The notes under the pieces are model-generated. The model worked only from the letters and a program-made list of their open reading frames with translations, searched no databases and was not told where the DNA came from. From positions 64,789-128,788 of the forward strand of contig CAVPJW010000004.1 of assembly GCA_963705525.1 (NCBI GenBank): 64,000 nucleotides of DNA, written 5' to 3'. This stretch comes from an uncultured Acidobacteriota bacterium (GTDB lineage Bacteria; Acidobacteriota; Vicinamibacteria; Vicinamibacterales; CAVPJW01). The position numbers and the translations under genes were made by a program. Of the stretch, positions 1 to 64,000 are shown piece after piece; within the stretch, counting starts at the first letter, position 1; each line of letters opens with the position of its first letter.

Positions 1-2000
1 TCTGCATGCCCTTCGGACCGGCCTTCGCCCCATCGCTGGGTCTCAGTCTGCTCAAGAGCACACTGTCGAGGCACGACATCCCGTCGGACGTCTTCTATCC
101 TTCCATCCGGTTCGCGGAGATCGTCGGCCAGCATTTCTACAGCGGGATCGCCGTCGAAGGCCGCCCGTCGCAAATCGAGATGGCAGGTGAATGGATTTTC
201 TCGGCGGCGCTCTTCGACCGGCCATTGCGCGACGACGATCCCTACATCGAGGACGTTCTTGTCGGCCACGCGAACTGGGTACATCCGTTCGCCGCCAGAC
301 AGGCCTCCCCCGCGCTCATTCGGCGCATCGCGGCCGCCAGGCGTCATGTCACGCCGTTCCTTCACTGGTCGGTCGAGCAGATCCTCGCGGGAAGGCCGCG
401 CGTGGTCGGTTTTACGAGCGTGTTCCAGCAACATGTCGCCTCGCTCGCCGCGGCGCGCCTGCTCAAACAGACGGCACCCGATGTCGTGATCGTTCTTGGC
501 GGCGCGAACTGCGAAGGCGTCATGGGCGCCGAGACCGTGCGTCAGTTCCCGTTCGTCGACGCGGTGGTGTCCGGAGAAGGCGAAGTCATCTTCCCGCAGC
601 TCGTGACTCGTGTGCTGGCCGGCGAGTCGCTGGAGGGGCTCCCCGGCGTGTTCACGCAGGCGTCGATCGCGTCAAAGTCAGCGCGGGCGAATCGTCTCTC
701 GAATGCGCCAACGGTCTCTCGCATGGACGATCTGCCCTACCCCGACTACGGCGACTACATGCGCCAGTTCAAGGCCAGCCGCCTCGACCGCGACTGGATG
801 CCCACGCTCTATTTCGAGACGTCGCGCGGCTGCTGGTGGGGCGAGCGGCAGCATTGCACGTTCTGCGGCTTGAACGGGGCCACCATGACCTATCGCAGCA
901 AGTCGGCGGCGCGCGCCGTCGACGAGCTGGCGGCGCTCGTCGCCGACTATCCCGGCTGCGACGTGCAGGTGTCGGACAACATCCTCGATCTTCAGTACTT
1001 CAAGGACGTGCTCCCGGAGCTCGCCCGGCGTCAACTCGGCGTGAAACTGTTTTACGAGACCAAGTCCAATCTCAAGCGCGACCAGATCCGCCTGTTGCGG
1101 GATGCGGGCGTCCTCGAGATTCAACCGGGCATCGAGAGCCTGAGCGACAACGTCTTGAAGATGATGAAAAAAGGCGTCTCGGCCCTTCACAACATCCAGC
1201 TGCTCAAATGGTGCAAGGAGCTGGGCGTCGCGCCCCTCTGGAATGTCTTGTGGGGCTTTCCGGGAGAGTCGCCCGACGATTACGCGCGGATGGCCGCTAT
1301 CGTGCCGCTTCTGGCGCACCTGCCGGCGCCGCAGGGGTTCGCAGGACTCCGGCTGGATCGGTTCAGCCCGAATTTCGTTCGCGCGAACGAGATGGGCTTC
1401 AGCGATGTGCGGCCCCTGGCGGCCTACCGTCACATCTATGGTTTTCCAGACGAAGTGACGTCGAACATCGCGTACTCGTTCCACTATCGCTACACTGATG
1501 GCCGAAACGTCGAGCCATACGTGCAGCCGCTTCTCAAGACGTTGCGACGCTGGCGGCGAGTCGGGTCCGACTGCGATCTCCTCAGCCTCCGGCTTGACGA
1601 CCGCTTGCTGGTCTGGGACTTCCGCCCGGTCGCGCGCGCGCCGCTCACGATTCTCGCGGGCATCGATCGCCTGCTTTATGAAGCCTGCGATCAGATCAGC
1701 GATGTGACGCGGCTCGTGACAGCGGCGCAATGCTGCGACGAATCCGTGACGTTCGGCGACGTTGCCGACCGGCTCGCGCCGCTCATCGAGAGTGGGCTGC
1801 TGCTGAAGGACGGGGGGCGCTATCTGTCTTTGGCAATTCCCGTCGGTGAGTACGTTCCCTCGCCGGCCACGCTCGGTCGGATGGACGAGGCCATCCGGGG
1901 CCGGGGCTTGCCCAGAGCCGCCGTGAATGCGTATCTTCGTCCGCAGTTCTCGAAACGAGTCCATCGTCGTTCAGCCGCGAAGGCCGAACGACTTACCTAG
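1..2000 (+). CDS. B12-binding radical SAM enzyme, RiPP-maturase-like (5-prime end probably runs off the window)
   Basis: ORF 6..2000, open in frame to the window edge. N-terminal cobalamin-binding-like part (VVIVLGGANCEG). Radical SAM cluster motif YFETSRGCWWGERQHCTFCGL. C-terminal winged-helix-like tail (LLYEACDQISDVTRLV...GLLLKDGGRYLSL) resembles a precursor-recognition element. Confidence 0.8.
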   Translation, partial: CMPFGPAFAPSLGLSLLKSTLSRHDIPSDVFYPSIRFAEIVGQHFYSGIAVEGRPSQIEMAGEWIFSAALFDRPLRDDDPYIEDVLVGHANWVHPFAARQASPALIRRIAAARRHVTPFLHWSVEQILAGRPRVVGFTSVFQQHVASLAAARLLKQTAPDVVIVLGGANCEGVMGAETVRQFPFVDAVVSGEGEVIFPQLVTRVLAGESLEGLPGVFTQASIASKSARANRLSNAPTVSRMDDLPYPDYGDYMRQFKASRLDRDWMPTLYFETSRGCWWGERQHCTFCGLNGATMTYRSKSAARAVDELAALVADYPGCDVQVSDNILDLQYFKDVLPELARRQLGVKLFYETKSNLKRDQIRLLRDAGVLEIQPGIESLSDNVLKMMKKGVSALHNIQLLKWCKELGVAPLWNVLWGFPGESPDDYARMAAIVPLLAHLPAPQGFAGLRLDRFSPNFVRANEMGFSDVRPLAAYRHIYGFPDEVTSNIAYSFHYRYTDGRNVEPYVQPLLKTLRRWRRVGSDCDLLSLRLDDRLLVWDFRPVARAPLTILAGIDRLLYEACDQISDVTRLVTAAQCCDESVTFGDVADRLAPLIESGLLLKDGGRYLSLAIPVGEYVPSPATLGRMDEAIRGRGLPRAAVNAYLRPQFSKRVHRRSAAKAERLT

Positions 2001-2010
2001 AGGAGAGGCA

Positions 2011-2100
2011 ATGGCAAAGAAGGCTGCAAAGAAAACCAAGAAAAAGGCGAAGAAGGGCGGAGCCAAGAAAGGCAAGAAGAAGACCGGCATGGTCTTCTAA
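2011..2100 (+). CDS. 29-aa lysine-rich micro-protein MAKKAAKKTKKKAKKGGAKKGKKKTGMVF (candidate precursor peptide or small basic protein)
   Basis: ATG at 2011 lies 10 nt after the upstream TAG stop and is preceded by AGGAGAGG (2001-2008). 14 of 29 residues are Lys. TAA stop at 2098-2100, followed by a perfect hairpin. Too short for the supplied ORF track. Confidence 0.55.
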   Translation: MAKKAAKKTKKKAKKGGAKKGKKKTGMVF

Positions 2101-2110
2101 GAGGCCGACG

Positions 2111-2134
2111 CCCGCAGACGACCACGTCTGCGGG
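2111..2134. terminator. Bidirectional hairpin between convergent genes
   Basis: cccgcagacg (2111-2120), loop acca, cgtctgcggg (2125-2134): a perfect 10-bp stem. It sits between the micro-ORF stop (2100) and the kinase stop (2142). Confidence 0.7.
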
Positions 2135-2141
2135 CCTCAGT

Positions 2142-4712
2142 CTATTGAAGGCCCTTGACCACGTATAAGTCCATCAGGTACTGCCCGAACGAATACAGCA
2201 GGTGACGGCCGTCCGGCGTGATCTGCGCCGACACGAGTCCCGCGTATCCGGCTCGATCGGTCGGGGCCAGATTCAGCACGAGCTCGCGGCGTCCATTGTC
2301 CACGCCGAGCCGCCAGATCGACCAAGGATTGTCCCGCTTGCGGACGGCAAACACCCCTTGGCCATCGGCCGTCCATCGCACCACCGTATCGCCAGGCTGC
2401 GCGCCCTTCAACGGCTGCACCGTTCCGTCGCCGAGCGAGATCATCGTCGACTCTCCCTGATAGTCGAGCGCGACGACAGTGCGACCATCCGGCGAGATCG
2501 GAGCGGTGTAGGGCGCGAACGTGTAGCCCTCCGGCGAGACCGCACGAGGCGTTCCATCTTTGAGGCCCTGCAGGTACAGCTTGGTCGGGTGGCCTTGCTC
2601 GCGGCCCGAGAACACCACCGACTGGCCGTCCGGCATCCACGTCACGGCGCTAAAGTCGACGATCGGACCTCGCGCGAGAAGGGACGCCTCACCGGCCCCT
2701 GTGGGCAGAATGGTCACCGACTGCGGCGTCCCCACCGTCAATGCCGCAACCCGCTGCCCGTCTGGCGAGAGCGATCCCGCGGACCCCTCGCCCAGGCGAA
2801 CCGCCGAGGCGCCGTCCGACCTTCGAATGTAGACGGAATATCCATAGCCGCGGCTCCCCTCGCCCTGTTCATCGAAGATCACGGTCGAGCCGTCGGCCGA
2901 GATGTCCGTTGCGGCCGACGCGTCGAGCCACGACAACATCCGGTCCGCCGTCTGCAACCCATCGCGATAGGCCATCACCAGGCGCAGCCGCCCATCTGAA
3001 ATGAGCGCCTGCCCGTTCTGGTCGACATCGAGCACCGTCGTTCGGCCAAGCGACTTGATCAGCAAACGCGGTTTACCGCCGGGTTCGATGGCCCACAAGG
3101 ATGTGTTCTGGCCGACCTCGGAGGCGGAGAACCATATTTCATTTCCTCGGGGCGCCCAGGCGAGGCCGGTCGCGCTGGTCCAGCCCGCCGACACGACTCG
3201 CTTCACGCGGTCGGGCCCGATCACGCAGATGTCTCCACGGTCGTCCGAAGGCGCCGGGTGCTCGGTGAACGCCACGGTCCTGCCGTCCCGGGACACTCTC
3301 ACGTCCGCAATCCCGCCCGCGGTCTCATACAGGAGCGTTCCGGCCGGATATTCGAGCCGGAACTTCCCATCGTTCAGGCGAATCACGGCCAGCCCGGCGC
3401 CGTCTGGCGACCAATCCGCCTGCACGACGTCTTTCATGATCTCGCGAGGCACTCCGCCAACGATCGGCACGCGTGCGAGCGTCCCGAGGCCCGTCAGGCC
3501 GAAGAGTCGCTGCCGATTGATGGCAATGGCCATCTCTCCCGTCGACGACACCGACAGAAGCGTCGCGGCGCTCACATCGAGCGATCGGGATTCCGGGTTC
3601 TCGAGGCGCGTCGAGAACATGTCGAGCGGCGAGCCGTCCCACGACGCACTGTAGACGACCGTGTGTCCGTCGCCAGTGAAGCGGGCCGCATCGATATATC
3701 CATGCCGGAACGTGAGCTGGCGATAGTCGGGCACGGCGATCATCGCGGTCCGCCCGCCAAAGAACCACGCGCCGGCCATGGCACTCACGATGGCGACTGC
3801 GGCGAGAGGCAGGAGCCACCACCGGCGACGCGGGGCGGCTGCCGCCACGGCGTCGGTCGAAATACGGCCGCTCGCGATGGCCCCCAGGTGAAGCTCGATG
3901 TCTCGCGCCGACTGAAACCGGTTCCGCGGATTCTTCTCGAGGCATTGACGGACGACGAAGGCGGCCAGCGGCTCGGTTTCCGAGAGCGCGTCGATGCCCT
4001 CCGGCTCGCCAGTGAGAATCGCGTGCATCGTCTCGATATAGTTCCGTCCACTGAACGCGGCACGGCCCGTCAGCATTTCGAAGAGCACCGTCCCGAACGA
4101 AAAAATATCCGATCGGTGATCGACGTCCTCGCCCGAGGCCTGTTCGGGCGACATGTAGTCGACCGTCCCGACGATGGATCCGACCTTCGTCAGACCGGAA
4201 ATCACCTCGCCGGTCGTGGCCTCCGATGCCGACGTCACCCGTTTCTTGGCAAGACCGAAGTCGAGAATCTTCAGGTGATCGTCGCTGGTGATGAAGACGT
4301 TCTCGGGCTTCAGATCGCGATGGACGATGTGGCGATCGTGTGCGGCGGCGAGTCCGCTCGCGATCTGCCGCCCATACTGGATGGCTTTCGCCGCGGAGAT
4401 CCGGCCGCGCTTCAGCCGGGCCCGCAGCGTTTCCCCGTCGAGGAGTTCGGTGACGAGATAGGGCGCGCCCTCATGCTCACCGACGTCATAGAGCGCAATG
4501 ATGTTGGGGTGACTGATGGCGCTGGTCGCCTTCGCCTCGAGCTCGAATCGCTGAACTTCGTCGGCGCCGCCCATCTTCCCGCCGATCACCTTGAGCGCGA
4601 CCATTCGGTCGAGGCGAGTGTCGCGCGCGCGGTACACGTCGCCCATGCCTCCGCTGTCCAGCGTGCTGATCACTTCGTAAGGGCCGACGTTGGAGCCTTG
4701 AGCGAGTGGCAT
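2142..4712 (-). CDS. Ser/Thr protein kinase with one TM segment and a C-terminal TolB-like beta-propeller
   Basis: 856-aa ORF. Kinase motifs GGMGDVYRA, HRDLKPENV, DFGLAK, YMSPEQ. TM segment WWLLPLAAVAIVSAMAGAWFF. Repeated SPDG/WSPDG propeller motifs. Confidence 0.9.
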   Translation of the reverse strand: MPLAQGSNVGPYEVISTLDSGGMGDVYRARDTRLDRMVALKVIGGKMGGADEVQRFELEAKATSAISHPNIIALYDVGEHEGAPYLVTELLDGETLRARLKRGRISAAKAIQYGRQIASGLAAAHDRHIVHRDLKPENVFITSDDHLKILDFGLAKKRVTSASEATTGEVISGLTKVGSIVGTVDYMSPEQASGEDVDHRSDIFSFGTVLFEMLTGRAAFSGRNYIETMHAILTGEPEGIDALSETEPLAAFVVRQCLEKNPRNRFQSARDIELHLGAIASGRISTDAVAAAAPRRRWWLLPLAAVAIVSAMAGAWFFGGRTAMIAVPDYRQLTFRHGYIDAARFTGDGHTVVYSASWDGSPLDMFSTRLENPESRSLDVSAATLLSVSSTGEMAIAINRQRLFGLTGLGTLARVPIVGGVPREIMKDVVQADWSPDGAGLAVIRLNDGKFRLEYPAGTLLYETAGGIADVRVSRDGRTVAFTEHPAPSDDRGDICVIGPDRVKRVVSAGWTSATGLAWAPRGNEIWFSASEVGQNTSLWAIEPGGKPRLLIKSLGRTTVLDVDQNGQALISDGRLRLVMAYRDGLQTADRMLSWLDASAATDISADGSTVIFDEQGEGSRGYGYSVYIRRSDGASAVRLGEGSAGSLSPDGQRVAALTVGTPQSVTILPTGAGEASLLARGPIVDFSAVTWMPDGQSVVFSGREQGHPTKLYLQGLKDGTPRAVSPEGYTFAPYTAPISPDGRTVVALDYQGESTMISLGDGTVQPLKGAQPGDTVVRWTADGQGVFAVRKRDNPWSIWRLGVDNGRRELVLNLAPTDRAGYAGLVSAQITPDGRHLLYSFGQYLMDLYVVKGLQ

Positions 4713-4719
4713 CGAGAGG

Positions 4720-5496
4720 CTAGGTCACCTTGCCGACCGTCCAGAACCCCCAGGCCAGATCCGGATCGAGAAAATAGGAGTACGGCATGTAGCAGTAGCC
4801 TCCGGCGCCCCACGAGGATCCCCAGGAGTTGCGGACGATGAAGTGCCGCGAGTCCTCGAGATAGCCGACGACGAGCATGGCGTGCCCGCCGAGGCGTCGT
4901 TCGCGTGGAGACGGCAGCGGGACCACGCCAGTCTCCTTGACCAGCTTGCTCTTGAATGTCTCGTGCACCGCGAATCCGGCCGTGAACGGCTGCCCGGCCG
5001 CAAGACACACGCGCATGGTCCGCAGTGATTGCTCCAGGCGCGCGTAGCGGATCGCCCTGTGGTCCTCGGCCCTCACGTAGCAGTGCTTGGGTGGACACCG
5101 CCGAAATCGCCTGACGTCATAGGGCCACATGCGTTCTGTACACACACCGTGGCGCGCGACCGTCTTGTATCCGTCACGAAGCGACACGGGCTCGTTGTGG
5201 GCGATGCAGCCCTCGATGGCGCGCTCGTTGTAGTAGATGAACAAACGGGATGGAGAAGGATGGCGCGGATCGTGACGATGACGCTCCTCGAACCACACGG
5301 CGGCGGCGATCGCGTTTGCGGAGCACGAGTTCAAATGATGCTGGTTGTACACCGGCGGCATGTGGGGCCGAAGATCGACCTGTCTCGGAAGCTTCGCCTT
5401 GAACCGGGGCGGTTCATAGAGGTAATCGCGCGAATCGCGGCGGTCTTTGGCGGTGCCGTAACCGAAGCCTGTGAGTCTCATCGTATGTGTGGCCAA
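4720..5496 (-). CDS. Papain-like (C1 family) cysteine peptidase, no signal peptide
   Basis: Motifs VYNQHHLNSCSANA (Gln/Cys), GGHAMLVVGY (His) and NSWGSSWG (Asn-Ser-Trp). The stop is 7 nt upstream of the kinase start. Confidence 0.85.
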   Translation of the reverse strand: MATHTMRLTGFGYGTAKDRRDSRDYLYEPPRFKAKLPRQVDLRPHMPPVYNQHHLNSCSANAIAAAVWFEERHRHDPRHPSPSRLFIYYNERAIEGCIAHNEPVSLRDGYKTVARHGVCTERMWPYDVRRFRRCPPKHCYVRAEDHRAIRYARLEQSLRTMRVCLAAGQPFTAGFAVHETFKSKLVKETGVVPLPSPRERRLGGHAMLVVGYLEDSRHFIVRNSWGSSWGAGGYCYMPYSYFLDPDLAWGFWTVGKVT

Positions 5497-5695
5497 CTCC
5501 GCCCGCCAGGCGTTCGATCACGCCGGACCGGGCGCAGGCCCTCGATCATGTCGCGCCGACTATAGCCCAGCACGCGGACGGTCGAACAGGAGATGTGAGA
5601 GGTGGCGGGATAAGGACGAGTGCGGTCGGGACAGACGAGATCTGTACGTCGCGGGGCACTCCGGCGTCGGCCGGAGTGCCCTCGGACGAGGTCCG

Positions 5696-6514
5696 CTACT
5701 GTCCGACGTACTCCGCGTTGGTGATGCGGAGCGCCGTACGGGTGAGGACCAACCCGGGTCTGAGGTCGTACACCGACATTTCCTTCCCGTCGACCATAAA
5801 CTTGAATTCGGGATCGACGACGACGCGCACGACGCGATCTTTCTCGTTCCGGATGAGGAGCGTGGATCCGGAACGCTCGACGATCTTCCCGCGATCGACG
5901 ATCAGCGTGCCAGCCGTGTACGCCATTCCGGGCTTGCTACCTGAGGCCGCCGGCACCACCTTGGCAATGCTCGCCTCGGTCACCACGACGTCCAGTTTAT
6001 CGCCCGGCTTGAGCGTCTTCAGCTTCTCGACGAACTCAGGCCGGAGCACCGCCCGCGTCACGAGCGTGCCGTCGGCCTTCTGGACGACGAATGTCCGGCT
6101 TGCGGCGTCGGCCGTCACCACCGTGACCGTTTCCAGCGTCTGCTTCTCAGACGTCGCGGACGGCATTTCGCCGGGTGCGGCGGTGGTACTGCTGCCCCCG
6201 GAGAAGAGCGGATTGGCCTCACCCTTCTTATGGGCCGACACGGCAATCGACTGGTAGTAGCTCACCTCGACCATGTCCCCCACCTTGACCTGCGGGAGAT
6301 TCTTGACCTCCTCACTCACCCACCCGGACACTTCGCCTCCCAACGGACCGGCGAGCGTGATGTGTCGCGTCGCGAGGTCGAGCGCCTTCACTTCCGCGGT
6401 CATCATGACGAGCTCACCGCGGGTGATTTGCGACGGCGTCTGCGCGTACACGGACACGACACTGGCGACGAGCAGCGCCGCCAGCGCAACGATGGATCCT
6501 GAACACTTAGCCAT
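5696..6514 (-). CDS. Secreted protein of unknown function with three internally similar ~70-aa modules
   Basis: I chose the internal ATG at 6514, preceded by AAGGAG. It gives the signal peptide MAKCSGSIVALAALLVASVVSVYAQ. The 75 upstream residues of the long ORF look non-coding. Confidence 0.6.
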   Translation of the reverse strand: MAKCSGSIVALAALLVASVVSVYAQTPSQITRGELVMMTAEVKALDLATRHITLAGPLGGEVSGWVSEEVKNLPQVKVGDMVEVSYYQSIAVSAHKKGEANPLFSGGSSTTAAPGEMPSATSEKQTLETVTVVTADAASRTFVVQKADGTLVTRAVLRPEFVEKLKTLKPGDKLDVVVTEASIAKVVPAASGSKPGMAYTAGTLIVDRGKIVERSGSTLLIRNEKDRVVRVVVDPEFKFMVDGKEMSVYDLRPGLVLTRTALRITNAEYVGQ

Positions 6515-7086
6515 ACGGTTCTCCTTAGCTTGATTGCACAAAACGAGATGGGCGCCGCCGAGCATGACTCGTCGATTTGGATAATGACCTTGGCGCGATG
6601 CGCGAGGATGCCGGCCGTCTTCGTCGCCCTTGCCTATGCCATTTGCCGAGTCCAGCATACCCTCATCGACCGGTGCGATGCTGGACCAAGGTCTATTTTC
6701 TTTCTTGAAAACCAAACCGAACAATTGCCCCCACGCCAATTGCCTTCAAATGGGCCCCCCGGAAGGGCGAAGAGACCGCGTGATGGCCCCCTGCCGTTGA
6801 ACCTGATGCGTGACCTGCCATCGGAGAGTATTCGTGAGGCTGCCTCCTGACAAGTTGGACTTTGGTATTACGTCAGGACCGGCCGGATTCTCGGCACGTG
6901 GTCAAGCTCGAGCCTTCACGCCCTTGGCGAGGGCGAGGCCGTCGTAGGCCGCGCTGACAATGTTGACCCTGCGCTGGTCCCAGCGGCCCGCCTCGACGTG
7001 CGTGTGCACGCGAGTCCCTCCACCTTGATGGCACGGAGTCACCGTTCAACGCGGATCATCGCTGAATAAGGATAGACTGCTGCCAG

Positions 7087-8992
7087 ATGAAAGCGGCCTG
7101 CCACGTGCGGCGCGGTGTGTCATTGCGCTCGGCGCTCTTGATTGCCGTGGTGTTGGCCGGCGCGATCGCCTTGACCGTCCATGCTGCGCAGGGACAGCAC
7201 AGCGATCACGTCAAGACCGAGCCGCCAGGAATCCTGATTCTGGCCGTTGACGATTTCTCGCAGCCGTACGTTCGTCTCTTCACGGACAAGTTTGTCCAGG
7301 TCACATCGTCCGCACCGACCGTCCCGACGGTGTATCTCGAGTCGCTTGACGCCGTGCGCTTCGAGCACGCGGGCTACCTCGAGGAGTTTCGAGACTGGCA
7401 GCGTCGCAAATATGCGGGGAGCCGCATCGACCTTATCGTGGCGCTGGGCGAAGATGCGCTCGCCTTTCTCGCACGCCAGCGAGGCGAGCCGTGGCCGAAC
7501 GCCCCGGTGCTCTATGTCGAGATGGGTAGCGTCAAGGTCGACACGCGCCAGGATCTTCCGCAAGCCAGCGGAATGATTCTCGGGGAGTACTTTGAGCCCG
7601 CGCTGGCCACGGTCAAGACCATCCTGCCGGATACTAAACACGTTGTGCTTGTGTACGGCACGTCGGAGGTCGATCGAGGCCGGATGGGTGGCTTCGCGAG
7701 TACCGGTACGAGCCGCCAGGCTCGACCTGGAACCAATCGAATGGGTTGGCCTGACGATGGAATCGATGCTGTCCCGGGCGGCCCATCTACCCGCGCAGAC
7801 GGTTGTGTTCCTCCTGACGCCGTCTCTCGATGCCGCTGGACGCGCCCATGCGGTTCGACAGAATTGCGAGCGCCTGGCTGCGGTAGCAAACGTCCCGGTC
7901 TTCACGCTGGGGGCGCACGACCTCGGCTGCGGCGCCGTCGGTGGCCTCCAGCGGGACTGGACGCTCGTCGGCCGCATCGTCGCCGAGGCGGCTCTGGCTC
8001 GACTCGCTGGTGGACTGCCCGAAGTGACGAGGGTGCCGATTGAGCGGTTCAGCACCCTCGCGTTCGACGAGCGCCAGCTTGAACGCTGGCACATTCCGGA
8101 AGGACGGCTGCCTGCAGGCAGCACGATCCTCTTCCGCGAGTTCAATCTGTGGCGAGATCGGCGCTCTCTTGTGATCACGGCGATCATCGTGACCCTGGCG
8201 CAGGCGCTGCTCATCGTCGGCCTGGTCGTCGAGCGCCGACGACGGCAGCGGGCGGAGCTGGAGGGCCGACGCAGTCTGGCGACGATGGCACATCTGGATC
8301 GGAGAGCCGCGATGGGAGAGCTGGCCACGTCGCTGGCGCACGAACTCAATCAGCCGCTCAATGCGATTCTGCAGAACGCCGGCGCGGCGCAGATGATGTT
8401 GACGTCGGCATCCGGTCCGCCTCCCGTGGACGAAATACTGGACATCCTGAACGACATTCAAAGCGATGATGCGAGGGCTGGAGAGGTCATCCGAGGCATG
8501 AGTTCATTTCTCCGGAAGCAGGAGCTCGACGTCAAGGCCCTGGAGGTGAATTCGCTGGCACAGGAAACCGTCGCGCTCGTGCTTCCTGATGCGGCTGCGC
8601 GAGGAATCCACGTCCATCTCGAGCTGGCAGACGGCTTGACACCGATTCAGGGGGATCGCGTTCACTTGCAGCAGGTGCTCCTGAACCTCCTGATCAACGG
8701 CATGGATGCAGTGGGCGACCTGCCGCCCGATCGTCGTCGTCTGCGTGTCCGGACCGCGCAGTGGAACGGTCAGGTTGAACTCGGCGTGAACGACCGCGGC
8801 GCCGGTATCGAACCGGATCGTCTGTCGCATATCTTCGAAGCGTTCTACACGACCAAGGGGAAGGGCCTCGGGATGGGCCTCTCGATTGCGCGAAGCATCA
8901 TCGAGGCGCATGACGGAGACATGGGTGCCGAGAACAATCCCGAAGGCGGCGCAACCGTGTGGTTCCGCGTTCCCGCAGGGACCGAATCATGA
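7087..8992 (+). pseudogene. Sensor histidine kinase (periplasmic ABC-substrate-binding-like domain, TM, HisKA, HATPase), reading frame broken near 7675-7695
   Basis: ORF 7087..8043 gives a signal/TM segment plus a periplasmic domain up to ...VVLVYGTSEVDRG, then turns nonsensical. ORF 7592..8992 in the next frame continues sensibly (WVASR...LEPIEWVGL...TM...SLAHELNQPLNAI...GLGMGLSI). This is a single +1/-1 indel or a sequencing error. Confidence 0.75.
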
Positions 8993-9636
8993 CCGTCAAC
9001 GCCGGCGCCAAAGCCGATCGTCCGACTGTCCACGTCGTGGAGGATCACGAGTCGAGCCGAAGAGCGACTGCGCGAGTCCTGCAGGCCGCCGGATACGCGG
9101 TGCATCAGTACGCGTCGGCAGAAGAGTTTCTCGCCGTGATGCCGGCCGGTCCTGGCTGCCTTGTGCTCGACCTGCAGCTGCCCGGCCCAAGCGGTCTCGA
9201 CCTGCAGGAACAGTTGGCCAAGGAGACCGACCCGATGCCTGTCGTCTTCCTGTCGGGCAAGAGTGACGTGCCCAAGACCGCGCGGGCGATGAAGGCCGGG
9301 GCGATCGATTTCCTCACCAAACCGGTGAGCGGGAATGCTCTCCTCGAGGCCGTCGCACGGGCGCTGGTCAGGGACTCCGAGGACCGAATTGTCCGAACAC
9401 GCCAGCGGGAGGCACGAGTTCGATACGAGCGCCTGACGCCGCGCGAGCGCGAGGTGTTTGCGCACGTGATCAGCGGCCAGTTGAACAAGCAGGCCGGATT
9501 CGATCTTGGCACGACCGAGCACACGATCAAGGTGCATCGGCAGCGCGTGATGCAGAAGCTCGAAGCGGACTCCGTGGCCGATCTCGTCCGCATCGCCGCC
9601 GACCTCGACATCGCGCCCGTCGGCAAGGTTCGATGA
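8989..9636 (+). CDS. FixJ/LuxR-family response regulator (REC + HTH)
   Basis: The ATG at 8989 overlaps the kinase TGA (ATGA). REC domain VHVVEDHESSR...LVLDLQLPGPSG. HTH LTPREREVFAHVISGQLNKQAGFDLGTTEHTIKVHR. Confidence 0.9.
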   Translation: MTVNAGAKADRPTVHVVEDHESSRRATARVLQAAGYAVHQYASAEEFLAVMPAGPGCLVLDLQLPGPSGLDLQEQLAKETDPMPVVFLSGKSDVPKTARAMKAGAIDFLTKPVSGNALLEAVARALVRDSEDRIVRTRQREARVRYERLTPREREVFAHVISGQLNKQAGFDLGTTEHTIKVHRQRVMQKLEADSVADLVRIAADLDIAPVGKVR

Positions 9637-9684
9637 CACTAAGGTGCAATGGTCGGTCCACGGGCTATTCGTTAAGCTCGTGAC

Positions 9685-10080
9685 GTGACCAAACCGACCC
9701 CCGCAGGGCCCCTCGTCGTCGTCGTCGAGGATGATCCCGCCTCGCGCAAATCACTGGAGCGAGTGCTCCACGTGGGAGGATTCGACGCGGCGATGTTCGC
9801 GTCGGCGGAGGAGTTCCTCTCCTCCACGCGGGACTCCTCGGCCATTGGGATGTTGCTCGACCTGCAGCTGCCGGGCCTGTCCGGAGTTGACCTCCAGCGC
9901 CGACTGAGGAGAGAGGGCTCGACACTGCCCATCATCGTGATCACAGCGAACGTCGACACCCGGATCCGCGAAGAAGTCGAGCGGCTCGGTTGTCTCGCTT
10001 ACCTGTCCAAGCCCTGCGACGGCCGCACGATTCTCGCTCTGCTCCGCTCTCTCGTCACCGACACCGCACCGCCACGCTAG
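9685..10080 (+). CDS. Stand-alone response-regulator receiver (CheY-like)
   Basis: 131-aa ORF with VVVVEDDPASR...LLDLQLPGLSG...IIVITA...YLSKP. Confidence 0.85.
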   Translation: MTKPTPAGPLVVVVEDDPASRKSLERVLHVGGFDAAMFASAEEFLSSTRDSSAIGMLLDLQLPGLSGVDLQRRLRREGSTLPIIVITANVDTRIREEVERLGCLAYLSKPCDGRTILALLRSLVTDTAPPR

Positions 10081-10156
10081 GTGGACGACTGCCACGGGCC
10101 GCGAGCGGGACCAAGGTGAATGCGCACTTTCCGCTCTCACGTTCGCCTGCGTCCTG

Positions 10157-11404
10157 ATGACGAGTCTGGCGGTCGCACCGGACGCGCGGGCGCAGACGAC
10201 GGAATCAGATCCGGCTCCGGCGCGCGGCAAGTTCGAACCCGATCCGCTGCCGCCTCCCGCAATGCCGTTTCTCATCCCGGATGCCCCGCTCAACGCCGAA
10301 GACAAGACCCAGATCCGCTCGAAGCGGTTCACGCTCAAGCTCGGGCTTGTGCTGATCGCGGACTACACGGCGTTCAGTCAAGACGAGGCGAATCTCTCGC
10401 AAGTCGGCACGCATCGGAACGAGTGGGATGACCGGGCGGCGCGACTGATGTTTCGCGGCGGCCTTGGCAAAGTGAACTACCTGGTCGCCGGCGAGTACAA
10501 GGGCTTCGACACCGATCCGGAGACGACGTGGCAAGTCACGGATGTCTCTCTCACGTTCCCGCTCGGGGGACCGAGGACGAAGCTCACGGTCGGCAAGACC
10601 AAGGAGACATTTGCCTACGAAATGGTCGGCGACGCCGCCAACCTGCCGCCCCAGGAACGCGTGCTCAATCCCTTCTTCGTCTCGCGCAACATCGGCGTGA
10701 AGCTCACACGGGTCATGGGCAAAGAGCATCGGATGACGGCGTCGGCAGGCGTGTTCAACGACTGGTGGGTGAACGGCGATCGATTCTCCGATAGCGGAAC
10801 GGACGTCACGGCCCGTGTCACGGGACTGGTGTGGGACCAACCGGATGGGACACATTTCCTCCACGTCGGCCTTGCGACCCGCTACGCGGGTGCGGACCAC
10901 GACACGATGCGCCTGAGGGCCCGGCCCGAATCGAACGTGACCGACTACTACCTGGACACGGGCACGCTGTCCGGCGACCACGCGCAGCAGCTCGGGTTCG
11001 AAACGCTGTGGAACCAAGGGCCGTTCTCGATTCTGGCGGAGTACAACCGTGCGTGGGTGGACGCGCCCGCATCCGGAGACCCCGAATTCTCTGGTTATTA
11101 CATCACCGGGAGCTGGGTGCTGACGGGCGAAACGCGTCCGTATGACCGCACGGTGGGCTACGCGCGCCGCGTCATGCCAAAGGGCCGGTGGGGGGCGCCA
11201 GAACTCGTCGCGCGGTTCTCGCACGTCGATCTCGACGACGGTGTGGTCCAGGGCGGCACCTTCGACAAGACCTATCTGGGCATCAACTGGTGGGCGACGC
11301 GCCGATGGAAGTTCGGATTTGGCTGGGGACACACCTGGCTCGATCGGTTCACCAAGACCGGGGTGACGGAGAGTTTTCAGACGCGCCTGCAATGGGTCTA
11401 CTGA
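10157..11404 (+). CDS. Phosphate-selective porin O/P family outer-membrane porin (5-prime end uncertain)
   Basis: C-terminal WKFGFGWGHTWLDRF...RLQWVY and overall beta-barrel composition. In-frame upstream codons read ALSALTFACVLMTSLAVAPDARAQ but have no in-frame start. The ATG at 10120 is one base out of frame, so an indel near 10120-10130 is possible. Confidence 0.75.
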   Translation: MTSLAVAPDARAQTTESDPAPARGKFEPDPLPPPAMPFLIPDAPLNAEDKTQIRSKRFTLKLGLVLIADYTAFSQDEANLSQVGTHRNEWDDRAARLMFRGGLGKVNYLVAGEYKGFDTDPETTWQVTDVSLTFPLGGPRTKLTVGKTKETFAYEMVGDAANLPPQERVLNPFFVSRNIGVKLTRVMGKEHRMTASAGVFNDWWVNGDRFSDSGTDVTARVTGLVWDQPDGTHFLHVGLATRYAGADHDTMRLRARPESNVTDYYLDTGTLSGDHAQQLGFETLWNQGPFSILAEYNRAWVDAPASGDPEFSGYYITGSWVLTGETRPYDRTVGYARRVMPKGRWGAPELVARFSHVDLDDGVVQGGTFDKTYLGINWWATRRWKFGFGWGHTWLDRFTKTGVTESFQTRLQWVY

Positions 11405-11464
11405 GCGGCGCGACCCGCTGATGCGGACGCGCATGGAAACTATCGACGAACACCCTGAGCCGGC

Positions 11465-11827
11465 CTAGCGGGCAAGCGGGACGATCTTCGATCGGAGCAA
11501 GGCGCGATCTCTCGTCACGAGCGGCAGCTTCTGCACCACGCTCGTTGCGGCGATGAGCTCGTCGGCCGGGTCACCGCGGATGTCGAGGCGCGTGCTCATT
11601 CGCGCGATCTCCAGGGTCAAGGGCCAGACGTGAACGCCGGCCAGCACCCGGACCACAGCGGGATCGTCCAGATCGACTTCGATCCGGCCGAGCTGGGCGA
11701 GCTTGGCAATCTCCCACAACACGATCGCCGAGATGCTCCAGCGATTGGCACTGAGCAGCCGTGTCTCGCGCGGCCGGAGCGCACCGGTCATGGCATACAG
11801 CAGGACGTGCGTGTCAACGTTCAGCAT
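11465..11827 (-). CDS. vapC: PIN-domain toxin (VapC-type)
   Basis: 120 aa. Acidic PIN residues in MLNVDTHVLL, LWEIAKL, DPADELIAAT and LVTRD. Overlaps the upstream antitoxin ORF by 14 nt. Confidence 0.85.
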   Translation of the reverse strand: MLNVDTHVLLYAMTGALRPRETRLLSANRWSISAIVLWEIAKLAQLGRIEVDLDDPAVVRVLAGVHVWPLTLEIARMSTRLDIRGDPADELIAATSVVQKLPLVTRDRALLRSKIVPLAR

Positions 11828-12038
11828 TCCAGTCGAGCCCGGTGGACAGGATGTCGCCCTTGATCCGGAGCTTGCCTGTCAGGGATCCGATGAGGCTCCT
11901 CGAGTCCGAGGCAAACGGTATCAGTCTCGCCACCGGTTTGCCCCGCTTCGTGATCAGAATCCCGTCCGGGTCCACTTCGTCGAGGAGGGACAGGCACTGC
12001 TCCTTGAATTTGGCGGCCGCAATGCTCTTCATAGGCAC
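11814..12038 (-). CDS. Phd/YefM-type antitoxin
   Basis: 74 aa. KSIAAAKFKEQCLSLLDEVDPDGILITKRGKPVARLIP is typical of prevent-host-death antitoxins. It overlaps the PIN toxin gene. Confidence 0.8.
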   Translation of the reverse strand: MPMKSIAAAKFKEQCLSLLDEVDPDGILITKRGKPVARLIPFASDSRSLIGSLTGKLRIKGDILSTGLDWNAER

Positions 12039-12183
12039 ATTATGAGACTGGTCATCTTAAATGTCCAGTGGTCCCCCCGGCTGGCGGAAGGAATTCAGGC
12101 CTTCGGTTCTCTGAGCATTCCGGCCTTGACGTGCAAGCCGGGCACCGACATCGTGATGTGGTTCCCCACGCAAGAGAGACAAC

Positions 12184-12579
12184 ATGACGTACACCGTTCA
12201 GACATCGACACCACCGAAGACGCCGACCCCGATCGGCCCGTACCATCACATCGCCAGGGTCGGCCCGTTTGTGAGCATCGGCGGAACGGCCGGGGTCAAT
12301 CCGTCAACGGGTCAACTGGCGGGCCCGGATGTGCACGCGCAGGTCATACAGATACTCGACTCGTTCGCGGTCATGCTGGCGTCGGTCGGATCCGATCTGA
12401 GTCATATCGTGCACGTCAACGTCTTCCTGAAGAGCATGCAGGATTTCGACGACATGAACCGCGCGTACGTGGAAAAGATGGGAGCTCACCGTCCGGCCCG
12501 GACGGTGATTGGCGTCAACGAGCTTCCCAAACCCGGAGTGCTCGTGACCATGAACCTGACGGCCGTCACGAGGGAATAG
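12184..12579 (+). CDS. RidA/YjgF/L-PSP family protein
   Basis: 131 aa. PIGPYHHIARVGPFVSIGGTAGVNP...PARTVIGVNELPKPGVLVTMNLTAV. Confidence 0.85.
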   Translation: MTYTVQTSTPPKTPTPIGPYHHIARVGPFVSIGGTAGVNPSTGQLAGPDVHAQVIQILDSFAVMLASVGSDLSHIVHVNVFLKSMQDFDDMNRAYVEKMGAHRPARTVIGVNELPKPGVLVTMNLTAVTRE

Positions 12580-12595
12580 ACGGCGAGCCGAAGAT

Positions 12596-12621
12596 GCCGG
12601 CGGGTTGAGCGACCCGCCGGC
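12596..12621. terminator. Bidirectional hairpin between convergent genes
   Basis: gccggcgggt (12596-12605), loop tgagcg, acccgccggc (12612-12621): a perfect 10-bp stem between stops at 12579 (+) and 12633 (-). Confidence 0.6.
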
Positions 12622-12632
12622 GGCCTCGGGTT

Positions 12633-13529
12633 TCAGTCGTCCTGGTGCCCGTGTGACCGGCGCAGGTATCCGTGACTGTTGCCGTCCTGGTCGTTGTAGA
12701 CGCCCACGATCTCGCCCAGATCGTTGATGCCGTTGGCGTCCGTCAGCGACGCGCCCGGAAAGTCGATCGCCGTGAATCCGTGGGATGTTCGCAGGAACCC
12801 ATGCTCCCCGGTGTCACCGTCAAAGAAGACGCCGACGATCCGGCCAAAGACATTGATCCCGTTGGCTCTGGTGACGAGGACGGTGTCGCCCGGATAGTCG
12901 ATCTGCGTGAAGACCCCGCTCTTCAGTAGAAAGCCGTGGAAGATACCGTCCGGGTCCTCGAGTCGGAAATAGAAGCCGACGATCCTCCCGAGGTCATCCA
13001 TTCCCTGGGGCCTCGTCTCGGCCGAGCCAGGGGGGTCGAAGGTGTGGAAGCCGTGTCCGTCCCGGAGGAACCCGTGATTGACACCATCGGTTCCACTGAA
13101 CTGGCCGACGATTCGTCCGAAATCATCGATCCCCTTCACCCGTGTGTCGCTCGCGCCTGGCACGTCAATCGTGCTGAACCGGCCGTGCCGCAACACATAA
13201 CCGTGGCCGATTCCATCTGCACCTACGTAGACCCCGGCCACGTCACCCAGATTGTTGATGTCATTACCAAAGGTGAATGTCGCTCCAGGCGCGTCGATCA
13301 GCGTGAAGTGGCCGCGCCGGAGCAGAAAGCCGTGCCGGCTCCCGTCCGCATCCCTGCAGTTGCCGACGATGTCGCCGACGTTGTTGTTGCCGAGCGCCTG
13401 GGTGAACACGGCGCTGGGGCAGTCGAATGACGTGTAGCTTTGCGCTGTTGCGGTGGCCGCAACACCGAGAGACAGCACGGTGGCCACGAGCGCGATGGGC
13501 AAATAGCGAATCGGCTTGAATGGTTCCAT
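12633..13529 (-). CDS. Secreted repeat protein with about six ~45-aa repeats (HAF-family-like extracellular repeats)
   Basis: I chose the internal ATG at 13529, preceded by AAGGAG. It gives the signal peptide MEPFKPIRYLPIALVATVLSLGVAATATAQ. Repeating pattern DG..HGFL...G.F..ID.PGA..T...GIN..G.IVG. Confidence 0.65.
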   Translation of the reverse strand: MEPFKPIRYLPIALVATVLSLGVAATATAQSYTSFDCPSAVFTQALGNNNVGDIVGNCRDADGSRHGFLLRRGHFTLIDAPGATFTFGNDINNLGDVAGVYVGADGIGHGYVLRHGRFSTIDVPGASDTRVKGIDDFGRIVGQFSGTDGVNHGFLRDGHGFHTFDPPGSAETRPQGMDDLGRIVGFYFRLEDPDGIFHGFLLKSGVFTQIDYPGDTVLVTRANGINVFGRIVGVFFDGDTGEHGFLRTSHGFTAIDFPGASLTDANGINDLGEIVGVYNDQDGNSHGYLRRSHGHQDD

Positions 13530-13701
13530 GGTCCATCTCCTTGGCGGCAACCTTGCCGCATCGAACTTCTGAGCTGACTCCTGCCGAGGCTTCTGAGCGA
13601 ATTGGGTTCGTGATTCGCTATCACTGCTACAGTAGGCTCGGTGGCGCGCGGAGTCCTTGGAGAGCGATGGGATTTCGATGGGTTCCGGGTCGTGGATTCC
13701 T

Positions 13702-14394
13702 ATGAGGCTTCGCTTCGGTAAGGTACGGTTCGATGCGGACGCCCGACAGCTCTGGTTCGGCTCGGACGAACGCCATCTGTCGGGCAAGGCGTTCGAGCTG
13801 CTGAAGCTGCTGGTCGAGCGGCGTCCGGCAGCGGTCTCCAAGTCAGACATTCAGGCGCATCTCTGGCCCGAGACGTTCGTCTCGGAAACGAACCTGCCGA
13901 GCCTCATTGCCGAGATCCGGAAAGCGCTTGGCGACCATGCGCGCCGCTCAACGTGTATCCGCACGGTGCACCGCTTCGGTTATGCGTTCGACGCCATCGT
14001 GATCGAGGACACGGTCGAAGACGGAACGGCCTCGCGCCGAGTCGCCTCGGTGCCGGTGCGTCACTGGCTGACCGGGGAACACGGCCGAACGGCTTTGATC
14101 GAGGGAGAGAACGTGATGGGTCGTGAAGGGTACGCTATCGCGTTCGATTCGCCGACCGTCTCCCGTCGTCACGCCCGAATTACGATCGACGAGCGGGGGG
14201 CGGTGCTCGAGGATCTGGGCAGCAAGAATGGCACGTACTTGAAGGACGCTCGACTCACGTCACCCGCACGGCTCGTCGACGGCGACCAGATTCGCGTGGG
14301 CTCGGTGCGGTTGACCTTCAGAATGGTCGACTCGCTCGCGTCGACGAAAAAGGATTCTTTGTCGGGACAGCGACGCTCGAGTTCGAACCAATGA
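13702..14394 (+). CDS. Transcriptional regulator: OmpR/CadC-type winged helix fused to an FHA domain
   Basis: wHTH LSGKAFELLKLLVERRPAAVSKSDIQAHLWP...IRTVHRFGYAF. FHA GREGYAIAFDSPTVSRRHARI...LEDLGSKNGTYL...GDQIRVGSVRLTF. The start could be 13657, 13678 or 13702. Confidence 0.8.
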   Translation: MRLRFGKVRFDADARQLWFGSDERHLSGKAFELLKLLVERRPAAVSKSDIQAHLWPETFVSETNLPSLIAEIRKALGDHARRSTCIRTVHRFGYAFDAIVIEDTVEDGTASRRVASVPVRHWLTGEHGRTALIEGENVMGREGYAIAFDSPTVSRRHARITIDERGAVLEDLGSKNGTYLKDARLTSPARLVDGDQIRVGSVRLTFRMVDSLASTKKDSLSGQRRSSSNQ

Positions 14395-14555
14395 AGCGCT
14401 CGCTCTCAAGATCAGTCTTTTTCGCCGATCTGCTGGCAATGAATGCGAAACACCACGGGAACCGGTTCAGTTCTCATTCGATTTCGCTTCCCCGGTATCG
14501 CCGCCGCCGTCAGGCCGATCCGCTAGAATGATGGCCTCCCAGTTGTCGGTACAGA

Positions 14556-17256
14556 ATGGCTCTTTCGGCCGGCGCCCGCCTCGGCCCGTACGAGCTCATC
14601 AGCCTCACCGGCGCAGGAGGCATGGGCGAGGTCTACCGCGCCAAGGACACGCGGCTCGACCGCACGGTCGCGATCAAGGTGCTCCCGGCGCGCACTGCGG
14701 ATGATCCCGAACAGCGCGAGCGACTCGATCGCGAGGCGCGCGCCATCTCCAGCCTGAATTCCCCGAACATCTGCGCTTTATTCGACGTCGGCCATCAGGA
14801 TGGCGTTGACTACCTCGTGATGGAATATCTCGAAGGGGAGACACTCGCGGATCGCTTGAGCCGCAAGGTCGGATCTCAAAACGCGCCACTGCCGCTGAAA
14901 GATGTCTTGCGGTACGCGATCGAGATCGCGGGCGCTCTCGACAAGGCACACCGCGCGGGGTTCGTGCATCGCGATCTGAAGCCGGGCAACATCATGCTGA
15001 CGAAGTCGGGCGCCAAGCTGCTCGACTTCGGCCTGGCGAAGCGGCACGAACCCGAAGCCCGTGTTGCTGCGGAAAGTCTTTCTGCGCCGTCGACGCGCAC
15101 GGGTCCGCTGACAGGCAAGGGAATGATTCTCGGCACGCTGCAATACATGGCGCCCGAGCAGCTCGAAGGAAAGGCGACTGACGCCCGAACCGACATCTTC
15201 GCGCTCGGCGCCGTGATCTACGAGATGGCCACGGGGAGAAGAGCGTTCGAGGCCACGAGTCAGGCGAGCCTGATCGCCGCGATCCTCGATGCCGACCCGC
15301 CCGCGATCTCGACCCTGCAACCGATGACGCCGCCCGCGCTCGAACATGTGGTCAAAGTTTGTCTGGCCAAGGATCCCGATGAGCGGTGGCAGGCCGCCGG
15401 CGACGTCGCCCGCGAGTTGAAGTGGATTTCCGAGGCGAGCTCGCAGGCGGGCATGCCCGCGCCGGTAAAGGCCCGCGCGAAGCGCCACACGGCGTACCTG
15501 AGCGCCGCGACGGCTCTGTTCGCCTTGACGGCTGGGGTCTTGGCATTCGTACATCTGCGCGAGACGCCCGTCGAAACCAGTCGAACCCGCCTGTTCATCC
15601 TGCCGCCAGAACACGTGGCCTCTCCGGTCTACAACCAGATCGAAAGCCCACCGGTGGTGTCGCCCGACGGCCGGCAAATTGCCTTCGTCGCCCACGCGAT
15701 CGGAGGCTCAGATTCTGTCTGGGTACGGCCACTCGATGCCCTGGTGGCGCGAGTACCTGCCTGGTACCGATGGGGTCGCGGCCTCGAGCTCGCGCCCGTT
15801 CTGGTCACCCGACAGCCGATCGCTGGCGTTTTTTGCGGGCGGCCAGCTCAAACGGATCGCGATTGCCGGTGGGCCCCCACAGGTGCTGTGCGAGGCGCTG
15901 GACGGACGAGGCGGAACGTGGAACGAGCAGGGCACGATCGTGTTTGCGCCGGATGGCTTTGGCGCTTTATCTCAGATCTCCGCAACGGGCGGCGCCGTCA
16001 CGCCCGCGACGAAGCTGGCCCCGACTGAGACCAGCCATCGCTGGCCCATGTTCCTGCCGGACGGTCGTCACTTCCTCTATACGAGTCGGACCGAGAACTC
16101 GTCGGGCGCCGAGGTGGCATCGCTGGATTCAGCAGATGTCCGGCACGTCCTGAACAATGAAAGTGGCCGGTTCAATGTCGCGTATGCGAACACGGACCAA
16201 CTGCTCTTCGCGCGGGTCGGGACCATGGGCGGCGGGACACTCTTTGCGCAGTCCTTCGACCATGCCCGACTCGCTCTTGCTGGTCAGCCGGTGGTCATCG
16301 CCGAGCAGGTGGCGATGGATGGTGGAGGATTGGGCGCCACGTTCTCTATCTCGACCAACGGTGTGCTGGTGTACCGACAAGAGGCCCCTCCGGCGAGCGT
16401 GCAACCAGTCTGGTTCGATCGAACAGGCAGACGGCTTGGGACAGTCGGGCCACCTGCCAATCAGTCCGACCTAAGCCTATCGCCCGACGGAACGCGCGTC
16501 GCTGTCACCCGAGAGCTCGCACAACGCGGCCTCGCGGACATCTGGCTCCTGAGCGTCGCCAGCGGCACCGCGTCTCGGTTTACATTCGACTCGCAGAGTG
16601 GTGGCAGCATCTGGTCGCCAGACGGCCGGCTCATCGCCGTTGGTACGTATAGTGGCCTCGTCCAAAAAGCTTCGAGCGGTCGGGGCGAAGCCGAAGTGCT
16701 TGTCACCACTGGCGCTCTTGGCGGCGTTCCCACCGATTGGTCCCGTGATGGGCGATTCATCGTCTATGCCCACCAGGATTCCGGGAGCAAGATGGATCTT
16801 TGGGCACTTCCGCTGTCTGGCGATCGGGAGCCGATCGAGCTGGTGCGCACGGATGGTTGGGACGGACAGGGCCAATTCTCGCCGGACGGCCGCTGGCTCG
16901 CGTACACCTCTGACGTGAGCGGGCGCGTGGAGGTCTACGTCCAGGCCTTTCCTGCCGCGGGCGGCAAGTGGCAGGTTTCGGCGAGTGGCGGAACGCAGCC
17001 CCGCTGGCGAGGCGATGGCAAGGAGCTCTTCTACATCGGTGCTGACAACCAGTTGATGGCAGCGACGGTGAAGCCGGGAGCGGAAAGCTTCGACACTGGT
17101 GTCCAGCAGCCACTGTTCGGCATACGCGTCGCTCCCGGTGACTTTTCTTCCTTTGCTGTGACCCCAGACGGCCAGCGGTTTCTCGTCAACACGGTCGTCA
17201 ACGACCCGTCGCAGCCGATTGTCGTAGTGCTGAACTGGGCGGCGGCGCTCAAATAG
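14556..17256 (+). pseudogene. Ser/Thr protein kinase with TM and TolB-like beta-propeller, reading frame broken near 15740-15760
   Basis: ORF 14556..16028 gives the kinase (GGMGEVYRAKD, HRDLKPGNIM, DFGLAK), the TM segment and the first propeller blade up to SDSVWVRPLDALVAR. The sensible continuation (YLPGTDGVAASSSRPFWSPDSRSLAFF...) is in ORF 15679..17256, in another frame. Confidence 0.8.
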
Positions 17257-17278
17257 TTCTCGAGCCGGGAGGGCTGAC

Positions 17279-20049
17279 ATGACTCGCGTCCTCCGATCGG
17301 CGGTCGTCGGCGTCGTCTTACTCTCTCTTCTCGGGCTCGCGCACAACGGCTCGGCGCAGACCGGACTCGGCCGCCTGATCGGCACGGTCGCCGACCCGCA
17401 GCGAGCCGTGCTGCCAGGGGTCCTGGTGACGGTGACGTCTCCAGCGCTCATCGGCCAGGAGACGACCGTCACCGAAGGTGATGGTCGATATCTCTTCCCT
17501 GCGTTGCCATCGGGCGTCTACATCGTGACGTTCGAGCTCGCGAGTTTCCAGACGTTCACCCGACAGAACATCGTCATCACGCTCGCGACCACCATTACTG
17601 TCGATGCGCAGCTCGATTCGGCGACGCTCGCCGAGAACGTTGTCGTCACGGGTGCGTCGCCGCTGGTCGACTTGACGACCCAGAAGGTGGGCGTGCACTT
17701 CGGCGCCAAGGTGCTGGCCAGCGTGCCGTCCGCCACGGACATGTGGGCGCTCCTCGCGCAGACGCCGGGAATCCGGATGCTGGATTTCGACGTCGGCGGC
17801 AGCCGGAAGAGCACGCAGTCACAGTACCGAGGGCTTCGGCATCAGCGATCAGAACCGGATTCTCTCGGATGGCGTCGATACCACTGAAGGCCTCGGCGGG
17901 GCCGGGATGTACGCGGACTACTATGCGAACCAGGAAGACTCGGTGAGCGCGGTCGGGAACGATGTCGAGATGAACACGCCAGGCGTCGTGGTGTCGTCGA
18001 CGGTCAAGAGCGGCGGCAACGAGCTGAAAGGGTTCTTTCACCTGAGCTATGACGACGCGCGGTTCGTCGGCAGCAACCTGGACGCCGAGCTCGTGGCGCA
18101 CGGGGCCAGCCAGCAGGGCGTGCTGACATTCTGGGAAGGGCATGCCGATCTCGGCGGGCCGATAGTGAAGGACAAGGTGTGGTTCTTCGGCGCGATTAAC
18201 GACTTCACGCTCGACAAAGAGGTGTCAGGGGTTCCCCGCGCCGTCGCAACAGATCTCGGTTTGTTCAATGCCTACACGACGAAGGAAACTTACAGGCCGA
18301 GCGCCAAGGACACGCTGATCGGCTACCTGCAAACGGGACAGAAGCTCAACCCGAACTTCGGGGTGTCGGTCTTGATGAGTCCCGACTCATTGGCCCGCAA
18401 GGACGCCCGGTGGTGGGTGTACAAGGGCGAGCACCAGCGCGCCTGGACGAACCGGCTGTTTACCGAAGCGAGGGTTGGGGCTCACAAAGTACGCGGCAGA
18501 TTCACGCCGAGCGTCGATCCAGCCGAACATCCACATCGAGAGGATTTGGCCACCGGATTCGTCAGTGGCGCATCGAGCGACTATGTGGGCGAACGCAGCA
18601 AGCCCCAGGTGACCGCGCGGGCCACCTACTTCCGGCCGGGGCGTGCGGGCAGCCACGACTTCAAGTTCGGGTTCGAGTATCTCTACGACGGGTACCGGTT
18701 CGGCTACAACGGCCTCGCGGGCCCCATCCGGTATCAAGACCGCGACGGTCAGACCAGTGAGATCGTATTCCGCGATCTGGGAACGCCGAAGACGTTGAAC
18801 CGCACGTGGACGGATCCCGAGGAGCAGAACTTACGCTACGCGCTCTACGCGCAGGATCGATGGACGCCTGGCGATCGGTTGACGATGACGGTTGGAGTGC
18901 GGATGGACTACCAGAAGCCGTCCAACGGCGACGCCACACGGGATCCGATCCTCACGGACTTCTTTTCACCGAAAACGACACCAGGCCGAACCTTGCTCAC
19001 GACCGCGGACGTCGCGCCGAGAGTCGGCCTGGCGTACCGGGTGGACCGCCAGGGCAAGAGCGTCTTGAAGGCCTTTTACGGTCGCTATTACCACAATTTC
19101 GCGGATTCTGTTCACCGGCGCCAACCCCGGGGGATTCAATACCCAGGTCTGGGAGTTCAACGATCAGAACGGCAATCGAGTCTATGACGGCGTGCAGGAG
19201 CTGGGCCGGGAAATTGATGCCTACGGGGCGACTCGACCAATATCAACTCAGGGCTGAAGACGCCCTACACGGACGAGATCAATGCGTCGTTCGAACAGCA
19301 GTTCTGGGGTGAATCGTCGGCGCGGGCCACGTATGTCCGGAAGATCACGCGACGCGCCATTCCGATCTATACGGTTGGCTACGCGTACAACTGGATCGGC
19401 CACTTGACCGTGCCAACGACCGCGACGGCGGAGAGCGATCAGTTCGGCACCGAGACGTTCCAACTGGTCGACATTCCGGAGTCGCTGCACGGCCAGGGGC
19501 TCTATCGCTTCGACAGTATTCCCGGAGGGGGATCGACGTACGACACGGTGGAAGTCGCGCTCGAGAAGCGGTTCACTGGCCGGGACTTCATCCAATCGAG
19601 CTTCGACTATTTGTGGCGAGACGAGATCGTCTCACTCCTCAATCCGAATCCGGCATAGACCCGACTGCCAGGGCACGACCGAATGGCAAGGCCGGCTGCT
19701 CGGCCACTGCACGCTCGCGCACGAGTTTGGTGCCGCCGTGAATCCCGGTATCAGAGTGGCTACCCTGTACGCCCGTTCCGTCGCCACTGGTCTGCCTGGG
19801 CTGGGCGACGTCACGGTCGACGTCGAAAGGCGCAGCAGGCACCGCTCGGGCACGGTGACGCTACTCGATCTCCGCGTGGACAAGGCCTTCCACATCGGGC
19901 GCTACCAGCTGACCACGATGTTCGATCTCTTCAACGCGCTCAATTCGAATACGGTGACGGGGTTCTCGACGAACAGCGAGAACTTCGGCCTCGTGTTCGA
20001 GACACTGGATCCCATAACCGCGCAGGTCGGCGTGACGTGGGAGTTCTAA
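17279..20049 (+). pseudogene. CarboxypepD_reg-type TonB-dependent receptor-like outer-membrane protein with at least four frame breaks
   Basis: Signal peptide plus GTVADPQRAVLPGVLVTV...GDGRYLFPALPSGVY (17279-). The sensible reading moves between frames near 17830, 19110, 19230 and 19640-19740. It ends in the typical barrel terminus ...ITAQVGVTWEF (20049). Confidence 0.75.
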
Positions 20050-20114
20050 TCAATCACGATGAACGGTCGGCGCATCCAAATGATGAGGCCAATTGAGCGC
20101 GGAATTGCTGCTAG

Positions 20115-20610
20115 ACTCCAACCCGGCTCACCCATCCTGGACGACGTCTACTGAACGCCCCACGTTTCGCAAGTCCAGTCATTGAACTTCCCCGTTTATC
20201 TGCGACTGGGATCGATCCGCGCATCCTGATCGAGGGTGGCCGCAACACGATCGTGTATGAGCAGGACGACGCCGTGCGCGAGGGCGTGTTCCGGTTGTTC
20301 GCGACGAACCACTCGCCGCAGTCGGGCGCGGGAAGCTTGCGCGACCTTCTGTGCTGCCTTCCCCGCCTGGTTGCCCCGGCCGCACTCGGATATCAGAACA
20401 TCTTCCGCGTCCTCATCATGCAGTTCATCGACGCTGTACTCGTTCGACGTGCGTTCGGTCAAGAAGACCTGCGTCCACATCGTCCACCCGGACGGACGCC
20501 TGATCCCGTTCGATACCTACAATCTGTTTTACCGCGACGATCTGGAGAAGTCGCGGCTCGCGCCACTCAGGTCGCGCGCCGAACATGCAATGGACGGGAG
20601 GACCCTGTGA
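20115..20610 (+). pseudogene. C-terminal remnant of a radical SAM-family protein (no catalytic core present), frame break near 20433-20437
   Basis: Two frames together read ...LLCCLPRLV...NIFRVLIMQFIDA / YSFDVRSVKKTCVHIVHPDGRLIPFDTYNLFYRD. I recognise this as the conserved C-terminal tail of one radical SAM subfamily. No CxxxCxxC region lies upstream. Confidence 0.45.
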
Positions 20611-21203
20611 AGCGAGTCATGGCGATCGTGCTGATTGCGGTGCTGACGGCCGTCGTCTCGGGCATCGACGCCGCATCGCTCGGAAATGAAGACCAGGACG
20701 CACGGAAGGAGGAGGCGCGCCGACAGACGATCACTGCGCGGATCAACGACATCGCAGTTGGGTCCATCGTCAAGATCGAGGAGACGGACGGCAAGAAATT
20801 GAGCGCCGCCGTTGTGGAAGCGACGCCGGACGCGCTGACGATCATACGCTTGGAGGGAGCGACAGTGAGAACCCAGACGATCGCCAGCAACAGCATCAAG
20901 AAGATCGAGGTCGTTCGTCGACGCGCGGTCAGGATCGAGCGAATCGATGGCGAGACATTCAAAGCCGAATTGGAGAGCGTGACGCGCGAATCGATCACGG
21001 TCACGCCCGTGTCGGGAAAGAGCCGGGCAACCGAGACGATCGCAATTGGGGAAATCAGGAGTATCGAGCCGATGCCCAATCATCTTGCACGAAATGTGCT
21101 GATCGGTATCGGGATTTTCGTCGGGGTGTGGTACTGGAATCACCCTCTCCACGGTATAGCGGTCGAACTGATCCAGCGCCACAAAGCCCTGGCCGACCGA
21201 TGA
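20607..21203 (+). CDS. Hypothetical membrane-anchored protein
   Basis: A GTG at 20607 (GGGAGG upstream, overlapping the preceding TGA) or an ATG at 20619. N-terminal hydrophobic MAIVLIAVLTAVVSG, two similar beta-rich modules, and a C-terminal TM NVLIGIGIFVGVWYW. Confidence 0.5.
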   Translation: MKRVMAIVLIAVLTAVVSGIDAASLGNEDQDARKEEARRQTITARINDIAVGSIVKIEETDGKKLSAAVVEATPDALTIIRLEGATVRTQTIASNSIKKIEVVRRRAVRIERIDGETFKAELESVTRESITVTPVSGKSRATETIAIGEIRSIEPMPNHLARNVLIGIGIFVGVWYWNHPLHGIAVELIQRHKALADR

Positions 21204-21267
21204 CGCCGGCTGGCGGTCTGGTACAACGAGCCGCAGCCAGCGCCGGTCGTCGATACCGAGTGTCGAA

Positions 21268-21549
21268 CTACTTGTACATCGTACCCAGGACCGCGCCAGC
21301 GTCCGCGTCTTCCACGACGGGCGTGGTTTCGAGCGGCAGAAACTCCGACCATTCGGCTACCCAGGCATAAAGGGCCTTGGCGTCCGTCGTCTCGACCACC
21401 GCGCAGCCCTTACCGCTCATGCCGTGCCAGCGACCGATCAGCTTGACTCCTGCCGGCGGCATGCCGCCGGCCTTGAGGAACCGCGCGACCGCCGGTCGAA
21501 ACGTCGCAGCCGGCAGGGACCAGGACACAAGAAACTTCATATCAGCCAT
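21268..21549 (-). CDS. DUF3303-like small protein
   Basis: 93 aa. MKFLVSWSLP...GVKLIGRWHGMSGKGCAVVETTDAKALYAWVAEWSEFL matches my recollection of the DUF3303 pattern. Confidence 0.55.
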   Translation of the reverse strand: MADMKFLVSWSLPAATFRPAVARFLKAGGMPPAGVKLIGRWHGMSGKGCAVVETTDAKALYAWVAEWSEFLPLETTPVVEDADAGAVLGTMYK

Positions 21550-21618
21550 CCTCCTGGCGGCGGAGTATATCCTGTCAGGTGGTGATAGCCGGTGAGGCTT
21601 TCGGGGACGCGAGGTCTG

Positions 21619-21888
21619 TCAGAAGAGGCCCGATTCGTCCGACGCGACCGGGGCATGGACTGATGGCGCGGCGATGCCAGCGACCAACTTGGAGAGTCGG
21701 TGCTCTTCCTGCCGGACCAGTTCCCGAACTGCCGCATTGTATTCGTCCAGCGTCAGGTCCGGAATCTTTCCCAGGAGAGAGGCGTACGGCACGCAGCGCT
21801 TGACGACGGCTTCAGTGGATTCCTGTTGCGCGAACACCGGAGAGGAGATCAACGCCGTGAGTACCAGGCCGAGTAGCGCTTTCTTCAT
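21619..21888 (-). CDS. Small secreted protein, unknown function
   Basis: The internal ATG at 21888 gives the signal peptide MKKALLGLVLTALISSPVFAQ. Confidence 0.45.
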   Translation of the reverse strand: MKKALLGLVLTALISSPVFAQQESTEAVVKRCVPYASLLGKIPDLTLDEYNAAVRELVRQEEHRLSKLVAGIAAPSVHAPVASDESGLF

Positions 21889-22166
21889 GACCCTCCGTAC
21901 TGAGACAAATCCCAAATCGAACCAACCGAGGCGCGGGCGCCTCATGTAGATCGTAAGCGGCCTCCTGGGAAGGGAAAATAGCACTGCCGGGCCAGCCCGT
22001 TCGGGCGATGGTAGACCCCGCCCATACGGGCGATACGCTGTCGCGTCATAATCAGCTCTCCTGTTCCAATGGTCGGCCGTCCTTCTCCCGCACCACGCGG
22101 CGCACGCCGCTCAGGGATGCCCCTGCATCTCCATGAGACGGTCACCCGGACCGCGGAGGCATACGA

Positions 22167-22776
22167 GTGGATACCCAGGAGGAGGCTCTCACACGCACGG
22201 CCTATCACGAAGCCGGGCACATTGTGATCGGGCACATCCTGGGGCTCGAGCACAGTCACGTCTCCATCGTGCCGAACGGCAACGTGCTCGGTGAAGCCCG
22301 GCTGGCGCGTCCGCTCGCCTGGCCCCGTGGCGCGCGAGCCCGCCAGACGTTCGCGGACAATCACGCGACGATGTTGTTACGCAGGTGCGGCGGCGGAACG
22401 CCATCGATTTGGTTCGATCACCGGAAGCGACGCGGACGATCGCGCGCACGCAGAGGCCCTGATCCTCACGCGGTCACACCACCGCCCGTGTCCCTCTGCA
22501 CGCGACCGCCTGGTCACGAAAGTCGGCAGGAAACTGGAAGCCCGCGCCACCCTTCTCGTTCAGCAGCATTGGGGCGGCATCGACCGCGTCGCCAGGGCGC
22601 TCATCGCGAGTCGGGCGCTGACAACCGACGACCTCCGCCCCTTGCTGAAAGACACGGAGGAGCTTTCGGACTGGGCCATCACGAGCTTCGTCGTGGCGGG
22701 ATCCTGGGTCACCGTGTGGCGGACCCGGCTTCGAATTCCGATCTACTGTCGTAGCGGTCCACAACAAACCCGGTAG
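22167..22776 (+). pseudogene. Stand-alone FtsH-like M41 metallopeptidase domain (no AAA+ module), frame break near 22365-22380
   Basis: ORF 22167.. reads TAYHEAGHIVIGHILG...VSIVPNGNVLGEA (HEAGH zinc motif). The continuation YAGAAAERHRFGSITGSDADDRAHAEALI...VARALIASRALTTDDLRPLL is in ORF 22291..22776. Confidence 0.55.
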
Positions 22777-23078
22777 CGTGTTTTTCGACACTCACAGGCC
22801 ATGCGACGTCCCTGAACGGATCATTCCTCGACGGGACCACGAGAGCGATACTTTCGGATGGCCTGGCGAAACAGCCTGCTCGGGCCGACGGCCGGTCGTT
22901 CTCGAGATTCATTCGTCTCTGACATCACTCACCCGCTCGCGGACACCAGGCTTCCCGCGGCCGTCGACAGACCCTCATTTGGAATCGATACTGGATCAAG
23001 CGGAGCTCCTCTAAGGACCGTTCGACCGGCCTTGGATCTGCTCGAGACCGCGCGCCGATGCGATAGAATCAGCGGCGC

Positions 23079-24098
23079 ATGACCTCCGGGCGGCCTCGCT
23101 ATTCGGTCGTCATCCCCGTCTACAACAGCGCCTCGATCGTCGGGGAGACAATCGAACGAACGCTCGCCGTCTTCAGGCATCTCGGCCAATCCTGCGAAGT
23201 AGTCCTGGTCAACGACGGCAGCACCGACCGAGCCTGGCAAGTCCTCGAAGAGAAAGCGCTCACGCACCACAACGTCGTCGCAATCAATCTCCTGAAGAAT
23301 TACGGTCAGCACGCCGCGATCCTGTGCGGGTTTCGACAGAGCTCGGGCGATTGGGTCGTCACGATCGACGACGACCTGCAGAATCCGCCCGAAGAGATTG
23401 CGCAGCTGATTGACGGTGCGAACCGCGGCCACGACGTGGTCTGCGGCCGTTTCCGGCAAAAGCACCATCCGCTCTACAGACGACTCGCCAGCAAGATCAT
23501 CGGCCGCCTCGATCGTCACGTGTTTCACAAGCCCAAGGGACTGGCCCTCACGAATTTCCGCATCGTCCGCCGCGATGTGGTCGATCGAATCATCGCTTAC
23601 CCGACGGCTTATCCTTACATTCGCGGCTTGATGCTGCTCTGCTCTACCAATCCGGCTGATGTCTGGGTCGAGCATCAACCGCGACCCGGCGGCGGCACCA
23701 GCTACACCCTCACAGGATTGCTCAGCTTGGTGGCCCGGATCGTCTTCAGCTATTCAACACTGCCTGTTCGCGCGGTGCTGGCATGCGGAGTGTCGCTCAT
23801 CTTTCTGAGCGCGCTGGTCGGTTTGTCCTTGCTCGTGCGTGTTTGGACGATGCCACAGTCAGCGATAACACCGTGGCTATGGCTCTTCACGTTCATCGCG
23901 CTGCTGAGCGGCGTGACGATTACCGCCGTCGGCATCGTTGCCGAGTATCTGGTGGGTCTCGCGCGTCAGGGTCGGCCACACTATCACGTGCAGCAGGTTG
24001 TAGGTGCCGATCGTCGAATGGCCCCAGACCCCAGGAGCGATGATCGGCAAGAGGTGATCAGATCTGTGCGACAGGGGTTCTGCTCGGCAGGCCGATAA
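23079..24098 (+). CDS. GT2 polyprenyl-phosphate glycosyltransferase (ArnC/DPM1-like) with C-terminal TM helices
   Basis: RYSVVIPVYNSASIV...VVLVNDGSTD...VVTIDDDLQNPPEEI, then two hydrophobic helices. Confidence 0.85.
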   Translation: MTSGRPRYSVVIPVYNSASIVGETIERTLAVFRHLGQSCEVVLVNDGSTDRAWQVLEEKALTHHNVVAINLLKNYGQHAAILCGFRQSSGDWVVTIDDDLQNPPEEIAQLIDGANRGHDVVCGRFRQKHHPLYRRLASKIIGRLDRHVFHKPKGLALTNFRIVRRDVVDRIIAYPTAYPYIRGLMLLCSTNPADVWVEHQPRPGGGTSYTLTGLLSLVARIVFSYSTLPVRAVLACGVSLIFLSALVGLSLLVRVWTMPQSAITPWLWLFTFIALLSGVTITAVGIVAEYLVGLARQGRPHYHVQQVVGADRRMAPDPRSDDRQEVIRSVRQGFCSAGR

Positions 24099-24918
24099 GT
24101 GCCCGGGCCTCGTCGGCCGACGCGGGCTCGCGCTCTGCGGCACGGGCAAGCGTCACGAGTCTCGCGACCAGCGCGGGGTTGGTGGCGAGCTGAGTCTTGC
24201 TGGCATTCATGTACAGGTTGTCTTCGAGGCCGACACGCACATGGCCACCCATGGTGATAGCCAGCGAGTTCATTGAGAACTGATAGCGCCCGATGCCGGC
24301 CGCGGCCCAGGTTGCACCTGCGGGCAATGCCTGAACCAGAAACGCGAGGTTGAGAGGCGTCGCGCTCAAAGTACCGAGCGACCCGAGCAGCAGATTCAGA
24401 TAAATCGGGCCGCCCACCACACCGCGCTCGATCAGATACTTCGCATAGTCGACCATCCCGGCGTCGAAGACTTCGAGCTCTGGCAGAATTTCACGCGCCC
24501 GCATCTTCTCAGCCAGCCGCGCGATCATCGTCGGGTCGTTGATGGACGCCTGCTTAGGAAAGTTCATGGAGCCGAGCGTGAGCGAGGCCATATCGGGCTT
24601 CAGGTCGTCTGACAGATCCAGTACTTCGGCGCGCTCCTCGAATGTCTTGAACATCCGACCGCTCGTGGAGACGCACACAATGGAATCCGGACAAGACTGG
24701 CGGACGGCTCCGACAATCTCTCGATAGACCTCGAGACGATAGGTCGGCGTTCCGTCGGCGTCTCGTGCGTGCAGATGAAAGATCGTCGCGCCGAGGTTCT
24801 TGCAGCGTCTGCAGTCCTCCGCGATTTCCCGTGCGCTAATTGGCACGTACGGGGAGTCCCGCTTCGTCGGGACCATGCCCGTCAACGCCACGTTAATGAC
24901 CAGCTTGGAACCAGCCAA
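24058..24918 (-). CDS. BKACE-family enzyme (3-keto-5-aminohexanoate cleavage enzyme-like, DUF849)
   Basis: VINVALTGMVPTKRDSPYVPISAREIAEDCRRCKNLGATIFHLHARDADGTPTY. Convergent with the GT2 3-prime end, overlapping it by 41 nt. Confidence 0.8.
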   Translation of the reverse strand: MAGSKLVINVALTGMVPTKRDSPYVPISAREIAEDCRRCKNLGATIFHLHARDADGTPTYRLEVYREIVGAVRQSCPDSIVCVSTSGRMFKTFEERAEVLDLSDDLKPDMASLTLGSMNFPKQASINDPTMIARLAEKMRAREILPELEVFDAGMVDYAKYLIERGVVGGPIYLNLLLGSLGTLSATPLNLAFLVQALPAGATWAAAGIGRYQFSMNSLAITMGGHVRVGLEDNLYMNASKTQLATNPALVARLVTLARAAEREPASADEARALIGLPSRTPVAQI

Positions 24919-25263
24919 TGCTCGGCGTCCTCAGGATAGAGTCCTTTGGAGCGACATTCTCGCACGAAGACGTCGCCCACTGCAGCCAAAAGTCCGGTCG
25001 TGGCATACTCTCGAACGCTCATTCCCATTACCGCGGCCCACTGGCGATCCTTTCGAATTTCATGGCTAACTCGCCTCTCCAGCCGGCCCGGATCTCGCAA
25101 CCTTCCTGGTGTCGTGGACCGACCGCGGATCGGGAGTCAGCCGGACGCTCTGGGCGGTCGCGGTAGGTAGGCATTCATGCCGACCAGACTGACACAAGTC
25201 CGACTATGCAAACCCCGCGTGCATATTGAATACGTTGCGAAGATCATTCGTGAAGGATGGTAG

Positions 25264-25905
25264 ATGAAACAGCCCGTGCTCATTCTCGGAACGCGGCTGC
25301 TTGCAGTTGAGGTGATGGACCTTATCGGCGACATGCCAGACTACGAAGTCGCGGGGTTTGTGGAGAACATGAACCGCGAGGTCTGCGGCCAGACGCTCGA
25401 GGGATATCCGATCTTCTGGGTGGACGACGTGCGCAAATGGGCCGATACGCACGTCGCCGTTTGTGCGCTCTCGACGACACACCGGCGACGATACGTCGAG
25501 CAAGTCTCGAGTCTGGGCCTGCGGTTTGCGACCTTCATTCATCCAACGGCGCGGGTTTCGTCGCGTGCCACTCTCGGTGAGGGTTGTTTCGTCAGCGCAA
25601 TGGCGACAATAGCCACGCACGCCACGCTGGGCCGAAGCGTCTTCGTCAATCGCGGAGCCTTGATTGGACACCACACGACGATTGGCAACTACTGCACGAT
25701 TCAGCCTGGCGCCAACGTCGCCGGCGCCATCACCATCGGCGAGGGAACCTATGTCGGCATGGGTGCGATCGTGCTCGAGCGGCACACCATCGGCAAACAT
25801 TGCGTGATTGGCTCCGGCGCGGTGGTGACCGGCGACTTGCCCGATCGGGTCCAAGTCGTCGGTGTTCCCGCCAAGATCGTCAAGACCGGGATCGAAGGCA
25901 AGTGA
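25264..25905 (+). CDS. NeuD/PglB-type sugar acetyltransferase (left-handed beta-helix)
   Basis: N-terminal Rossmann-like VLILGTRLLAVEVMDLI, followed by hexapeptide repeats (IGNYCTIQPGANVAGAITIGEGTYVGMGAIV). Confidence 0.8.
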   Translation: MKQPVLILGTRLLAVEVMDLIGDMPDYEVAGFVENMNREVCGQTLEGYPIFWVDDVRKWADTHVAVCALSTTHRRRYVEQVSSLGLRFATFIHPTARVSSRATLGEGCFVSAMATIATHATLGRSVFVNRGALIGHHTTIGNYCTIQPGANVAGAITIGEGTYVGMGAIVLERHTIGKHCVIGSGAVVTGDLPDRVQVVGVPAKIVKTGIEGK

Positions 25906-25923
25906 ATCTGTCTTCGACCTGAT

Positions 25924-27483
25924 GTGCCCATGATGACGCACGAGGACGACCCGTCCGTGAAAGCCAGCCGTCGAGGTGTCGCCGCGCGCCTCGACACGCC
26001 GCGTGTCGCCGTTCCTCTGCTTCTCGTCCTCGCGATGGCGCTGCGCCTCCACAACCTGAGCGAAAGTCTGTGGTTCGACGAGGTTGTGTACTCGACGCAT
26101 TATCGAACTCCGAGTGTCGATCGACTTTGGGCACTGGTCATGAAGATTCCAGGCCCGCCTCTCTATCCGGTCCTAATGTACTCCTGGGTGTCTCTCGTCG
26201 GCGATCACGAGCTGATCGTGCGACTGCCGCCTTTATTATTCGGGCTTGGATCGATCGTCCTGACTTACTTCATCGCGAGGAGATTTCACAGGCCGTTCAT
26301 GCCGCTGCTGGCGGGACTTCTTCTTTGCTTCTCGCCCGTCCACGTGTGGTATTCGCAGGAAGCGACTCCGTACGCCATGACGATGTGTCTGCTGCTCACG
26401 GCCGTATTCGTCTGGCCTCGGTTGAGAACCCTGCCGTTCTCTCTGGCTGCCTACGCGGTCTACAGCGGCGCCCTGCTGATGGCCGTGCTTACTCATTACT
26501 ATGCGGCCTTCTTCCTGCTGCCCTTCACCCTGCTCGCATGGCGAACAGACAAGCCAATACGCCAGAAGGTGTTCCTGACGCATGCGGTGGTCGCCCTGTC
26601 GGTTGTCGCCTGGCTTGCCGTTCGTTACGCAAGCGGCCGCCTCATAACCTCGCCGCCGTCGCTCCGTCCATTCACACTGCTCGAGTGGTGGATGCTTTTC
26701 TTCCACTGGTTTCTGCAAGGCAATTCGATCTGGACGACGCTCCCGATTTACCAGTCTCTGACCTATCTAGTGAGTACGCCTCTGCTGCTCGTGATGCAAA
26801 TCGGCGCGGCGATCCTGGTGCTTCGCGGCCTCTGGCCAGATCGAGAGAAAGAGTCGCAGCTGCGGACGATGGAATTGACCCTTTACCTCGTCACGCTACC
26901 GGGCGTTCTCTACGTGCTGACGATCCTGGGGCTGAGCCACTTGTACAGAGAACGGTACGTAGTGTTCACCATTCCCTTCTTTGCGCTGGCGCTCGCAAGG
27001 GGTGCAACAGGGTTTTCGAGGGCAACGGTCAGAAAGGCCGTAGCCGGCGCCGTCGCGATGGCCTCAGTCGCGTCGTATGCCGCGTTCCTCGTCAAGGATG
27101 GGGCTTGGACCGTCTACAGACCGAACCCCGATTGGCGGCGCGCCGCGGCGTTTGTCCGTTCATTGAGCGATCGACCCGAACGCGTGATCATCATGGGCGG
27201 GGTGCCGCTGGACGACTTCGACTACTACCTTCGCAAGGAATGGCCGGATGGCCGACCACGCCTGCTCGGATACGCGTCTGATCGGTTCGAGCGTCTGCAG
27301 GCGGAAGGGCAACTCACGCAGCTCGTAGTGGTCAGGAACAGGTACTGGCGGGGCGATGGCGACAATGTCCTCGATAAGGTCATGCACGATCAGCGATTCC
27401 GCTTCACGACGCTCAATTCGTTCAATGGCGTAGACCTCTACATGTTCGTGCCTCGAAACACCGAGACGCCGATGGCTCAGTAG
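25924..27483 (+). CDS. Polytopic glycosyltransferase of the GT39/GT83 (PMT/ArnT-like) type
   Basis: LRLHNLSESLWFDEVVYS motif, about 11 predicted TM helices, and a soluble C-terminal domain. Confidence 0.75.
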   Translation: MPMMTHEDDPSVKASRRGVAARLDTPRVAVPLLLVLAMALRLHNLSESLWFDEVVYSTHYRTPSVDRLWALVMKIPGPPLYPVLMYSWVSLVGDHELIVRLPPLLFGLGSIVLTYFIARRFHRPFMPLLAGLLLCFSPVHVWYSQEATPYAMTMCLLLTAVFVWPRLRTLPFSLAAYAVYSGALLMAVLTHYYAAFFLLPFTLLAWRTDKPIRQKVFLTHAVVALSVVAWLAVRYASGRLITSPPSLRPFTLLEWWMLFFHWFLQGNSIWTTLPIYQSLTYLVSTPLLLVMQIGAAILVLRGLWPDREKESQLRTMELTLYLVTLPGVLYVLTILGLSHLYRERYVVFTIPFFALALARGATGFSRATVRKAVAGAVAMASVASYAAFLVKDGAWTVYRPNPDWRRAAAFVRSLSDRPERVIIMGGVPLDDFDYYLRKEWPDGRPRLLGYASDRFERLQAEGQLTQLVVVRNRYWRGDGDNVLDKVMHDQRFRFTTLNSFNGVDLYMFVPRNTETPMAQ

Positions 27484-27504
27484 CCAGCACTCATCCACGC
27501 GCCG

Positions 27505-27654
27505 CTATTCAGTAATCACCTTGTCCGACCATTGAACGAGTCCGACGAAGATCGCCGGATTCGCAAACGTCGCATTCTTGCCCGTCAAATCGGCCGAGGC
27601 GACCAGCCCCAGGCCAGGAAACGCGAAGAGCGATGCCAGAAATCTCCGCCTCAT
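27505..27654 (-). CDS. Possible 49-aa secreted peptide
   Basis: ATG at 27654, preceded by GGGAGG. MRRRFLASLFAFPGLGLVASA is signal-like. There is no other support. Confidence 0.3.
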   Translation of the reverse strand: MRRRFLASLFAFPGLGLVASADLTGKNATFANPAIFVGLVQWSDKVITE

Positions 27655-27834
27655 GCCATCCTCCCAACCCAATCTGCAGCGACGTCGGAATCTGCATACT
27701 TGGCGCAGCCGCCGACGCAAGCCGACGGAGAATAGTCGACGCGCGCGGAAAAGTCCCCGGTCCAATCGCGTTACGTGCGCTCACTCATCTGTGAAGGGCG
27801 ACGGCGGAGAGCGGCGAGCGTAGCCTGCGATAGA

Positions 27835-28293
27835 ATGCCAGAGGATATGGAAACGGCCACCGATTTTTGTCAGGTCGATGACGCGGGACAGCTCTTTATC
27901 TCGCCCGTGATTCAGCAGTGGCCCGCGGTGTCCGCGCACAATATCGACACGGTAATCGACCTCGAAGGCGGACTCGACGATGGCGTTCCCACCACCCCCG
28001 GAGGCTGTCTCTATATCTACTTCCCTATCTACGACGACAACCTCCCCAACCTGGCGCGTCTGCAGGCGGTCGCTTCACTCGGCGCCGAGCTCATCCGGGG
28101 CGGGCACCGTGTGCTTTGTCATTGCAGCATGGGCTTCAATCGGTCGGCGTTGATGGCCGGCGCCATCATGAATCGGCTGGGCATGCCGGGTCGTCAGATC
28201 GTCGACCAGCTTCGCCAGCGCCGACCGGGCGCTCTGTTCAACGAGACGTTCGCGGCTTACCTGAATTCTCTCGTCTCAGAGACGGGTTCCTAG
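27835..28293 (+). CDS. Dual-specificity (Cys-based) protein phosphatase
   Basis: The CX5R P-loop HCSMGFNRS. The start is taken at MPEDMETA; the ORF opens at 27775. Confidence 0.7.
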   Translation: MPEDMETATDFCQVDDAGQLFISPVIQQWPAVSAHNIDTVIDLEGGLDDGVPTTPGGCLYIYFPIYDDNLPNLARLQAVASLGAELIRGGHRVLCHCSMGFNRSALMAGAIMNRLGMPGRQIVDQLRQRRPGALFNETFAAYLNSLVSETGS

Positions 28294-29192
28294 CACGGTT
28301 CGTCAGCTGGATCGAGTGCCGTCACTCGTTGCGCGTCATCCGGCCAGCCACCGCCCAGGAACTGGTCGATCGACCGAAAGACTAAATCCCGCGACTCAAT
28401 CCATGGCGCGTGACCGGCGCCCGCCACGGTCACGAGCCGTCCGTTCGGCAGCCACATCGCCCACTCTCTCCCACCACCATAGGGTGCGCTGCGATCGCGC
28501 AGGCCGTGGATCGTCAGCACAGGTACACGAACCTCGCTGAGCCGCTCCGCGGTGAGCTCGAGGCGTTGCAGCGACGGCACGATGAACTCGATGAAGTATT
28601 TGAGCGCGCCGCGCTCGTTGGGCAGATCGCACCGGCCCCAGTCGGTGCGAGGCGCATCGTCTGGATTCGTGACGTACAGAAGCCGCAGAATGGACCATAC
28701 CTTCCGGCAGAACTCCTCGGGATCGTGCGCTGGCCGCTCCTTCTGCAGCTCCGCGAGCCGGCTGAAGACACTTCGTGAGGTTTCATCGACCCAGGAGAGG
28801 TGGGGCGGATACTGCTTGCCGTACTGCGGCGGCGAGGCCCCGATCTGAACGATGCGGCCGACGTGGGCGGGGTTTTTCAAGGCAGCCAGCACGACCGTGA
28901 CGCCTGCGTACGAGTGCCCGATCAGATCGACGGTTTCGGCGTCGAAGTGCCGCCGCACCACATCGAGATCATCCACATCCTGCTCAACGCCCCTGGTGAG
29001 CACCGAGCGCTCGGTCGTCGCATCCGATCTCCCGCGATTCCGGAGGTCGTAGAAGACGAGCGCGCGTCCGGGCGCGAGGCGTTCGAAATCGTCGACCAGG
29101 TGCAGGCCGTTCGGAACCAGGACGATTCGGGATCCATCGCCGCACGATTCGTAGAACAGACGGACGCCGTCGCCGAGGGTGACGAAAGGCAT
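28290..29192 (-). CDS. Alpha/beta hydrolase (proline iminopeptidase-like)
   Basis: Nucleophile elbow GHSYAG and C-terminal GAGHAPWIE. Confidence 0.75.
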   Translation of the reverse strand: MPFVTLGDGVRLFYESCGDGSRIVLVPNGLHLVDDFERLAPGRALVFYDLRNRGRSDATTERSVLTRGVEQDVDDLDVVRRHFDAETVDLIGHSYAGVTVVLAALKNPAHVGRIVQIGASPPQYGKQYPPHLSWVDETSRSVFSRLAELQKERPAHDPEEFCRKVWSILRLLYVTNPDDAPRTDWGRCDLPNERGALKYFIEFIVPSLQRLELTAERLSEVRVPVLTIHGLRDRSAPYGGGREWAMWLPNGRLVTVAGAGHAPWIESRDLVFRSIDQFLGGGWPDDAQRVTALDPADEPC

Positions 29193-29220
29193 GGTGATCC
29201 TCGAAGTTCTTGGTTCGAAT

Positions 29221-29256
29221 ACAAGAAAAGAGGCCGCCGGATACCCGGCGACCTCT
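29221..29256 (-). terminator. Rho-independent terminator after the peroxiredoxin gene
   Basis: On the minus strand: gaggtcgccgg, loop, ccggcggcctc (one mismatch), followed by cttttcttgt. Confidence 0.6.
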
Positions 29257-29285
29257 CAATCCTGCACGACAGATTCGAATTGCGA

Positions 29286-29945
29286 TTACTTCGGCTGCGG
29301 AACGATCCGAATATACGGACGCGGAGATTTCCATCCGTTCGGATACACCTTCTTCGCATCATCGTCCGACACGGATCCCGCGATGATGACATCCTGCCCC
29401 TGCTGCCAATTGACGGGCGTCGCGACCTTGTGTTTCGCCGTGAGCTGCAGGGAGTCGATGACCCGCAGCACCTCATCGAAGTTCCGTCCGGTCGTCATCG
29501 GATACACGATGAGGAGCTTGACCTTCTTGTCCGGTCCGATGACGAACACGTTGCGGACCGTCTGGTTGTCCGCGGGCGTCCGGCCTTCGGATGTACCGGC
29601 CGTGCTTGCCGGCAGCATCCCGTAGGCCTTCGAGATCGAGAGGTCTGTGTCGCCAATCATCGGATAGTTCGGCGCGTGGCCCTGCGTCTCTTTGATATCG
29701 TCGGCCCACTTCGCGTGCCGATCGACCGGATCGACGCTCAACCCGATGATCTTGGTATTGCGCTTGTCGAACTCCGGCTTGAGCTTGGCCATGTAGCCGA
29801 GCTCGGTCGTGCACACCGGCGTGAAATCCTTGGGATGCGAGAAGAGCACAGCCCACGAATCGCCGATCCAATCGTGGAACCGGATGCGCCCTTGTGTGGT
29901 ATCGGCCTCGAAATCTGGTGCGGTCTCACCGAGTGACAGTGCCAT
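29286..29945 (-). CDS. 1-Cys peroxiredoxin (Prx6-type)
   Basis: GETAPDFEADTTQGRIRFHDWIGDSWAVLFSHPKDFTPVCTTEL. Confidence 0.9.
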   Translation of the reverse strand: MALSLGETAPDFEADTTQGRIRFHDWIGDSWAVLFSHPKDFTPVCTTELGYMAKLKPEFDKRNTKIIGLSVDPVDRHAKWADDIKETQGHAPNYPMIGDTDLSISKAYGMLPASTAGTSEGRTPADNQTVRNVFVIGPDKKVKLLIVYPMTTGRNFDEVLRVIDSLQLTAKHKVATPVNWQQGQDVIIAGSVSDDDAKKVYPNGWKSPRPYIRIVPQPK

Positions 29946-30070
29946 AACTCCTCCAGTCGTGCGTGTGCAACAGAAATGCTAGTGTGAAATCGAGCGTCAC
30001 CGCAAGTCCCTCCAGTCCCGCCGTTTTTGTTCGGGAGGATCGAGAAAGACGCGGCTCCACTACGCGATCG

Positions 30071-31234
30071 CTAGGAGATCGTCACCGTCCGCGGAAACTG
30101 CGCGTTGTCTTCGAGAAACGTCTTCTTGTCGCCGAGCTCCTCTTCGGTCGGTTGCACGCCGCCATTGACATCGGTCACGCGCGACGTCAGCTTATGCTCG
30201 CCTGGTGTGGCATCGTTCCACGAATAGGTGAAGAACTTCCACGAGTACTTGCTGCTCGTGGCGGTATCGAACGTGGCCGGTCGCCAGTCGCCCTGATCAA
30301 CCCTTACCTCGACCGACTTGAGCGGCGTGCCGTCGTTCAGTACGACGCCGAAAATCTTGTAGTCGTTCCCGGTCTTCGTCACCCGGGCGATGAACGACTT
30401 GATCCGCAAGTGGGTGATCGCCGTCTCCACCCACTTCGTCTCGCCGTTGATGACCTCGCCCTTGAGCGTGCGGTACCAGCGCACCTGATACTTGCCGACA
30501 TACGGCTCGTCCTGGATGTGAATCTCGGAGAGCCACTTGACGTTGGCAACCCCGTACCAGCCCGGAACGACCAGGCGCAGCGGCTTGCCCTGGTTGCGCG
30601 TCAGCGGTTCACCATTGAGCGCGTACGCAAGAAGCGGATCGGGCGACATCGCCTTGTCCAGCGTCAGGCTGCGACCGAACTGCTGGTTGACCGGAAACTT
30701 CTGCCCGCGGAAATCCAGTTCCTCGTCGCCGCGATCGGCGCCGAAGAACACAACCTCGCGCGCCTGAGGCGTGACGCCAGCCTTCTTGAGGAACGTGCTC
30801 AGGGGAACACCGGTCCATCGGCCGTTGCTTATCAGGCCCTGGATGGGGTGTCGATTGCCCGAGCATTCGAACCCGGCCACGACGTCGGTTCCACCCATGG
30901 CGCGCAGGTCGTCAATCGAGAACGAGCCGGCCCGCTCAACGAGACCGGAGAGCTTCAGACGGAAGGTCTGGGCGTCAACGTCCGGCTGACCGTAATGCTG
31001 GACCGTATAGAACTCATCCTTCGGCGTGAAGACCTCTTTGATCTTGCGAACGTCGATGATCTGAACGTCCGTGCCCATCTTGAGGGGCAGGTTCTCCGGC
31101 ATGTCCGCGAACGGAATGACAATCTCTTCCGCAGCCAGAGTCGGAAAGGCCCACTCTGGTATTCCAAGGATACTGACGCCGGCAAGAGCCGCACTTCCCT
31201 TGATCATTTCTCGACGAGTTGGATGATTAATCAT
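30071..31234 (-). CDS. Tat-exported sulfite-oxidase-family molybdoenzyme (Mo-pterin plus dimerisation domain)
   Basis: Twin-arginine signal TRREMIKGSAALAG, Mo-ligand region VAGFECSGN, and LRLVVPGWYGVANVKWL. Confidence 0.85.
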   Translation of the reverse strand: MINHPTRREMIKGSAALAGVSILGIPEWAFPTLAAEEIVIPFADMPENLPLKMGTDVQIIDVRKIKEVFTPKDEFYTVQHYGQPDVDAQTFRLKLSGLVERAGSFSIDDLRAMGGTDVVAGFECSGNRHPIQGLISNGRWTGVPLSTFLKKAGVTPQAREVVFFGADRGDEELDFRGQKFPVNQQFGRSLTLDKAMSPDPLLAYALNGEPLTRNQGKPLRLVVPGWYGVANVKWLSEIHIQDEPYVGKYQVRWYRTLKGEVINGETKWVETAITHLRIKSFIARVTKTGNDYKIFGVVLNDGTPLKSVEVRVDQGDWRPATFDTATSSKYSWKFFTYSWNDATPGEHKLTSRVTDVNGGVQPTEEELGDKKTFLEDNAQFPRTVTIS

Positions 31235-31317
31235 TGTGAGTCCAGTTCAATGGTCCACAGGCCAATGGCGTGGATCCGATTCATACCACGATCTGCCGGG
31301 CTTGGGCCAAGAATCCT

Positions 31318-31944
31318 TCAAAAGAGGAACGTTCGCGAGGCGGCCACGACCATGGCCAGCGTGAGCACCGCGATCGCGCACTCTCCCACAACGCCGACGG
31401 CCAACGGCCGCCAACCCTGATGCGACAACTCCCTGATGTTGGTCTTCAGTCCGACGCCTGCAAAGGTAAAGAGAAACGCCCATCGCGACAGGTTGGCGAT
31501 ATCGGTCGTTTGGGCCTTGGAAAACACGCCGGCCGTGGCCAGCACCGCGAACTTCCCCGCCGCGTCTGAAAAGAGCGCGCCCGCAGCCGTCGCCTCGGCC
31601 GTGTTGTCCACGGCCAGACCGACCCAGAGTCCGTACGCGTGATCGGTCATGCCCAATCCTCGGCCCACGAGCGGAAACACGAAGAGGCTCACCGCACCCA
31701 GGGCCAGGATGGCCGCAATCGCATACGATGCGTCTTCGTCGTCGGCGTCAATGGCGCCCTTGGCCGCGATGATCGCCGACACGCCGCAGATGGACGAGCC
31801 TATCGCCCGGCCATACGCCGCGAGCGACTGTTCGGTGAACTTACCAGCGTAGCCCACTGCGCCCAGCAGCAGGACACCGGGCAGCGCGCCAAGCAGCCGC
31901 GCGGCAAGCGAGCTCGGTGCGCTCGCGCCCGACGACGTCGCCAT
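31318..31944 (-). CDS. YeiH/UPF0324-like membrane protein, unusually short
   Basis: [15 protein letters not shown] and [16 protein letters not shown] resemble YeiH motifs. Only about 208 aa remain from the ATG at 31944, whereas family members are about 330-350 aa as I recall. Confidence 0.45.
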
Positions 31945-32225
31945 CGATGTCACCACGGAATGCCCGATACGAGGCCGAGCTTGATCAGGACGACAGCCAC
32001 TGTTGCGAGGAGGACCGCCCACCAGTCACGAGAGCGTTTCATGAGATGCGCCCGGCCCTTGAGTGTGGCGACACAAAAAAGCCCAGGAGTCGATGCGGCT
32101 CCTGGGCGGTTCTTTGGGCTGGCGAAAACTATCACGCGGCAACAGGCCGGTCAAGCAGCTGTCGGCTCCCCGCGGCCGGCTGGGATAGAATCCCCCAAAG
32201 TCCCTTTCCACGATCGAGAGATGTC

Positions 32226-33464
32226 ATGAGCCACGCCACGAGCACGATGGATCGGACATTTTCCTTCGCCGCGGAGCGGCGCTCTCTCAATCCGGGAGCC
32301 GCAGGCATCGGCGTAGCGGCCATCACTCTCTGCGCGCTCTACCTCGGTTCGGCCGTGAACCTGAGGCAGGCCCTGCTCTTTCTGGTTGGCGTCGGCGCCG
32401 GCACGGTCCTCTATCACGCGGCGTTCGGGTTCACCTCGTCGTGGCGCCTCTTCATCGCCGACGGACGCGGTGCGGGACTCCGCGCGCAGATGCTGATGCT
32501 GGCCGTTACCTGTGCCGTCTTCTTCCCGGTCCTCGGGGCGGGACACATCTTCGGTCAGGCCGCGCGCGGGTCTGTCGCGCCGGTTGGTGTGTCTGTGATT
32601 GCCGGCGCGTTCATGTTCGGCATCGGTATGCAGCTTGGCGGCGGTTGCGCGTCGGGCACTCTGTACACGGCTGGAGGCGGCAACACCCGGATGCTGGCCA
32701 CGCTGATCGCGTTCATCGCCGGCTCCGTCATCGGCACGGCGCACATGCCCTGGTGGACCGCGACGCCTGCCTTGAAGCCCATCTCGCTCGTGTCGACTCT
32801 TGGCGCCACGACGGCCCTCGTGGCGAGCTGGGTTCTCTTCGGGGGGCTCGCGCTCATCACGATCGTGATCGAACGAAGACGTCACGGCCGCCTGAGTGCC
32901 TCTTCCCCCAACCGGAGCGGCTGGCGCCGAGTGCTGCAAGGCCCGTGGTCGCTCGTGGCGGGCGCGCTGGGCCTCGCGATGGTCAACATCCTCACGCTCG
33001 CCATTTCGGGTCGGCCGTGGGGCGTGACGTCCGCCTTCGCGCTCTGGGGTGCGAAGGCGCTGAGCGCCGTCGGCGTATCCGTTGCAAGCTGGCCTTACTG
33101 GACGGCTCCGGCGCAAGCGGCGGCGCTCAAGGCCAATCTCGTCCTGGACGTCACGACGGTGATGAATGTCGGGATCATGCTGGGCGCCCTTGTCGCCGCA
33201 GCCGCGGCGGGAAAGTTTGCGCCGGCCTGGAGAGTTCCGGCGCGTTCGCTTGCGGCGGCCGTGGTTGGAGGCGTGATGCTCGGCTACGGCGCCCGCATCG
33301 CCTACGGCTGCAACATCGGGGCGTACTTCAGCGGCATCGCCTCGGGAAGCGTGCACGGATGGCTGTGGCTGGTTTCAGCCTTCGCCGGCAGCATCCTCGG
33401 GACGCGCCTCAGACCGTTCTTTGGATTGCGTGTCGAGCGGCAGGCGACCGCAACGGACAAATAG
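32226..33464 (+). CDS. YeeE/YedE-family sulfur-compound transporter (two fused halves)
   Basis: I chose the internal ATG at 32226. The motif GMQLGGGCASGTLY is in the first half and GARIAYGCNIGAYFSG in the second. The protein is hydrophobic throughout. Confidence 0.8.
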   Translation: MSHATSTMDRTFSFAAERRSLNPGAAGIGVAAITLCALYLGSAVNLRQALLFLVGVGAGTVLYHAAFGFTSSWRLFIADGRGAGLRAQMLMLAVTCAVFFPVLGAGHIFGQAARGSVAPVGVSVIAGAFMFGIGMQLGGGCASGTLYTAGGGNTRMLATLIAFIAGSVIGTAHMPWWTATPALKPISLVSTLGATTALVASWVLFGGLALITIVIERRRHGRLSASSPNRSGWRRVLQGPWSLVAGALGLAMVNILTLAISGRPWGVTSAFALWGAKALSAVGVSVASWPYWTAPAQAAALKANLVLDVTTVMNVGIMLGALVAAAAAGKFAPAWRVPARSLAAAVVGGVMLGYGARIAYGCNIGAYFSGIASGSVHGWLWLVSAFAGSILGTRLRPFFGLRVERQATATDK

Positions 33465-33479
33465 TCTCTTCCCTCTCCC

Positions 33480-35195
33480 TTACCCGAGCTGCGCCGGATG
33501 CTTCAGATGCCATCCGGTCGCTTCCTGATAGGCGCGCGCCAGCGCGGCCATCCGAGCTTCGCCGAACAGCTGACCGACGAATGTGAGGCTCGTGGGATTT
33601 CCCTTTTCGTTGAACCCGTGCGGCAGGACGATGCAGGGATGGCCCGTGAGGTTGGTGACAGACGTGTTGAGCGTGGCCACGGGATTTGGCGTGTAGTCCG
33701 CATAGTCGAACGGCACGACATACACGTCGATGTCCGACATGACGCGAGCCATCTCCCGCATCAGGAGCGCGCGCATGCGATTGGCGTTTACATATTCGGT
33801 GGCCGGCAGAAGTCGCGCGGTGTTGTGGTGTGCGACGCGATCCTGCCGCGCCAGTTGGGCGGGCTGGGTCTCGATCGGATCGTGAAGCGCCGCGCTCGCC
33901 TCGCCATAGAGAACGGTGACCAGATCGACGACGACGTTTTCGGGGAGGGCGACGTCAACGAGAGTGACGCCGAGGTGTCGAAGGGCCTCGAGCGCAGCTC
34001 TGTCGTTCGCATCGACCTGGGGAGTCTGGTTGGTGTTCGAGAAGGCCGCTTTGAGGTAGCCGACCCGCAGTCGCCGGACGTCGAGATCCGCGTTCCAGTT
34101 GAATGGCACGTCCACGACGGACAGGTCGTGGCCGTCCGGACCCTGAATGGCCGCCAGAACCATCGCGCAGTCTTCGACGCTTCGGCACATCGGTCCGATC
34201 TTGTCGAGGCTCCAGCTGAGCGCCATCACACCGTGGCGACTCACCCGGCCGAAGGTCGGCCTCAGGCCGGTGACGCCACAGATCCCAGAGGGCTCGACGA
34301 TCGATCCGCCGGTCTCCGTGCCAATCGAAAACCCGACGAGACCACCAGCGGTGGCAGAGGCCGGTCCCGCCGACGATCCCTGCGATCCCATGGAGAGGTC
34401 CCACGGATTCTTGGTCTGGCCTCCAAACCAGACGTCGTCGAGCGCTAGTTCGCCCGTGGCAAGCTTCGCGATGAGAACCGCTCCCGCATCCCGCAGACGT
34501 GACACGACGGTCGCATCGACATCGATCGTGCGGTTCTTGAACGGCGCGGCTCCCCAGGTCGTGGGATATCCTTTGGCCGCACACAGATCCTTCACGCCGT
34601 ACGGAATGCCGTGGAGAGGCCCCCGATACCGCCCCGTCGCAATCTCGCGGTCCGCTTCCTTGGCTTGCGTCAGCGCGAGCGCGTCGGTCACCGTCACTAC
34701 GCAATTCAGTTTCGGATTGAGGCGCGCGATGCGCCCGAGATACATCTCTGTGAGCTCGACCGACGTCATCTTCCTCGTGCGCACCAGTTCGGCCAGATCA
34801 GCGATGGGCCAGAATGCGGCGTCCTCGAGGCGCGCCGGTAGTCCCTTCCAGGTGGGTGTGCTGTACCTGACGGGCTGCCTGGCCCGATCGATGTCCATAC
34901 CTGGAACGATCGGATTGAAGTAAAGCGGCGGGCCGACGCTGTTATCGAGCGGCACAGCGCGGACTTTCTTGTAGAGGTCGAGCGTATCGGGCATGTCCGC
35001 CAGCATCCGATCCAACTGCTGGCCGGTAAACTCGAGACCGGCGACGGCCGCGGCGGCCGACAGCATGTCCTTCGTGATCGCCGGCGATGTCGCGTCCTGG
35101 ACCTTCGCCCAGAGAACGCCGGGGAACAGCGTGGCGCCGAGGCCAAGGCTCGAGAAATAGGAGAGAAACAGGCGGCGGTCGGATGTCAGGTTCAT
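33480..35195 (-). CDS. Tat-exported amidase-signature enzyme
   Basis: Twin-arginine signal SDRRLFLSYFSSLGLGA. Amidase signature GSSAGPASATAGGLVGFSIGTETGGSIVEPS. Confidence 0.85.
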   Translation of the reverse strand: MNLTSDRRLFLSYFSSLGLGATLFPGVLWAKVQDATSPAITKDMLSAAAAVAGLEFTGQQLDRMLADMPDTLDLYKKVRAVPLDNSVGPPLYFNPIVPGMDIDRARQPVRYSTPTWKGLPARLEDAAFWPIADLAELVRTRKMTSVELTEMYLGRIARLNPKLNCVVTVTDALALTQAKEADREIATGRYRGPLHGIPYGVKDLCAAKGYPTTWGAAPFKNRTIDVDATVVSRLRDAGAVLIAKLATGELALDDVWFGGQTKNPWDLSMGSQGSSAGPASATAGGLVGFSIGTETGGSIVEPSGICGVTGLRPTFGRVSRHGVMALSWSLDKIGPMCRSVEDCAMVLAAIQGPDGHDLSVVDVPFNWNADLDVRRLRVGYLKAAFSNTNQTPQVDANDRAALEALRHLGVTLVDVALPENVVVDLVTVLYGEASAALHDPIETQPAQLARQDRVAHHNTARLLPATEYVNANRMRALLMREMARVMSDIDVYVVPFDYADYTPNPVATLNTSVTNLTGHPCIVLPHGFNEKGNPTSLTFVGQLFGEARMAALARAYQEATGWHLKHPAQLG

Positions 35196-35248
35196 GGTTC
35201 GTTACCATACATTATGCTGGCGCCACGGACTCAGGGCGTGTTGGCGAG

Positions 35249-36976
35249 ATGCATGGCTTCGATCTGATTCTCACGCTGACTGCCGGGCTCGGCGCCGCCC
35301 TGGCGTTTGGATATCTGACCGAGCGCCTGGGCTTGTCGCCGCTCGTCGGATACCTCCTGGCGGGAACGCTGGTAGGTCCCCACACCCCCGGTTTCGTCGC
35401 CGACTCCGCGCTCGCGGATCAGCTCGCTGAGATTGGCGTCATCCTGCTGATGTTCGGCGTCGGCCTGCAGTTCCACATTGGCGAACTGCTGGCGGTGCGA
35501 CGCATCGCGGTGCCGGGCGCGATCGCGCAGAGCACGATTGCGACGGGACTTGGCGCGGCGGTGGCTCGCGCGTTCGGCTGGGGCTGGTTCGCCAGCATCG
35601 TCTTTGGCATCGCCCTGGCGGTCGCGAGCACGGTCGTCCTCGTGCGGGTCCTTGCCGACAATCGCGACCTCCACACGCCATCGGGACACATCGCCGTTGG
35701 CTGGCTGGTCGTCGAGGATCTCCTCACCGTCGTCGTGCTCGTTCTGCTGCCCGCGTTGGCCACAGAGAATGCCTCGGCGTCGAACATCCTGATCGCGCTG
35801 GCTGTGACGACGCTCAAGGTGGCGGCGCTGGTCGGTATCACGATCTACATCGGCAACCGCGCCATCCCATGGCTCCTCAACCGCATTGCCGACACACGAT
35901 CGCGTGAGCTGTTCACGCTCACCGTTCTGGTCGTCGCGCTTGGCCTTGCCGTCGGTTCAGCGATAGCGTTCGGCGTGTCGATGGCGCTCGGCGCATTCCT
36001 GGCGGGAATGGTGGTCGGGCGTTCTGATTTCAGCCTCCGTGCGGCGTCCGAAGCGCTTCCCATGCGCGACGCCTTCGCCGTCCTGTTCTTCGTATCGGTG
36101 GGGATGCTGCTCGATCCGAGGTACCTGATGCAGGCACCCGGGTTGATCCTCGCCACACTCGCCGTCGTGATGATCGGGAAACCCCTCGTGGCCTTCGTCA
36201 TGGTCCTGCTGCTCAAGCACCCGGTGCGGGTCGCGCTGTCAGTCGCTGTTGCGCTCGCGCAGATCGGCGAGTTCTCATTCCTGTTGTCAGCGCTCGGCAA
36301 GCAACTGGGCATTCTCGACTCCGCCGCCATCAATACCATCGTCGCGGTCGCGATCATTTCGATCGTGCTCAACCCTCTTCTCTACCGCGCCGTGCCGGGC
36401 GTCGATCGCTCAATCGCCAACCATCGGCGATTGTCAGGATGGCTGAACCCGGCTCGGGCTCAGAGTGCAGCCGCCGAAGGGCCGCCGGTCGATCCCGCGC
36501 ATCGTGCGGTGATTATCGGCTACGGTCCCACGGGACGAACGGTCACGCGACTCCTCCGCGACAACGGCATCGAGCCGGCCGTCATCGAGCTGAACATGAC
36601 GACCGTCCGCGAGCTTCGGGACCAGGGAATGTTGGCGGTGTACGGCGACGCCAGCCACCGCGACACCTTGAGTGCCATCGGCATCGATCGAGCCGCGAGC
36701 CTGGTGATCAGCGCGGCTGGACTGGAACAGAGCGCCGAAGTCATTCGAGCGGCGCGCGAGCTCAACCCTTCGATCTTCGTGCTGGCGCGCGTGGCCTACC
36801 TGCGCGACCTGCGCGAGTTGGGAGAGGCCGGTGCCGACATGGTGTTTTCCGGAGAGGGCGAAGTGGCGCTGGCCTTCACCGAGGCCATCCTGCATCGGCT
36901 TGGCGCGACGCCCGAGCAGATCGACCGCGAGCGCGCGCGGGTGCACGAAGAGCTCCATCGACCGGGCCCGGCGTGA
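35249..36976 (+). CDS. CPA2 K+/H+ antiporter with C-terminal TrkA-N (KefB/YbaL-like)
   Basis: I chose the internal ATG at 35249. The Kef-type membrane domain (LGLSPLVGYLLAG...) is followed by a Rossmann motif VIIGYGPTGR. Confidence 0.85.
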   Translation: MHGFDLILTLTAGLGAALAFGYLTERLGLSPLVGYLLAGTLVGPHTPGFVADSALADQLAEIGVILLMFGVGLQFHIGELLAVRRIAVPGAIAQSTIATGLGAAVARAFGWGWFASIVFGIALAVASTVVLVRVLADNRDLHTPSGHIAVGWLVVEDLLTVVVLVLLPALATENASASNILIALAVTTLKVAALVGITIYIGNRAIPWLLNRIADTRSRELFTLTVLVVALGLAVGSAIAFGVSMALGAFLAGMVVGRSDFSLRAASEALPMRDAFAVLFFVSVGMLLDPRYLMQAPGLILATLAVVMIGKPLVAFVMVLLLKHPVRVALSVAVALAQIGEFSFLLSALGKQLGILDSAAINTIVAVAIISIVLNPLLYRAVPGVDRSIANHRRLSGWLNPARAQSAAAEGPPVDPAHRAVIIGYGPTGRTVTRLLRDNGIEPAVIELNMTTVRELRDQGMLAVYGDASHRDTLSAIGIDRAASLVISAAGLEQSAEVIRAARELNPSIFVLARVAYLRDLRELGEAGADMVFSGEGEVALAFTEAILHRLGATPEQIDRERARVHEELHRPGPA

Positions 36977-37055
36977 CGAATGAACCGTCTGGTGCACAGA
37001 CTGCCTTTCCCTGCCGGGTTCCGGTAGAGTATCTGGACATCACATTGGAGGTGCT

Positions 37056-38303
37056 GTGCAGCGCATCACCGAGGCTCAGGCCGGCACGCCTCGCACCCGC
37101 ACGCGTCGGTGGTTTCTGCAGCTCGGCACCGTGCTCACCGGAGCCTTGGCGGCCTGCCGCCGGGCGCCGACGCCGGCAGGAGGTGGCGCGACGCTGCTCG
37201 GCCGGCCCATCACGCCATACGGACAGCGGTCTCGATTCGAAAAAGCTCTTCGTGTCTTTCGTCAATCGACGACGAACTCGAACGAAGCCGCCAGCAGCTT
37301 CACGCCCCTTCAGGATCTGTACGGCATCATCACGCCGTCGTCGCTTCACTTCGAACGGCATCATTCCGGCGTGCCCGACATCGATCCCGGTCAGCACCAT
37401 CTCCTGATCCACGGCCTGGTCGATCGACCGCTCACCTTCTCGCTGGATGAGATCAAACGGTTTCCGTCCCGGTCTCCCGTGCATTTCCTCGAGTGCTCGG
37501 GCAACAGCAACACGGAATGGAAGACGGCGGCTGAAAAGGACGTGCAGCACGCTCACGGGCTGACGAGCTGCAGTCAGTGGACGGGCGTTCCGCTGGCCCT
37601 CTTGCTCACCGAGTGCGGTGTGCAGCCAAATGGCACGTGGATCCTTGCCGAGGGCGCCGATGCGTGCAAGATGACGCGCAGCCTCCCGATGACCAAGGCG
37701 CTCGATGACGTGCTGGTGGCGTATGGGCAGAATGGCGAAGCGCTTCGTCCCGAGCAGGGTTATCCGCTGCGCCTTCTGGTGCCGGGCTGGGAGGGCAACA
37801 TCAATGTCAAGTGGCTGCGGCGATTGAAGGTCGTGGATCAGCCCTATATGACACGCGAGGAGACCTCGAAGTACACCGACCTGCTCCCCGACGGCACAGC
37901 GCGTCAGTTCACGTTCGTCATGGACGCCAAGTCCCTGATCACGCGTCCGTCGGGCGGTGAGCGGCTCCCGGCGCCGGGAGTATACGAGCTCACCGGACTC
38001 GCATGGTCCGGCCGGGGCACGATCACGCGCGTCGAGTACACAGTCGACGGCGGAGCCACATGGGCGGAGGCGGAACTCGAAGGGCCCGTCCTGCCGATCT
38101 CGCACACGCGATTTCGCGCGACATGGCGCTGGGATGGACGCGAGGCGATCCTCCAATCCCGATGCACTGACGATACGGGCTATCAGCAGCCGACACGCGC
38201 GGCGCTGGTGGCGATTCGGGGCACCAATTCCAACTATCACTTCAACGGCATCCAGAGCTGGCGGGTCCAGGCCGATGGCACCATACAGAGCGCCGATGCA
38301 TAA
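37056..38303 (+). CDS. Tat-exported sulfite dehydrogenase-type molybdoenzyme (SoxC/SorA-like)
   Basis: GTG start after GGAGG. RTRRWFLQLG twin-arginine signal, FLECSGNSN, LRLLVPGWEGNINVKWL. Confidence 0.85.
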   Translation: MQRITEAQAGTPRTRTRRWFLQLGTVLTGALAACRRAPTPAGGGATLLGRPITPYGQRSRFEKALRVFRQSTTNSNEAASSFTPLQDLYGIITPSSLHFERHHSGVPDIDPGQHHLLIHGLVDRPLTFSLDEIKRFPSRSPVHFLECSGNSNTEWKTAAEKDVQHAHGLTSCSQWTGVPLALLLTECGVQPNGTWILAEGADACKMTRSLPMTKALDDVLVAYGQNGEALRPEQGYPLRLLVPGWEGNINVKWLRRLKVVDQPYMTREETSKYTDLLPDGTARQFTFVMDAKSLITRPSGGERLPAPGVYELTGLAWSGRGTITRVEYTVDGGATWAEAELEGPVLPISHTRFRATWRWDGREAILQSRCTDDTGYQQPTRAALVAIRGTNSNYHFNGIQSWRVQADGTIQSADA

Positions 38304-38904
38304 CTGGTGCGTCATCACGATCTGCTCGGCCGCAGCGGCGATATTCGCATCGCCGAGCGCCGGCGCGCAGACGGTACGGTTCGGACTCGGTCACACGCCG
38401 ACTCGCGAAGAGGTCGTCGCGCTCGACATCGCCATCGGTCCGAATGGAAAGGAACTGCCTCCGGGCAGTGGGGATGCGTCCTCGGGCAAGGCCGTCTATG
38501 ACCGCCGCTGTGTGGTCTGTCATGGCGCGACGGCTCGCGAAGGACCGCAGGACATTCTCGTGGGTGGCCGAGGCACGCTGACCACCGCCAAGCCCGTCAA
38601 AACGATCGGCAGCTACTGGCCGTACGCGACGACGCTCTGGGACTATCTGAATCGCGCGATGCCGTTCGACCGGCCGGGCACGTTGACCTACGACGAGGTC
38701 TACGGGATTACGGCGTATCTGCTGTCTTTGAACGGCATCATCGGAGAGCACGACGTGATGAACGCGGAGACGCTGCCGCGCGTCAAGATGCCGAATCAGA
38801 GCGGCTTTGTGTCGGACCCGAGGCCGGATACGGACACGAAAGTCGAAGGGTCGAAGGGTCGAAAAGTCGCAGGGTCGAAAACGGGGAACGACAAATCACG
38901 ATGA
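38296..38904 (+). CDS. Mono-haem c-type cytochrome subunit (SoxD/SorB-like)
   Basis: ATG at 38296 overlaps the preceding gene by 8 nt. It has a signal peptide and the haem motif CVVCHG. The Lys/Gly-rich tail is encoded by an 8-bp repeat. Confidence 0.75.
   Translation: MHNWCVITICSAAAAIFASPSAGAQTVRFGLGHTPTREEVVALDIAIGPNGKELPPGSGDASSGKAVYDRRCVVCHGATAREGPQDILVGGRGTLTTAKPVKTIGSYWPYATTLWDYLNRAMPFDRPGTLTYDEVYGITAYLLSLNGIIGEHDVMNAETLPRVKMPNQSGFVSDPRPDTDTKVEGSKGRKVAGSKTGNDKSR
38842..38881. repeat. Five tandem 8-bp units GTCGAAGG/GTCGAAGG/GTCGAAAA/GTCGCAGG/GTCGAAAA
   Basis: Read directly from the sequence. It lies inside the last 21 codons of the cytochrome gene. Confidence 0.85.
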
Positions 38905-38910
38905 GGTGGG

Positions 38911-39846
38911 ATGGTGCAGACGCTTCTGATCGCAGCGGTCGTGCTCGGCGCAGGTTCGACGATTTCTCATTCGCGGCAAACCGCCATGTCACGACCTGAG
39001 GCGCATTCATTGTTCGGCCGGCCGTTGTACGCGCCGACGTTATCGCCGGAGCAGAAGACCAAGCTCGAGCAGGACCTTGCGCAGGCGCAGGCTGATCTGA
39101 ACAAGGCGCCATCAGACCCGGCGCGCATCGTCTGGGTGGGCCGCCGCCTCGGCTATCTCGGCCGCTATCGCGACGCGATCACGACCTATACGAAGGGCAT
39201 CGAGGCGCATCCGAATGATGCGGCGTTGTACAGGCATCGCGGGCATCGCTACATTTCGATTCGGGAATTCGACAAGGCGATTGCCGACTTCGAACGCGCC
39301 GTGACGCTCGTGAAAGGCCATCCCGACGAGGTCGAAGCCGATGGTGCACCGAACAAGTTCAACAAGCCACGGAGCACACTCCAGTCGAACATCTGGTACC
39401 ACCTTGGCCTCGCGTACTACCTCGAGGGCGATTTCGAGCGCGCGCTGACCGCCTACGTGGAGTGCATGAAGGTGTCGACGGTGAATGACGACATGCTCGT
39501 GGCGACGAGCGACTGGCTCTACATGACTTACCGGCGACTCGGCCGCGAAGCCGAGGCGCGAAAAGTGCTCGAGCCGATCACCGAAAAGATGGACATCCTG
39601 GAGAACGACACGTACCACAGGCGACTGCTGATGTACAAAGGGCTCGTCCCGCCCGACGCGCTGCTCAAGACGGAAGGGGCAAGCGACCTCGACATCGCCA
39701 CTCAGGGTTACGGCGTCGGCAATTGGTACCTGTATAACGGGCAGAAGGACAAGGCGAAGGCCATTTTCGAACGCGTCCTGAAGGGGTCTTCCTGGTCCGC
39801 GTTTGGCTATATCGCGTCAGAAGCCGACCTCAAACGAGGACTGTAG
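38911..39846 (+). CDS. TPR-repeat protein with N-terminal signal/anchor
   Basis: GAGGTGGG lies before the ATG. TPR-like helices are present (AITTYTKGIEAHPNDAALYRHRGHRYISIREFDKAIADFERAV). Confidence 0.6.
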   Translation: MVQTLLIAAVVLGAGSTISHSRQTAMSRPEAHSLFGRPLYAPTLSPEQKTKLEQDLAQAQADLNKAPSDPARIVWVGRRLGYLGRYRDAITTYTKGIEAHPNDAALYRHRGHRYISIREFDKAIADFERAVTLVKGHPDEVEADGAPNKFNKPRSTLQSNIWYHLGLAYYLEGDFERALTAYVECMKVSTVNDDMLVATSDWLYMTYRRLGREAEARKVLEPITEKMDILENDTYHRRLLMYKGLVPPDALLKTEGASDLDIATQGYGVGNWYLYNGQKDKAKAIFERVLKGSSWSAFGYIASEADLKRGL

Positions 39847-39856
39847 GAGAGACGAC

Positions 39857-40303
39857 ATGCAGCGACCGACGATGGTGACACTGGTGAAATCACTCGGAGT
39901 GCTGACCTTTGGTGCCGCATCATTCGGGGCGGGACTCGCCGCGCAATCGGCGGCCGCACCCGCAACGTTCGTCAGTCCCGGCGGCACGGAGCTGCGGGTG
40001 CTCCTGGATAAGCAGGCGCTCGGTTCTGCGGATGTGGAAGTCGGCGAACTGACGTTCCCCGCCGGAACGGATTCAGGCGAGCACGTGCACGGATCAACGG
40101 AGATCTTCTACGTGGTCTCGGGAGAACTGGAGCACACCGTCAACAGTAAGACCACCGTCCTCAAGCCGGGTATGGTGGGCTTCGTCAAGCCGCCCGACAT
40201 GGTTCGACACAAGGTCGGCCCGAGCGGCCCCACAAAGGCCGTGGTCATCTGGGTCCCGGGCGGCGAGGTGGCTCGCGTCGTTGAACGCTGGCAGTCGAGA
40301 TAG
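39857..40303 (+). CDS. Secreted cupin-domain protein
   Basis: ATG at 39857 after TAGGAGA. It has a signal peptide and the cupin motif GEHVHGSTEIFYVVSGELEHTV. Confidence 0.7.
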   Translation: MQRPTMVTLVKSLGVLTFGAASFGAGLAAQSAAAPATFVSPGGTELRVLLDKQALGSADVEVGELTFPAGTDSGEHVHGSTEIFYVVSGELEHTVNSKTTVLKPGMVGFVKPPDMVRHKVGPSGPTKAVVIWVPGGEVARVVERWQSR

Positions 40304-40324
40304 CCAGACGTCCGCTCGCCGCTC

Positions 40325-41659
40325 TCAGGAGAACTTCACCAGATCGCCGATGGCGATCGCCCGGCCCTCTTCGATGCTCTTCCGGGCCGCGATGCCGGTG
40401 AGACACGCCATCGCGCCCGCGCGCGAGTCGGGCGGTGTCAGATGCGCCGGGACGTCCTTTCCCCGGAAGAGGATCTCCTGCATGCGCGCATCCCCGCCGC
40501 CGTGGCCGCCGAGCGCCCGCGGCACATTGACCTTGCGCCGTTTACCGAAGCTCTTCGTCAGATAGATCTCGGAGGGACCCTCGACCGGCCAGGGCTGGCG
40601 CTCGTAGCTCCGCACGTCAAGGCGACCTTTCTCCCCGTTGAATGCAATCCGATAGCCTTCGAACGGCATGAACGCATTGACTGAGTACGTCATCGTCGCA
40701 CCGTTCGTATAGCGAACGAGCGCCGTCATCGAATCGTAGATGTCGATGTCCTCGCGGAACACACAGCCATCGCGGAGATAGCCGTCAGCGGATTCGCAGC
40801 CAACGTACAAGTCCATCATCTCTTCGTCTTTCGTGATGTCGAAAGCGAAGCGGCACTCCGCCTTGTGCGGACAGGGGCGGCAATTCGTGTGGCGGAATGT
40901 CCCGTTCTTGCCGTACACCGTGAGGGCGCCTCGGGCGGTGACATCGAGCGGCTCGGCGTCGAGCCACCAGTTCGCCAGGTCGAAATGGTGGCTGGCCTTG
41001 TGCACGAGGAGCGTGCCGCTCCGATTGCGCAGCCGGTGCCAGCGGCGGAAGTAGTCGGCGCCGTGGATGACGTCGAGATACCAGCTGAAATCGACCGAGA
41101 TCACGCGGCCGATCTCGCCCGACATGAGCGTCTCCTTCACCACTTGATGCGCCGGAGCGTATCGATAGTTGAACGTCACGATAATCTTCCGGTTGTTCCG
41201 GCGTTCGGCATCGAGCACCGCCTGGCACTGCTGCTCGTCGATCACCATCGGCTTCTCGGTCATCACCGAGAGTCCGCGATCGAGACCCCGCACGATGTAA
41301 TCGCTGTGAAACGCGTCGACAGTCGTCACCATGAGGGTGTCGGGCCTGGTTCGGCCAATCATGTCGTCGAAGTCGGTGAACGTCGGACACGTCAGTCCCA
41401 TCCGACGCTTCGCCACCTCCACGCGGCGAGGATTGATGTCGCAGAGCCCGACGAACTCGATCAGGTCCGAGTAACCGCTGACGAGATTCCGCCCCCACAT
41501 CGTGGAGCCTCGGCTGCCGGTGCCCACGAGCGCCAGCCTGCGCTTCGTACCCTGCGCGTTCACGGAGAGCGGCGTGGCGAGCGGCAAGAGCGATGCCGCG
41601 CTTGCCCCAAGGGCCGTCTGCACGAATTCACGACGGGTGACCTGATGTTCCGTAGACAT
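40325..41659 (-). CDS. Tat-exported Gfo/Idh/MocA-family oxidoreductase
   Basis: ATG at 41659 after GGAGGAGG. VTRREFVQTALGASAASLL signal and the Rossmann motif LALVGTGSRGSTMWG. Confidence 0.8.
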   Translation of the reverse strand: MSTEHQVTRREFVQTALGASAASLLPLATPLSVNAQGTKRRLALVGTGSRGSTMWGRNLVSGYSDLIEFVGLCDINPRRVEVAKRRMGLTCPTFTDFDDMIGRTRPDTLMVTTVDAFHSDYIVRGLDRGLSVMTEKPMVIDEQQCQAVLDAERRNNRKIIVTFNYRYAPAHQVVKETLMSGEIGRVISVDFSWYLDVIHGADYFRRWHRLRNRSGTLLVHKASHHFDLANWWLDAEPLDVTARGALTVYGKNGTFRHTNCRPCPHKAECRFAFDITKDEEMMDLYVGCESADGYLRDGCVFREDIDIYDSMTALVRYTNGATMTYSVNAFMPFEGYRIAFNGEKGRLDVRSYERQPWPVEGPSEIYLTKSFGKRRKVNVPRALGGHGGGDARMQEILFRGKDVPAHLTPPDSRAGAMACLTGIAARKSIEEGRAIAIGDLVKFS

Positions 41660-41790
41660 GCGCCTCCTCCTACTGCCGCAGGTCGTAGAGGGGTCTATTG
41701 TCTCCCCTCGGGTCAAGTTGCTCCATCGAGCCCTAACGTGGCAAGTCGAATGGACCGAAAGAGAAGCATCGTGTCGGCCAAGTCATAAGA

Positions 41791-42726
41791 ATGAGAGGGA
41801 AAAGTATGCCTCGACTCTCCGCCGCTGCCCTCTTGGGTGTCTTGCTCATGGGGTCAACGACTGCATCGGCCCAACCACGGCAAGTCCAGATCTACACCTT
41901 CGTGATCGACCACGGGCTGACGCTCGCATCCCGAACCGACGCGAACGGCGAGACCATATCGGTCGCGTCCGGAAAGCTCCGATCGGTCAGCGGCAACCGA
42001 AAAAACTTCGATAATCAAGGCACCGGGCATGTCACGTTCTGGAATCGCACCGTGCCCGATCCGTTCTTCGCACCACTCGGCTCCCGCGCTGCGCTCATCG
42101 TCTTCAACTTCGACCCGACGATGAACCCATCACGCGGATATCTCGGGCAGATTGAAACACCAGCCGGACCACGCACGACCATCGGCGTGCTCCAGCAGAA
42201 CGCCAACGGCAAGATCATCGGGCCGTTTCCGTTCATCCGCGGCTCGTGGGTGATTCTACTTCCGTCGACCATCAGTGGCGCCAATCCCGACGATCTCGTC
42301 ATCCAGGCCACGGTTGTCCTCAACCAGAACCCCTTGAATTTGGGATCGTCCGCGCTGAATCTGATCGCCCACGCCGCGAACCCTCCGTTTGCGAGCGACG
42401 CCACACCCGGGGGGATGCATCTCCTGGACGCGGCGACCGCGATCGGTTCGTTCTACGGCGAGACGAATATCGGCGGCCAGACCGCGCCTGTGCGAGCGTT
42501 CTCGTCATCGCTCTTCCCAGCCATGTGGGCTCACCTGCTCGCGATGCCGGCTGGCGCCAACGACTTCACGGTCGTCGCGTGCTGGGATCTCGTTGCGACG
42601 ACAACGCCAAAGAACTGCGCGGTGTCAGGTGTGGGCCCCGCGCTTGGCAACACCGCCGGTTTCGCAACCTACGCACCAGTGGCCACCAGCACGAGGCTCA
42701 CGCTGAACCGAACACTGGTGCCCTGA
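41791..42726 (+). CDS. Secreted protein of unknown function, tandem paralogue A
   Basis: Signal peptide LLGVLLMGSTTASAQ. It shares long blocks with the next gene. I recognise no domain. Confidence 0.65.
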   Translation: MRGKSMPRLSAAALLGVLLMGSTTASAQPRQVQIYTFVIDHGLTLASRTDANGETISVASGKLRSVSGNRKNFDNQGTGHVTFWNRTVPDPFFAPLGSRAALIVFNFDPTMNPSRGYLGQIETPAGPRTTIGVLQQNANGKIIGPFPFIRGSWVILLPSTISGANPDDLVIQATVVLNQNPLNLGSSALNLIAHAANPPFASDATPGGMHLLDAATAIGSFYGETNIGGQTAPVRAFSSSLFPAMWAHLLAMPAGANDFTVVACWDLVATTTPKNCAVSGVGPALGNTAGFATYAPVATSTRLTLNRTLVP

Positions 42727-42757
42727 CGGCCAGCTAAAACCAAGGAGAAGGTTCACC

Positions 42758-43708
42758 GTGTATCAAACGTGTTCATCGATGCTGGTTGTGTCTCCCCGCC
42801 TGGCATTCTCCACGTTCCTTTCGATTCTGGCAGTCGCCGCGCCCCTCTCCGCGCAGAACAGACAAGTGCAGACGTTCGGTTTCGTCATCGATCACGGATT
42901 CGCCTTGAGCTCCAAGACCGACGCCAACGGCGAGACGATATCGGTGTCCTCAGGCAAGCTGCGCCCGCTCGTGCACAACGCGAAGATCTTTGCCAACCAG
43001 GGCAAGGGGCGTGTCACGTTCTGGAACCGGACAGTGCCCGACACGTTTTTCAACGGGATCGGATCGAAGGCCGCGCTCATCGTTCTTGATTTCGATCCGA
43101 TGAACAGCAATGTGAAAGCGTACCTCTCTCGGATCGAAACGCCGACCGGCGTCAAGACCGCCATCGGGATCCTCTTTCAGGACTCGAACGGCAAGATTAC
43201 CGGACCGGCGCCTTTCGTCCGGGGCACCTGGACCATGTCGCCCGGCACCATGTCCAACGGGACGAATCCCGACGACCTGGTGATCAAGGGGACGATTGTG
43301 ATCTACCAGTCGACGCCGCCCAGTCTTGGAACGGGCGTCCTCAATCTGCTTCCCCACTTCGCGAATCCCCCGTTCGCGAGCGACGCCACGGCCACGTCGA
43401 TGCACGTCGTGGACCCGAATACGCTGATGGGCTCGTTCTACGGTGAGACGCTGTTCGGAAAGACGCGCGCCGTGCGGGCCTTCTCATCCAACCTCTTTCC
43501 CGCTCTCTGGGCCCATCTGGCAGTGGTTCAGACGAGCGCCTCGGAGGCGCTCCTGGTGGCGTGCGCGGACCTGGTCGCCACCACCACGCCAAAGTTCTGC
43601 ACGGTATCCGGCGCGGGATCGACAAGCCAGACACTGGCCGGCTGGGGCTTCTACGCCCCTGGCGCCACCACCACGAGTCTCTCTATTGAAACGTTTCTTG
43701 TGAAGTAA
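42758..43708 (+). CDS. Secreted protein of unknown function, tandem paralogue B
   Basis: GTG start after AAGGAGAAGG and a signal peptide FLSILAVAAPLSAQ. Shared blocks with paralogue A: TDANGETISV, VTFWNRTVPD, NPDDLVI, ANPPFASDAT, GSFYGET, VRAFSS, DLVATTTPK.C.VSG. Confidence 0.65.
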   Translation: MYQTCSSMLVVSPRLAFSTFLSILAVAAPLSAQNRQVQTFGFVIDHGFALSSKTDANGETISVSSGKLRPLVHNAKIFANQGKGRVTFWNRTVPDTFFNGIGSKAALIVLDFDPMNSNVKAYLSRIETPTGVKTAIGILFQDSNGKITGPAPFVRGTWTMSPGTMSNGTNPDDLVIKGTIVIYQSTPPSLGTGVLNLLPHFANPPFASDATATSMHVVDPNTLMGSFYGETLFGKTRAVRAFSSNLFPALWAHLAVVQTSASEALLVACADLVATTTPKFCTVSGAGSTSQTLAGWGFYAPGATTTSLSIETFLVK

Positions 43709-43720
43709 CGCGGGAACAGA

Positions 43721-44380
43721 TCAGACGCTGAGTCCGCTCGAACGCGGACTCAGCTTGGCCTTCTCGACGGGTGTCGGTCGGCGGGCGTATCGCGTAACGA
43801 GTCGGAAGCCAATCAGGACCGCAACGATCGCCGCGTAGATTTGAGGCCGCTGGATATCGGCTTTGACCAGCCACCAGTAGTGCACGACGCCGGCGATCGC
43901 CGACAGGTAGATCAGCCGGTGCAGGCGTTGCCAGCCTCGCCCGCCCAGACGTCGAATCCATCCCGCAGTTGACGTCAACGCCAACGGCGCCATCAGAACG
44001 AAAGCCGTGAATCCCGCCGTGATGAACGGGCGCTTGACCACGTCCTTGACGATGTCGTCGAACGCAAAGAACTGATCGAGCCAGATATAGGTGAGAAAGT
44101 GCAGGCAGCCGTAGAAGAACGCGAAGAGCCCGATCAGCCGTCTGACTCGAATCAGTTCCAGCCACCCAGTGAGCCGCCGAAGCGGTGTGATGGCCAGCGT
44201 TGCCACGAGACACCGGAGCGTCCACGTTCCGGTCTCCTTCGTGATGGTCTCGATCGGATTCGCGCCGAGACCGCCGTTGACGGCTCCCCAGAGCAGCCAG
44301 GCGACAGGGCCCAGCCCTACCAGCACGAGCGCCGGCTTCACCACCCATCGGACCAGACGCGTGCCCGTCATGAGACTCAA
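43721..44380 (-). CDS. msrQ: Protein-methionine-sulfoxide reductase haem-binding membrane subunit
   Basis: 219 aa with YedZ-like TM helices and conserved His residues ([15 protein letters not shown]). Its start overlaps the msrP stop (ATGA). Confidence 0.85.
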
Positions 44381-45327
44381 TAGTTCTTGCGCAGGTCCAT
44401 GCCGGTATAGAGCGAGGCGACCTGGTCCGCGTAGCCGTTGAACATCAGCGTCTTCCGTTTGAAGAACTCGCCGAGCCGCCGCTCGCGCGCCTGACTCCAG
44501 CGCGGATGGTCGACTTCGGGGTTGACGTTCGAGTAGAAGCCGTACTCAGAGGCATTCGACTCCTGCCAGGTGTTCAGAGGCTGCTTCTCGACGAAGCGGA
44601 TCTTGACGATGGACTTGATGCTCTTGAAACCGTACTTCCAGGGGACGACGAGGCGAATCGGCGCGCCATCCTGATTGGGCAGCACTTCGCCGTAGAGCCC
44701 GACGGCCAGGAGGCTCAGTGGGTGCATCGCTTCGTCCATCCTCAAGCCCTCGACATACGGCCACTTCAACACCGCGCGCTGTTGTCCCGGCATCTGCTTC
44801 GGATCGTACAGCGTCGTGAACTCCACATACTTGGCGCGTGACGTCGGTTCGACCCGCCTGATGAGATCGGCAAGAGGAAATCCCACCCAGGGGATGACCA
44901 TCGACCACGCTTCGACGCAGCGGAGACGATACACGCGCTCTTCGAGGGTCGCGGGAACGATGTCTTCCAGATGATAGACAGCGGGCTTCGCCACCTCACC
45001 CTCGATGGCGACCGACCATGGCTTGGGACGGAGTGTGCCCGCATAACGAGACGGCGAGTCCTTGTCGATGCCGAACTCGTAGAAATTGTTGTACGTCGTG
45101 ATGTCTTCGTAGGGCGTCCATGTCTCGGTCGTCGTGTACTTCGTCTTCTGGACGTTGGGCAGCTTGGCGCGTCCACTCCCTTGAGCCTCCGCGACGGGAG
45201 CGAGTGCAGACACCGCCGTGCCGACGAAGCCTGCGGCCCCGAGACGGATGAACTCCCGTCGTCGAACATACAAGGCACGATTGGTAATTTCAGAGGATCG
45301 AATGTCAGGGGTCTTCCGAATGAGCAT
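44377..45327 (-). CDS. msrP: Protein-methionine-sulfoxide reductase molybdopterin catalytic subunit
   Basis: Tat signal [12 protein letters not shown], with [26 protein letters not shown] and [20 protein letters not shown]. Confidence 0.9.
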
Positions 45328-45522
45328 GGAACCTCGCTATGCCTGAGGACACCAGACGTCGCAAGACGGGTCGCTACTCATTGGATGCATGACGGCGCGT
45401 CTCCGATTCAGGCGGGGCCTGGCTTTCCTTCTATGGTCGTAAGGCCATCTCCGGCACGATCTTACGCCCTCTGTGGACTATTACGTCCGCCGGGGAGGAA
45501 TGGATGGGCCAGAGGAGTTTTC

Positions 45523-47028
45523 CTAGCGGATTTCGGTCCAGTGTCGTCCCGCGGCGATCTGCCGGTCGAAGCAGGCCGCTGCGCGCACGGTGGCATCCCG
45601 AAAGGCGCCCGGCGAGGCGGACGCCACGAGCTCGAAGTCGGAGGGACACGTGAGCCGCGCGGGAGCAGGACCGACCAGGTGGTCGCCGAAGTGCATCGCG
45701 GCGCCTTCCTTGACCCATTCGGGCCGCCCCTCGAGCAGCGGCGACGTCACCGTCCGCGCGATCTCGCGTCGAAGCACGCGCTCCAGATCGCCGCGGCTCC
45801 GCAGCACGCTGACCGGCAGGAGCTGAACTTCGCGCCCGCTCGTCGTCGCGCCGACCCACCAGGGTTGCGTCGAGTATCGACGGAAGCTCTCGATGCTTGG
45901 GTGGAACCTGATGGTCAGACGGCCAGGCTGCTTCATTCCGGCGCGCGCCACGACCTCGCCAACGATCGCCGTCACGAGGTGCTCGATTTGAGGGCGCTCG
46001 GACTCGGCTCCTTCAGGGAGCGCAATGCTGATCGCACTCGTTGCCGGCACTCGGACCGCCGGACTCGGCGTTGAAGCCGCCATGGCCATCATGTTCTTCG
46101 TCGCGGGCCCAATAGCCAGCCCGGGAAAGTATCGGGTGAGAATCGTCTGTGCGCTCTGGCCCTGCTCCGCGAGGCGCGCCGAGCCCATCACACAAAGCCC
46201 CACACCGTGTCCGGCGCCGTGACCCGCAAAGTGGTACGTGGAACCCATCCGCCTGACGTCGAACGCCGCGCTCTTGAGCAGGCGCCAGTCGAGCGCCTGA
46301 CCGATGACGAGGCGGAGATCCGACCCGGATATTTCGGCGGGCTGCAGACCGTCGATGATCATGCGAGCCACGCGCCCGGAGCCCGTGCGCGCCACAATCC
46401 GAAGATTCGTAACGCGATTTCCGCGATAGCCGGAGGCGTGCAGGGCTCGTGTGAGATCCTCACTTGAAATGTCCGACTCCCACGCGGGCTCGGAGTTGCA
46501 CGCGGGATCCGGTTTCGACACGATGAACGGCAGATCCCGAGCTCGCGGCCACACCGCGGAGGCCCGCTCCGAGTAACCACCGCACGACGCGCTATAGAAG
46601 ACCTGAGCCGGCTGGCCGTTGAACAGCAGCACCCTCGAGGCCGTCGCATCCGCACTCGCCCGGGTCGCCGTGGTCGCCAGTCGCAGCACCTGGCAATGCG
46701 TGGTGTTACAGAGATCGAATCCGTCGGCGGCGTGGCGAGTTTTGTTGGCCAGGGCAAACGTGCGCGCGGTGATGGCAAGCGTCTCGAGGGCCGCCGGATT
46801 GCTCCTGGCCGCGGCTTCACCGGCGACGACCTGGGCCACATAGTCCTCGAGCCCGATCGTCCGCACCTCGTACCCGCCGCCGGGCCTCGGCGTTCCCACC
46901 CTGATCGACGAGATGTCCACGGGATCACCGGCCGCACGCCGGCGCGACGTGTTCCCATCCTGTCCGTGAATGGGCTGCGTGACGAGCACAGTCGCGGCGA
47001 CGAGCAACGCCAATCGATACCCTTTCAT
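45523..47028 (-). CDS. SpoIID/LytB-domain protein with an extra C-terminal domain
   Basis: It has a signal peptide. The SpoIID-type motifs VFYSASCGGYSE and GHGAGHGVGLCVMGS are present. The ATG at 47028 shares one base with the upstream stop. Confidence 0.75.
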   Translation of the reverse strand: MKGYRLALLVAATVLVTQPIHGQDGNTSRRRAAGDPVDISSIRVGTPRPGGGYEVRTIGLEDYVAQVVAGEAAARSNPAALETLAITARTFALANKTRHAADGFDLCNTTHCQVLRLATTATRASADATASRVLLFNGQPAQVFYSASCGGYSERASAVWPRARDLPFIVSKPDPACNSEPAWESDISSEDLTRALHASGYRGNRVTNLRIVARTGSGRVARMIIDGLQPAEISGSDLRLVIGQALDWRLLKSAAFDVRRMGSTYHFAGHGAGHGVGLCVMGSARLAEQGQSAQTILTRYFPGLAIGPATKNMMAMAASTPSPAVRVPATSAISIALPEGAESERPQIEHLVTAIVGEVVARAGMKQPGRLTIRFHPSIESFRRYSTQPWWVGATTSGREVQLLPVSVLRSRGDLERVLRREIARTVTSPLLEGRPEWVKEGAAMHFGDHLVGPAPARLTCPSDFELVASASPGAFRDATVRAAACFDRQIAAGRHWTEIR

Positions 47029-47705
47029 CAACTCCCCAATCCCAGAAACGACGATACGTCGCGCCAGATTTCTTCCAAGCTGTTCGTCAGCTGATGCCCA
47101 TCATCCACCATGTGGAGCGTCACGTTCGGGCGCCCGGCCGCAAAGGCCTGGACAACGGCGGGATCGATCGTGTCGTCTCCACGCCCCTGAATAATCAGCG
47201 TTGGAACGGCTATTCGTATCGGCACCGATTTGTATCGCTCGGCATCCTCGAACATGGCGTACTCGAGGTGGCGCATTTCCCCAAGTGCATAGTGAAACAC
47301 ATCCAGGCGATTCGTGTCGCGCCACGAACGCACCTGCGGACCAATCTCCGGATCGGCCTGCAGATCTACCTCGACAGCAGGAGCCAGCAGCACGAGGCTT
47401 TCTATCGGACGTTCGAGGGCGGACTTGTCATGTTCGGCGGCGCGGCTCGCCACATGAAGCGCGACGAACGCGCCGAGGCTCGATCCAATCAGCACGACCG
47501 GACCTTCTGGCGCGTCCTGAATCTCATGCTCCATCTGCTCGACCATCCGGGTGACGGTGAGCGTCGAGAAGTCCGGCCCGTTGAGATCAGGGCACTTGAA
47601 CACGAGTCCGAGACTCTCGAATCGCGAAGCCAGGAACACCGCCTTGGATGACTGTGGGGAAGAGGCGAACCCGTGCAGGTAGAAGACCGACGGCCGGGCT
47701 GTCAC
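47028..47705 (-). CDS. YqiA-like alpha/beta-fold esterase
   Basis: VFYLHGFASSPQSSK and the GSSLGAF nucleophile elbow. A GTG at 47705 is preferred over the ATG at 47786, which would overlap the divergent gene. Confidence 0.55.
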   Translation of the reverse strand: MTARPSVFYLHGFASSPQSSKAVFLASRFESLGLVFKCPDLNGPDFSTLTVTRMVEQMEHEIQDAPEGPVVLIGSSLGAFVALHVASRAAEHDKSALERPIESLVLLAPAVEVDLQADPEIGPQVRSWRDTNRLDVFHYALGEMRHLEYAMFEDAERYKSVPIRIAVPTLIIQGRGDDTIDPAVVQAFAAGRPNVTLHMVDDGHQLTNSLEEIWRDVSSFLGLGS

Positions 47706-47834
47706 GCGGGACGACCCTCGAGACGAGGCCGCGCAAATCTGTGCAGCCGCGCGAGACCGGCTGAAATCCTGAACACGGCAGGCCACGGCCCAAGTAGAAT
47801 CGGCGTGCCCGGTTCTCTACCAGGAGGTTCCATC

Positions 47835-49034
47835 GTGCGCTCAAGGACAATGCTCGTCGCGTTGACCCTCATACTCCTTCAGGTGACGTCTATGCCCGCT
47901 CAGAAACAGATTATCGGCACTCCCCCAGCCTCGGGACTGCCTTTCAGCCCGGCCGTCAAGGCGGGCGGCTTGATCTTCGTGGCTGGCACCCTGGGCACCG
48001 ACGCCCAGGGCAAGATTGTCGGCCCCGACGTGAAGGCACAGACCAAACAGGTGCTCGACAACATCTCGGCCGTCCTGAAGTCCGCAGACTCCAGCCTGGA
48101 CCGGGCCGCCTCCGTCTATGTGTACCTCAAGCACGCCTCGGATTTTCCGGCGATGAATGAAGTGTACAAGACATACTGGAAGGCGGACCTGCCCGCGAGA
48201 ACGACAGTCGAGGCCAGTCTCGTGCTGCCCGATGCGCTCGTCGAGATTTCGATGATCGCGATACCGAACGGCGCGGAGCGCCGCGTCATCCAGCCGCCTG
48301 ACTGGCTTGCCTCGCCCAACCCGTACAGCTACGGCATCAAGTCGGGCAACACGCTGTTCCTCTCGGGCCTGGTGTCGCGCAACGGCAAGGACAACTCCGT
48401 CGTGCCTGGCGACATGCCCACGCAAACGAAAACCGTGCTCGATAACGGCGGCGCCATTCTCAAGGCCGCCGGAATGAGCTACAGCGATGTCGTCAGCGCG
48501 CGCGTCTACATCACCGATACCGCGCTCTTCCAGGATATGAATACGGCCTATCGCACGTATTTTCCGAAGGACCCTCCGGCCCGTGCGACGGTGCGTGCGC
48601 CGCTCATGGGCGCGCAGTATCTCGTCGAGATCACGATGGTCGCGGTGCAGGGCACGGACCGGCAGGCCTTCGTGACACCGAACGCGGATGGAACCCCCGG
48701 CCAGCCCAATCCCAATCTCAGCTCGGCCATTCGCGTCGGCAATCGCTTGTATGTGTCCGGCATGCTTGGAAACACCGACGCCACCAAGGGCGATGCCAAG
48801 GCGCAGACCGTCGAGACGCTGGCGCGAATCGGGCGGACCCTGAAGGCCGCGGGCTTCGACTGGTCGCACGTCGTCGACGGCATCGTGTACCTGCCGGACC
48901 TCGCGAATTTCCCGGCCATGAACCAGGGCTACCGGGAAACCTTCACGAAGGACTTTCCGGCCCGGGCGACCGTCAGCGCCGGCCTCGTAGCCCCCGACGG
49001 GATGGTGGAGATCATGTATACCGTCATCAAGTAG
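47835..49034 (+). CDS. Signal-peptide protein made of three tandem RidA/YjgF/L-PSP domains
   Basis: GTG at 47835, 7 nt after AGGAGG. The signal peptide is MLVALTLILLQVTSMPAQ. Three ~120-aa units each carry the ...PARTTV/PARATV...VEI... RidA pattern. Confidence 0.8.
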   Translation: MRSRTMLVALTLILLQVTSMPAQKQIIGTPPASGLPFSPAVKAGGLIFVAGTLGTDAQGKIVGPDVKAQTKQVLDNISAVLKSADSSLDRAASVYVYLKHASDFPAMNEVYKTYWKADLPARTTVEASLVLPDALVEISMIAIPNGAERRVIQPPDWLASPNPYSYGIKSGNTLFLSGLVSRNGKDNSVVPGDMPTQTKTVLDNGGAILKAAGMSYSDVVSARVYITDTALFQDMNTAYRTYFPKDPPARATVRAPLMGAQYLVEITMVAVQGTDRQAFVTPNADGTPGQPNPNLSSAIRVGNRLYVSGMLGNTDATKGDAKAQTVETLARIGRTLKAAGFDWSHVVDGIVYLPDLANFPAMNQGYRETFTKDFPARATVSAGLVAPDGMVEIMYTVIK

Positions 49035-49099
49035 GCTTCAACCTTTGCGCTGCTGCATTCGTCTAAGACGGGTGTTCCAGAGTTTCTGAAGGAGCACCC

Positions 49100-49954
49100 A
49101 TGCAGCTTCGGCATGCCATCACGTCGATCGGCGTTCTCATTCTGACCGCGGCGACGGCGTCGGGCCTTGGCCGCGTTGCCCGGTCGCACGCCCCCGACTC
49201 CGTCGCCGGCACCTCGCAGGAACAGGCGTCCGCGCGAGACTTCACGTGGCACGGCCAGCTAGCCGACGGAAAGACTTTGGAGATCAAGGGCGTCAACGGA
49301 TCGGTGCGAGCCGTTCCGGCGAAGGGGGCGGAAGCGGAAGTCGTCGCTGCACGTCGGGGCCGGCGGAACGATCCCGACAGCGTCAGGATCGAGGTCGTCC
49401 CGCACGCCGATGGCATCACCATTTGCGCCGTGTATCCGGACACTGACGGTGAGCACAACACCTGCGAGCCCGGTGCCGGCGGCCACATGAAGGTGAACAA
49501 CAACGACGTCAAGGTGGATTTCACGGTGTCGGTGCCCTCTGGCGTCCAGTTCGTGGGCCGGACCGTGAACGGCGACGTGTCGGCGGAACCCTTGACGGCG
49601 AACGCCGAGGCGTACACGGTCAACGGATCCGTGCGCGTGGTCACGTCTGGATATGCGCAGGCTGAAACGGTCAACGGTTCGATCACGGCCACGCTCGGCC
49701 GGAGCAACTGGGCCGACACCTGCGAATTCCGCACCGTGAATGGCGGCATCACGCTCGACCTGCCTGCCGACCTCGCGACGCTCGTCAGAGCCGAAACCGT
49801 CAACGGTGAAATCTCCAGCGACTTTCCGATGACCATCACGGGTCGATTCAGCCCGCGCAAACTGCGCGCCACGATCGGGTCGAGCGACACAACACGTCGT
49901 GAGCTCGAGCTCGAGACGGTGAACGGCAGCATTCGTCTGCGACGCGCGCCGTAA
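49100..49954 (+). CDS. DUF4097-like beta-strand repeat protein (putative adhesin fold)
   Basis: It has a signal/anchor segment. TVNGS/VNGGI/VNGEI strands repeat, ending in LETVNGSIRLRRAP. Confidence 0.6.
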   Translation: MQLRHAITSIGVLILTAATASGLGRVARSHAPDSVAGTSQEQASARDFTWHGQLADGKTLEIKGVNGSVRAVPAKGAEAEVVAARRGRRNDPDSVRIEVVPHADGITICAVYPDTDGEHNTCEPGAGGHMKVNNNDVKVDFTVSVPSGVQFVGRTVNGDVSAEPLTANAEAYTVNGSVRVVTSGYAQAETVNGSITATLGRSNWADTCEFRTVNGGITLDLPADLATLVRAETVNGEISSDFPMTITGRFSPRKLRATIGSSDTTRRELELETVNGSIRLRRAP

Positions 49955-50100
49955 CGAATTTCTGGCACGCGGCCTGGAAAAGCGCGAAGCGTGCTGCCCT
50001 GTAGCCCGAAGCCTGTAGCCAGACGCCTGCAAGGATCAGTGAGTGCCTTTCAAGCCGCCCTTCTGATACAGTTGATGGCTGTTGTCCGTCAGGAGGAGCA

Positions 50101-51123
50101 TTGGAAGGACTCATTCGAGCCTGGGGGAAGATTCTCGCCGGCCAAGCCCCCTCGCTCTCGCTCGAAATCACGCGTGAGTGTCCACTTACCTGCCCGGGCT
50201 GTTATGCATACGGCAGCGATCATCTGGGCGGCGGAGTCACGCTGCGGCAGGTCCGCGATCTGAAGGGCCAGGCGCTTGTCGACGGCGTGATGAATGTGAT
50301 CGCCCGCCACAAGCCGATGCATCTCTCGATCGTCGGCGGCGAGCCCCTTGTCCGCTATCGCGAGCTGAACGACATTCTGCCCATGCTCGCCGACAAGGGT
50401 ATTTACACGCAGCTCGTCACCAGCGCCGTTCGTCCCATTCCCGTGGAATGGGCATCGCTCAGACGACTCCAGTTAGTCGTGTCAATCGACGGGCTGCAGC
50501 CGGAGCACGACGAGCGGCGGAAGCCGGCGACCTACGAGCGTATTCTCAAACACATCGAGGGCCATCACATCACGGTCCACTGCACCGTCACGCGGCAGCA
50601 GGTGAACCGGGACGGGTACCTCGAGGAGTTCACCGACTACTGGTCCCGGAACACGAATGTGGACCAGATCTGGTTCAGCCTGTACACGCCACAGGTCGGT
50701 GAGATCTCCACCGAGCGGCTGCGCGCCGCCGACAGGAAGCGCGTGGCGGACGAGCTACTGATCCTCCGCGTGAGGTATCCGAAACTCGTCATGCCCGTGG
50801 GCCTGATCAACGCGCTCGTCGATCCACCGCGCACGCCCGAAGACTGCATATTCGCAAAGACGACGACCTGCGTGTCAGCGGATTTCGAGACACCGATCAC
50901 ACCCTGCCAGTTCGGTGGGAATCCGGATTGCGCGAATTGCGGATGCATTGCATCAGCGGGGCTTGCCGCGGTCGGTCGTCACCGGCTGCCGGGTGGCCTG
51001 CGAGTCGGCGCGATCTTCGAGGCGTCATTCCGCGTGGGCGCGACGGTGAATCGACTGCGAGGCGGACTTCCCCGGGTTCCGTCTCAGCCGGCGTCGAGCG
51101 ACGTCCCGCCAACCGTCGCCTGA
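50101..51123 (+). CDS. Radical SAM protein with a Cys-rich C-terminal auxiliary region (HpnH-like layout)
   Basis: TTG start after AGGAGGAG. The cluster motif is ITRECPLTCPGCYAYG. Also present are IVGGEPL and C-terminal PCQFGGNPDCANCGC. Confidence 0.8.
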   Translation: MEGLIRAWGKILAGQAPSLSLEITRECPLTCPGCYAYGSDHLGGGVTLRQVRDLKGQALVDGVMNVIARHKPMHLSIVGGEPLVRYRELNDILPMLADKGIYTQLVTSAVRPIPVEWASLRRLQLVVSIDGLQPEHDERRKPATYERILKHIEGHHITVHCTVTRQQVNRDGYLEEFTDYWSRNTNVDQIWFSLYTPQVGEISTERLRAADRKRVADELLILRVRYPKLVMPVGLINALVDPPRTPEDCIFAKTTTCVSADFETPITPCQFGGNPDCANCGCIASAGLAAVGRHRLPGGLRVGAIFEASFRVGATVNRLRGGLPRVPSQPASSDVPPTVA

Positions 51124-51149
51124 GCGCACGTCGCGCCTCCCTGCTGACG

Positions 51150-51773
51150 ATGCTCGAGAGCCGAGACCTTCGGACGTTCGCAGCGTTCCTCATGCCTCGC
51201 GGAAGTCTCGCACTCGATCGCGTGGTGACCGCGCTCGCTCTCGCGGGCATGCTCCTGGCGCTCCGCGCCTCACCCACCGCCCAGGCGGACCTTCAAACCA
51301 AGGCGCTTCAAACGTTTCAGGATCGCGTCAAGGGATACGTCGACCTGCGTACCCAACTCGAGCAGCAACTGCCGCAGCCCGCGATCGGCGACTCCGAGGC
51401 CGTCGAGGCTCACCAGAAGGCCATCGTCCAGGCGATTCAGCAGGCGCGCGCAAAGGCGAAGCCGGGCGACCTCTTCAGCCCGTTCGTGGCGGACGCCTTG
51501 CGATCGATCATCAAGACGGAGTTCAGGAACCGTCCGCGTGAAGACTTTTACGATATGCTCGAGGACATTCCGAAGGCGGTTCGAATCGACGTGAACCAGC
51601 CGTATCCGGCGGGTGCGCCGCACGCGACGATGCCGCCTCTCCTCATCGGCAAACTTCCGCCTCTCCCCCCCGAAGTCGCCTACGCGTTCATCGGACGCGC
51701 CCTGATTCTGCGGGACGTAGAGGCGGATCTCATCGTGGACCTTGCCCCTAACGCGCTGCCCCGGCGACCATGA
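51150..51773 (+). CDS. Hypothetical exported protein
   Basis: First ATG after the radical SAM stop. A hydrophobic segment ALALAGMLLALRASPTAQA is present. Its stop overlaps the next start (ATGA). Confidence 0.45.
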   Translation: MLESRDLRTFAAFLMPRGSLALDRVVTALALAGMLLALRASPTAQADLQTKALQTFQDRVKGYVDLRTQLEQQLPQPAIGDSEAVEAHQKAIVQAIQQARAKAKPGDLFSPFVADALRSIIKTEFRNRPREDFYDMLEDIPKAVRIDVNQPYPAGAPHATMPPLLIGKLPPLPPEVAYAFIGRALILRDVEADLIVDLAPNALPRRP

Positions 51774-52664
51774 ACCGCACCCTGGCCCACCGCTCCCATC
51801 GCCTGGCGGCGTTCGCGGCACTCATCGCCGTCGCCGCGACGGTCGCCGCTCAGGAGCTTCGTCTTCCGCTCAAGGCCGATTCGGTTCGGTTCGCGGTGAT
51901 CGGCGACAGCGGCACGGGCGAAACCCCGCAGTACCGAAGTCGGCTCGTGGATGGCGAAGTACTGGAGTGTCTTCCCCTTCCAGTTCGTCATCATGATGGG
52001 CGACAACATGTATGGCGGCCAGAAGCCGAAGGACTTCGAGAAGAAGTTCGAGCTGCCCTATAAGCCGCTCCTCGACGGCGGCGTCCAGTTCTATGCAACG
52101 CTCGGGAACCACGACGAGCCCGACAAGGCCATGTTCTACAAGCCGTTCAACATGGGCGGACGTCGCTACTACACGTTCGTCAAGGGTCCCATCGAGTTCT
52201 TCGTGCTGGACAGCGACTACATGGATCCGCCGCAGGTCAAATGGGTCGAGGAACAGCTGCAGCGGTCGAGCGCGGAATGGAAGATCGCCTATTTCCATCA
52301 TCCGCTGTACTCGTCTGGCGCACGGCACGGTTCCCAGATGGACCTTCGCGGGCTGCTCGAGCCGCTCTTCGTGAAGTACGGCGTCAACGTGGTCTTTTCG
52401 GGTCACGATCACTTCTACGAGCGCATCAAGCCGCAGAAGGGCATCTACTACTTCGTCTCTGGCGGCGCCGGAAAACTTCGCGAAAAGAACATCAGGAAGA
52501 CCGACATGACCGCGGTCGGCTTCGACACCGACCTGCACTTCATGATCGTCGAGGTGGCGGGCGCCGAGCTCCATTTCCAGACGATCTCGCGCACCGGTCA
52601 GACCGTAGACGCCGGCGTGCTCTCGAAGACCCCGCCAACGACCGTTTCGCAAGCCGGCGGGTAG
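51770..52664 (+). pseudogene. Calcineurin-like metallophosphoesterase (purple-acid-phosphatase-like), frame break near 51934-51937
   Basis: ORF 51770.. gives the signal peptide plus FAVIGDSGTGETPQY. The continuation EVGSWMAKYW...FVIMMGDNMY...GNHD...GHDHFYER is in ORF 51951..52664. Confidence 0.75.
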
Positions 52665-52671
52665 TCGCGCG

Positions 52672-53928
52672 ATGACTCGATCCTGGCGGCCAGGTCGTCC
52701 GATCTTCCGGCGCCTTTCCGCGCTCAGTTTTTTCCTGCTCATCGGGCCGGCCGGCAACCTGCTCGCCCAATCTCAGCGCGTGTCACTGCGGGCGGGAGTG
52801 CTGCTCGACGGGCGAGGTGGAATCCAGAAGGACGTCCGTATCGAGATCGAAGGCGACCGCATCGTCCGCATCACACCTGGTCCAGGCGTGGCGGCGTACG
52901 ATCTCGGCCGGCTCACCGTCCTTCCGGGACTCATCGACACGCACGTCCACATCGGCTATCACTTCGGGAAAGACGGACGGGCGGACACGAGCGGTGAATC
53001 ACCCGCCGAGGCGGCTCTTGCCGGCGTGGAGAACTCCTGGCGCACACTGACGGCCGGCGTGACGACCGTGCAGAGCGTCGGCGCCGAGACCGACGCCGAA
53101 CTCAAAACGCTGATCGAGCGGGGTGTGGTGCCCGGACCTCGCATCCTGACCTCCCTCGGGTCGCTCAGCGAAGAGACCGGTTCGCCGGATGCGATTCGGC
53201 GCTACGTGCGCGGGCGCAAGAGCGCAGGCGGCGACCTCATCAAGATCTTCGCATCGAAGAGCATTCGGGAAGGTGGCGCGCAGACCATGAGCGACGCGCA
53301 GCTCGACGCCGCGTGCGGCGAAGCCCGAGCGTTGGGCCTGCGCACGCTCGTGCATGCGCACAGCGCGTCGGCCGTCATCGCTGCGGCCCGGGCCGGCTGC
53401 ACACAGGTCGAGCACGGCGCGTTCGTGTCGGACGAGGCGCTTGCCCTCATGGCCGAGCGCGGTACCTACTTCGATCCGAACATCGGGCTCGTCCTGCAGA
53501 ACTACCTGTCGAACAAGGCGCGATTCCTGGGCTTCGGGAACTATACCGAGGAAGGCTTCACCTACATGGAACGGGCCGTGACCTCCAACATCGCCATGTT
53601 CAAGCGGGCGCTGGCAGCGCGCGGCCTGAAGCTGGTCATGGGCACGGACGCCGTCGCGGGTGCGCACGGGCACAATGCCGACGAGATCATCGTGCGCGTT
53701 CGTGACGGAGGCCAGGCTCCACTGGATGCGCTCGGCGACGCTTCGTCGCGCGCGGCGGAGTCTCTGGGCATGGGCGATCGGCTGGGTGCGATCGCGCCCG
53801 GCCTGACGGCCGACATCATCGCCGTGGACGGTGACGTGCTCAAGGACATCACGGCCCTGCGGCGCGTCGTCTTTGTGATGAAGGGAGGCCGGGTGGTGCA
53901 AAACCTGGCCGGCCCGGAAGCCCGGTAG
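52672..53928 (+). CDS. Secreted amidohydrolase-superfamily metal hydrolase
   Basis: It has a signal peptide. The motifs LPGLIDTHVHIGYHF, VHAHS and GTDAVAGAHG are present. Confidence 0.8.
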   Translation: MTRSWRPGRPIFRRLSALSFFLLIGPAGNLLAQSQRVSLRAGVLLDGRGGIQKDVRIEIEGDRIVRITPGPGVAAYDLGRLTVLPGLIDTHVHIGYHFGKDGRADTSGESPAEAALAGVENSWRTLTAGVTTVQSVGAETDAELKTLIERGVVPGPRILTSLGSLSEETGSPDAIRRYVRGRKSAGGDLIKIFASKSIREGGAQTMSDAQLDAACGEARALGLRTLVHAHSASAVIAAARAGCTQVEHGAFVSDEALALMAERGTYFDPNIGLVLQNYLSNKARFLGFGNYTEEGFTYMERAVTSNIAMFKRALAARGLKLVMGTDAVAGAHGHNADEIIVRVRDGGQAPLDALGDASSRAAESLGMGDRLGAIAPGLTADIIAVDGDVLKDITALRRVVFVMKGGRVVQNLAGPEAR

Positions 53929-53946
53929 CCCGCCTGGTGGCCCAGC

Positions 53947-55404
53947 CTAGCGCACGTATCCCAGGCTCTTCAGTCGCTCCAGCGTTTCCTTGTCGGGCGT
54001 CTCGACGGCGCCCGTCAGCGCGCGATCGCTGGCGATCGACCGCTCTTCCTGCAGCGCCGCAAGGAGTCGCGACTCCAACGGATGATCAGGAAGCCGGGCG
54101 TGCTCGCCCGGATCCCGCCTCAAATCATAGAAGCCCGTGAAGCCGCTCTCTGGCGCGCCGCGCATCCAGGGGAACGATTCGAAGAATTGCATCTCTGTCG
54201 AGCCCTTCGGCGGAGCGATCACGAGAAGCTTGAACGGGCCCTGCTCGAGCGCAAGCTGCGGCGGGCCATACATCGTCGCTTCACTGAATCCCGCGAGATC
54301 CCAGTCGAGATCCGGATTCGCAATCGCCGGGCCAAGATCGCGCCCCATCAGCGACGAAGGGATGTTCAGTCCCACAAAGCCGAGGACTGTAGGATAAACG
54401 TCAATCAGGCGCACCAGCTGCCGGACGCGAACCGGCCGTTTCGACGCGCGCGGATTGCGGATGATGAGCGGGACGTGCGAGACCTCGTTGTACAGCGAGT
54501 GGCCGTGCTCGTAGCCGCCCCGGTCAAAGAGCTCCTCGCCGTGGTCCGCCGTAATGATGACGATCGTGTTATCGAGGAGTTTGCGGTCCCGCAGCGCGTC
54601 CATCAGGCGGCCGATCTGTTCGTCCGCGTAGTTGACGCCGGCATCGTACAGCGCGATGACGTGCTGCTTGTCCTCGTCGGTCAGCGTCGGCAGGAGCTTC
54701 AGAATCTGTTTCCGCGTCCCGACGCGATTCGGATCGAGCTGGCCGTGGTAGGGCACGTCAAACTTCGCGCGGTTCGCCTCGGGGGATTCGTAGGGAAGGT
54801 GCACGTCCATCAGATGGACGTAGGCGAAGAACTGCGTCGCTTCGTGCCGATCGAGCCAGCGGAAGAGCGCGTTCATCAGAGTCTCGCCGTTGGCGCCGTA
54901 GCGTTCGTAGTACTCCCTGAACCCCTGCGCGAGGTTTTTCGCGCCAGAGATGAAGGGATTGGTTTGCAGGCCAACGGTCCGATATCCCGCCTCCTGGAGC
55001 GATTCGGCCAGCGTCGTCGCTTCGGCCGGAAGCGTCTGGTTTGACTTGACGGCGCCGTGGACGTGGGGGTAGAGGGACGTGAACAGGCTGGCCATCGCGG
55101 GGCGCGTCCAGCCGCCCTGCGTCACGACGCGCTCGAAGACAATCGCATCCGATGCCAATCTGTCGAGATTGGGCGAAGTGGGCCGCGCGTAGCCGTACGT
55201 GCCGAGATGATCGGCCCGGAGCGTGTCGATGACCACGAGGAGCACGCTGGGATCGCCAGGCTCGATCCTCCGGGTGCCCCGAGAGCATCCGGGGACGAGA
55301 ACGGCCACAAGACCAAGCAGTGCCGCGCTGAACCTGAGGCAGCTCATCCGGCGACGCGCGTGACGGTGGTGGCCTCGCAGGCGGGAGGTCGACGTGCGCT
55401 TCAT
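53947..55404 (-). CDS. Sulfatase-family (alkaline-phosphatase superfamily) hydrolase, probable lipoprotein
   Basis: LLVVIDTLRADHLGTYGY...PNLDRLA...TADHGEE. An alternative start at 55347 gives a lipobox LVPGC. Confidence 0.75.
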   Translation of the reverse strand: MKRTSTSRLRGHHRHARRRMSCLRFSAALLGLVAVLVPGCSRGTRRIEPGDPSVLLVVIDTLRADHLGTYGYARPTSPNLDRLASDAIVFERVVTQGGWTRPAMASLFTSLYPHVHGAVKSNQTLPAEATTLAESLQEAGYRTVGLQTNPFISGAKNLAQGFREYYERYGANGETLMNALFRWLDRHEATQFFAYVHLMDVHLPYESPEANRAKFDVPYHGQLDPNRVGTRKQILKLLPTLTDEDKQHVIALYDAGVNYADEQIGRLMDALRDRKLLDNTIVIITADHGEELFDRGGYEHGHSLYNEVSHVPLIIRNPRASKRPVRVRQLVRLIDVYPTVLGFVGLNIPSSLMGRDLGPAIANPDLDWDLAGFSEATMYGPPQLALEQGPFKLLVIAPPKGSTEMQFFESFPWMRGAPESGFTGFYDLRRDPGEHARLPDHPLESRLLAALQEERSIASDRALTGAVETPDKETLERLKSLGYVR

Positions 55405-55480
55405 GCGCGAAGCATCATTCCTGGCGGTCTCTGGATGCGCGTTCCGTCGTGTGCACGGGAACGCGCGCTCGGCTGGGCAA

Positions 55481-58400
55481 TCAATAGAAATCGTGTGAGT
55501 CTACCGCGATTGGCGGCAGGCCGTCGAGCCTCTGCACCCGCTCGGCTCGGACCGACGTCGCGCCTTCTTCGCTCTGCAGCATCCCTTCCACGAGCAGAAA
55601 CGGCTGCTCGATGATCGTCAGCCGCTCGCGCGCGTAGAGGTCCGGGCGGACGATGATGTTGGCAATCCCGGTTTCATCTTCGAGTGTTAGAAAGACGAAG
55701 CCCTTGGCGGTGCCTGGCCGCTGGCGCGTAATCACCGTCCCTGCCACCCGCACACGCCGGCCACGCTGCGCGCGCGGCAGGTCGGCCGCGCGCAGCACGC
55801 CGCGGAGTGCCAGATCGGATCGTCGGAGCGCCATGGGATGCGGGCCGATCGTGAGACCTGTGCCGGCATAGTCGGCCTGGATGCGCTCGGTGAGGGACAT
55901 AGGGGTGAGAGGACTCTCTGAAGTTCTCAGTTCTTTGTGCTTAGTGCTTAGTGCCAGTTCCTGGTTCTTAGTGCTTAGTTCGTGCCGAGTGCTCAGTTCG
56001 TTCTTAGTGCCTGGCTCCGGCTGTGTCTCGTCGAAGAGCTCGCCCGCCGGACGGACCGCTCTCTCCACCTGCCAGAGCGCATCTCGGCGATGAGCGCCGA
56101 AGGCCTGAAGCGCGCCGATCTCGGCCAGGGTCTGCAGTTCTTCCCGCCGCAGGCGGGTGCGGGCCACAAGATCGTCCGCCGACGAGAACCGCCGGCGCAT
56201 CACCACGTCACGCCAGTCGTGCGCGCAATTGTTGCAGAAGCAGGTACACGCGACGGGACCGGCTCGTTCGACCGGATGCGCGGCGTCTCGATAACTGACT
56301 TCGAGCATCGAACGATCATCGCAGCCGCACTTCGGACACCGTTCCGGACCAGGGAGCGCACCGCTGGCCGGAAGTGCCGTGGCAATGGCGCGGCCGCACT
56401 CTTCGCGAAGTCCGTTGACGTACCGGAGCCCAAGGCGGACCGTGCCATCCGGCTCGATCGTACATAGCCAGTCGGAGCGCTCCACGTCGATCGACGCGAA
56501 CCGCACGCCCCGTCGTTGGGCATCCTTGACGAGCGTCGCGGGATGATAAAACCCCATCGGCTGGTTGTTGAGCAGGGCCGCATAGAACGCGGCCGGATAA
56601 TGCGCCTTCAGATACGCACTGGCGTACGCCAGCAGCGCAAAGCTGGCGGCGTGCGACTCGGGGAACCCATACAAGGCGAACGAGGTAATCGACCGGACGA
56701 TCTGCTCCGCCGCCTCGTCCGTGATTCCTTTCCGGGCCATTCCTTCTCGAAGCTGCACCTCGATCTGCTTCATCCGTTTTTCCGACCGTTTGAAGCCAAA
56801 GGCTCGACGCAACTCTTCCGCCTGCCCGCCGGTAAATCCCGCCACGACCATCGCAATCCGGAGCAGCTGCTCCTGAAAAAGCGGCACGCCCAGCGTGCGC
56901 GCGAGGATGGGTTCGAGACAAGGATGCGGATACGTGACCACCTCGCGGCCGGCGCGCCGATTGAGATAGGGATGCACCATCTGACCGACGATGGGCCCCG
57001 GGCGGATGATCGCCACTTCGACGACGAGATCGTAGAAGCGCTCGGGGCGCATGCGCGGCAGCGTCGCCATCTGGGCCCGCGATTCGACCTGAAAGACCCC
57101 GATGGTATCGGCCGCCTGCAGCATCCGATAGACGTCGGGATCGTCAGGAGGGAGATGCGCCAGATCCAGCGGCTGGCCCGGCAGAATTCCGTCGCCGCCG
57201 GATCCCTGACTCGAAAGAACCGGTGCGCTCCTCAGGCGTGTGCCGTTGATCAGCTCCAGCGCGTCCTGGAGCACCGCCATCATGCCGAGCCCGAGCAGAT
57301 CGACCTTGACGATGCCCATGTCGGCGCAATCGTCCTTGTCCCACTGAATGACCACGCGACCCGGCATGCTGGCGTTTTCGAGCGGGACAACGCTGTCGAG
57401 CTGTCCCTGGCTGATCACCATGCCGCCCGAATGCTGCCCGAGGTGCCTCGGCAGGTCCTGCATGCGCTGCCACAGATCGGCAAACAGCCGAATCGTCGGA
57501 TCCTTCGGCGACAGGCCGACCTCGTCCAGATGGCGCGTGAGCGTGTCGCCAGGATCCACGAATTCGAAATGATTCATGACCTTGGCGAGTCGATCGATCT
57601 CGGTCGTGTCGAGCCCGAGCACCTTCCCCACTTCGCGCGCGGCGCTCCGGCCCCGGTAGGTAATGACGTTCGCCGTCATCGCCGCACCCAGACGGCCATA
57701 CTTTTCGTACACGTGCTGAATGACACGCTCCCGTCGATCTCCGCTGGGCAGATCGAGATCGATATCGGGCCACTCGCCGCGTTCTTCCGACAGGAACCTC
57801 TCGAAGAGGAGATCCATGCCGACGGGATCGACGGCCGTAATCCCCAGGCTGTAACACACGGCGCTGTTCGCGGCCGACCCTCGCCCCTGCACGAGGATGT
57901 CCTGCTGACGGCAGAAATTGACGATGTCCCAGACGATCAGGAAATAGCCGGCGAGATCGAGCTTGTCGATCAGATCCAGCTCGCGGGCGATCTGCCGGCG
58001 CGCGCGATCGTGATAGGGACGATATCGTTCGCGTGCGCCGACTTCGGCGATCTTGCGGAGAAAGGACATCTTCGTCTCGCCGGGCGGCACGGGATAATCC
58101 GGAAACCGGTAGCCGAGATCGGCCATGCTGTAGGAAAGCCGATCGGCCAGCTCGCGCGTCGCCTGCACGGCGCGTGGCAGGTCGTCGAAGAGCGCGGCCA
58201 TCGCCTCCGGAGACTTCAGATATCGTTCGGCATTCGGCGCCAGCCGGCGCCCGGCGGCATCGAGCGTGGTCTTGTGGTGGATGCAGGTCAGCACGTCGAA
58301 GAGCGGACGCTCGTCCGGGCTGGCGAAACGCACACCATTGGTCGCCAGGATCGGCACCCGGAAGGCCTCCGCCAGATCGATGAGCGTCTGGTTGTCTTCC

Positions 58401-58933
58401 TCCTGATCTCGCAGCATGTGACGCGCGAGCTCGACATACACGCCACTCCGCCCGAACGTCCCGACGAGCCGATCGAGCAGACCTCCAACCCCGTAACGCC
58501 CGGCTGAGAGCAGTTCGCGCCCGGCCAGTGCGACAAGGCCGCGCGTCGAGCCATCGATGTCTTCGAGCCGCAAGACTCCCGCGCCTTTGGGGGCCTCGAT
58601 TTTCATGCGCGTGATCAGGCGACAGAGATTGCGGTAGCCTTCCTGCGATTCGACGAGGAGGGGGAGAAGCCAAGTGGGCGTGGGAGTTCTTAGTTCTTGG
58701 TGCTTAGTTCTTAGTGCGGGCGCCGCGATCGAGAGCTCGGCGCCGATGATCGGCTTGATCCCGGCATGTGTGGCGGCGCGATGAAATCGTGGCGCGCCGT
58801 ATACGCCGTCCCGATCGAGCAACGCCAGCGCCGGATAGCCCAGATTGGCGGCGTGATCGACCAGCGACTCAGGAAGCGATGCGCCCTGGAGGAAACTAAA
58901 GGCCGACGCGGTGTGGAGTTCGAGGTAGGGCAC
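55481..58933 (-). CDS. dnaE2: Error-prone DNA polymerase III alpha-type subunit DnaE2 (ImuC)
   Basis: 1150 aa, GTG start. The PHP N-terminus is LELHTASAFSFLQGAS. The polymerase core carries IGVFQVESRAQM and LYGFPESHAASFALLAYASAYLK. A C-terminal OB-fold region is present. It lies directly downstream of imuA-imuB. Confidence 0.92.
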   Translation of the reverse strand: MPYLELHTASAFSFLQGASLPESLVDHAANLGYPALALLDRDGVYGAPRFHRAATHAGIKPIIGAELSIAAPALRTKHQELRTPTPTWLLPLLVESQEGYRNLCRLITRMKIEAPKGAGVLRLEDIDGSTRGLVALAGRELLSAGRYGVGGLLDRLVGTFGRSGVYVELARHMLRDQEEDNQTLIDLAEAFRVPILATNGVRFASPDERPLFDVLTCIHHKTTLDAAGRRLAPNAERYLKSPEAMAALFDDLPRAVQATRELADRLSYSMADLGYRFPDYPVPPGETKMSFLRKIAEVGARERYRPYHDRARRQIARELDLIDKLDLAGYFLIVWDIVNFCRQQDILVQGRGSAANSAVCYSLGITAVDPVGMDLLFERFLSEERGEWPDIDLDLPSGDRRERVIQHVYEKYGRLGAAMTANVITYRGRSAAREVGKVLGLDTTEIDRLAKVMNHFEFVDPGDTLTRHLDEVGLSPKDPTIRLFADLWQRMQDLPRHLGQHSGGMVISQGQLDSVVPLENASMPGRVVIQWDKDDCADMGIVKVDLLGLGMMAVLQDALELINGTRLRSAPVLSSQGSGGDGILPGQPLDLAHLPPDDPDVYRMLQAADTIGVFQVESRAQMATLPRMRPERFYDLVVEVAIIRPGPIVGQMVHPYLNRRAGREVVTYPHPCLEPILARTLGVPLFQEQLLRIAMVVAGFTGGQAEELRRAFGFKRSEKRMKQIEVQLREGMARKGITDEAAEQIVRSITSFALYGFPESHAASFALLAYASAYLKAHYPAAFYAALLNNQPMGFYHPATLVKDAQRRGVRFASIDVERSDWLCTIEPDGTVRLGLRYVNGLREECGRAIATALPASGALPGPERCPKCGCDDRSMLEVSYRDAAHPVERAGPVACTCFCNNCAHDWRDVVMRRRFSSADDLVARTRLRREELQTLAEIGALQAFGAHRRDALWQVERAVRPAGELFDETQPEPGTKNELSTRHELSTKNQELALSTKHKELRTSESPLTPMSLTERIQADYAGTGLTIGPHPMALRRSDLALRGVLRAADLPRAQRGRRVRVAGTVITRQRPGTAKGFVFLTLEDETGIANIIVRPDLYARERLTIIEQPFLLVEGMLQSEEGATSVRAERVQRLDGLPPIAVDSHDFY
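55922..56012. repeat. Degenerate tandem array of about 13 units of a 7-bp motif (plus-strand AGTTCTT/AGTGCTT), in-frame within dnaE2
   Basis: Plus strand: AGTTCTC AGTTCTT TGTGCTT AGTGCTT AGTGCC AGTTCCT GGTTCTT AGTGCTT AGTTCGT GCCG AGTGCTC AGTTCGT TCTT AGTGCCT. It encodes TKNELSTRHELSTKNQELALSTKHKELRT. Confidence 0.9.
58685..58719. repeat. Five-unit array of the same 7-bp motif, in-frame within the dnaE2 N-terminal region
   Basis: Plus strand: AGTTCTT AGTTCTT GGTGCTT AGTTCTT AGTGCGG. It encodes ALRTKHQELRT. Confidence 0.9.
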
Positions 58934-58937
58934 GAGG

Positions 58938-59025
58938 AGTTCTTGGTTCTGGGTTCTTAGTTCTTTGTTCTACTAAGCACGAAGCACCAAGAACTAAGAC
59001 TACTGGTTCTTAGTTCTTAGTGCCC
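58938..59025. repeat. Intergenic array of the same 7-bp motif filling the imuB-dnaE2 spacer: 5 forward, 4 inverted and 3 forward units
   Basis: AGTTCTT GGTTCTG GGTTCTT AGTTCTT TGTTCTA c TAAGCAC GAAGCAC CAAGAAC TAAGACT act GGTTCTT AGTTCTT AGTGCCC. The 11-nt segment aagaactaaga (58989-58999) is complementary to both 58955-58965 and 59008-59018. Confidence 0.9.
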
Positions 59026-59028
59026 TCG

Positions 59029-60393
59029 TCAATCGATCGTGCCCTCGATGGCCCAGCGGTTCAGTTCGCGATCGCGGGACACGCGATAGACCCCGCCATC
59101 GCTGAGCTCCACATCCCATTCGTCGTGATCCCACGATCGCACCGGCGTCCGTGGCCGCCACCACGCTCCTGACGTGCGCCAGGGCCCGATCGCACAGGCC
59201 ACCATCCCGCCGCTCATGCCACGGCGGTCGGTGGCGATCCGCACCGGCCGATCCTGGGACACGCTGACTCTGGCCGGGATGGGCAACCGGAACCGGCGGA
59301 CGATCAGCGGGCGCGTCGAGCGGGCCGACTCGAGAAGCACACGCGCGGGCGGCATCCTGGTGTCAGGCTTCCGATCGACGGCGTCCAGGAAATTCACCAT
59401 GTCGAAGGCCCCGGGTCGATGGGAATCCACGAGCCGGGGTGCGCCCACGCGCGACTCCCCCATCAATGCCGTGAGCCGTGCCAGGAGCGTTGCCAGGGCT
59501 TCTGCTGATGGACGCGCCCGTGTGAGGAGCGACCATTGCCACACGCGGGCAGGCGTGGGATCGATGGCGATCTGGACGCGATCGATTCCGGCCGGCGGAG
59601 GATGCGACTCGAGATCGAGCAGCGCCAACGTGCGAAGGACGCGCGGATCCCGAAGGGGCGTAGGAAGCTCGAGACGCCGGACGTGCTCGGCGCGCGTGAC
59701 CAGGCGCAGCGCGACGTGGAGCGTCGCCGCTCCGCGATCGCGTCGTTCGAGACGATCGCAGACCGCGTCGAACAGTCGTCCCAGCACGAACGACAATGGC
59801 TCGAGGCCTTCGATGGGCCATTCCAGATCGAGAGCCGCTTCGAACCGTTCTTCGGGCACCGACGCGACGAGTGGTCGACCGTCTTCCCCTCGGGCCAGAC
59901 GCTGCCAAACGAGCCCGGTTTGTCCCAGTCGCTCCGACAACCCGGACGCGGGCAATCGGGCGAGATCGCCGCACGCCTTGAGTCCCCAGCGCCGCAGGGT
60001 CGTCAGCGTGTCGTGCCCGACTTCCGGGGCATCGGGGCGCGTGCTGATCAGCACAAACACACGTTCGAGCACCTGTAGTGGAATACGCGCCAGCGCCGCG
60101 GCGTCCTCTCCATCGGGCACGATCGTCACGCCTCGTCTGCCGTGCGCCAGCAGCATGGCCGTCGCACGACCACCGGCGATCGCCACGTCCAGATCGATCC
60201 CGCGTGCGATCGACTCGCGTCGAATGGCCTCGCCGATCGCGGCAGGGGTTCCAAACATCCGCCGGAGGCCGCTCACGTCGAGCGTGACGACATCAGGCGC
60301 ATGGACCTCGATGCGCGGCGAAAAATCGCGCGCGACGCCCGGCAGCGCCTCAGGTGCGACCGATGATGCCGGGGAACGGAGACAGGCGAACAT
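59029..60393 (-). CDS. imuB: ImuB, Y-family-polymerase-like mutasome subunit
   Basis: MFACLRSP...FSPRIEVHAPDVVTLDVSGLRRMFG is a typical ImuB N-terminus. The ATG at 60393 lies 1 nt after the imuA stop. The ORF opens at 60411. Confidence 0.85.
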   Translation of the reverse strand: MFACLRSPASSVAPEALPGVARDFSPRIEVHAPDVVTLDVSGLRRMFGTPAAIGEAIRRESIARGIDLDVAIAGGRATAMLLAHGRRGVTIVPDGEDAAALARIPLQVLERVFVLISTRPDAPEVGHDTLTTLRRWGLKACGDLARLPASGLSERLGQTGLVWQRLARGEDGRPLVASVPEERFEAALDLEWPIEGLEPLSFVLGRLFDAVCDRLERRDRGAATLHVALRLVTRAEHVRRLELPTPLRDPRVLRTLALLDLESHPPPAGIDRVQIAIDPTPARVWQWSLLTRARPSAEALATLLARLTALMGESRVGAPRLVDSHRPGAFDMVNFLDAVDRKPDTRMPPARVLLESARSTRPLIVRRFRLPIPARVSVSQDRPVRIATDRRGMSGGMVACAIGPWRTSGAWWRPRTPVRSWDHDEWDVELSDGGVYRVSRDRELNRWAIEGTID

Positions 60394-60394
60394 C

Positions 60395-61105
60395 CTAGAG
60401 CCCGCGTGCATGCACCACGCGCGGCTCGATCGCGGGTGGAGAAAAGATGCGCGGTCGGAGAACGACCTGGGGGCGTGCCGTTTGCGACAGCGCGACGGTC
60501 AAGCCGCCGGCGCTCCGTGCCGTGGGTTCCACTCCCATCAACAGGCACACCGTTTCGGTGCCTTCGATCACGCGCTGGAGCCGCATCCACGTGGTGAACG
60601 GCACGCGCTTGATGACCTGCGCCGGCAGATCGACGAGATCCAGCGCCACGAGTCCGAAATGTCCCGTCTGCAGCACGAGATTGAGCGCCTTGAGCGCGCG
60701 GTCGAGAGCCGTGTGGAAGCCGCCCCATTCCTGCGCCAGGCTCGCCCGCGCCGACGACATCGCCTGCCCGCGAATCCAGAGCAGGTGCGCCAGATCGATC
60801 CCCGCCGCAGCCGCCGATTCCGGGTCGAGACTGTCAACCGTATCGACGATCGCCACGAGTTCACCGCGATCGATGGCAGCGGCAGACGATGACAGGAGAA
60901 GGCTGGTGCGGCCCGATGATCGCGGGCCGACGAGATCGGAAATCTGTCCACGCGGCCAGCCGCCTTTCAGCTGAAGGTCGAGTTCGGAAAGGCCCGTTGA
61001 GGCGCTGGGCCAGTCGTCGTGCGCGACTTTTCGAGTGGTCAGCGTGTGATCGAGCTTTCGATCACCCAGTAACGTTTCGAGGTGGGCCCGAGTCGTCTGT
61101 GTCAT
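60395..61105 (-). CDS. imuA: ImuA, RecA/SulA-like mutasome subunit
   Basis: I chose the internal ATG at 61105 (236 aa). It carries a degenerate P-loop GQISDLVGPRSSGRTSLLLS. It is the first gene of the imuA-imuB-dnaE2 arrangement. Confidence 0.75.
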   Translation of the reverse strand: MTQTTRAHLETLLGDRKLDHTLTTRKVAHDDWPSASTGLSELDLQLKGGWPRGQISDLVGPRSSGRTSLLLSSSAAAIDRGELVAIVDTVDSLDPESAAAAGIDLAHLLWIRGQAMSSARASLAQEWGGFHTALDRALKALNLVLQTGHFGLVALDLVDLPAQVIKRVPFTTWMRLQRVIEGTETVCLLMGVEPTARSAGGLTVALSQTARPQVVLRPRIFSPPAIEPRVVHARGL

Positions 61106-61122
61106 CGCGACTTTCGCTTTTT

Positions 61123-61138
61123 GTTCGCTGCCGCGAAC
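61123..61138. promoter_or_regulatory. Palindrome GTTCGCTGCCGCGAAC overlapping the -10 element and downstream region (candidate repressor/SOS operator)
   Basis: A perfect GTTC-N8-GAAC inverted repeat read from the sequence. A second element, GAAC-N8-GAAC, is at 61170-61185, just upstream of the -35. Confidence 0.3.
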
Positions 61139-61165
61139 TATAGCGCAGGGCTGGATCCGGATCAA
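61137..61165 (-). promoter_or_regulatory. Candidate sigma70 promoter of imuA-imuB-dnaE2
   Basis: In gene orientation: TTGATC, a 17-nt spacer, then TATAGT. The -10 element ends about 31 nt upstream of the imuA ATG. Confidence 0.5.
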
Positions 61166-61253
61166 GCGCGAACTTGTGGAAGAACGTCCGTGAGCGGCGT
61201 GTTTAAGGGGGAAGTAACTGACACGTGATAAGATACGGCTCTCCCCTCCTCGC

Positions 61254-62522
61254 TTGGCCGAATCCCTAACCGCTGACGCCCCGGCGGACGAGCCCGCCAG
61301 TTCCAGCCAGCGCGTGTTTCGCCGGCTGGCCGCCGCCCTGAGGTATCGCGATTTCCGGGTCCTCTGGTTCGGGGCCTTCACCTCCAGCGTGGGCACCTGG
61401 ATGCAGAGCGTGGCCGAAAACTGGCTGGTGCTCACGGTGACGGGCTCGGCGTTCTTCCTGGGCCTCGACGCCTTCCTGCAGCAACTTCCCATCATGCTTT
61501 TCACGCTGATCGGCGGCGTCGTCGCCGACCGGCGGGATCGGCGTCGCACGCTGCTGACGTCCCAATACATCCAGATGGCCAGCGCCTTCACGCTCGCGGC
61601 GCTCGTGTACTTCCAGGTGGTTCACATCTGGCACATTCTGGCGCTGTCGTTCACCACGGGTTGTGCGCAGGCGTTCGGCGGACCCGCTTATCAATCGCTC
61701 GTCCCCTCGCTCGTCGAAAAACGCGACCTGCCCAATGCGATCGCGCTCAACTCCATCCAGTTCAACCTGGCGCGCGTCGTCGGACCGCTGCTTGCCGGCG
61801 CGGCGCTGGCCGCCTTCGGGATGGTGTCGTGCTTCGGCCTGAACGGCCTGTCCTTTCTGGTCGTCATCGTCGCGCTGATGTCGCTGCACGTGAAACATGT
61901 CGCGCCCCTGTCGACGCAGAGCATGCTCACCGAGCTCCGCGGAGGCTTTTCGTACGTGCGCGGGGAAGGCAGCATCATGGCGTTGACGGTGCTCGCGGCG
62001 GCCACGACATTTCTGGGATTTCCGCTGCTGACGTTTCTGCCGCTCTTCGCGCAGCGCGTGTTCCACGAAGGGGTCGGCCAGTACAGCCGCCTCATGGCGT
62101 TTTCCGGTGCGGGCGCCGTGTGCGGGGCACTGCTCGTCGCGTGGCTCGGCCGATTCAAGCGAATGGGACTGGCGGCGCTCCTGGTGCAGCTGCTCTTCGG
62201 GGCGCTCGTGATCGGATTCTCGCTGTCACGCGTGCTGTGGCTCAGCTACCTGCTGCTGTTCCTGTGCGGTGGAGCGCTGGTGATCGTGTTTTCACTCATC
62301 ACGTCGCTGGTGCAGCTGATGGCTCCCAATGAAATGCGGGGGCGCGTGATGAGCATCTACATGGTCGCGTTCCGGGGCGGGATGCCGCTCGGCAGCCTGG
62401 CGAGCGGATATTTTGCGAGCCTTACGTCGGCGCCGCTGGTTCTGACCGTGAACGGGGCGTTGCTGATGGTCGTGGCCACCTACTTCGTCATTCGCAACCA
62501 TGGCATCAAGGAGTGCGAGTAG
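61254..62522 (+). CDS. MFS transporter (EntS-like MFS_3 type)
   Basis: 422 aa, about 12 TM helices, with FRVLWFGAFTSSVGTWMQSVAENWLVL and GGVVADRRDRRR. Confidence 0.85.
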   Translation: MAESLTADAPADEPASSSQRVFRRLAAALRYRDFRVLWFGAFTSSVGTWMQSVAENWLVLTVTGSAFFLGLDAFLQQLPIMLFTLIGGVVADRRDRRRTLLTSQYIQMASAFTLAALVYFQVVHIWHILALSFTTGCAQAFGGPAYQSLVPSLVEKRDLPNAIALNSIQFNLARVVGPLLAGAALAAFGMVSCFGLNGLSFLVVIVALMSLHVKHVAPLSTQSMLTELRGGFSYVRGEGSIMALTVLAAATTFLGFPLLTFLPLFAQRVFHEGVGQYSRLMAFSGAGAVCGALLVAWLGRFKRMGLAALLVQLLFGALVIGFSLSRVLWLSYLLLFLCGGALVIVFSLITSLVQLMAPNEMRGRVMSIYMVAFRGGMPLGSLASGYFASLTSAPLVLTVNGALLMVVATYFVIRNHGIKECE

Positions 62523-62616
62523 CGTCGGGGGTGCTCGTGCTTGACACCGACGCGTCGGGATCGTAACTTCCTTACCTTCGCGGACCTGATCGGTCGGCGA
62601 TTCCAACCAAATAACA

Positions 62617-63834
62617 ATGATTCGTACTCTCTTCGTGCTCATGCTTGGCGTGCTCGCCTTCGCCGATCCGGTGGATGCGCAGCAGACGCGTCAGGAAGAC
62701 ATCGAAAAACAGCGCACCGAAAAAGCCAAGTCGCTCGAGCCTTACAAGCCCGGCAAGCTCGAATCGATTGCGCTGTACATGGAAGACAGCCGCCTGCTCG
62801 AAAAGCTGCAGGGTCCGAACGTCATCTTTCCGGTGTTCGGTCTGGGTGGCGACACGGCCGGGGCAGGATTTGCGGGTGGCATCCTGGCACGGCACAAGAT
62901 CTTCGGCGACCACGGATCGCTTCGAGGTCTCGGCGCCGTGTCGATTCGAAGCTACTACTTTGTGGCCGGTCAGCTCGTGTTTCCTCGATTGGCCGGCGAT
63001 CACCTCGAGCTCGGCGTGGGCGGACGCTATCGCTATTACCCGCAACAGGACTTCTACGGCCTCGGTCCGAATTCGACCGAGGACGAGCGCAGCGACTACC
63101 TGTTTGAATCGACCGACTACAGCGGGTGGGCAACCGTTCGGCCGACGTCGTGGTTCCAGGTTGGCACGCGCATCTGGAGCCTGCAAAACCTCCGAATCGG
63201 CACCGGCACCGACTCGCGATTTCCCTCGACCGAGGAGGTCTTCACACCGGTAGAGGCTCCCGGCATCAACGAACAGCCCGATTACCTGCAGAGCGACGGC
63301 TTCATCGCCATCGACTATCGCGACCAACCCGGCAACCCGAGAAAGGGCGGCCTCTACCGGACGACGTGGAGTCACTACGACGATCGCGATTTCAACCGAT
63401 ACAGCTTCAACCGGTTCGAGGCGGTCCTGCAGCAGTACATTCCCATCTTCGATCGCAAACGGGTGTTCGCGTTCCGCGGCTCGATCATCACGACAGATCC
63501 GGTCGGTGGCCAGGCCGTTCCTTTCTACTTTCAACCCTCACTTGGTGGCGCCCGGTTTCTGCGTGGCTATCCTGACTTCAGATTCCGCGATCTCAATGCC
63601 GTGACGCTGACGGGCGAGTATCGGTGGGAAGCGTTCGCGGGTCTGGACATGGCGCTTTTCTACGAGACGGGAGAGGTCGGGCCCACACGTCGTCAGCTCG
63701 ACTTCAAGAATTTCAAGCACGATTATGGCATCGGGTTCCGGTTCAACACGTTCCGCGCCGTGTTCCTGCGCTTCGAGGTGGCGCGCGGCGACGAAGGCAC
63801 GCGGCTGTTCGCGGCGTTTTCCAACGTCTTCTGA
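62617..63834 (+). CDS. Outer-membrane beta-barrel protein (bacterial surface antigen/BamA-like barrel, no POTRA seen)
   Basis: It has a signal peptide MIRTLFVLMLGVLAFADPVDAQ and alternating barrel-like sequence. The C-terminus is ...RLFAAFSNVF. Confidence 0.55.
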   Translation: MIRTLFVLMLGVLAFADPVDAQQTRQEDIEKQRTEKAKSLEPYKPGKLESIALYMEDSRLLEKLQGPNVIFPVFGLGGDTAGAGFAGGILARHKIFGDHGSLRGLGAVSIRSYYFVAGQLVFPRLAGDHLELGVGGRYRYYPQQDFYGLGPNSTEDERSDYLFESTDYSGWATVRPTSWFQVGTRIWSLQNLRIGTGTDSRFPSTEEVFTPVEAPGINEQPDYLQSDGFIAIDYRDQPGNPRKGGLYRTTWSHYDDRDFNRYSFNRFEAVLQQYIPIFDRKRVFAFRGSIITTDPVGGQAVPFYFQPSLGGARFLRGYPDFRFRDLNAVTLTGEYRWEAFAGLDMALFYETGEVGPTRRQLDFKNFKHDYGIGFRFNTFRAVFLRFEVARGDEGTRLFAAFSNVF

Positions 63835-63845
63835 CGGAGCCCGAC

Positions 63846-64000
63846 ATGGAGCGAATCAAGACACGAACACCATCGCAGCGCGTCGGATTGTGGTTGAGAG
63901 CCGCCGGCACCGGTGGAGTCCTCTCGATTGGCCTGCTGGCCTGGACCCTTGTGGCGCGCGGAGCGTCTCCGAAGTTTTATCCCGACGACCCGATCGCCAG
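63846..64000 (+). CDS. Start of an unidentified membrane-anchored protein (runs off the window)
   Basis: ATG at 63846, reading MERIKTRTPSQRVGLWLRAAGTGGVLSIGLLAWTLVARG..., open to the window end. Confidence 0.3.
   Translation, partial: MERIKTRTPSQRVGLWLRAAGTGGVLSIGLLAWTLVARGASPKFYPDDPIA

Follow-up and report, generated by a model that had tools for sequence, protein, structure and literature searches.

The analyzed stretch of DNA, in the following called the window, is 64 kb long. It begins within the gene of a B12-dependent radical SAM C-methyltransferase (1..2000, + strand), assigned by TIGR03975, Pfam and an AlphaFold2 model. Downstream follow a short Lys-rich open reading frame (2011..2100, + strand) and, on the opposite strand, the genes of a membrane Ser/Thr protein kinase with a beta-propeller (2142..4712, − strand) and of a cytoplasmic papain-family (C1A) cysteine peptidase (4720..5496, − strand). 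The 5′ end of the enzyme gene is cut by the window edge. Its reading frame runs from base 3 to a TAG stop codon at 1998-2000 and covers residues 9-673 of the complete protein P0001 (673 aa), with only residues 1-8 missing. The exact P0001 sequence has no database record, and the upstream DNA was read from the closest orthologous locus (L001), whose enzyme is 80% identical.

In the family HMM search, the enzyme reached 638 bits against TIGR03975 (cutoff 281.85) over model positions 6-606 of 606, which makes it a full-length member, above the curated cutoff, of this family of RiPP-maturation B12-radical SAM C-methyltransferases. Enzymes of this type put C-methyl groups on unactivated carbons; known cases act in the biosynthesis of proteusins, for example the polytheonamides, under the guidance of a large folded leader. 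The Pfam Radical_SAM model matched with 61.5 bits and the B12-binding model with 30.3 bits, slightly below its cutoff of 32.1. The cluster motif SRGCWWGERQHCTFCGL corresponds to C285-x7-C293-x2-C296, and all three cysteines are invariant across 54 homologues. The AlphaFold2 model (overall pLDDT 89.8) found its closest PDB folds in TokK, TsrM, OxsB, CysS and MgmA; the alignments to cobalamin-bound TokK, TsrM, OxsB and CysS span ~560-620 columns with E-values of 1e-14 to 1e-10. Taken with the sub-cutoff Pfam match, this fold alignment identifies an N-terminal cobalamin-binding Rossmann domain. At the C-terminus, three strands (534-560), three helices (561-604) and further strands (608-622) are modeled, a topology that fits the winged helix proposed in the initial annotation. 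Its identification of a B12-radical SAM RiPP maturase likewise agrees with the TIGR03975 score and the motif. The accompanying statement that such maturases act on small neighboring precursor genes holds for the family, whereas for this particular enzyme the substrate is a prediction.

Directly after the stop codon lies the Shine-Dalgarno site AGGAGAGG (2001..2008, + strand), with its GGAG core 5 nt before the ATG at 2011, followed by the Lys-rich peptide gene MAKKAAKKTKKKAKKGGAKKGKKKTGMVF of 29 codons plus stop. Lysine accounts for 14 of the 29 residues (11 AAG and 3 AAA codons). The gene consists of 44% A and 48% GC (whole window: 18% A, 63% GC). No other 90-nt stretch of the 64 kb is as rich in A, and in all six frames the gene is the single small ORF with at least 22% Lys. 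Its C-terminal non-Lys island T-G-M-V-F (2083..2097, + strand) is proposed as the core and candidate modification site, judged from related tails. Between the convergent genes, the 10-bp hairpin CCCGCAGACG-ACCA-CGTCTGCGGG at 2111-2134 extends to 11 GC-rich base pairs (2110..2135) and has equivalents in relatives. Its folding energy is −30.9 kcal/mol (z = −5.8), and none of 200 shuffled sequences was as stable. A simple terminator scan made no call here because no T-run follows; the element, which lacks a U-tract, likely stops transcription from both sides. Neither the Rfam scan nor the tRNA scan of the window gave a match, so the region has no riboswitch or RNA gene. The positions, the lysine count, the hairpin and the contrast in base composition had all been given correctly beforehand.

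The kinase, assigned by Pfam, NCBIfam and a hydropathy scan, consists of a kinase domain in the cytoplasm (residues 12-267), a single transmembrane helix (~300-320) and, outside the cytoplasm, a PD40/TolB-like beta-propeller. The peptidase gene precedes the kinase gene by 7 nt within one operon. Its product matches Pfam Peptidase_C1 (closest structure 3ois, E = 1.9e-56), has intact Q/C58, GGHAM and NSWG motifs and shows no N-terminal hydrophobic segment. Among the PADLOC defence models, no match was found for the enzyme, the peptidase or the peptide, and only generic kinase-domain matches for the kinase.

Conservation of the enzyme-peptide pairing

A Lys-rich micro-ORF directly 3′ of the enzyme gene was found in ~60 of 161 related loci. 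These ORFs encode 16-79 aa with a median of 43% Lys and start at −1 to 55 nt relative to the enzyme stop codon. Each is preceded by a Shine-Dalgarno site and followed by a hairpin; in all orthologous micro-ORFs the Shine-Dalgarno site is of the AAGGAG type, 6-8 nt before the start codon. In several relatives the start codon overlaps the enzyme stop codon (TGATG). Judged from the 10-nt spacing with its Shine-Dalgarno site, these overlaps and the shared putative terminator hairpin, the enzyme and peptide genes are co-transcribed and translationally coupled. The tail codons of related micro-ORFs vary only synonymously, for example in the PVGLPG tail. On this comparative evidence, the Lys-rich ORF at 2011-2100 is a real gene.

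The pairing follows the phylogeny of the enzyme. Nearly every locus with an enzyme identity of at least 52% has a Lys-rich ORF, and none does at 51% or below. In the tree, all 56 full-length enzymes linked to such an ORF fall within one clade of 60; for one of the four members lacking a linked ORF there is no downstream DNA to inspect. The clade belongs to the Acidobacteriota, and the micro-ORF is kept across three acidobacterial classes. Tail types of the peptides track the enzyme subclades. In locus L011, two tandem enzyme paralogues are each followed by their own Lys-rich ORF, and one peptide found with identical sequence on 8 contigs (P0122) is encoded behind an enzyme gene wherever upstream DNA is present.

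In sister-clade loci, the same downstream slot holds an ORF of the NHLP clan (NF038399, 56.7 bits, cutoff 40) or with a Nif11 leader (TIGR03798, 35 bits, cutoff 32.3), and no such ORF was found in any Lys-rich-ORF locus. The NCBIfam leader families matched neither the peptide in the window nor seven relatives, and searches of the Lys-rich peptides against NCBIfam, Pfam and PADLOC yielded nothing except sub-threshold compositional matches of longer relatives. Looking upstream in L001, we found a SnoaL-like gene as the sole gene; it was rejected as part of the module, being present in this locus only. No other candidate substrate gene was found conserved in the Lys-rich-ORF loci. Gene content in these neighborhoods was determined by targeted tblastn and Pfam scans, as crude ORF clustering was swamped by spurious overlapping ORFs in the high-GC DNA.

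Across the ~60 loci, a putative small ribosomal precursor gene is thus linked to a modifying enzyme, and the pairing, conserved in more than 60 acidobacterial loci overall, therefore probably represents an undescribed type of enzyme-modified ribosomal peptide. The initial annotation had offered a new substrate type or a co-transcribed small basic protein. Conservation next to orthologous enzymes, the search for a canonical precursor upstream and the translation signals read from the sequence all left this proposal standing. Neither a family model nor a paper describing the pairing was found, and full-text literature searches brought up no Lys-rich substrate of a radical SAM enzyme.

Kinase and peptidase genes as parts of the module

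An orthologous propeller (42-71% identity) occurs in 25 Lys-rich-ORF loci and in none of 101 loci lacking the ORF. Two more modules turned up when the search started from the kinase, and kinases almost always adjoin the Lys-rich-ORF loci. In loci of the L004 type, the kinase gene overlaps the enzyme gene by 4 nt and is co-transcribed with it and with the peptide gene. In sister loci without the Lys-rich ORF, a kinase gene directly follows the enzyme gene. We rejected the idea that the whole kinase/propeller family is bound to the module: homologues at 43-44% identity (P0194, P0206 and P0242) have no radical SAM neighbor, but homologues at 46% and 62% identity do. By this comparison of neighborhoods, dedication to the module is limited to a subfamily.

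The C1 peptidase gene was detected in ~15 loci, all of them with the Lys-rich ORF, and occurs there in two different arrangements; many Lys-rich-ORF loci lack it. C1A peptidases are uncommon in bacteria, yet PoyH and ThoK are known RiPP leader proteases (PMC10885120). The kinase and the C1 peptidase belong to the module as two more of its genes. No transporter is conserved in the neighborhood.

Architecture and possible roles of the Lys-rich peptide

Sequence-specific conservation in the peptides is limited to the short non-Lys island, TGMVF in the window and often [VT]-G-hydrophobic elsewhere. Related tails include KVGMVNY, KVGMVDM, KTGIFAS, RSVGILNE, RTVGIRNG and KDVGMI, and 32 of the 54 distinct peptides have a G-[MILVC] pair among their last 12 residues. 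Lys runs flank an internal island in L090, L101 and L110, and the island is barely hydrophobic in L115, L128 and L035. The length of the Lys tract varies freely among relatives. Since selection acts on the island while the tract varies in length, the earlier idea that the lysines themselves are the target of modification is unsupported.

Recognition of the poly-Lys segment as a leader by simple electrostatics was also considered and rejected. Enzymes of the Lys-ORF clade have a mean net charge of +8.9, compared with −12.3 at other loci (p = 6e-20), and no acidic patch specific to the clade was found, only 3 scattered alignment columns differing; because these enzymes are basic and without such a patch, this mode of recognition is unsupported. 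They additionally have a basic C-terminal extension of ~76 aa, and many share a conserved C-terminal motif, S-x-F-S-[IV]-x-x-x-G-x-L-[LV]-I, for which the structure prediction gives a high-confidence beta-hairpin.

We favor the interpretation that the adjacent B12-radical SAM C-methyltransferase acts on the peptide encoded by the micro-ORF and that this peptide represents an undescribed, Acidobacteriota-restricted type of RiPP precursor or carrier, and we consider this probable, though far from certain. The Lys/Ala low-complexity tract of variable length would replace the folded NHLP or Nif11 leader of the sister enzymes, and the island of 3-10 residues would be the sole part under sequence-specific selection. 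The peptide may be bound via the RRE-like winged-helix domain at the C-terminus of the enzyme, which would then, like PoyB/PoyC and MpcB, place one or more methyl groups on unactivated side-chain carbons of Val, Ile, Leu, Met, Pro or Thr in the island. In loci that have it, the C1A peptidase might trim the product or free the modified tail from the poly-Lys carrier in a PoyH-like manner, and the conserved receptor-type kinase might regulate or sense the system. The chemistry, the role of the poly-Lys tract and the link to the kinase are the conjectural parts of this scheme.

Several observations argue for the peptide as substrate: the TIGR03975 membership together with the predicted methyltransferase fold, the apparent precursor slot shared with the NHLP and Nif11 sister loci, the one-to-one pairing in L011 and the single clade of linked enzymes. 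The universal Shine-Dalgarno site, the synonymous-only PVGLPG codons and the tail types following subclades point in the same direction, as does, by analogy with known leader proteases, the confinement of the C1 peptidase to Lys-rich-ORF loci. Against it stand the basic character of the clade enzymes with no acidic patch of their own, the heterogeneity of the island, the lack of a conserved transporter and the many loci without the peptidase.

Two alternatives were considered. Both enzyme and peptide are basic, and the enzymes of the clade bear their basic extension, which would suit co-localization on a polyanion. The Lys-rich product might then be a small intracellular protein, histone H1-like or binding nucleic acid, polyphosphate or ribosomes, whose radical SAM modification is regulatory and under control of the linked kinase, rather than a processed or secreted natural product. 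The missing exporter, the nearly constant adjacency of kinases and the gene overlap of the L004 type would suit such a role, and longer relatives (58-77 aa, AKKA-type repeats) weakly match histone H1-like families by composition. However, these matches reach 9-29 bits (NF038053, NF038052, NF050153) against cutoffs of 80-135, the window peptide matches no H1-like family, an architectural protein would be expected to exceed 16-30 residues, and the linked peptidase and the position in the precursor slot point to processing, so that we regard this explanation as unlikely. The absence of charge complementarity could also mean that the peptide is an accessory, as a partner of the enzyme or a regulator of the kinase, while the methyltransferase targets the kinase, the peptidase or some other protein or peptide whose gene lies elsewhere. 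The predicted beta-hairpin of the enzyme might fill its own peptide-binding site, and the sister loci in which the kinase gene comes next to the enzyme gene do without a Lys-rich ORF. Such an accessory function is improbable in our view, given that the ORF sits exactly where the sister clades have their precursors, is paired one-to-one in the tandem duplicate, has tails under purifying selection that track the enzyme subclades, and leaves no other conserved gene as candidate substrate.

That the ORF does not function as a coding gene at all, as a chance frame, a regulatory short ORF or a spacer, is already very unlikely and close to negligible. Its low sequence complexity and its omission from most public annotations could be read this way, as could the fact that only 2 of the 10 sequences have an exact database record, the single named one as a "hypothetical protein". 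Opposed to this are the start codon, Shine-Dalgarno site, open frame and stop codon kept in ~60 divergent loci of three classes, the synonymous changes in the tail codons, the uniqueness of the A-rich stretch in 64 kb and the lack of a same-strand gene downstream that could be regulated.

Returning to the peptide as substrate, a more specific and rather long-shot version can be formulated. In it, the Lys tract would be a disposable carrier at whose C-terminus the enzyme builds a C-methylated di- to hexapeptide (such as the M-V-F or M-I that follows the conserved Gly); the C1A peptidase would release the product, and this product or the modified full peptide would be the ligand of the extracytoplasmic beta-propeller of the kinase. 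If true, the module would constitute an acidobacterial circuit for peptide signaling, based on a new RiPP class.

Comparison with known systems

The polytheonamide/proteusin systems (PoyA, PoyB/PoyC, PoyH) share the enzyme family TIGR03975, of which we take PoyB and PoyC to be members, and the position of the substrate gene beside the enzyme gene. A stand-alone C1A cysteine peptidase, PoyH, is associated with them (PMC10885120), as is a C1A peptidase here. In contrast to proteusins with their NHLP (TIGR03793 clan) or Nif11 (TIGR03798) leaders, the window peptide has neither. The peptides here are 16-79 aa long with 40-50% Lys and a candidate core of 3-10 residues; no epimerase, dehydratase, N-methyltransferase or transporter lies nearby, and a receptor Ser/Thr kinase is conserved alongside.

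For the clavusporins of Streptomyces (MpcA/MpcB/MpcC), B12-radical SAM beta-methylation of a short Val/Ile/Thr/Pro core beside a charged segment has been described (PMC10849626). A highly charged segment next to the core (here a candidate core) and a dedicated peptidase are common to both systems. The enzyme lineage differs, however, as does the host phylum (Acidobacteriota here, Actinobacteria there), and the charged segment is cationic and N-terminal here but an acidic follower there. The Mpc partners (DUF5825, S9 peptidase, MFS transporter) are absent from the Pfam annotation of L001, L162 and the window neighbors, where a Ser/Thr kinase and a C1 peptidase are found instead of a clavusporin-type cluster.

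In the mycofactocin (MftA), PQQ (PqqA) and pearlin pathways, a small peptide is encoded beside a radical SAM enzyme, with its last residues conserved and a peptidase linked. The Lys-rich peptides resemble them, by analogy, in the conservation of the last few residues and in the linkage to a peptidase by which a small product could be set free; enzyme families and chemistry differ. We know of no carrier peptide that consists of a poly-Lys tract. Pathways of this kind, with a C-terminal core or a carrier peptide, include the pearlins (PMC9303977).

The H1-like Lys/Ala-rich proteins (Hc1/Hc2, Burkholderia H1-like proteins, Rv3852 family) share an AKKA/PAKK-type composition with the longer relatives. 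The peptides described here differ from these in their much shorter length, their conserved non-Lys tail and their strict linkage to a radical SAM maturase.

An entire TIGR03975 clade is tied to a poly-Lys peptide of 16-79 residues with a tiny conserved tail. Should this peptide be the substrate, it would have a new precursor architecture, probably a new mode of recognition without folded leader or charge complementarity, and would offer a very small, easily synthesized substrate for a difficult enzyme class. Soil Acidobacteriota are abundant and poorly cultured. As the clade occurs in them and is coupled to a receptor kinase and a rare C1A peptidase, it may illuminate peptide-based regulation or signaling in this phylum. 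Most of the micro-ORFs lack public annotation, and genome-mining pipelines therefore see an "orphan" maturase at these loci.

A lysine-rich micro-ORF next to one clade of B12-radical SAM enzymes

As described in the initial annotation, the TAG stop codon of the radical SAM reading frame lies at 1998–2000, AGGAGAGG follows directly at 2001–2008, and an ATG at 2011 opens a micro-ORF (2011–2100, plus strand, stop codon at 2098–2100) encoding the 29-amino-acid peptide MAKKAAKKTKKKAKKGGAKKGKKKTGMVF with 14 Lys residues. The hairpin at 2111–2134 is likewise present and can be lengthened to 11 bp (2110–2135; −30.9 kcal/mol, z-score −5.8); none of 200 shuffled sequences folded as well, and a terminator scan found no T-run behind it. 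The A-rich character of this ORF in GC-rich surroundings was also borne out, with 44% A compared to 18% A and 63% GC in the window. It has the highest A content of any 90-nt stretch within the 64 kb, and no other small ORF in any of the six frames reaches 22% Lys.

We ranked 80 genome loci and 80 metagenome loci encoding relatives of the enzyme by their identity to the window's protein (P0001). Where the enzyme was at least 52% identical and downstream DNA was available, nearly all loci contained a Lys-rich micro-ORF (in the following called K-ORF, its locus K-locus), starting from −1 nt (TGATG overlap) to 55 nt past the enzyme stop codon. No such ORF was found in loci with enzymes of 51% identity or less. 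A neighbor-joining tree built on 134 full-length enzymes placed all 56 of the K-linked ones together in one clade of 60, the K clade; the four exceptions were L113, which lacks downstream DNA, L076, and the duplicate pair L114/L120. The pairing, whose conservation next to orthologous enzymes had been posed as a question, is real, non-random and conserved across this clade. The named genomes of the clade belong to Vicinamibacteria, Holophagales, Thermoanaerobaculia and unclassified Acidobacteriota.

One K-locus, L011 (6004–10559), contains two enzyme paralogs in tandem. Behind each lies a separate Lys-rich micro-ORF that has a Shine-Dalgarno site of its own; the encoded peptides are MPKKKTKKKKPTGVKS and MAPKKKTAKKKKPAKPKKTKKGMVRGG. 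Such one-to-one pairing would be expected of an enzyme and its substrate. In sister clades, the ORF directly downstream of the enzyme is a recognized RiPP precursor, such as an NHLP-clan protein in L015 (NF038399, 56.7 bits, cutoff 40) or a Nif11-type leader peptide in L081 (TIGR03798, 35 bits, cutoff 32.3), and the K-ORF occupies the equivalent position. By tblastn, relatives of these two precursors were found in non-K loci only and in no K-locus. A canonical leader-core precursor encoded upstream, considered in the initial annotation, was not found in L001, the closest relative (enzyme 80% identical), where the sole same-strand upstream gene is SnoaL-like. This SnoaL/ketosteroid-isomerase-like gene (L001 9558–9980, 140 amino acids) is separated from the enzyme gene downstream of it by 20 nt and is absent from all other related loci; in the window's own genome, the matching region precedes base 1 of the window.

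Properties of the enzyme and the peptide family

The family and fold of the enzyme are clear. P0001 has 673 amino acids, of which only the first 8 fall outside the window, and matches the NCBIfam model TIGR03975 (RiPP maturation radical SAM C-methyltransferase) with 638 bits (cutoff 281.85) over positions 6–606 of 606, in addition to Pfam Radical_SAM and B12-binding. The AlphaFold2 model, built from 54 homologs, is confident (pLDDT 89.8, pTM 0.90), and in the PDB it best matches the cobalamin-dependent radical SAM methyltransferases TokK, TsrM, OxsB, CysS and MgmA, with TokK also the top match from sequence alone. Three strands (534–560), three helices (561–604) and a strand wing (608–622) make up the modeled C-terminal part, a topology that suggests a winged-helix, RRE-like peptide-binding domain. 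Many K-clade enzymes outside the window's subclade (including those of L005, L006, L009, L011, L092, L093, L101, L106, L110, L128 and L134) terminate in an Arg-rich disordered linker and the conserved motif L-[TS]-x-S-x-F-S-[IV]-x-x-x-G-[ED]-L-[LV]-I-R. Following a low-confidence linker, this motif is confidently predicted by AlphaFold2 to form a beta-hairpin (pLDDT 81–94; residues 687–701 of the enzyme P0063).

The 54 distinct peptides range from 16 to 79 amino acids (median 31.5), and Lys accounts for a median of 43% of their residues; 49 begin with MA. Every micro-ORF copy has an AAGGAG-type Shine-Dalgarno site 6–8 nt before the start codon and a GC-rich hairpin downstream of the stop codon. 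In the KKPVGLPG subfamily, the tail is encoded by CCG GTG/GTC/GTA GGC TTA/TTG/CTT CCT/CCC/CCA/CCG GGC/GGT, with synonymous differences only. Translation of the micro-ORF, raised as a question at the outset, is supported by these signals. The micro-ORF is thus a true gene that codes for a peptide and is under selection.

Unlike the tail, the Lys/Ala tract varies freely in length. The near-identical loci of the L004 type (L004, L084–L087) differ solely in the number of KKKIA units (2–5), Holophagales peptides reach 58–77 residues of AKKA-type repeats, and the L171 peptide (6562–6790, minus strand) is an internal duplication of the unit GxGRGRxRVGKKTxKKAAKKK. With tail codons changing only synonymously, the sequence-specific conservation therefore sits in a short non-Lys island, which is usually C-terminal and only in a few peptides (L090, L091, L101, L110) internal with Lys runs on either side. 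Tail types track enzyme subclades: the window has TGMVF and its closest relatives KVGMVNY, KVGMVDM, KTGIFAS, RSVGILNE and RTVGIRNG, while KKKD[VA]G[MLV][IV], KKPVG[LVI]P(G/PT), KTA[GA]CIGPG, KVGVTNN[ST]x, K[IR]xSGI[AGI] and DLIGTPMHFG each mark one subclade. A G-[MILVC] pair occurs within the last 12 residues of 32 of the 54 peptides.

Kinase and C1 peptidase genes of the K-loci

Two further genes are partners of the pair. A Ser/Thr kinase (2142–4712, minus strand) with a single TM helix at about residues 300–320 and an extracytoplasmic PD40/TolB-like beta-propeller forms one operon, with a 7-nt gap, with an upstream papain-family C1A peptidase (4720–5496, minus strand; catalytic motifs intact, no signal peptide), converging on the micro-ORF. 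The propeller domain is 42–71% identical in 25 K-loci, nearly always convergent just past the micro-ORF, and no ortholog was found in 101 loci without a K-ORF. Two new modules emerged when the kinase was used as the query, L170 (62% identity) and L171 (46% identity), each with the kinase homolog convergent to a B12-radical SAM gene and K-ORF, that of L170 encoding MAKKKKVGTKKAKKKGKKKKKKTGIFAS. Kinase homologs at 43–44% identity had no such neighbors; within this large family, dedication to the module is limited to a subfamily. The radical SAM gene was called as two ORFs in both long-read assemblies (L170 6767–8733, 384 and 268 amino acids; L171 6790–8497, 352 and 214 amino acids), which may be an assembly frameshift error or a pseudogene.

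Other K-loci contain kinases of differing architecture. In the L004 type, genes for a TPR kinase, the enzyme (overlapping by 4 nt), the K-peptide, a 2-hydroxyacid dehydrogenase and two kinases follow on one strand. In several sister TIGR03975 loci without a K-ORF (L030, L031, L034, L036–L038, L139, L140, L144, L145, L147), the next gene on the same strand after that of the enzyme encodes a protein kinase, combined with TPR in L031; the association of radical SAM enzymes with kinases thus seems to reach beyond the K clade. The C1 peptidase gene is found in about 15 K-loci and in two arrangements: it sits behind the kinase gene or, as in the KKPVGLPG subclade, converges directly on the micro-ORF. 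Among 161 related loci, kinase/propeller and peptidase were both confined to K-loci. C1A peptidases are uncommon in bacteria and are known RiPP leader proteases, with PoyH of the polytheonamide pathway as the characterized example (PMC10885120).

Possible function and further features of the window

The micro-ORF product is most likely what the methyltransferase acts on, and would then give this known enzyme family a precursor or carrier of new architecture. The enzyme would modify the peptide, and the probable site is the non-Lys island. PoyB/PoyC offer an analogy here, as does the clavusporin enzyme MpcB, whose targets for beta-methylation are Val, Ile, Thr and Pro of a short core beside a charged segment (PMC10849626). 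The C1 peptidase may then process the peptide, and the kinase may regulate or sense the system. The enzyme family and general RiPP logic have precedents; neither the precursor class nor a module that combines such a peptide with kinase and C1 peptidase has been described. The peptide is not a proteusin precursor because NHLP and Nif11 leader domains are absent, no NCBIfam or Pfam model covers it, and the locus matches neither Mpc clusters nor PADLOC defence systems. Two of ten exact peptide sequences are on record in a collection of 15 billion proteins, the single named one as "hypothetical protein", and we did not find such a system described in the full-text literature. The pairing would be of interest to RiPP enzymology and acidobacterial biology.

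The initial annotation had cautiously suggested a new substrate type or a small basic protein, and conservation, translation signals and the upstream region left both options standing; that the ORF is non-coding or arose by chance can practically be dismissed. K-clade enzymes are themselves basic (mean net charge +8.9 versus −12.3 in other enzymes, p = 6e-20), with a C-terminal extension, also basic, that spans about 76 residues, and with no acidic patch specific to them. A poly-Lys leader recognized through simple charge complementarity is therefore unlikely. Instead, the poly-Lys tract may serve as a carrier, as a solubilizing or targeting segment, or as a functional polycation, and enzyme and peptide might come together on a polyanion. 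Because, moreover, no conserved exporter was found in the neighborhood and some islands are barely hydrophobic, two other, less likely explanations retain some weight. The product could be an intracellular H1-like small protein, modified and under kinase control, though it is not a member of the histone H1-like families, scoring far below their cutoffs; or it could be an accessory factor of an enzyme whose true substrate lies elsewhere, against which stand the precursor-like position and the one-to-one pairing in the tandem duplicate.

Elsewhere, the window encodes a HisKA/HATPase histidine kinase (7592–8992), a phosphate-selective porin O/P (10157–11404), a second Ser/Thr kinase without propeller (14556–16028; kinase domain 43% identical) and a TonB-dependent-receptor-like outer-membrane barrel (17907–19187), all on the plus strand. 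The ORFs at 5696–6739 (minus), 11703–12608 (plus) and 12633–13850 (minus) had no Pfam match. Heptamer tandem repeats (AGTGCTT/AGTTCTT) at 55929–56010, 58685–58715 and 58938–58971 flank a 1150-amino-acid ORF (55481–58933, minus strand), and similar heptamer runs of the AGTCAGA type are found behind the K-ORFs of L064, L094 and L107.

Follow-up and report, generated by a model that had tools for sequence, protein, structure and literature searches.

Repeats of the REP type were described by Di Nocera et al. (2013, PMC3733652) within the genes for DnaE2 and excinuclease ABC, where they are strikingly common and which are sometimes the sole decorated open reading frames (ORFs) of a species; the same paper also covers the palindromic elements of Rickettsia. 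Among repeats built of heptamers, Rehm et al. (2015, PMC4692102) reported GGGAATC from Xanthomonas and GGGGAYT from Nostoc, with a preference for four units and a location near ORF ends. MacGregor (2015, PMC4679880) described TAACTGA repeats in Beggiatoaceae and cyanobacteria, which are located before start codons, carry stops in all frames and are rarely intragenic. Heptanucleotide tracts are also known from Haemophilus influenzae, where Power et al. (2009, PMC2651432) found 6-38 identical units, variable between strains, in the promoters of hmw1A and hmw2A and in a homologue of HI1369. In a full-text literature search we found no paper in which dnaE2 or imuB is connected with tandem or heptamer repeats.

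The window analysed here, a stretch of DNA of 64,000 nucleotides, belongs to a bacterium that was placed in the Vicinamibacterales (Acidobacteriota) from its orthologous loci, with a genome of 5.6 Mb that is 98.3% complete. On the minus strand at 55481-58933 an ORF with a GTG start encodes a protein of 1150 amino acids, in which the Pfam domains PHP, DNA_pol3_alpha, finger, HHH_6 and OB follow each other in the order of Pol III alpha. Two genes are located upstream on the same strand, an imuB-like gene for an inactive Y-family polymerase (59029-60411) and an imuA-like gene of the RecA fold (60395-61591; Pfam RecA, E 2.9e-11). The ImuB assignment rests on matches to IMS_C and IMS_HHH_1 that are weak, at or below the Pfam cut-off, together with the position in the cassette. 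A second dnaE gene, the replicative paralogue dnaE1, was found at G000:C2:757806-761339, and its product is 34% identical to that of the ORF in the window. From the Pol III alpha domains, the ImuA- and ImuB-like neighbours and the separate dnaE we concluded that the gene is dnaE2 (imuC), the error-prone Pol III alpha paralogue of the mutasome cassette.

The array under study is located at 58685-58719 on the plus strand, inside dnaE2 and antisense to the gene. Its 35 bases read AGTTCTT AGTTCTT GGTGCTT AGTTCTT AGTGCGG, exactly as written in the preliminary description. On the minus strand the codons are CCC GCA CTA AGA ACT AAG CAC CAA GAA CTA AGA ACT, translated as P72 followed by ALRTKHQELRT (A73-T83), and the peptide is flanked by GAELS (residues 64-68) and LLPLLVES (residues 89-96), so that the in-frame reading proposed earlier could be reproduced. 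Tandem Repeats Finder reported a period of 7 with 4.4 copies, and the longest run of identical adjacent units is two. When we searched the window for the two-unit pattern, allowing at most 2 mismatches, it was detected 13 times compared with 0.09 times expected from shuffles, and all 13 matches were at the dnaE2 locus.

Further arrays of the AGTTCTT family are present at the locus. In the spacer between imuB and dnaE2, an array in the same orientation as the in-gene copy (58938-58971, plus strand) is separated from the GTG start of dnaE2 by 4 nt, with no Shine-Dalgarno sequence. It is followed by the sole opposite-strand arm of the locus (58975-58995, AGTTCTT GGTGCTT CGTGCTT on the minus strand), which could pair with the adjacent arrays and, over 14 nt, with the in-gene copy by complementarity. 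A short array, GGTTCTT AGTTCTT AGTGCCC, was found where the spacer adjoins imuB (59005-59021, plus strand). Two adjacent arrays are situated in frame in the C-terminal linker of dnaE2 (55922-56012, plus strand). The same orientation and the AGTGCC-type ends that had been noted for the arrays at 55922-56012 and 58938-59021 were confirmed.

Arrays of [AG]GT[TG]CTT units were found 164 times in the 5.6-Mb genome and represent its commonest dispersed heptamer element. The genome as a whole contains 301 tracts of period 7, compared with 72 of period 8, 78 of period 5 and 19 of period 9. Exactly four units were present in 119 of the 164 arrays (73%), and runs of identical units never exceeded three. 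The family logo is tG[T/A] AGTTCTT RGTKCTT RGTKCTT RGTTCTT AGtgcg: the first unit is nearly always AGTTCTT, a G at position -2 is present in 75% of the copies, and AG(tgcg) follows the array. The copy at 58685-58719 is a single-arm element of four units with the tail AGTGCGG, and it agrees with the genome-wide logo without a mismatch, tail included. Sixty of the arrays formed 30 inverted pairs within 120 nt, all with the same facing, and one further pair had the opposite sense; the dnaE2 copy is a singlet and not part of an inverted pair. These features mark the arrays as a dispersed element with a set format, as opposed to microsatellites that expand freely.

On the AAGAACT strand at least one frame was free of stops in 144 of the 164 copies. 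The first letters of the units follow the pattern A-A-G-A more often than any other among the four-unit arrays (34 of 119), a pattern that the dnaE2 copy shows as well, and position 14 is a G in 52% of the family copies. It had been proposed that a stop codon in dnaE2 was avoided by a single substitution. The G-initial third unit indeed removes the only in-frame TAA, which is read as CAA (Q79), but the substitution is not specific to dnaE2, since A-A-G-A is the commonest pattern genome-wide. Given this modal pattern and the open frames, stop avoidance is the usual look of the element, and no adaptation after insertion therefore need be assumed. The recurrent GTTC of the units was also considered as a LexA box. 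It is spaced at 7 nt, not at the N7 or N8 of known boxes, and the idea was dropped because the units of other lineages do not contain GTTC.

With respect to location, 115 of the 164 arrays were intergenic, 41 touched a gene end and 8 were found within called ORFs. The 5' end of an array is mostly about 0-30 nt from a stop or start codon. Where an array touches a gene end, the ORF usually runs into its first TAG or TAA, and in many other genes the array directly precedes the start, as at the GTG of dnaE2. Genes were called with a crude codon-usage caller with unreliable start sites, and arrays inside a coding sequence near its 5' end were therefore treated as probable mis-called starts. The only deep intragenic arrays of the AGTTCTT family were the three in dnaE2. 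The remaining ORF-internal arrays were 32-258 nt from the called start and are probably explained by mis-called starts; for the NtrC-like gene at C3:166569 this was clearly the case on checking. The genome contains further heptamer families (AGGCTTC-type, AGCRATG, CTGAACC and CTGATAA, the latter equal to TAACTGA). When all heptamer families were taken together, deep in-frame arrays were present only in dnaE2 (two sites), in uvrC, where the array is an inverted pair within the linker, and in one radical-SAM gene.

The family in this genome thus resembles the repeats of PMC4692102 and PMC4679880 in its 7-nt unit, in its hundreds of mostly intergenic copies of about four units and in its inverted pairs. 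As in those repeats, the arrays are located tens of bases from stops, or before starts that have no ribosome-binding site, pure arrays contain stops in all three frames, and intragenic copies are rare. The host of the AGTTCTT family is, however, an acidobacterium, unlike the hosts of the earlier studies, and the intragenic copies described there are found only at protein ends, whereas the dnaE2 copy occupies a loop within the fold of a catalytic domain. AGTTCTT is not G-rich, so an account of the four-unit preference by G-quadruplexes cannot apply to it. A preference for four units in a heptamer of this composition argues against the G-quadruplex explanation for the Xanthomonas and Nostoc repeats too.

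The REPs of PMC3733652 are similar to the heptamer element in that both are short, dispersed and normally extragenic beside stop codons, and occasionally in frame within genes. The similarity extends to the decorated genes, which in this host number three and include dnaE2 and uvrC, and the inverted pairs correspond to the spaced inverted doublets of REPINs. In contrast to those REPs, the arms of the heptamer element are tandem heptamers and not palindromic, and they do not fold when taken singly: the mean folding energy of the single arms was -4.90 kcal/mol, compared with -4.76 kcal/mol for shuffles. REPs have a conserved tetranucleotide, GTAG or CGTC, at one end; of the copies here 32% start with GTAG (52 of 164) and 43 of 164 with GAAG, and the dnaE2 copy has GGAG. 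The two also differ in that this genome is without a RAYT. When the 98.3%-complete genome was searched for Y1/HUH transposases (RAYT, PF01797) nothing was found, while the control search matched 6 of 14 reference genomes. A RAYT-driven REPIN was rejected on these grounds, the missing Y1 transposase and the non-palindromic arms.

To describe the site of the array in the protein, we used an AlphaFold2 model based on 46 orthologues (mean pLDDT 82). The model predicts a strand at residues 60-70, coil at 71-86 and a strand at 87-94, with a mean pLDDT of 64 for residues 71-80. The array is contained in the variable loop of the PHP domain at residues 69-88 (IAAPALRTKHQELRTPTPTW), encoded at 58670-58729 on the minus strand. 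Compared with E. coli Pol III alpha, nine residues are inserted in the loop. It comprises only 5-6 residues in Bryobacterales, Solibacterales and Rokubacteria, where its coding sequence measures 15-18 nt, and in others. No consensus could be derived for it among the 46 orthologues, in which every loop position was scored 'x', in agreement with the earlier placement of the array between conserved segments, in a part of the PHP domain that is not itself conserved.

In 174 orthologues, mostly from Vicinamibacterales, the length of the loop ranged from 12 to 291 nt, and the reading frame was kept in 172 of them. At least four heptamers were present in the loop of 61 of the 174 (35%). The control periods were found at the same place in 2 (period 5), 1 (period 6), 2 (period 8), 9 (period 9) and 0 (period 10) orthologues. 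The heptamers belong to dozens of unrelated units, and in many cases the insert is an inverted pair with four units per arm, as in the loop of L010, where GT is followed by four AGTGGTC units, a loop, a further four units and ACTAC. Closely related sequences can differ considerably. Two members of the same genus have loops of 15 and 90 nt, the latter being 75 nt longer and containing an inverted-pair element of four units, and in a pair with 94.7% identity the loops are 24 and 108 nt long.

We searched for near relatives of the species in several ways. The exact flanks with a variable gap between them were absent from metagenome contigs. Protein-guided scans of metagenomes and genomes gave no relative above 72-77% identity, the protein cluster at 90% identity had one member only, and an N-terminal fragment compared against 5.8 billion clusters had a best match of 69% identity. 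Overall no near relative was found in metagenome contigs, species genomes or a collection of 15 billion proteins. Because an insertion-free allele of the species is absent from these collections, the insertion event described below is inferred from distant relatives.

We consider it probable that the array at 58685-58719 is a standard copy of the dispersed element which is tolerated in a permissive loop of the DnaE2 PHP domain, and not a switch. The element, which is normally located in spacers against gene ends as a single arm or an inverted pair, would have been copied into the surface loop of the PHP domain between the strands GAELSI and LLPLLVES. Three circumstances would account for its persistence there. 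The element plus one base amounts to 12 whole codons, dnaE2 reads the single frame that the usual A-A-G-A pattern leaves free of stops on this strand, and the loop accepts almost any insert. The product would be a hydrophilic, probably disordered addition of 12 residues to the loop. Most likely the in-gene copy is a near-neutral passenger. Its lack of any decay from the family consensus would fit a recent arrival and maintenance equally well.

As the route of copying, template switching linked to replication or repair, or gene conversion from nearby arrays, may be suggested; the missing Y1 transposase and the local clustering of same-family arrays both point in this direction. At least 12 nt common to the loop site and the upstream spacer were found in 147 orthologues in 14 cases (complementary) and 16 cases (direct); a control region gave 1 case and 0 cases, respectively, and the excess over it indicates that same-family arrays spread locally between the spacer and the gene. 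Selection would then purge inserts that are out of frame or contain stops.

Tolerance of this kind can be compared with the distribution of period-7 tracts over genes, which we counted inside genes of relatives per kb of coding DNA scanned. The dnaE2 genes of 100 loci contained 185 tracts in 335 kb, those of the 20 loci of the closest relatives 19 tracts, and uvrC 12 tracts in 55 kb (30 loci). The numbers for other genes were 0 in 105 kb for dnaE1 (30 loci), 1 in 71 kb for ftsK (28 loci), 1 in 65 kb for infB (29 loci), 1 in 81 kb for polA (30 loci) and 4 in 65 kb for mfd (30 loci). Almost all uvrC tracts belong to one linker, and they come from about eight genomes; polA has its only tract at the edge of the ORF, and those of mfd are situated towards the C-terminus. 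In dnaE2 of the 100 loci the tracts cluster at four sites, at approximately residues 70-105, 558-640, 837-935 and 950-1050, and the imuB side of the dnaE2 loci is likewise rich in period-7 tracts. These same four sites have been struck repeatedly by unrelated units throughout the order, whereas in PMC3733652 insertion at the same site was noted only for recB of Xanthomonas.

In-gene heptamer tracts are thus a conspicuous feature of uvrC and the mutasome genes. The notion that any flexible linker collects arrays was rejected in view of the counts for ftsK (1), infB (1) and dnaE1 (0). That all DNA-repair genes collect them was not supported either, with polA at about zero and mfd at no more than 4, all at its C-terminal margin. 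As a point against the passenger reading, tolerance alone falls short of explaining the enrichment, which means that insertion is targeted or that arrays are selected in such genes.

Control at the level of RNA is a rival explanation. The translated AAGAACU array would belong to a post-transcriptional system that recognises such arrays: it might be bound by a protein resembling S1, Csp or CsrA, or pair with the antisense arm in the spacer, and so tune the amount of DnaE2; we regard this as unlikely. The enrichment in dnaE2, imuB and uvrC above what tolerance predicts speaks for it, as does the same-family array 4 nt before the GTG with no Shine-Dalgarno sequence, a layout that is common to many genes here and is known from the start-adjacent TAACTGA repeats (PMC4679880). 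The spacer together with the first 270 nt of dnaE2 was predicted to fold more stably than shuffles (z-score -3.1), and in the centroid structure the antisense arm at 58975-58995 was paired with the in-gene copy. The minimum-free-energy structure, however, contained a local hairpin in the spacer and local pairing only, and the transcribed strand of the in-gene copy, folding at 0.0 kcal/mol, is unstructured alone. Complementary matches between loop and spacer were no commoner than direct ones among the orthologues (14 compared with 16), so a dedicated long-range RNA helix receives no support. Specific long-range pairing with the spacer arm was dropped, as it appeared in the centroid only and the orthologues have no complementary preference; the predicted pairing of the arm with the in-gene copy may be taken as a lead, not as evidence. 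The units moreover differ completely between lineages, and hence there is no shared sequence-specific binding site.

A broader proposal is that the arrays in dnaE2, imuB and uvrC of the Vicinamibacterales are selected or targeted and tie damage tolerance to a heptamer control layer. Such a layer would act through a post-transcriptional regulator or RNA pairing and, where long perfect tracts exist, through frameshift switching of the mutasome. We consider this quite unlikely.

The preliminary description had suggested that the array itself could switch error-prone synthesis on and off. By slipped-strand mispairing a heptamer would be gained or lost, the frame would shift at about codon 75, and synthesis would be turned off or on in a subpopulation. 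It is correct that dnaE2 would change frame if a unit were gained or lost, as 7 nt is not divisible by three, and the array is early in the ORF, at codons 72-83 of 1150. In both the unit length and this consequence it resembles the tracts of PMC2651432. It differs from them in having two identical units and a format that is fixed over 164 paralogous copies, with runs in the family of no more than three and an array length fixed at four units, whereas the documented heptanucleotide switches contain 6-38 units (PMC2651432). Other lineages offer some support. Several orthologous loops contain long perfect tracts, with an identity of 1.0 over at least four units; L164 and L184, which are 98.9% identical, differ at the loop by one repeat unit; the only two out-of-frame loops of the 174, L067 and L079, both contain arrays; and in the dnaE2 of G009 the frame changes at two array sites. 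The support from long tracts and frame changes concerns those lineages and not the copy at 58685-58719. Against it, the difference between L164 and L184 is an in-frame unit of 18 nt, and G009 has a third shift at a site without an array. The out-of-frame loops and the shifts in G009 come from long-read metagenome bins, in which indel errors are an alternative. With two identical adjacent units, the fixed four-unit format and 172 of 174 loops in frame, switching of dnaE2 at a useful rate is not expected from this array, and we consider the suggestion highly improbable.

That the array encodes a functional peptide conserved among DnaE2 proteins, repetitive only in the appearance of its DNA, has nothing beyond the open frame in its favour and was refuted in the orthologues, since a loop of 5-6 residues outside the order and a range of 12-291 nt mean that the peptide is not a conserved feature of the family, the loop cannot be aligned across 46 orthologues, and the DNA agrees perfectly with a mostly intergenic element of 164 copies.

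Taken by itself, the array at 58685-58719 is an ordinary copy of a repeat, tolerated in a flexible loop. It is the wider pattern that deserves attention: across an order of Acidobacteria that is abundant in soil, heptamer arrays of unrelated sequence are found repeatedly and in frame at the same few sites of dnaE2, imuB and the uvrC linker, while dnaE1 and housekeeping genes rich in linkers are spared. What Di Nocera et al. observed is thereby extended to a different class of repeats, to a genome without a RAYT, to a different phylum and to recurrence at the level of single sites across an order. The main interest of the locus is the affinity of heptamer repeats for mutasome and excision-repair genes, and their recurrence at the same sites makes it testable why repair genes attract such repeats.

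Among the 164 AGTTCTT arrays of the whole source genome, 119 consist of four units. A preference for four units was explained earlier, for the GGGAATC arrays, by the formation of G-quadruplexes (PMC4692102). In contrast to the GGGAATC repeats, the AGTTCTT repeat is unable to form a G-quadruplex and yet prefers four units, thus the explanation offered in that study cannot be general.

Besides this family, approx. 21 tracts of CTGATAA, CTGAAAA or CTGACAA units were detected across the genome, often directly downstream of an AGTTCTT array (for example in the downstream flanks of C7:146651 and C4:1486521). These arrays are equivalent to the TAACTGA-type repeats known in Bacteroidetes, but are hosted here by an acidobacterium. 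TAACTGA-type repeats are also known in Beggiatoaceae and cyanobacteria (PMC4679880). An AGCRATG array (C4:425619-425657, outside the window) was found in frame within a gene for a B12-binding radical-SAM-like protein (C4:424640-426055), where it encodes ...DPHRSSLIAHRYP....

At the 5' side of dnaE2, AAGAACU-type repeats on the mRNA stop 4 nt before the GTG start codon (58933; window 58931-58971) and CCUC fills the gap. No Shine-Dalgarno sequence was found at this start within 58931-58971. The same layout was observed genome-wide for approx. 40 arrays, with a distance of 4-30 nt between the array and the called start codon.

The uvrC gene carries an inverted pair of in-frame heptamer arrays, AGGCTAC and GAAGCCC (C2:358986-359111, outside the window), in the linker preceding the RNase H-like endonuclease domain. 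Heptamer arrays were found at the same linker in 7 of 29 relatives (loci L217, L218, L220, L221, L225, L231 and L241), or in 8 of 30 genomes when the source genome is counted, while the control periods gave 1 (period 6) and 0 (period 8).

DnaE2 itself contains a Cys-rich insertion, CxxCxC ... CxCxCxxC (window 56198-56371, approx. residues 855-912), which coincides with the third heptamer-array hot spot of the orthologues (residues 837-935).

In the dnaE2 loop 1 of two metagenome contigs, Ga0308173_10008682 (L164) and Ga0308174_10004902 (L184), an 18-nt in-frame repeat (PIRDSR/PIHDSR) is present in approx. 10 copies and is derived from a CACGATT tract. The contigs are 98.9% identical and differ by one copy of this repeat, which is a natural length polymorphism with the frame kept.

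The dnaE2 of another relative (L131, G009:C22:102500-108200) contains three reading-frame changes. Inverted arrays of AGGCTCC/GGAGCCT units at hot spots 1 and 2 enclose two of them, and the third is located near residue 961, where no array is present. Possible explanations are that the gene is a pseudogene, that the contig was misassembled, or that the allele is frameshifted. Additionally, some long contigs, ranging from 23 kb to 1.1 Mb, yielded gene calls for N-terminal DnaE2 fragments of 230-350 aa (P0013, P0026, P0052, P0056, P0060, P0061, P0064 and P0076). This suggests that interrupted dnaE2 genes may be common across Vicinamibacterales assemblies.

Follow-up and report, generated by a model that had tools for sequence, protein, structure and literature searches.

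TAACTGA repeats have been described as 169 sets, which are mostly in the forward orientation and lie a few nucleotides from start codons (MacGregor 2015, PMC4679880). They are found in marine Beggiatoaceae, cyanobacteria and Bacteroidetes, only about 10% of the genes downstream of them have a Shine-Dalgarno (SD) sequence, and the unit produces stop codons in all frames (PMC4679880). STRR heptamers are known from cyanobacteria (Mazel 1990, as cited in PMC4692102). In Nostoc PCC 7120, deletion of the heptamer repeats upstream of recF and recO altered reporter output, and a translational role has been suggested for genes with a distant or non-canonical SD (bioRxiv 10.1101/2022.06.06.494920). The G-rich heptamers GGGAATC and GGGGAYT occur in Xanthomonas and Nostoc, respectively (Rehm 2015, PMC4692102), and an excess of heptameric SSRs is reported for large GC-rich genomes (Mrazek 2007, as cited in PMC4692102). 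The spacer between imuB and dnaE2 described here belongs to a repeat family to which the dispersed heptamer repeats before start codons (TAACTGA, STRR) are the closest published kind.

The window, which is the whole 64-kb stretch of DNA that was analysed, comes from a soil bacterium placed in Vicinamibacterales (Acidobacteriota) by its DnaE2 homologues, and carries an imuA–imuB–dnaE2 operon on its minus strand. The imuB–dnaE2 spacer consists of 12 heptamer units joined head to tail in tandem runs of 3, 4 and 5, which make up arms a, b and c, respectively (Table 1). In the mRNA sense the gap begins with CGAGGGCAC TAAGAAC TAAGAAC CAGTAGTC TTAGTTC TTGGTGC TTCGTGC and continues with TTAG TAGAAC AAAGAAC TAAGAAC CCAGAAC CAAGAAC TCCTC. 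Both the coordinates and the unit count agree with the anatomy given in the earlier note, namely a 95-bp gap with 5, 4 and 3 units. TRF reports a period of 7 at 58938-58971 and 59006-59021. The segment 58989-58999 (AAGAACTAAGA) matches the reverse complement of 58955-58965, as well as that of 59008-59018, without a mismatch, confirming that this 11-nt core can pair with either neighbour and that the two stems are mutually exclusive, as had been stated. The double unit AAGAACTAAGAAC, with two mismatches or fewer, has 17 matches in the window against 0.2 expected, a number reached by no shuffle. The further statement that the 64 kb contains no other array of this motif holds for the AAGAACY unit outside dnaE2; it does not extend to other families, whose short-period arrays lie at 38842-38879 and 49998-50029.

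Table 1. Positions in the window of the features of the imuA–imuB–dnaE2 locus.
Feature	Position	Strand	Remark
imuA	probable ATG 61105	-	RecA-like
imuB	59029-60411	-	weak Y-family (IMS) matches
imuB stop codon TGA	59029-59031	-	end point of ImuB shared with all relatives
imuB-dnaE2 gap	58934-59028	-	95 nt
outer stem, 5' strand ACGAGG	59024-59029	-	MFE pairing with 58932-58937 (CCUCGU)
arm a, 3 sense units GGGCACT AAGAACT AAGAACC	59005-59025	-	5' strand of the dominant predicted hairpin
arm b, 4 antisense units GTAGTCTT AGTTCTT GGTGCTT CGTGCTT	58975-59003	-	pairable with arm a or arm c
arm c, 5 sense units TAGAACA AAGAACT AAGAACC CAGAACC AAGAACT	58938-58972	-	A-rich, G-poor
CCTC and dnaE2 GTG start	58931-58937	-	without SD; start position matches homologues (MxY[IV]EL)
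dnaE2	55481-58933	-	PHP, Pol III alpha, finger, HHH and OB domains
in-frame AAGAACY-type array 1, ALRTKHQELRTP	58686-58712	-	about aa 73-85; lineage-wide hot spot
in-frame AAGAACY-type array 2, GTKNELSTRHELSTKNQELALSTKHKELRT	55923-56012	-	about aa 975-1004; lineage-wide hot spot

The spacer sits exactly between an unchanged imuB end and an unchanged dnaE2 start, and 4 nt separate the end of arm c from the GTG codon. The sequence 5' of this codon is AAGAACUCCUC, and the 3' end of the 16S rRNA is the canonical CACCUCCUU. Because the 16S end is canonical and the CUCCUC stretch before the GTG codon is itself anti-SD-like, this stretch is unable to pair with the 16S 3' end. The upstream sequence and the 16S 3' end thus bear out the earlier remark that the dnaE2 start has no recognisable SD. 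Between the GTG codon and an in-frame TAG 13 codons upstream there is no alternative in-frame start.

Folding of the RNA from 58925 to 59035 gives an MFE of −36.6 kcal/mol (z = −4.3), and so the folding calculation that the earlier note had proposed returns a stable structure. The dominant predicted hairpin is formed by arms a and b (stem 59023-59008 with 58999-58984, loop 59007-59000), begins within 8 nt of the imuB stop and has a free energy of −29.5 kcal/mol when arm c is blocked. In a 211-nt context, the ensemble has 17.3 expected base pairs between arms a and b and 3.1 between arms b and c, and 76% of arm c and 81% of positions −20 to −1 are predicted to be unpaired. The two alternative hairpins proposed earlier are therefore not equivalent. 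Such alternative hairpins are the automatic outcome of placing one unit in + − + order. In a longer context, pairing of the GTG codon itself with codons further downstream is predicted, and positions −4 to +6 are just 0.2–0.3 unpaired. The outer stem takes in the last base of the imuB stop and the first two bases of the GTG codon, and its duplex has a free energy of −11.8 kcal/mol, which is equalled by 7% of mismatched-locus controls (p ~0.07). Support for this stem is thus weak, and we regard conserved coupling through a long-range stop–start stem as unproven. Across 71 loci, stop-region and start-region windows pair with −7.26 kcal/mol, compared with −5.99 ± 0.29 kcal/mol in mismatched pairs, but this greater complementarity is expected because the arms extend to the spacer edges. 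A search of the spacer against Rfam 15 returned nothing above the gathering threshold, the one match being a chance miRNA hairpin (20 bits versus 88).

The genome (5.6 Mb in 7 contigs, 63.7% G+C, 98% complete) is rich in the same repeat. The genome-wide motif search suggested in the earlier note yields 653 matches to the double unit. These form 204 clusters, at least three overlapping 13-mer matches being present in 131, and the exact word AAGMACYAAGMAC occurs 368 times. The family unit is the tandem heptamer AAGAACY, with AAGCACY variants, and is present either as single arrays or as two opposed arrays that make a hairpin. Inverted pairs account for 60 of the 204 clusters (median arm 29 nt, loops of 2–48 nt). 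In 54 of these 60 the order is AGTTCTT arm, loop and AAGAACT arm, so that on either side it is the AAGAAC strand that faces outward; the + − + arrangement is unique to the imuB–dnaE2 spacer among them. The elements terminate in G[T/A]AGTTCTT, and 66 of 98 termini have a G at −3; GTAG, the 5' motif of REP units, is present at only about 28 of the 98 (xGTAGTTCTT), and the number of units per arm varies. Arrays of period 7 number 32 in this genome, compared with 0–15 for the periods from 4 to 13 (22 at the double period of 14). Other heptamer families, such as AAGCCTG and AATGAGC, have fewer copies. Multi-unit arrays lie outside long open frames in 124 of 131 cases, and two of the seven inside are in dnaE2; by in-house gene calls, 4 of the 131 are genic. 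Hundreds of scattered arrays were what the earlier note had itself named as grounds for refuting its reading, and with 204 arrays in the genome the idea of a dnaE2-specific device is not supported: the imuB–dnaE2 spacer is a local copy of a genome-wide repeat and not a dedicated dnaE2 switch.

Comparisons between elements address how the hairpin is maintained. In 49 canonical elements, the arms of one element are as complementary to each other (−1.072 kcal/mol per nt) as to the arms of other elements (−1.060 kcal/mol per nt), and 168 of 500 permutations equal the own-arm value. Since own-arm and cross-element complementarity are alike, there is no covariation support for the hairpin, and maintenance of the stem by compensatory change was rejected. 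The hairpin sequence probably contains no information specific to dnaE2.

Two of the multi-unit arrays in open frames lie within dnaE2 itself. Within the DnaE2 of relatives, period-7 arrays are grouped in four hot spots (about aa 70-90, 560-600, 850-900 and 960-1010), and the in-frame arrays of this genome lie in two of them. The spacer had been proposed as the source copy of these in-gene arrays. Array 1, however, is closer to other genomic copies (97% over 38 nt) than to the spacer (93% over 28 nt), which argues against this origin. Of 81 genome loci, 11 show frame changes at in-gene arrays, almost all of these being from long-read MAGs, whereas none of 80 short-read metagenome contigs shows any. 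Their near confinement to long-read MAGs suggests that they are probably sequencing errors, and phase variation through frameshifts at these arrays was rejected on account of this long-read-biased pattern.

The strand of the arrays depends on their position relative to genes. The genome-wide gene statistics are based on the crude gene calls of this analysis (4670 genes, 89% coding). Between co-directional genes, 25 of 32 sense (AAGAAC) arrays end within 32 nt before the next start, compared with 5 of 21 antisense (AGTTCTT) arrays (Fisher p = 1.6e-4). The ends of the sense arrays lie 4–32 nt before start codons, and 17 of the 21 antisense arrays have their start at −8 to +18 nt relative to the upstream stop. 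Inverted elements between co-directional genes (n = 24, the dnaE2 spacer included) are antisense-then-sense in 21 cases, with a median start 8 nt past the stop and a median end 28 nt before the start codon. Regions between convergent genes hold 26 of 55 inverted elements and 15% of intergenic bases, whereas regions between divergent genes hold 4 of 55 and 28%, so that the elements are enriched in the former and depleted in the latter. The imuB–dnaE2 spacer conforms to the strand rule. [quoted passage not shown] An SD-like tetramer is present in 9 of these 57 (16%), compared with 30% genome-wide, and the region from −25 to +5 is predicted to be more unpaired in array-led genes (0.56 versus 0.40, p = 2e-17). 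Such open, SD-poor array leaders suggest that, at the very least, a purifying filter acts on the RNA. The rule is also seen with other units in relatives: the sense strand is G-poor in arrays just before start codons (G<C in 19 of 25) and G-rich in arrays just past stop codons, of which only 10 of 48 have G<C. At 50 of 71 imuB–dnaE2 junctions, G is scarcer in the final 35 nt of the spacer than in its initial 35 nt, L110 and L051 being exceptions.

The AAGAACY family shows the features by which heptanucleotide repeats of the STRR, TAACTGA and GGGAATC kinds are recognised, namely tandem units, at least 100 sets, non-coding location, orientation, few SDs and a period of 7. TAACTGA and AAGAACY have in common a 7-nt unit with one G, about 170–200 dispersed and mostly intergenic sets per genome, a forward orientation a few nucleotides from starts, few SDs downstream, a patchy phylogenetic spread and no known mobility mechanism. 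Since either unit yields stops in all three frames, in-gene copies are rare and degenerate. The two differ in unit and phylum. About 30% of AAGAACY arrays are inverted hairpin pairs, whereas TAACTGA in BOGUAY has one such pair; AAGAACY, unlike TAACTGA, has a second class of antisense arrays right after stops, and its units vary between genomes of one order. The STRR and Nostoc repeats resemble AAGAACY as dispersed tandem heptamers near starts or promoters, DNA-repair genes included, but they have other units, promoter-level effects as well, and no described operon-internal three-arm arrangement. GGGAATC and GGGGAYT share with AAGAACY the period-7 excess, the intergenic location, a preference for co-oriented gene pairs and strand specificity at distances of up to 50 nt from start or stop codons, and they are transcribed (PMC4692102). 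They form G-quadruplexes, which AAGAACY is unable to do because it has one G per unit, and the structure of AAGAACY elements stems from opposed arrays instead. MITEs, Correia elements and Rickettsia palindromic elements are likewise small, gene-less inverted repeats of which some copies are translated in frame. AAGAACY elements, unlike MITEs, have no fixed length and no evident related transposase. Target-site duplications are not found at the elements (shared flank word of 2.71 nt versus 2.76 ± 0.12 nt in shuffled-pair controls), and a MITE identity was rejected for this reason.

The junction is occupied in many relatives by elements of a similar design with other units. The best DnaE2 identity is 77% in genome contigs. 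It is 72% in metagenome contigs, and genomes of the same family have about 69% DNA identity; because no relative above about 77% DnaE2 identity was found in either collection, there is no orthologous spacer for a conservation comparison. Among 66 loci with both genes in genome contigs, the spacer is 7 nt or shorter in 17 and 40 nt or longer in 39. The corresponding numbers for 69 loci in metagenome contigs are 13 with 9 nt or fewer and 42 with 45 nt or more. Most relatives have a spacer of 45–700 nt at the junction, and many of these spacers consist of inverted arrays of a genome-specific 7–9-nt unit (for example TGCCATC, GCTGTCA, CTGCCTA, CTCAAAA and AATTCTT). Among the 35 genome-locus spacers of 40–400 nt, the fold has z < −3 in 21, and a clear 7-nt periodicity is present in 11, others having a period of 8 or 9. 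Relatives' loci have an excess of period 7, with 115 arrays versus 0–12 for other periods in genomes and 138 versus 0–20 in metagenomes. The AAGMACY double unit is found 368 times here, not at all in the two same-family genomes and 10–55 times in six genomes scattered over the order. The imuB and dnaE2 genes overlap or abut in outgroups and in some of the relatives, and the short spacers in genome contigs include those of Bryobacterales, Solibacteraceae and Methylomirabilota, which points to an ancestral stop/start coupling.

Two conclusions about the origin of the spacer are well supported: it is a copy of a dispersed, gene-less heptamer-array family at an operon junction, and, from sequence comparison, the element appears to replace the overlapping or abutting stop and start codons that outgroups and some relatives have. 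Our preferred explanation, to which we give a probability of roughly 55%, joins such a repeat-family copy with an open, SD-less arm-c leader for dnaE2. According to this explanation, arms a and b would fold on the polycistronic mRNA as a stable 16-bp hairpin 5 nt past the imuB stop. This hairpin would sequester the antisense arm b, so that arm c would stay an unstructured 35-nt leader, and this G-poor, A-rich and open arm would precede the SD-less GTG codon. Initiation of dnaE2 may then occur de novo on the open leader and not through an SD or termination–reinitiation coupling. The same sense-array leader arrangement is found at 56 other genes of this genome, and the a–b hairpin may double as a REP-like barrier to 3' exonucleases for the imuAB message. 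We infer this leader mechanism at dnaE2, and all the structures are predictions. An open SD-less leader for dnaE2 would match the proposal of MacGregor for TAACTGA repeats (PMC4679880) and the discussion of the Nostoc heptamer repeats that precede recF and recO (bioRxiv 10.1101/2022.06.06.494920). Points that weigh against the explanation are the rapid turnover of spacers, the absence of element-specific compensation between arms, the exceptions to the G-poor rule, the predicted pairing of the GTG codon in a longer context and the crude gene calls behind the genome-wide statistics. The earlier suggestion that the structure controls dnaE2 translation is accordingly kept in part: an influence is plausible, but control specific to dnaE2 is not supported, with about 200 arrays in the genome.

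Spacers at the junction turn over fast. Two loci with 97.5% identical flanks (L049 and L130) have spacers that differ by one 13-nt and one 21-nt indel, and the spacers of L059 and L164, whose flanks are 94% identical, are unrelated. L110 has a 148-nt inverted array where L106 and L161 (86–87% identity) have 9–11 nt at the same site. Between L131 and L141, a whole G-rich arm and the loop differ, together with a concerted change of the unit (CTGCCCG versus CTGCCCA), and in the close relatives L141 and L004 the start-proximal G-poor arm alone is kept. This fast turnover is equally compatible with selfish or neutral DNA and with function. There is accordingly the possibility, which we regard as unlikely although it deserves serious consideration, that the spacer is neutral or selfish filler which inserted into, or expanded at, the sole non-coding position of the operon and is tolerated there, bringing no benefit to the expression of imuB or dnaE2. 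The full replacements and empty sites among close relatives fit this view, as do the absence of arm-specific compensation, the genome-specific unit with its patchy spread across the order, and the many relatives in which a spacer of 0–30 nt suffices. The strand rule would then mirror only the least harmful insertions. Against it, the orientation-by-position rule is strong and recurs with unrelated units in other genomes, the array leaders are less structured and SD-poorer, and the junction is occupied in most sampled Vicinamibacterales.

A distinctly less probable possibility, although compatible with the open-leader explanation, is that the hairpin is a REP-like mRNA stabiliser or differential-expression element behind the imuB stop, which would halt 3' exonucleases or stall the terminating ribosome and thereby set different levels of imuAB and dnaE2 from one transcript. 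REP elements are reportedly able to stabilise upstream mRNA, as found by Newbury in 1987, and Liang, Rudd and Deutscher are said to have found in 2015 that REPs within 15 nt of a stop reduce translation of the upstream gene. The stability of the a–b hairpin and its closeness to the stop fit this role, as do the enrichment of inverted elements between convergent genes and their depletion between divergent genes. AAGAACY elements and REP, BIME and REPIN are alike in being dispersed, extragenic and hairpin-forming, often as inverted doublets in transcribed spacers and 3' ends. The arms of AAGAACY elements are heptamer tandems of variable number, whereas REP is a fixed palindrome of 20–40 nt. The Y1/RAYT transposase (PF01797) has no match in this 98%-complete genome, whereas control genomes do match, and so a REP/RAYT identity was rejected. 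The REP-like explanation is opposed by the lack of a U-tract or terminator-like site, no intrinsic terminator (GC-rich stem followed by a U-tract) being found in 58700-61900, where GUGCUUAGUAGAAC... comes after the hairpin. It also leaves unexplained the orientation rule of the one-directional arrays before starts.

The three-arm order raises the question of whether a ribosome terminating at imuB could act on the fold. When pairing is barred for at least 9 nt after the stop, which mimics such a ribosome, the expected base pairs between arms a and b fall from 17 to 1–7.5, those between arms b and c rise from about 4 to 14–16, and the predicted openness of the dnaE2 leader decreases from 0.87–0.91 to 0.38–0.50. 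A speculative extension of the open-leader explanation, quite improbable as a whole, holds that G-poor heptamer arrays such as AAGAACY are a modular, copyable, SD-independent initiation leader across Vicinamibacterales and, by analogy, in Beggiatoaceae and cyanobacteria. Within the dnaE2 spacer, arm a would be a decoy that holds arm b, and its displacement by the imuB-terminating ribosome would close the leader and so set the DnaE2:ImuB ratio of the mutasome. We consider it very unlikely that the spacer is a ribosome-sensing RNA switch in which arms a, b and c act as attenuator segments that set DnaE2 synthesis relative to ImuB. In such a switch, an unoccupied stop would allow the a–b hairpin and an open leader, whereas a ribosome on arm a would allow b–c pairing and a closed leader. 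The perfect complementarity of the 11-nt core to both neighbours, the flip of the modelled ensemble to b–c and the + − + order found only here would suit a switch. However, the case comes from thermodynamic modelling, termination is brief and a–b would re-form, any + − + arrangement of one unit would behave in this way automatically, and the junction architectures of relatives are many and differ.

GTTC and GAAC half-sites are similar to known LexA half-sites, and GTTC-N7-GTTC is the LexA box reported for Acidobacterium. The earlier note had proposed a binding array for a regulator such as LexA, with GTTC every 7 nt, and although the cassette is typically an SOS cassette, an operator array for LexA or another DNA-binding regulator is extremely improbable and a LexA operator identity was rejected: the approximately 200 arrays adjoin unrelated genes, mostly after stops and right before starts, in transcribed spacers and 3' ends; the spacer has no lineage box and no promoter-like site; GTTC-N7-GTTC is absent from the imuAB–dnaE2 locus (3 in the window versus 2.1 expected, none near the locus); and the likely control region lies upstream of imuA. 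A sigma-70-like promoter is predicted there at 61165-61137, and the perfect palindrome GTTCGCGGCAGCGAAC at 61123-61138 overlaps the last two bases of its predicted −10 hexamer. Judged by sequence, this palindrome is a better operator candidate than the spacer. Upstream of lexA, neither arrays nor the imuA palindrome were found, and a genome search for imuA-type palindromes gave one other exact GTTCG..CGAAC site only and no clear regulon.

Dispersed heptamer repeats have long been noticed, and remain unexplained, in large GC-rich bacterial genomes. The imuB–dnaE2 junction is a compact test case, in which a repeat element stands in place of an apparently ancestral stop/start coupling and its sense arm is an SD-less and predicted unstructured leader for an SOS mutagenesis polymerase. 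Whether or not the leader function is true, it would be a mistake to take the spacer for a dnaE2-specific regulator or an SOS box. If it is false, the elements would be selfish hairpin repeats that settle in the few permissive positions of operons and turn over fast. If it is true, heptamer repeats would be a portable, SD-free translation start, and annotation pipelines should then no longer doubt such SD-less starts.

In the imuB/dnaE2 loci of relatives on genome contigs (L001-L080) and metagenome contigs (L094-L173), in-frame period-7 arrays recur at four positions of DnaE2, namely residues ~70-90, 560-600, 850-900 and 960-1010, and the units of these arrays are genome-specific. The imuA-imuB region, which lies upstream, likewise often bears arrays in the same loci. 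The density of arrays in the relatives' loci is about 1 per 3-4 kb within dnaE2, compared with 1 per 8-31 kb downstream. A Cys-rich insert, apparently of the zinc-ribbon type, interrupts the HHH_6 domain of the host DnaE2 and adjoins one of the array hot spots.

Across the relatives' loci, the spacer between imuB and dnaE2 is hypervariable. The spacers of L059 and L164 are unrelated despite flanks that are 94% identical, and L110 carries a filled spacer of 148 nt where L106 and L161, at 86-87% identity, have empty sites of 9-11 nt. A comparison of L131 with L141 has shown a concerted change of several units within one array, CTGCCCG versus CTGCCCA.

Among 81 genome loci, 11 show a shift of the DnaE2 reading frame across the hot spots (L038, L043, L044, L046, L047, L049, L052, L054, L056, L060 and L062), nearly all of which come from long-read metagenome-assembled genomes, L044 being from a short-read one. 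No such frame change is found in 80 short-read metagenome contigs. The frame changes are probably sequencing errors and not phase variation, although L044 merits closer inspection.

A sigma-70-like site and a perfect palindrome overlap upstream of imuA (see the table), and the palindrome is a candidate operator of the cassette, of the SOS or another type. The imuA gene probably starts at the ATG at 61105, giving a product of 236 residues, rather than at the GTG at 61591.

Features of the DnaE2 insert, the imuA upstream region and other short-period arrays in the window
Feature	Position	Strand	Context
Sigma-70-like site, TTGATC-17-TATAGT	61165-61137	minus	upstream of imuA
Perfect 16-bp palindrome GTTCGCGGCAGCGAAC	61138-61123	minus	covers last two bases of the -10 hexamer
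Cys-rich insert CPKCGCDD...CTCFCNNCAHDW	~56200-56400		DnaE2 residues ~845-905
Heptamer array CCTGTAG/CCCGAAG (AAGCCTG type)	49998-50029		spacer before gene starting at 50101
Tandem array, 8-nt unit GTCGAAGG x 4.8	38842-38879		~30 nt upstream of ATG at 38911

The start codon at 38911 is also preceded by a short-period array, the unit of which differs from AAGAACY. The AAGCCTG type is the second heptamer family of the host genome, with about 50 arrays in a genome-wide TRF search.

The AAGMACY double unit, two tandem copies of the spacer heptamer, is absent from two genomes of the same family and is present in 19-55 copies each in five genomes from other families of the order (G081, G118, G046, G010 and G147); one run in G147 comprises at least 10 units. 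AAGMACY is patchily distributed and does not track the phylogeny.
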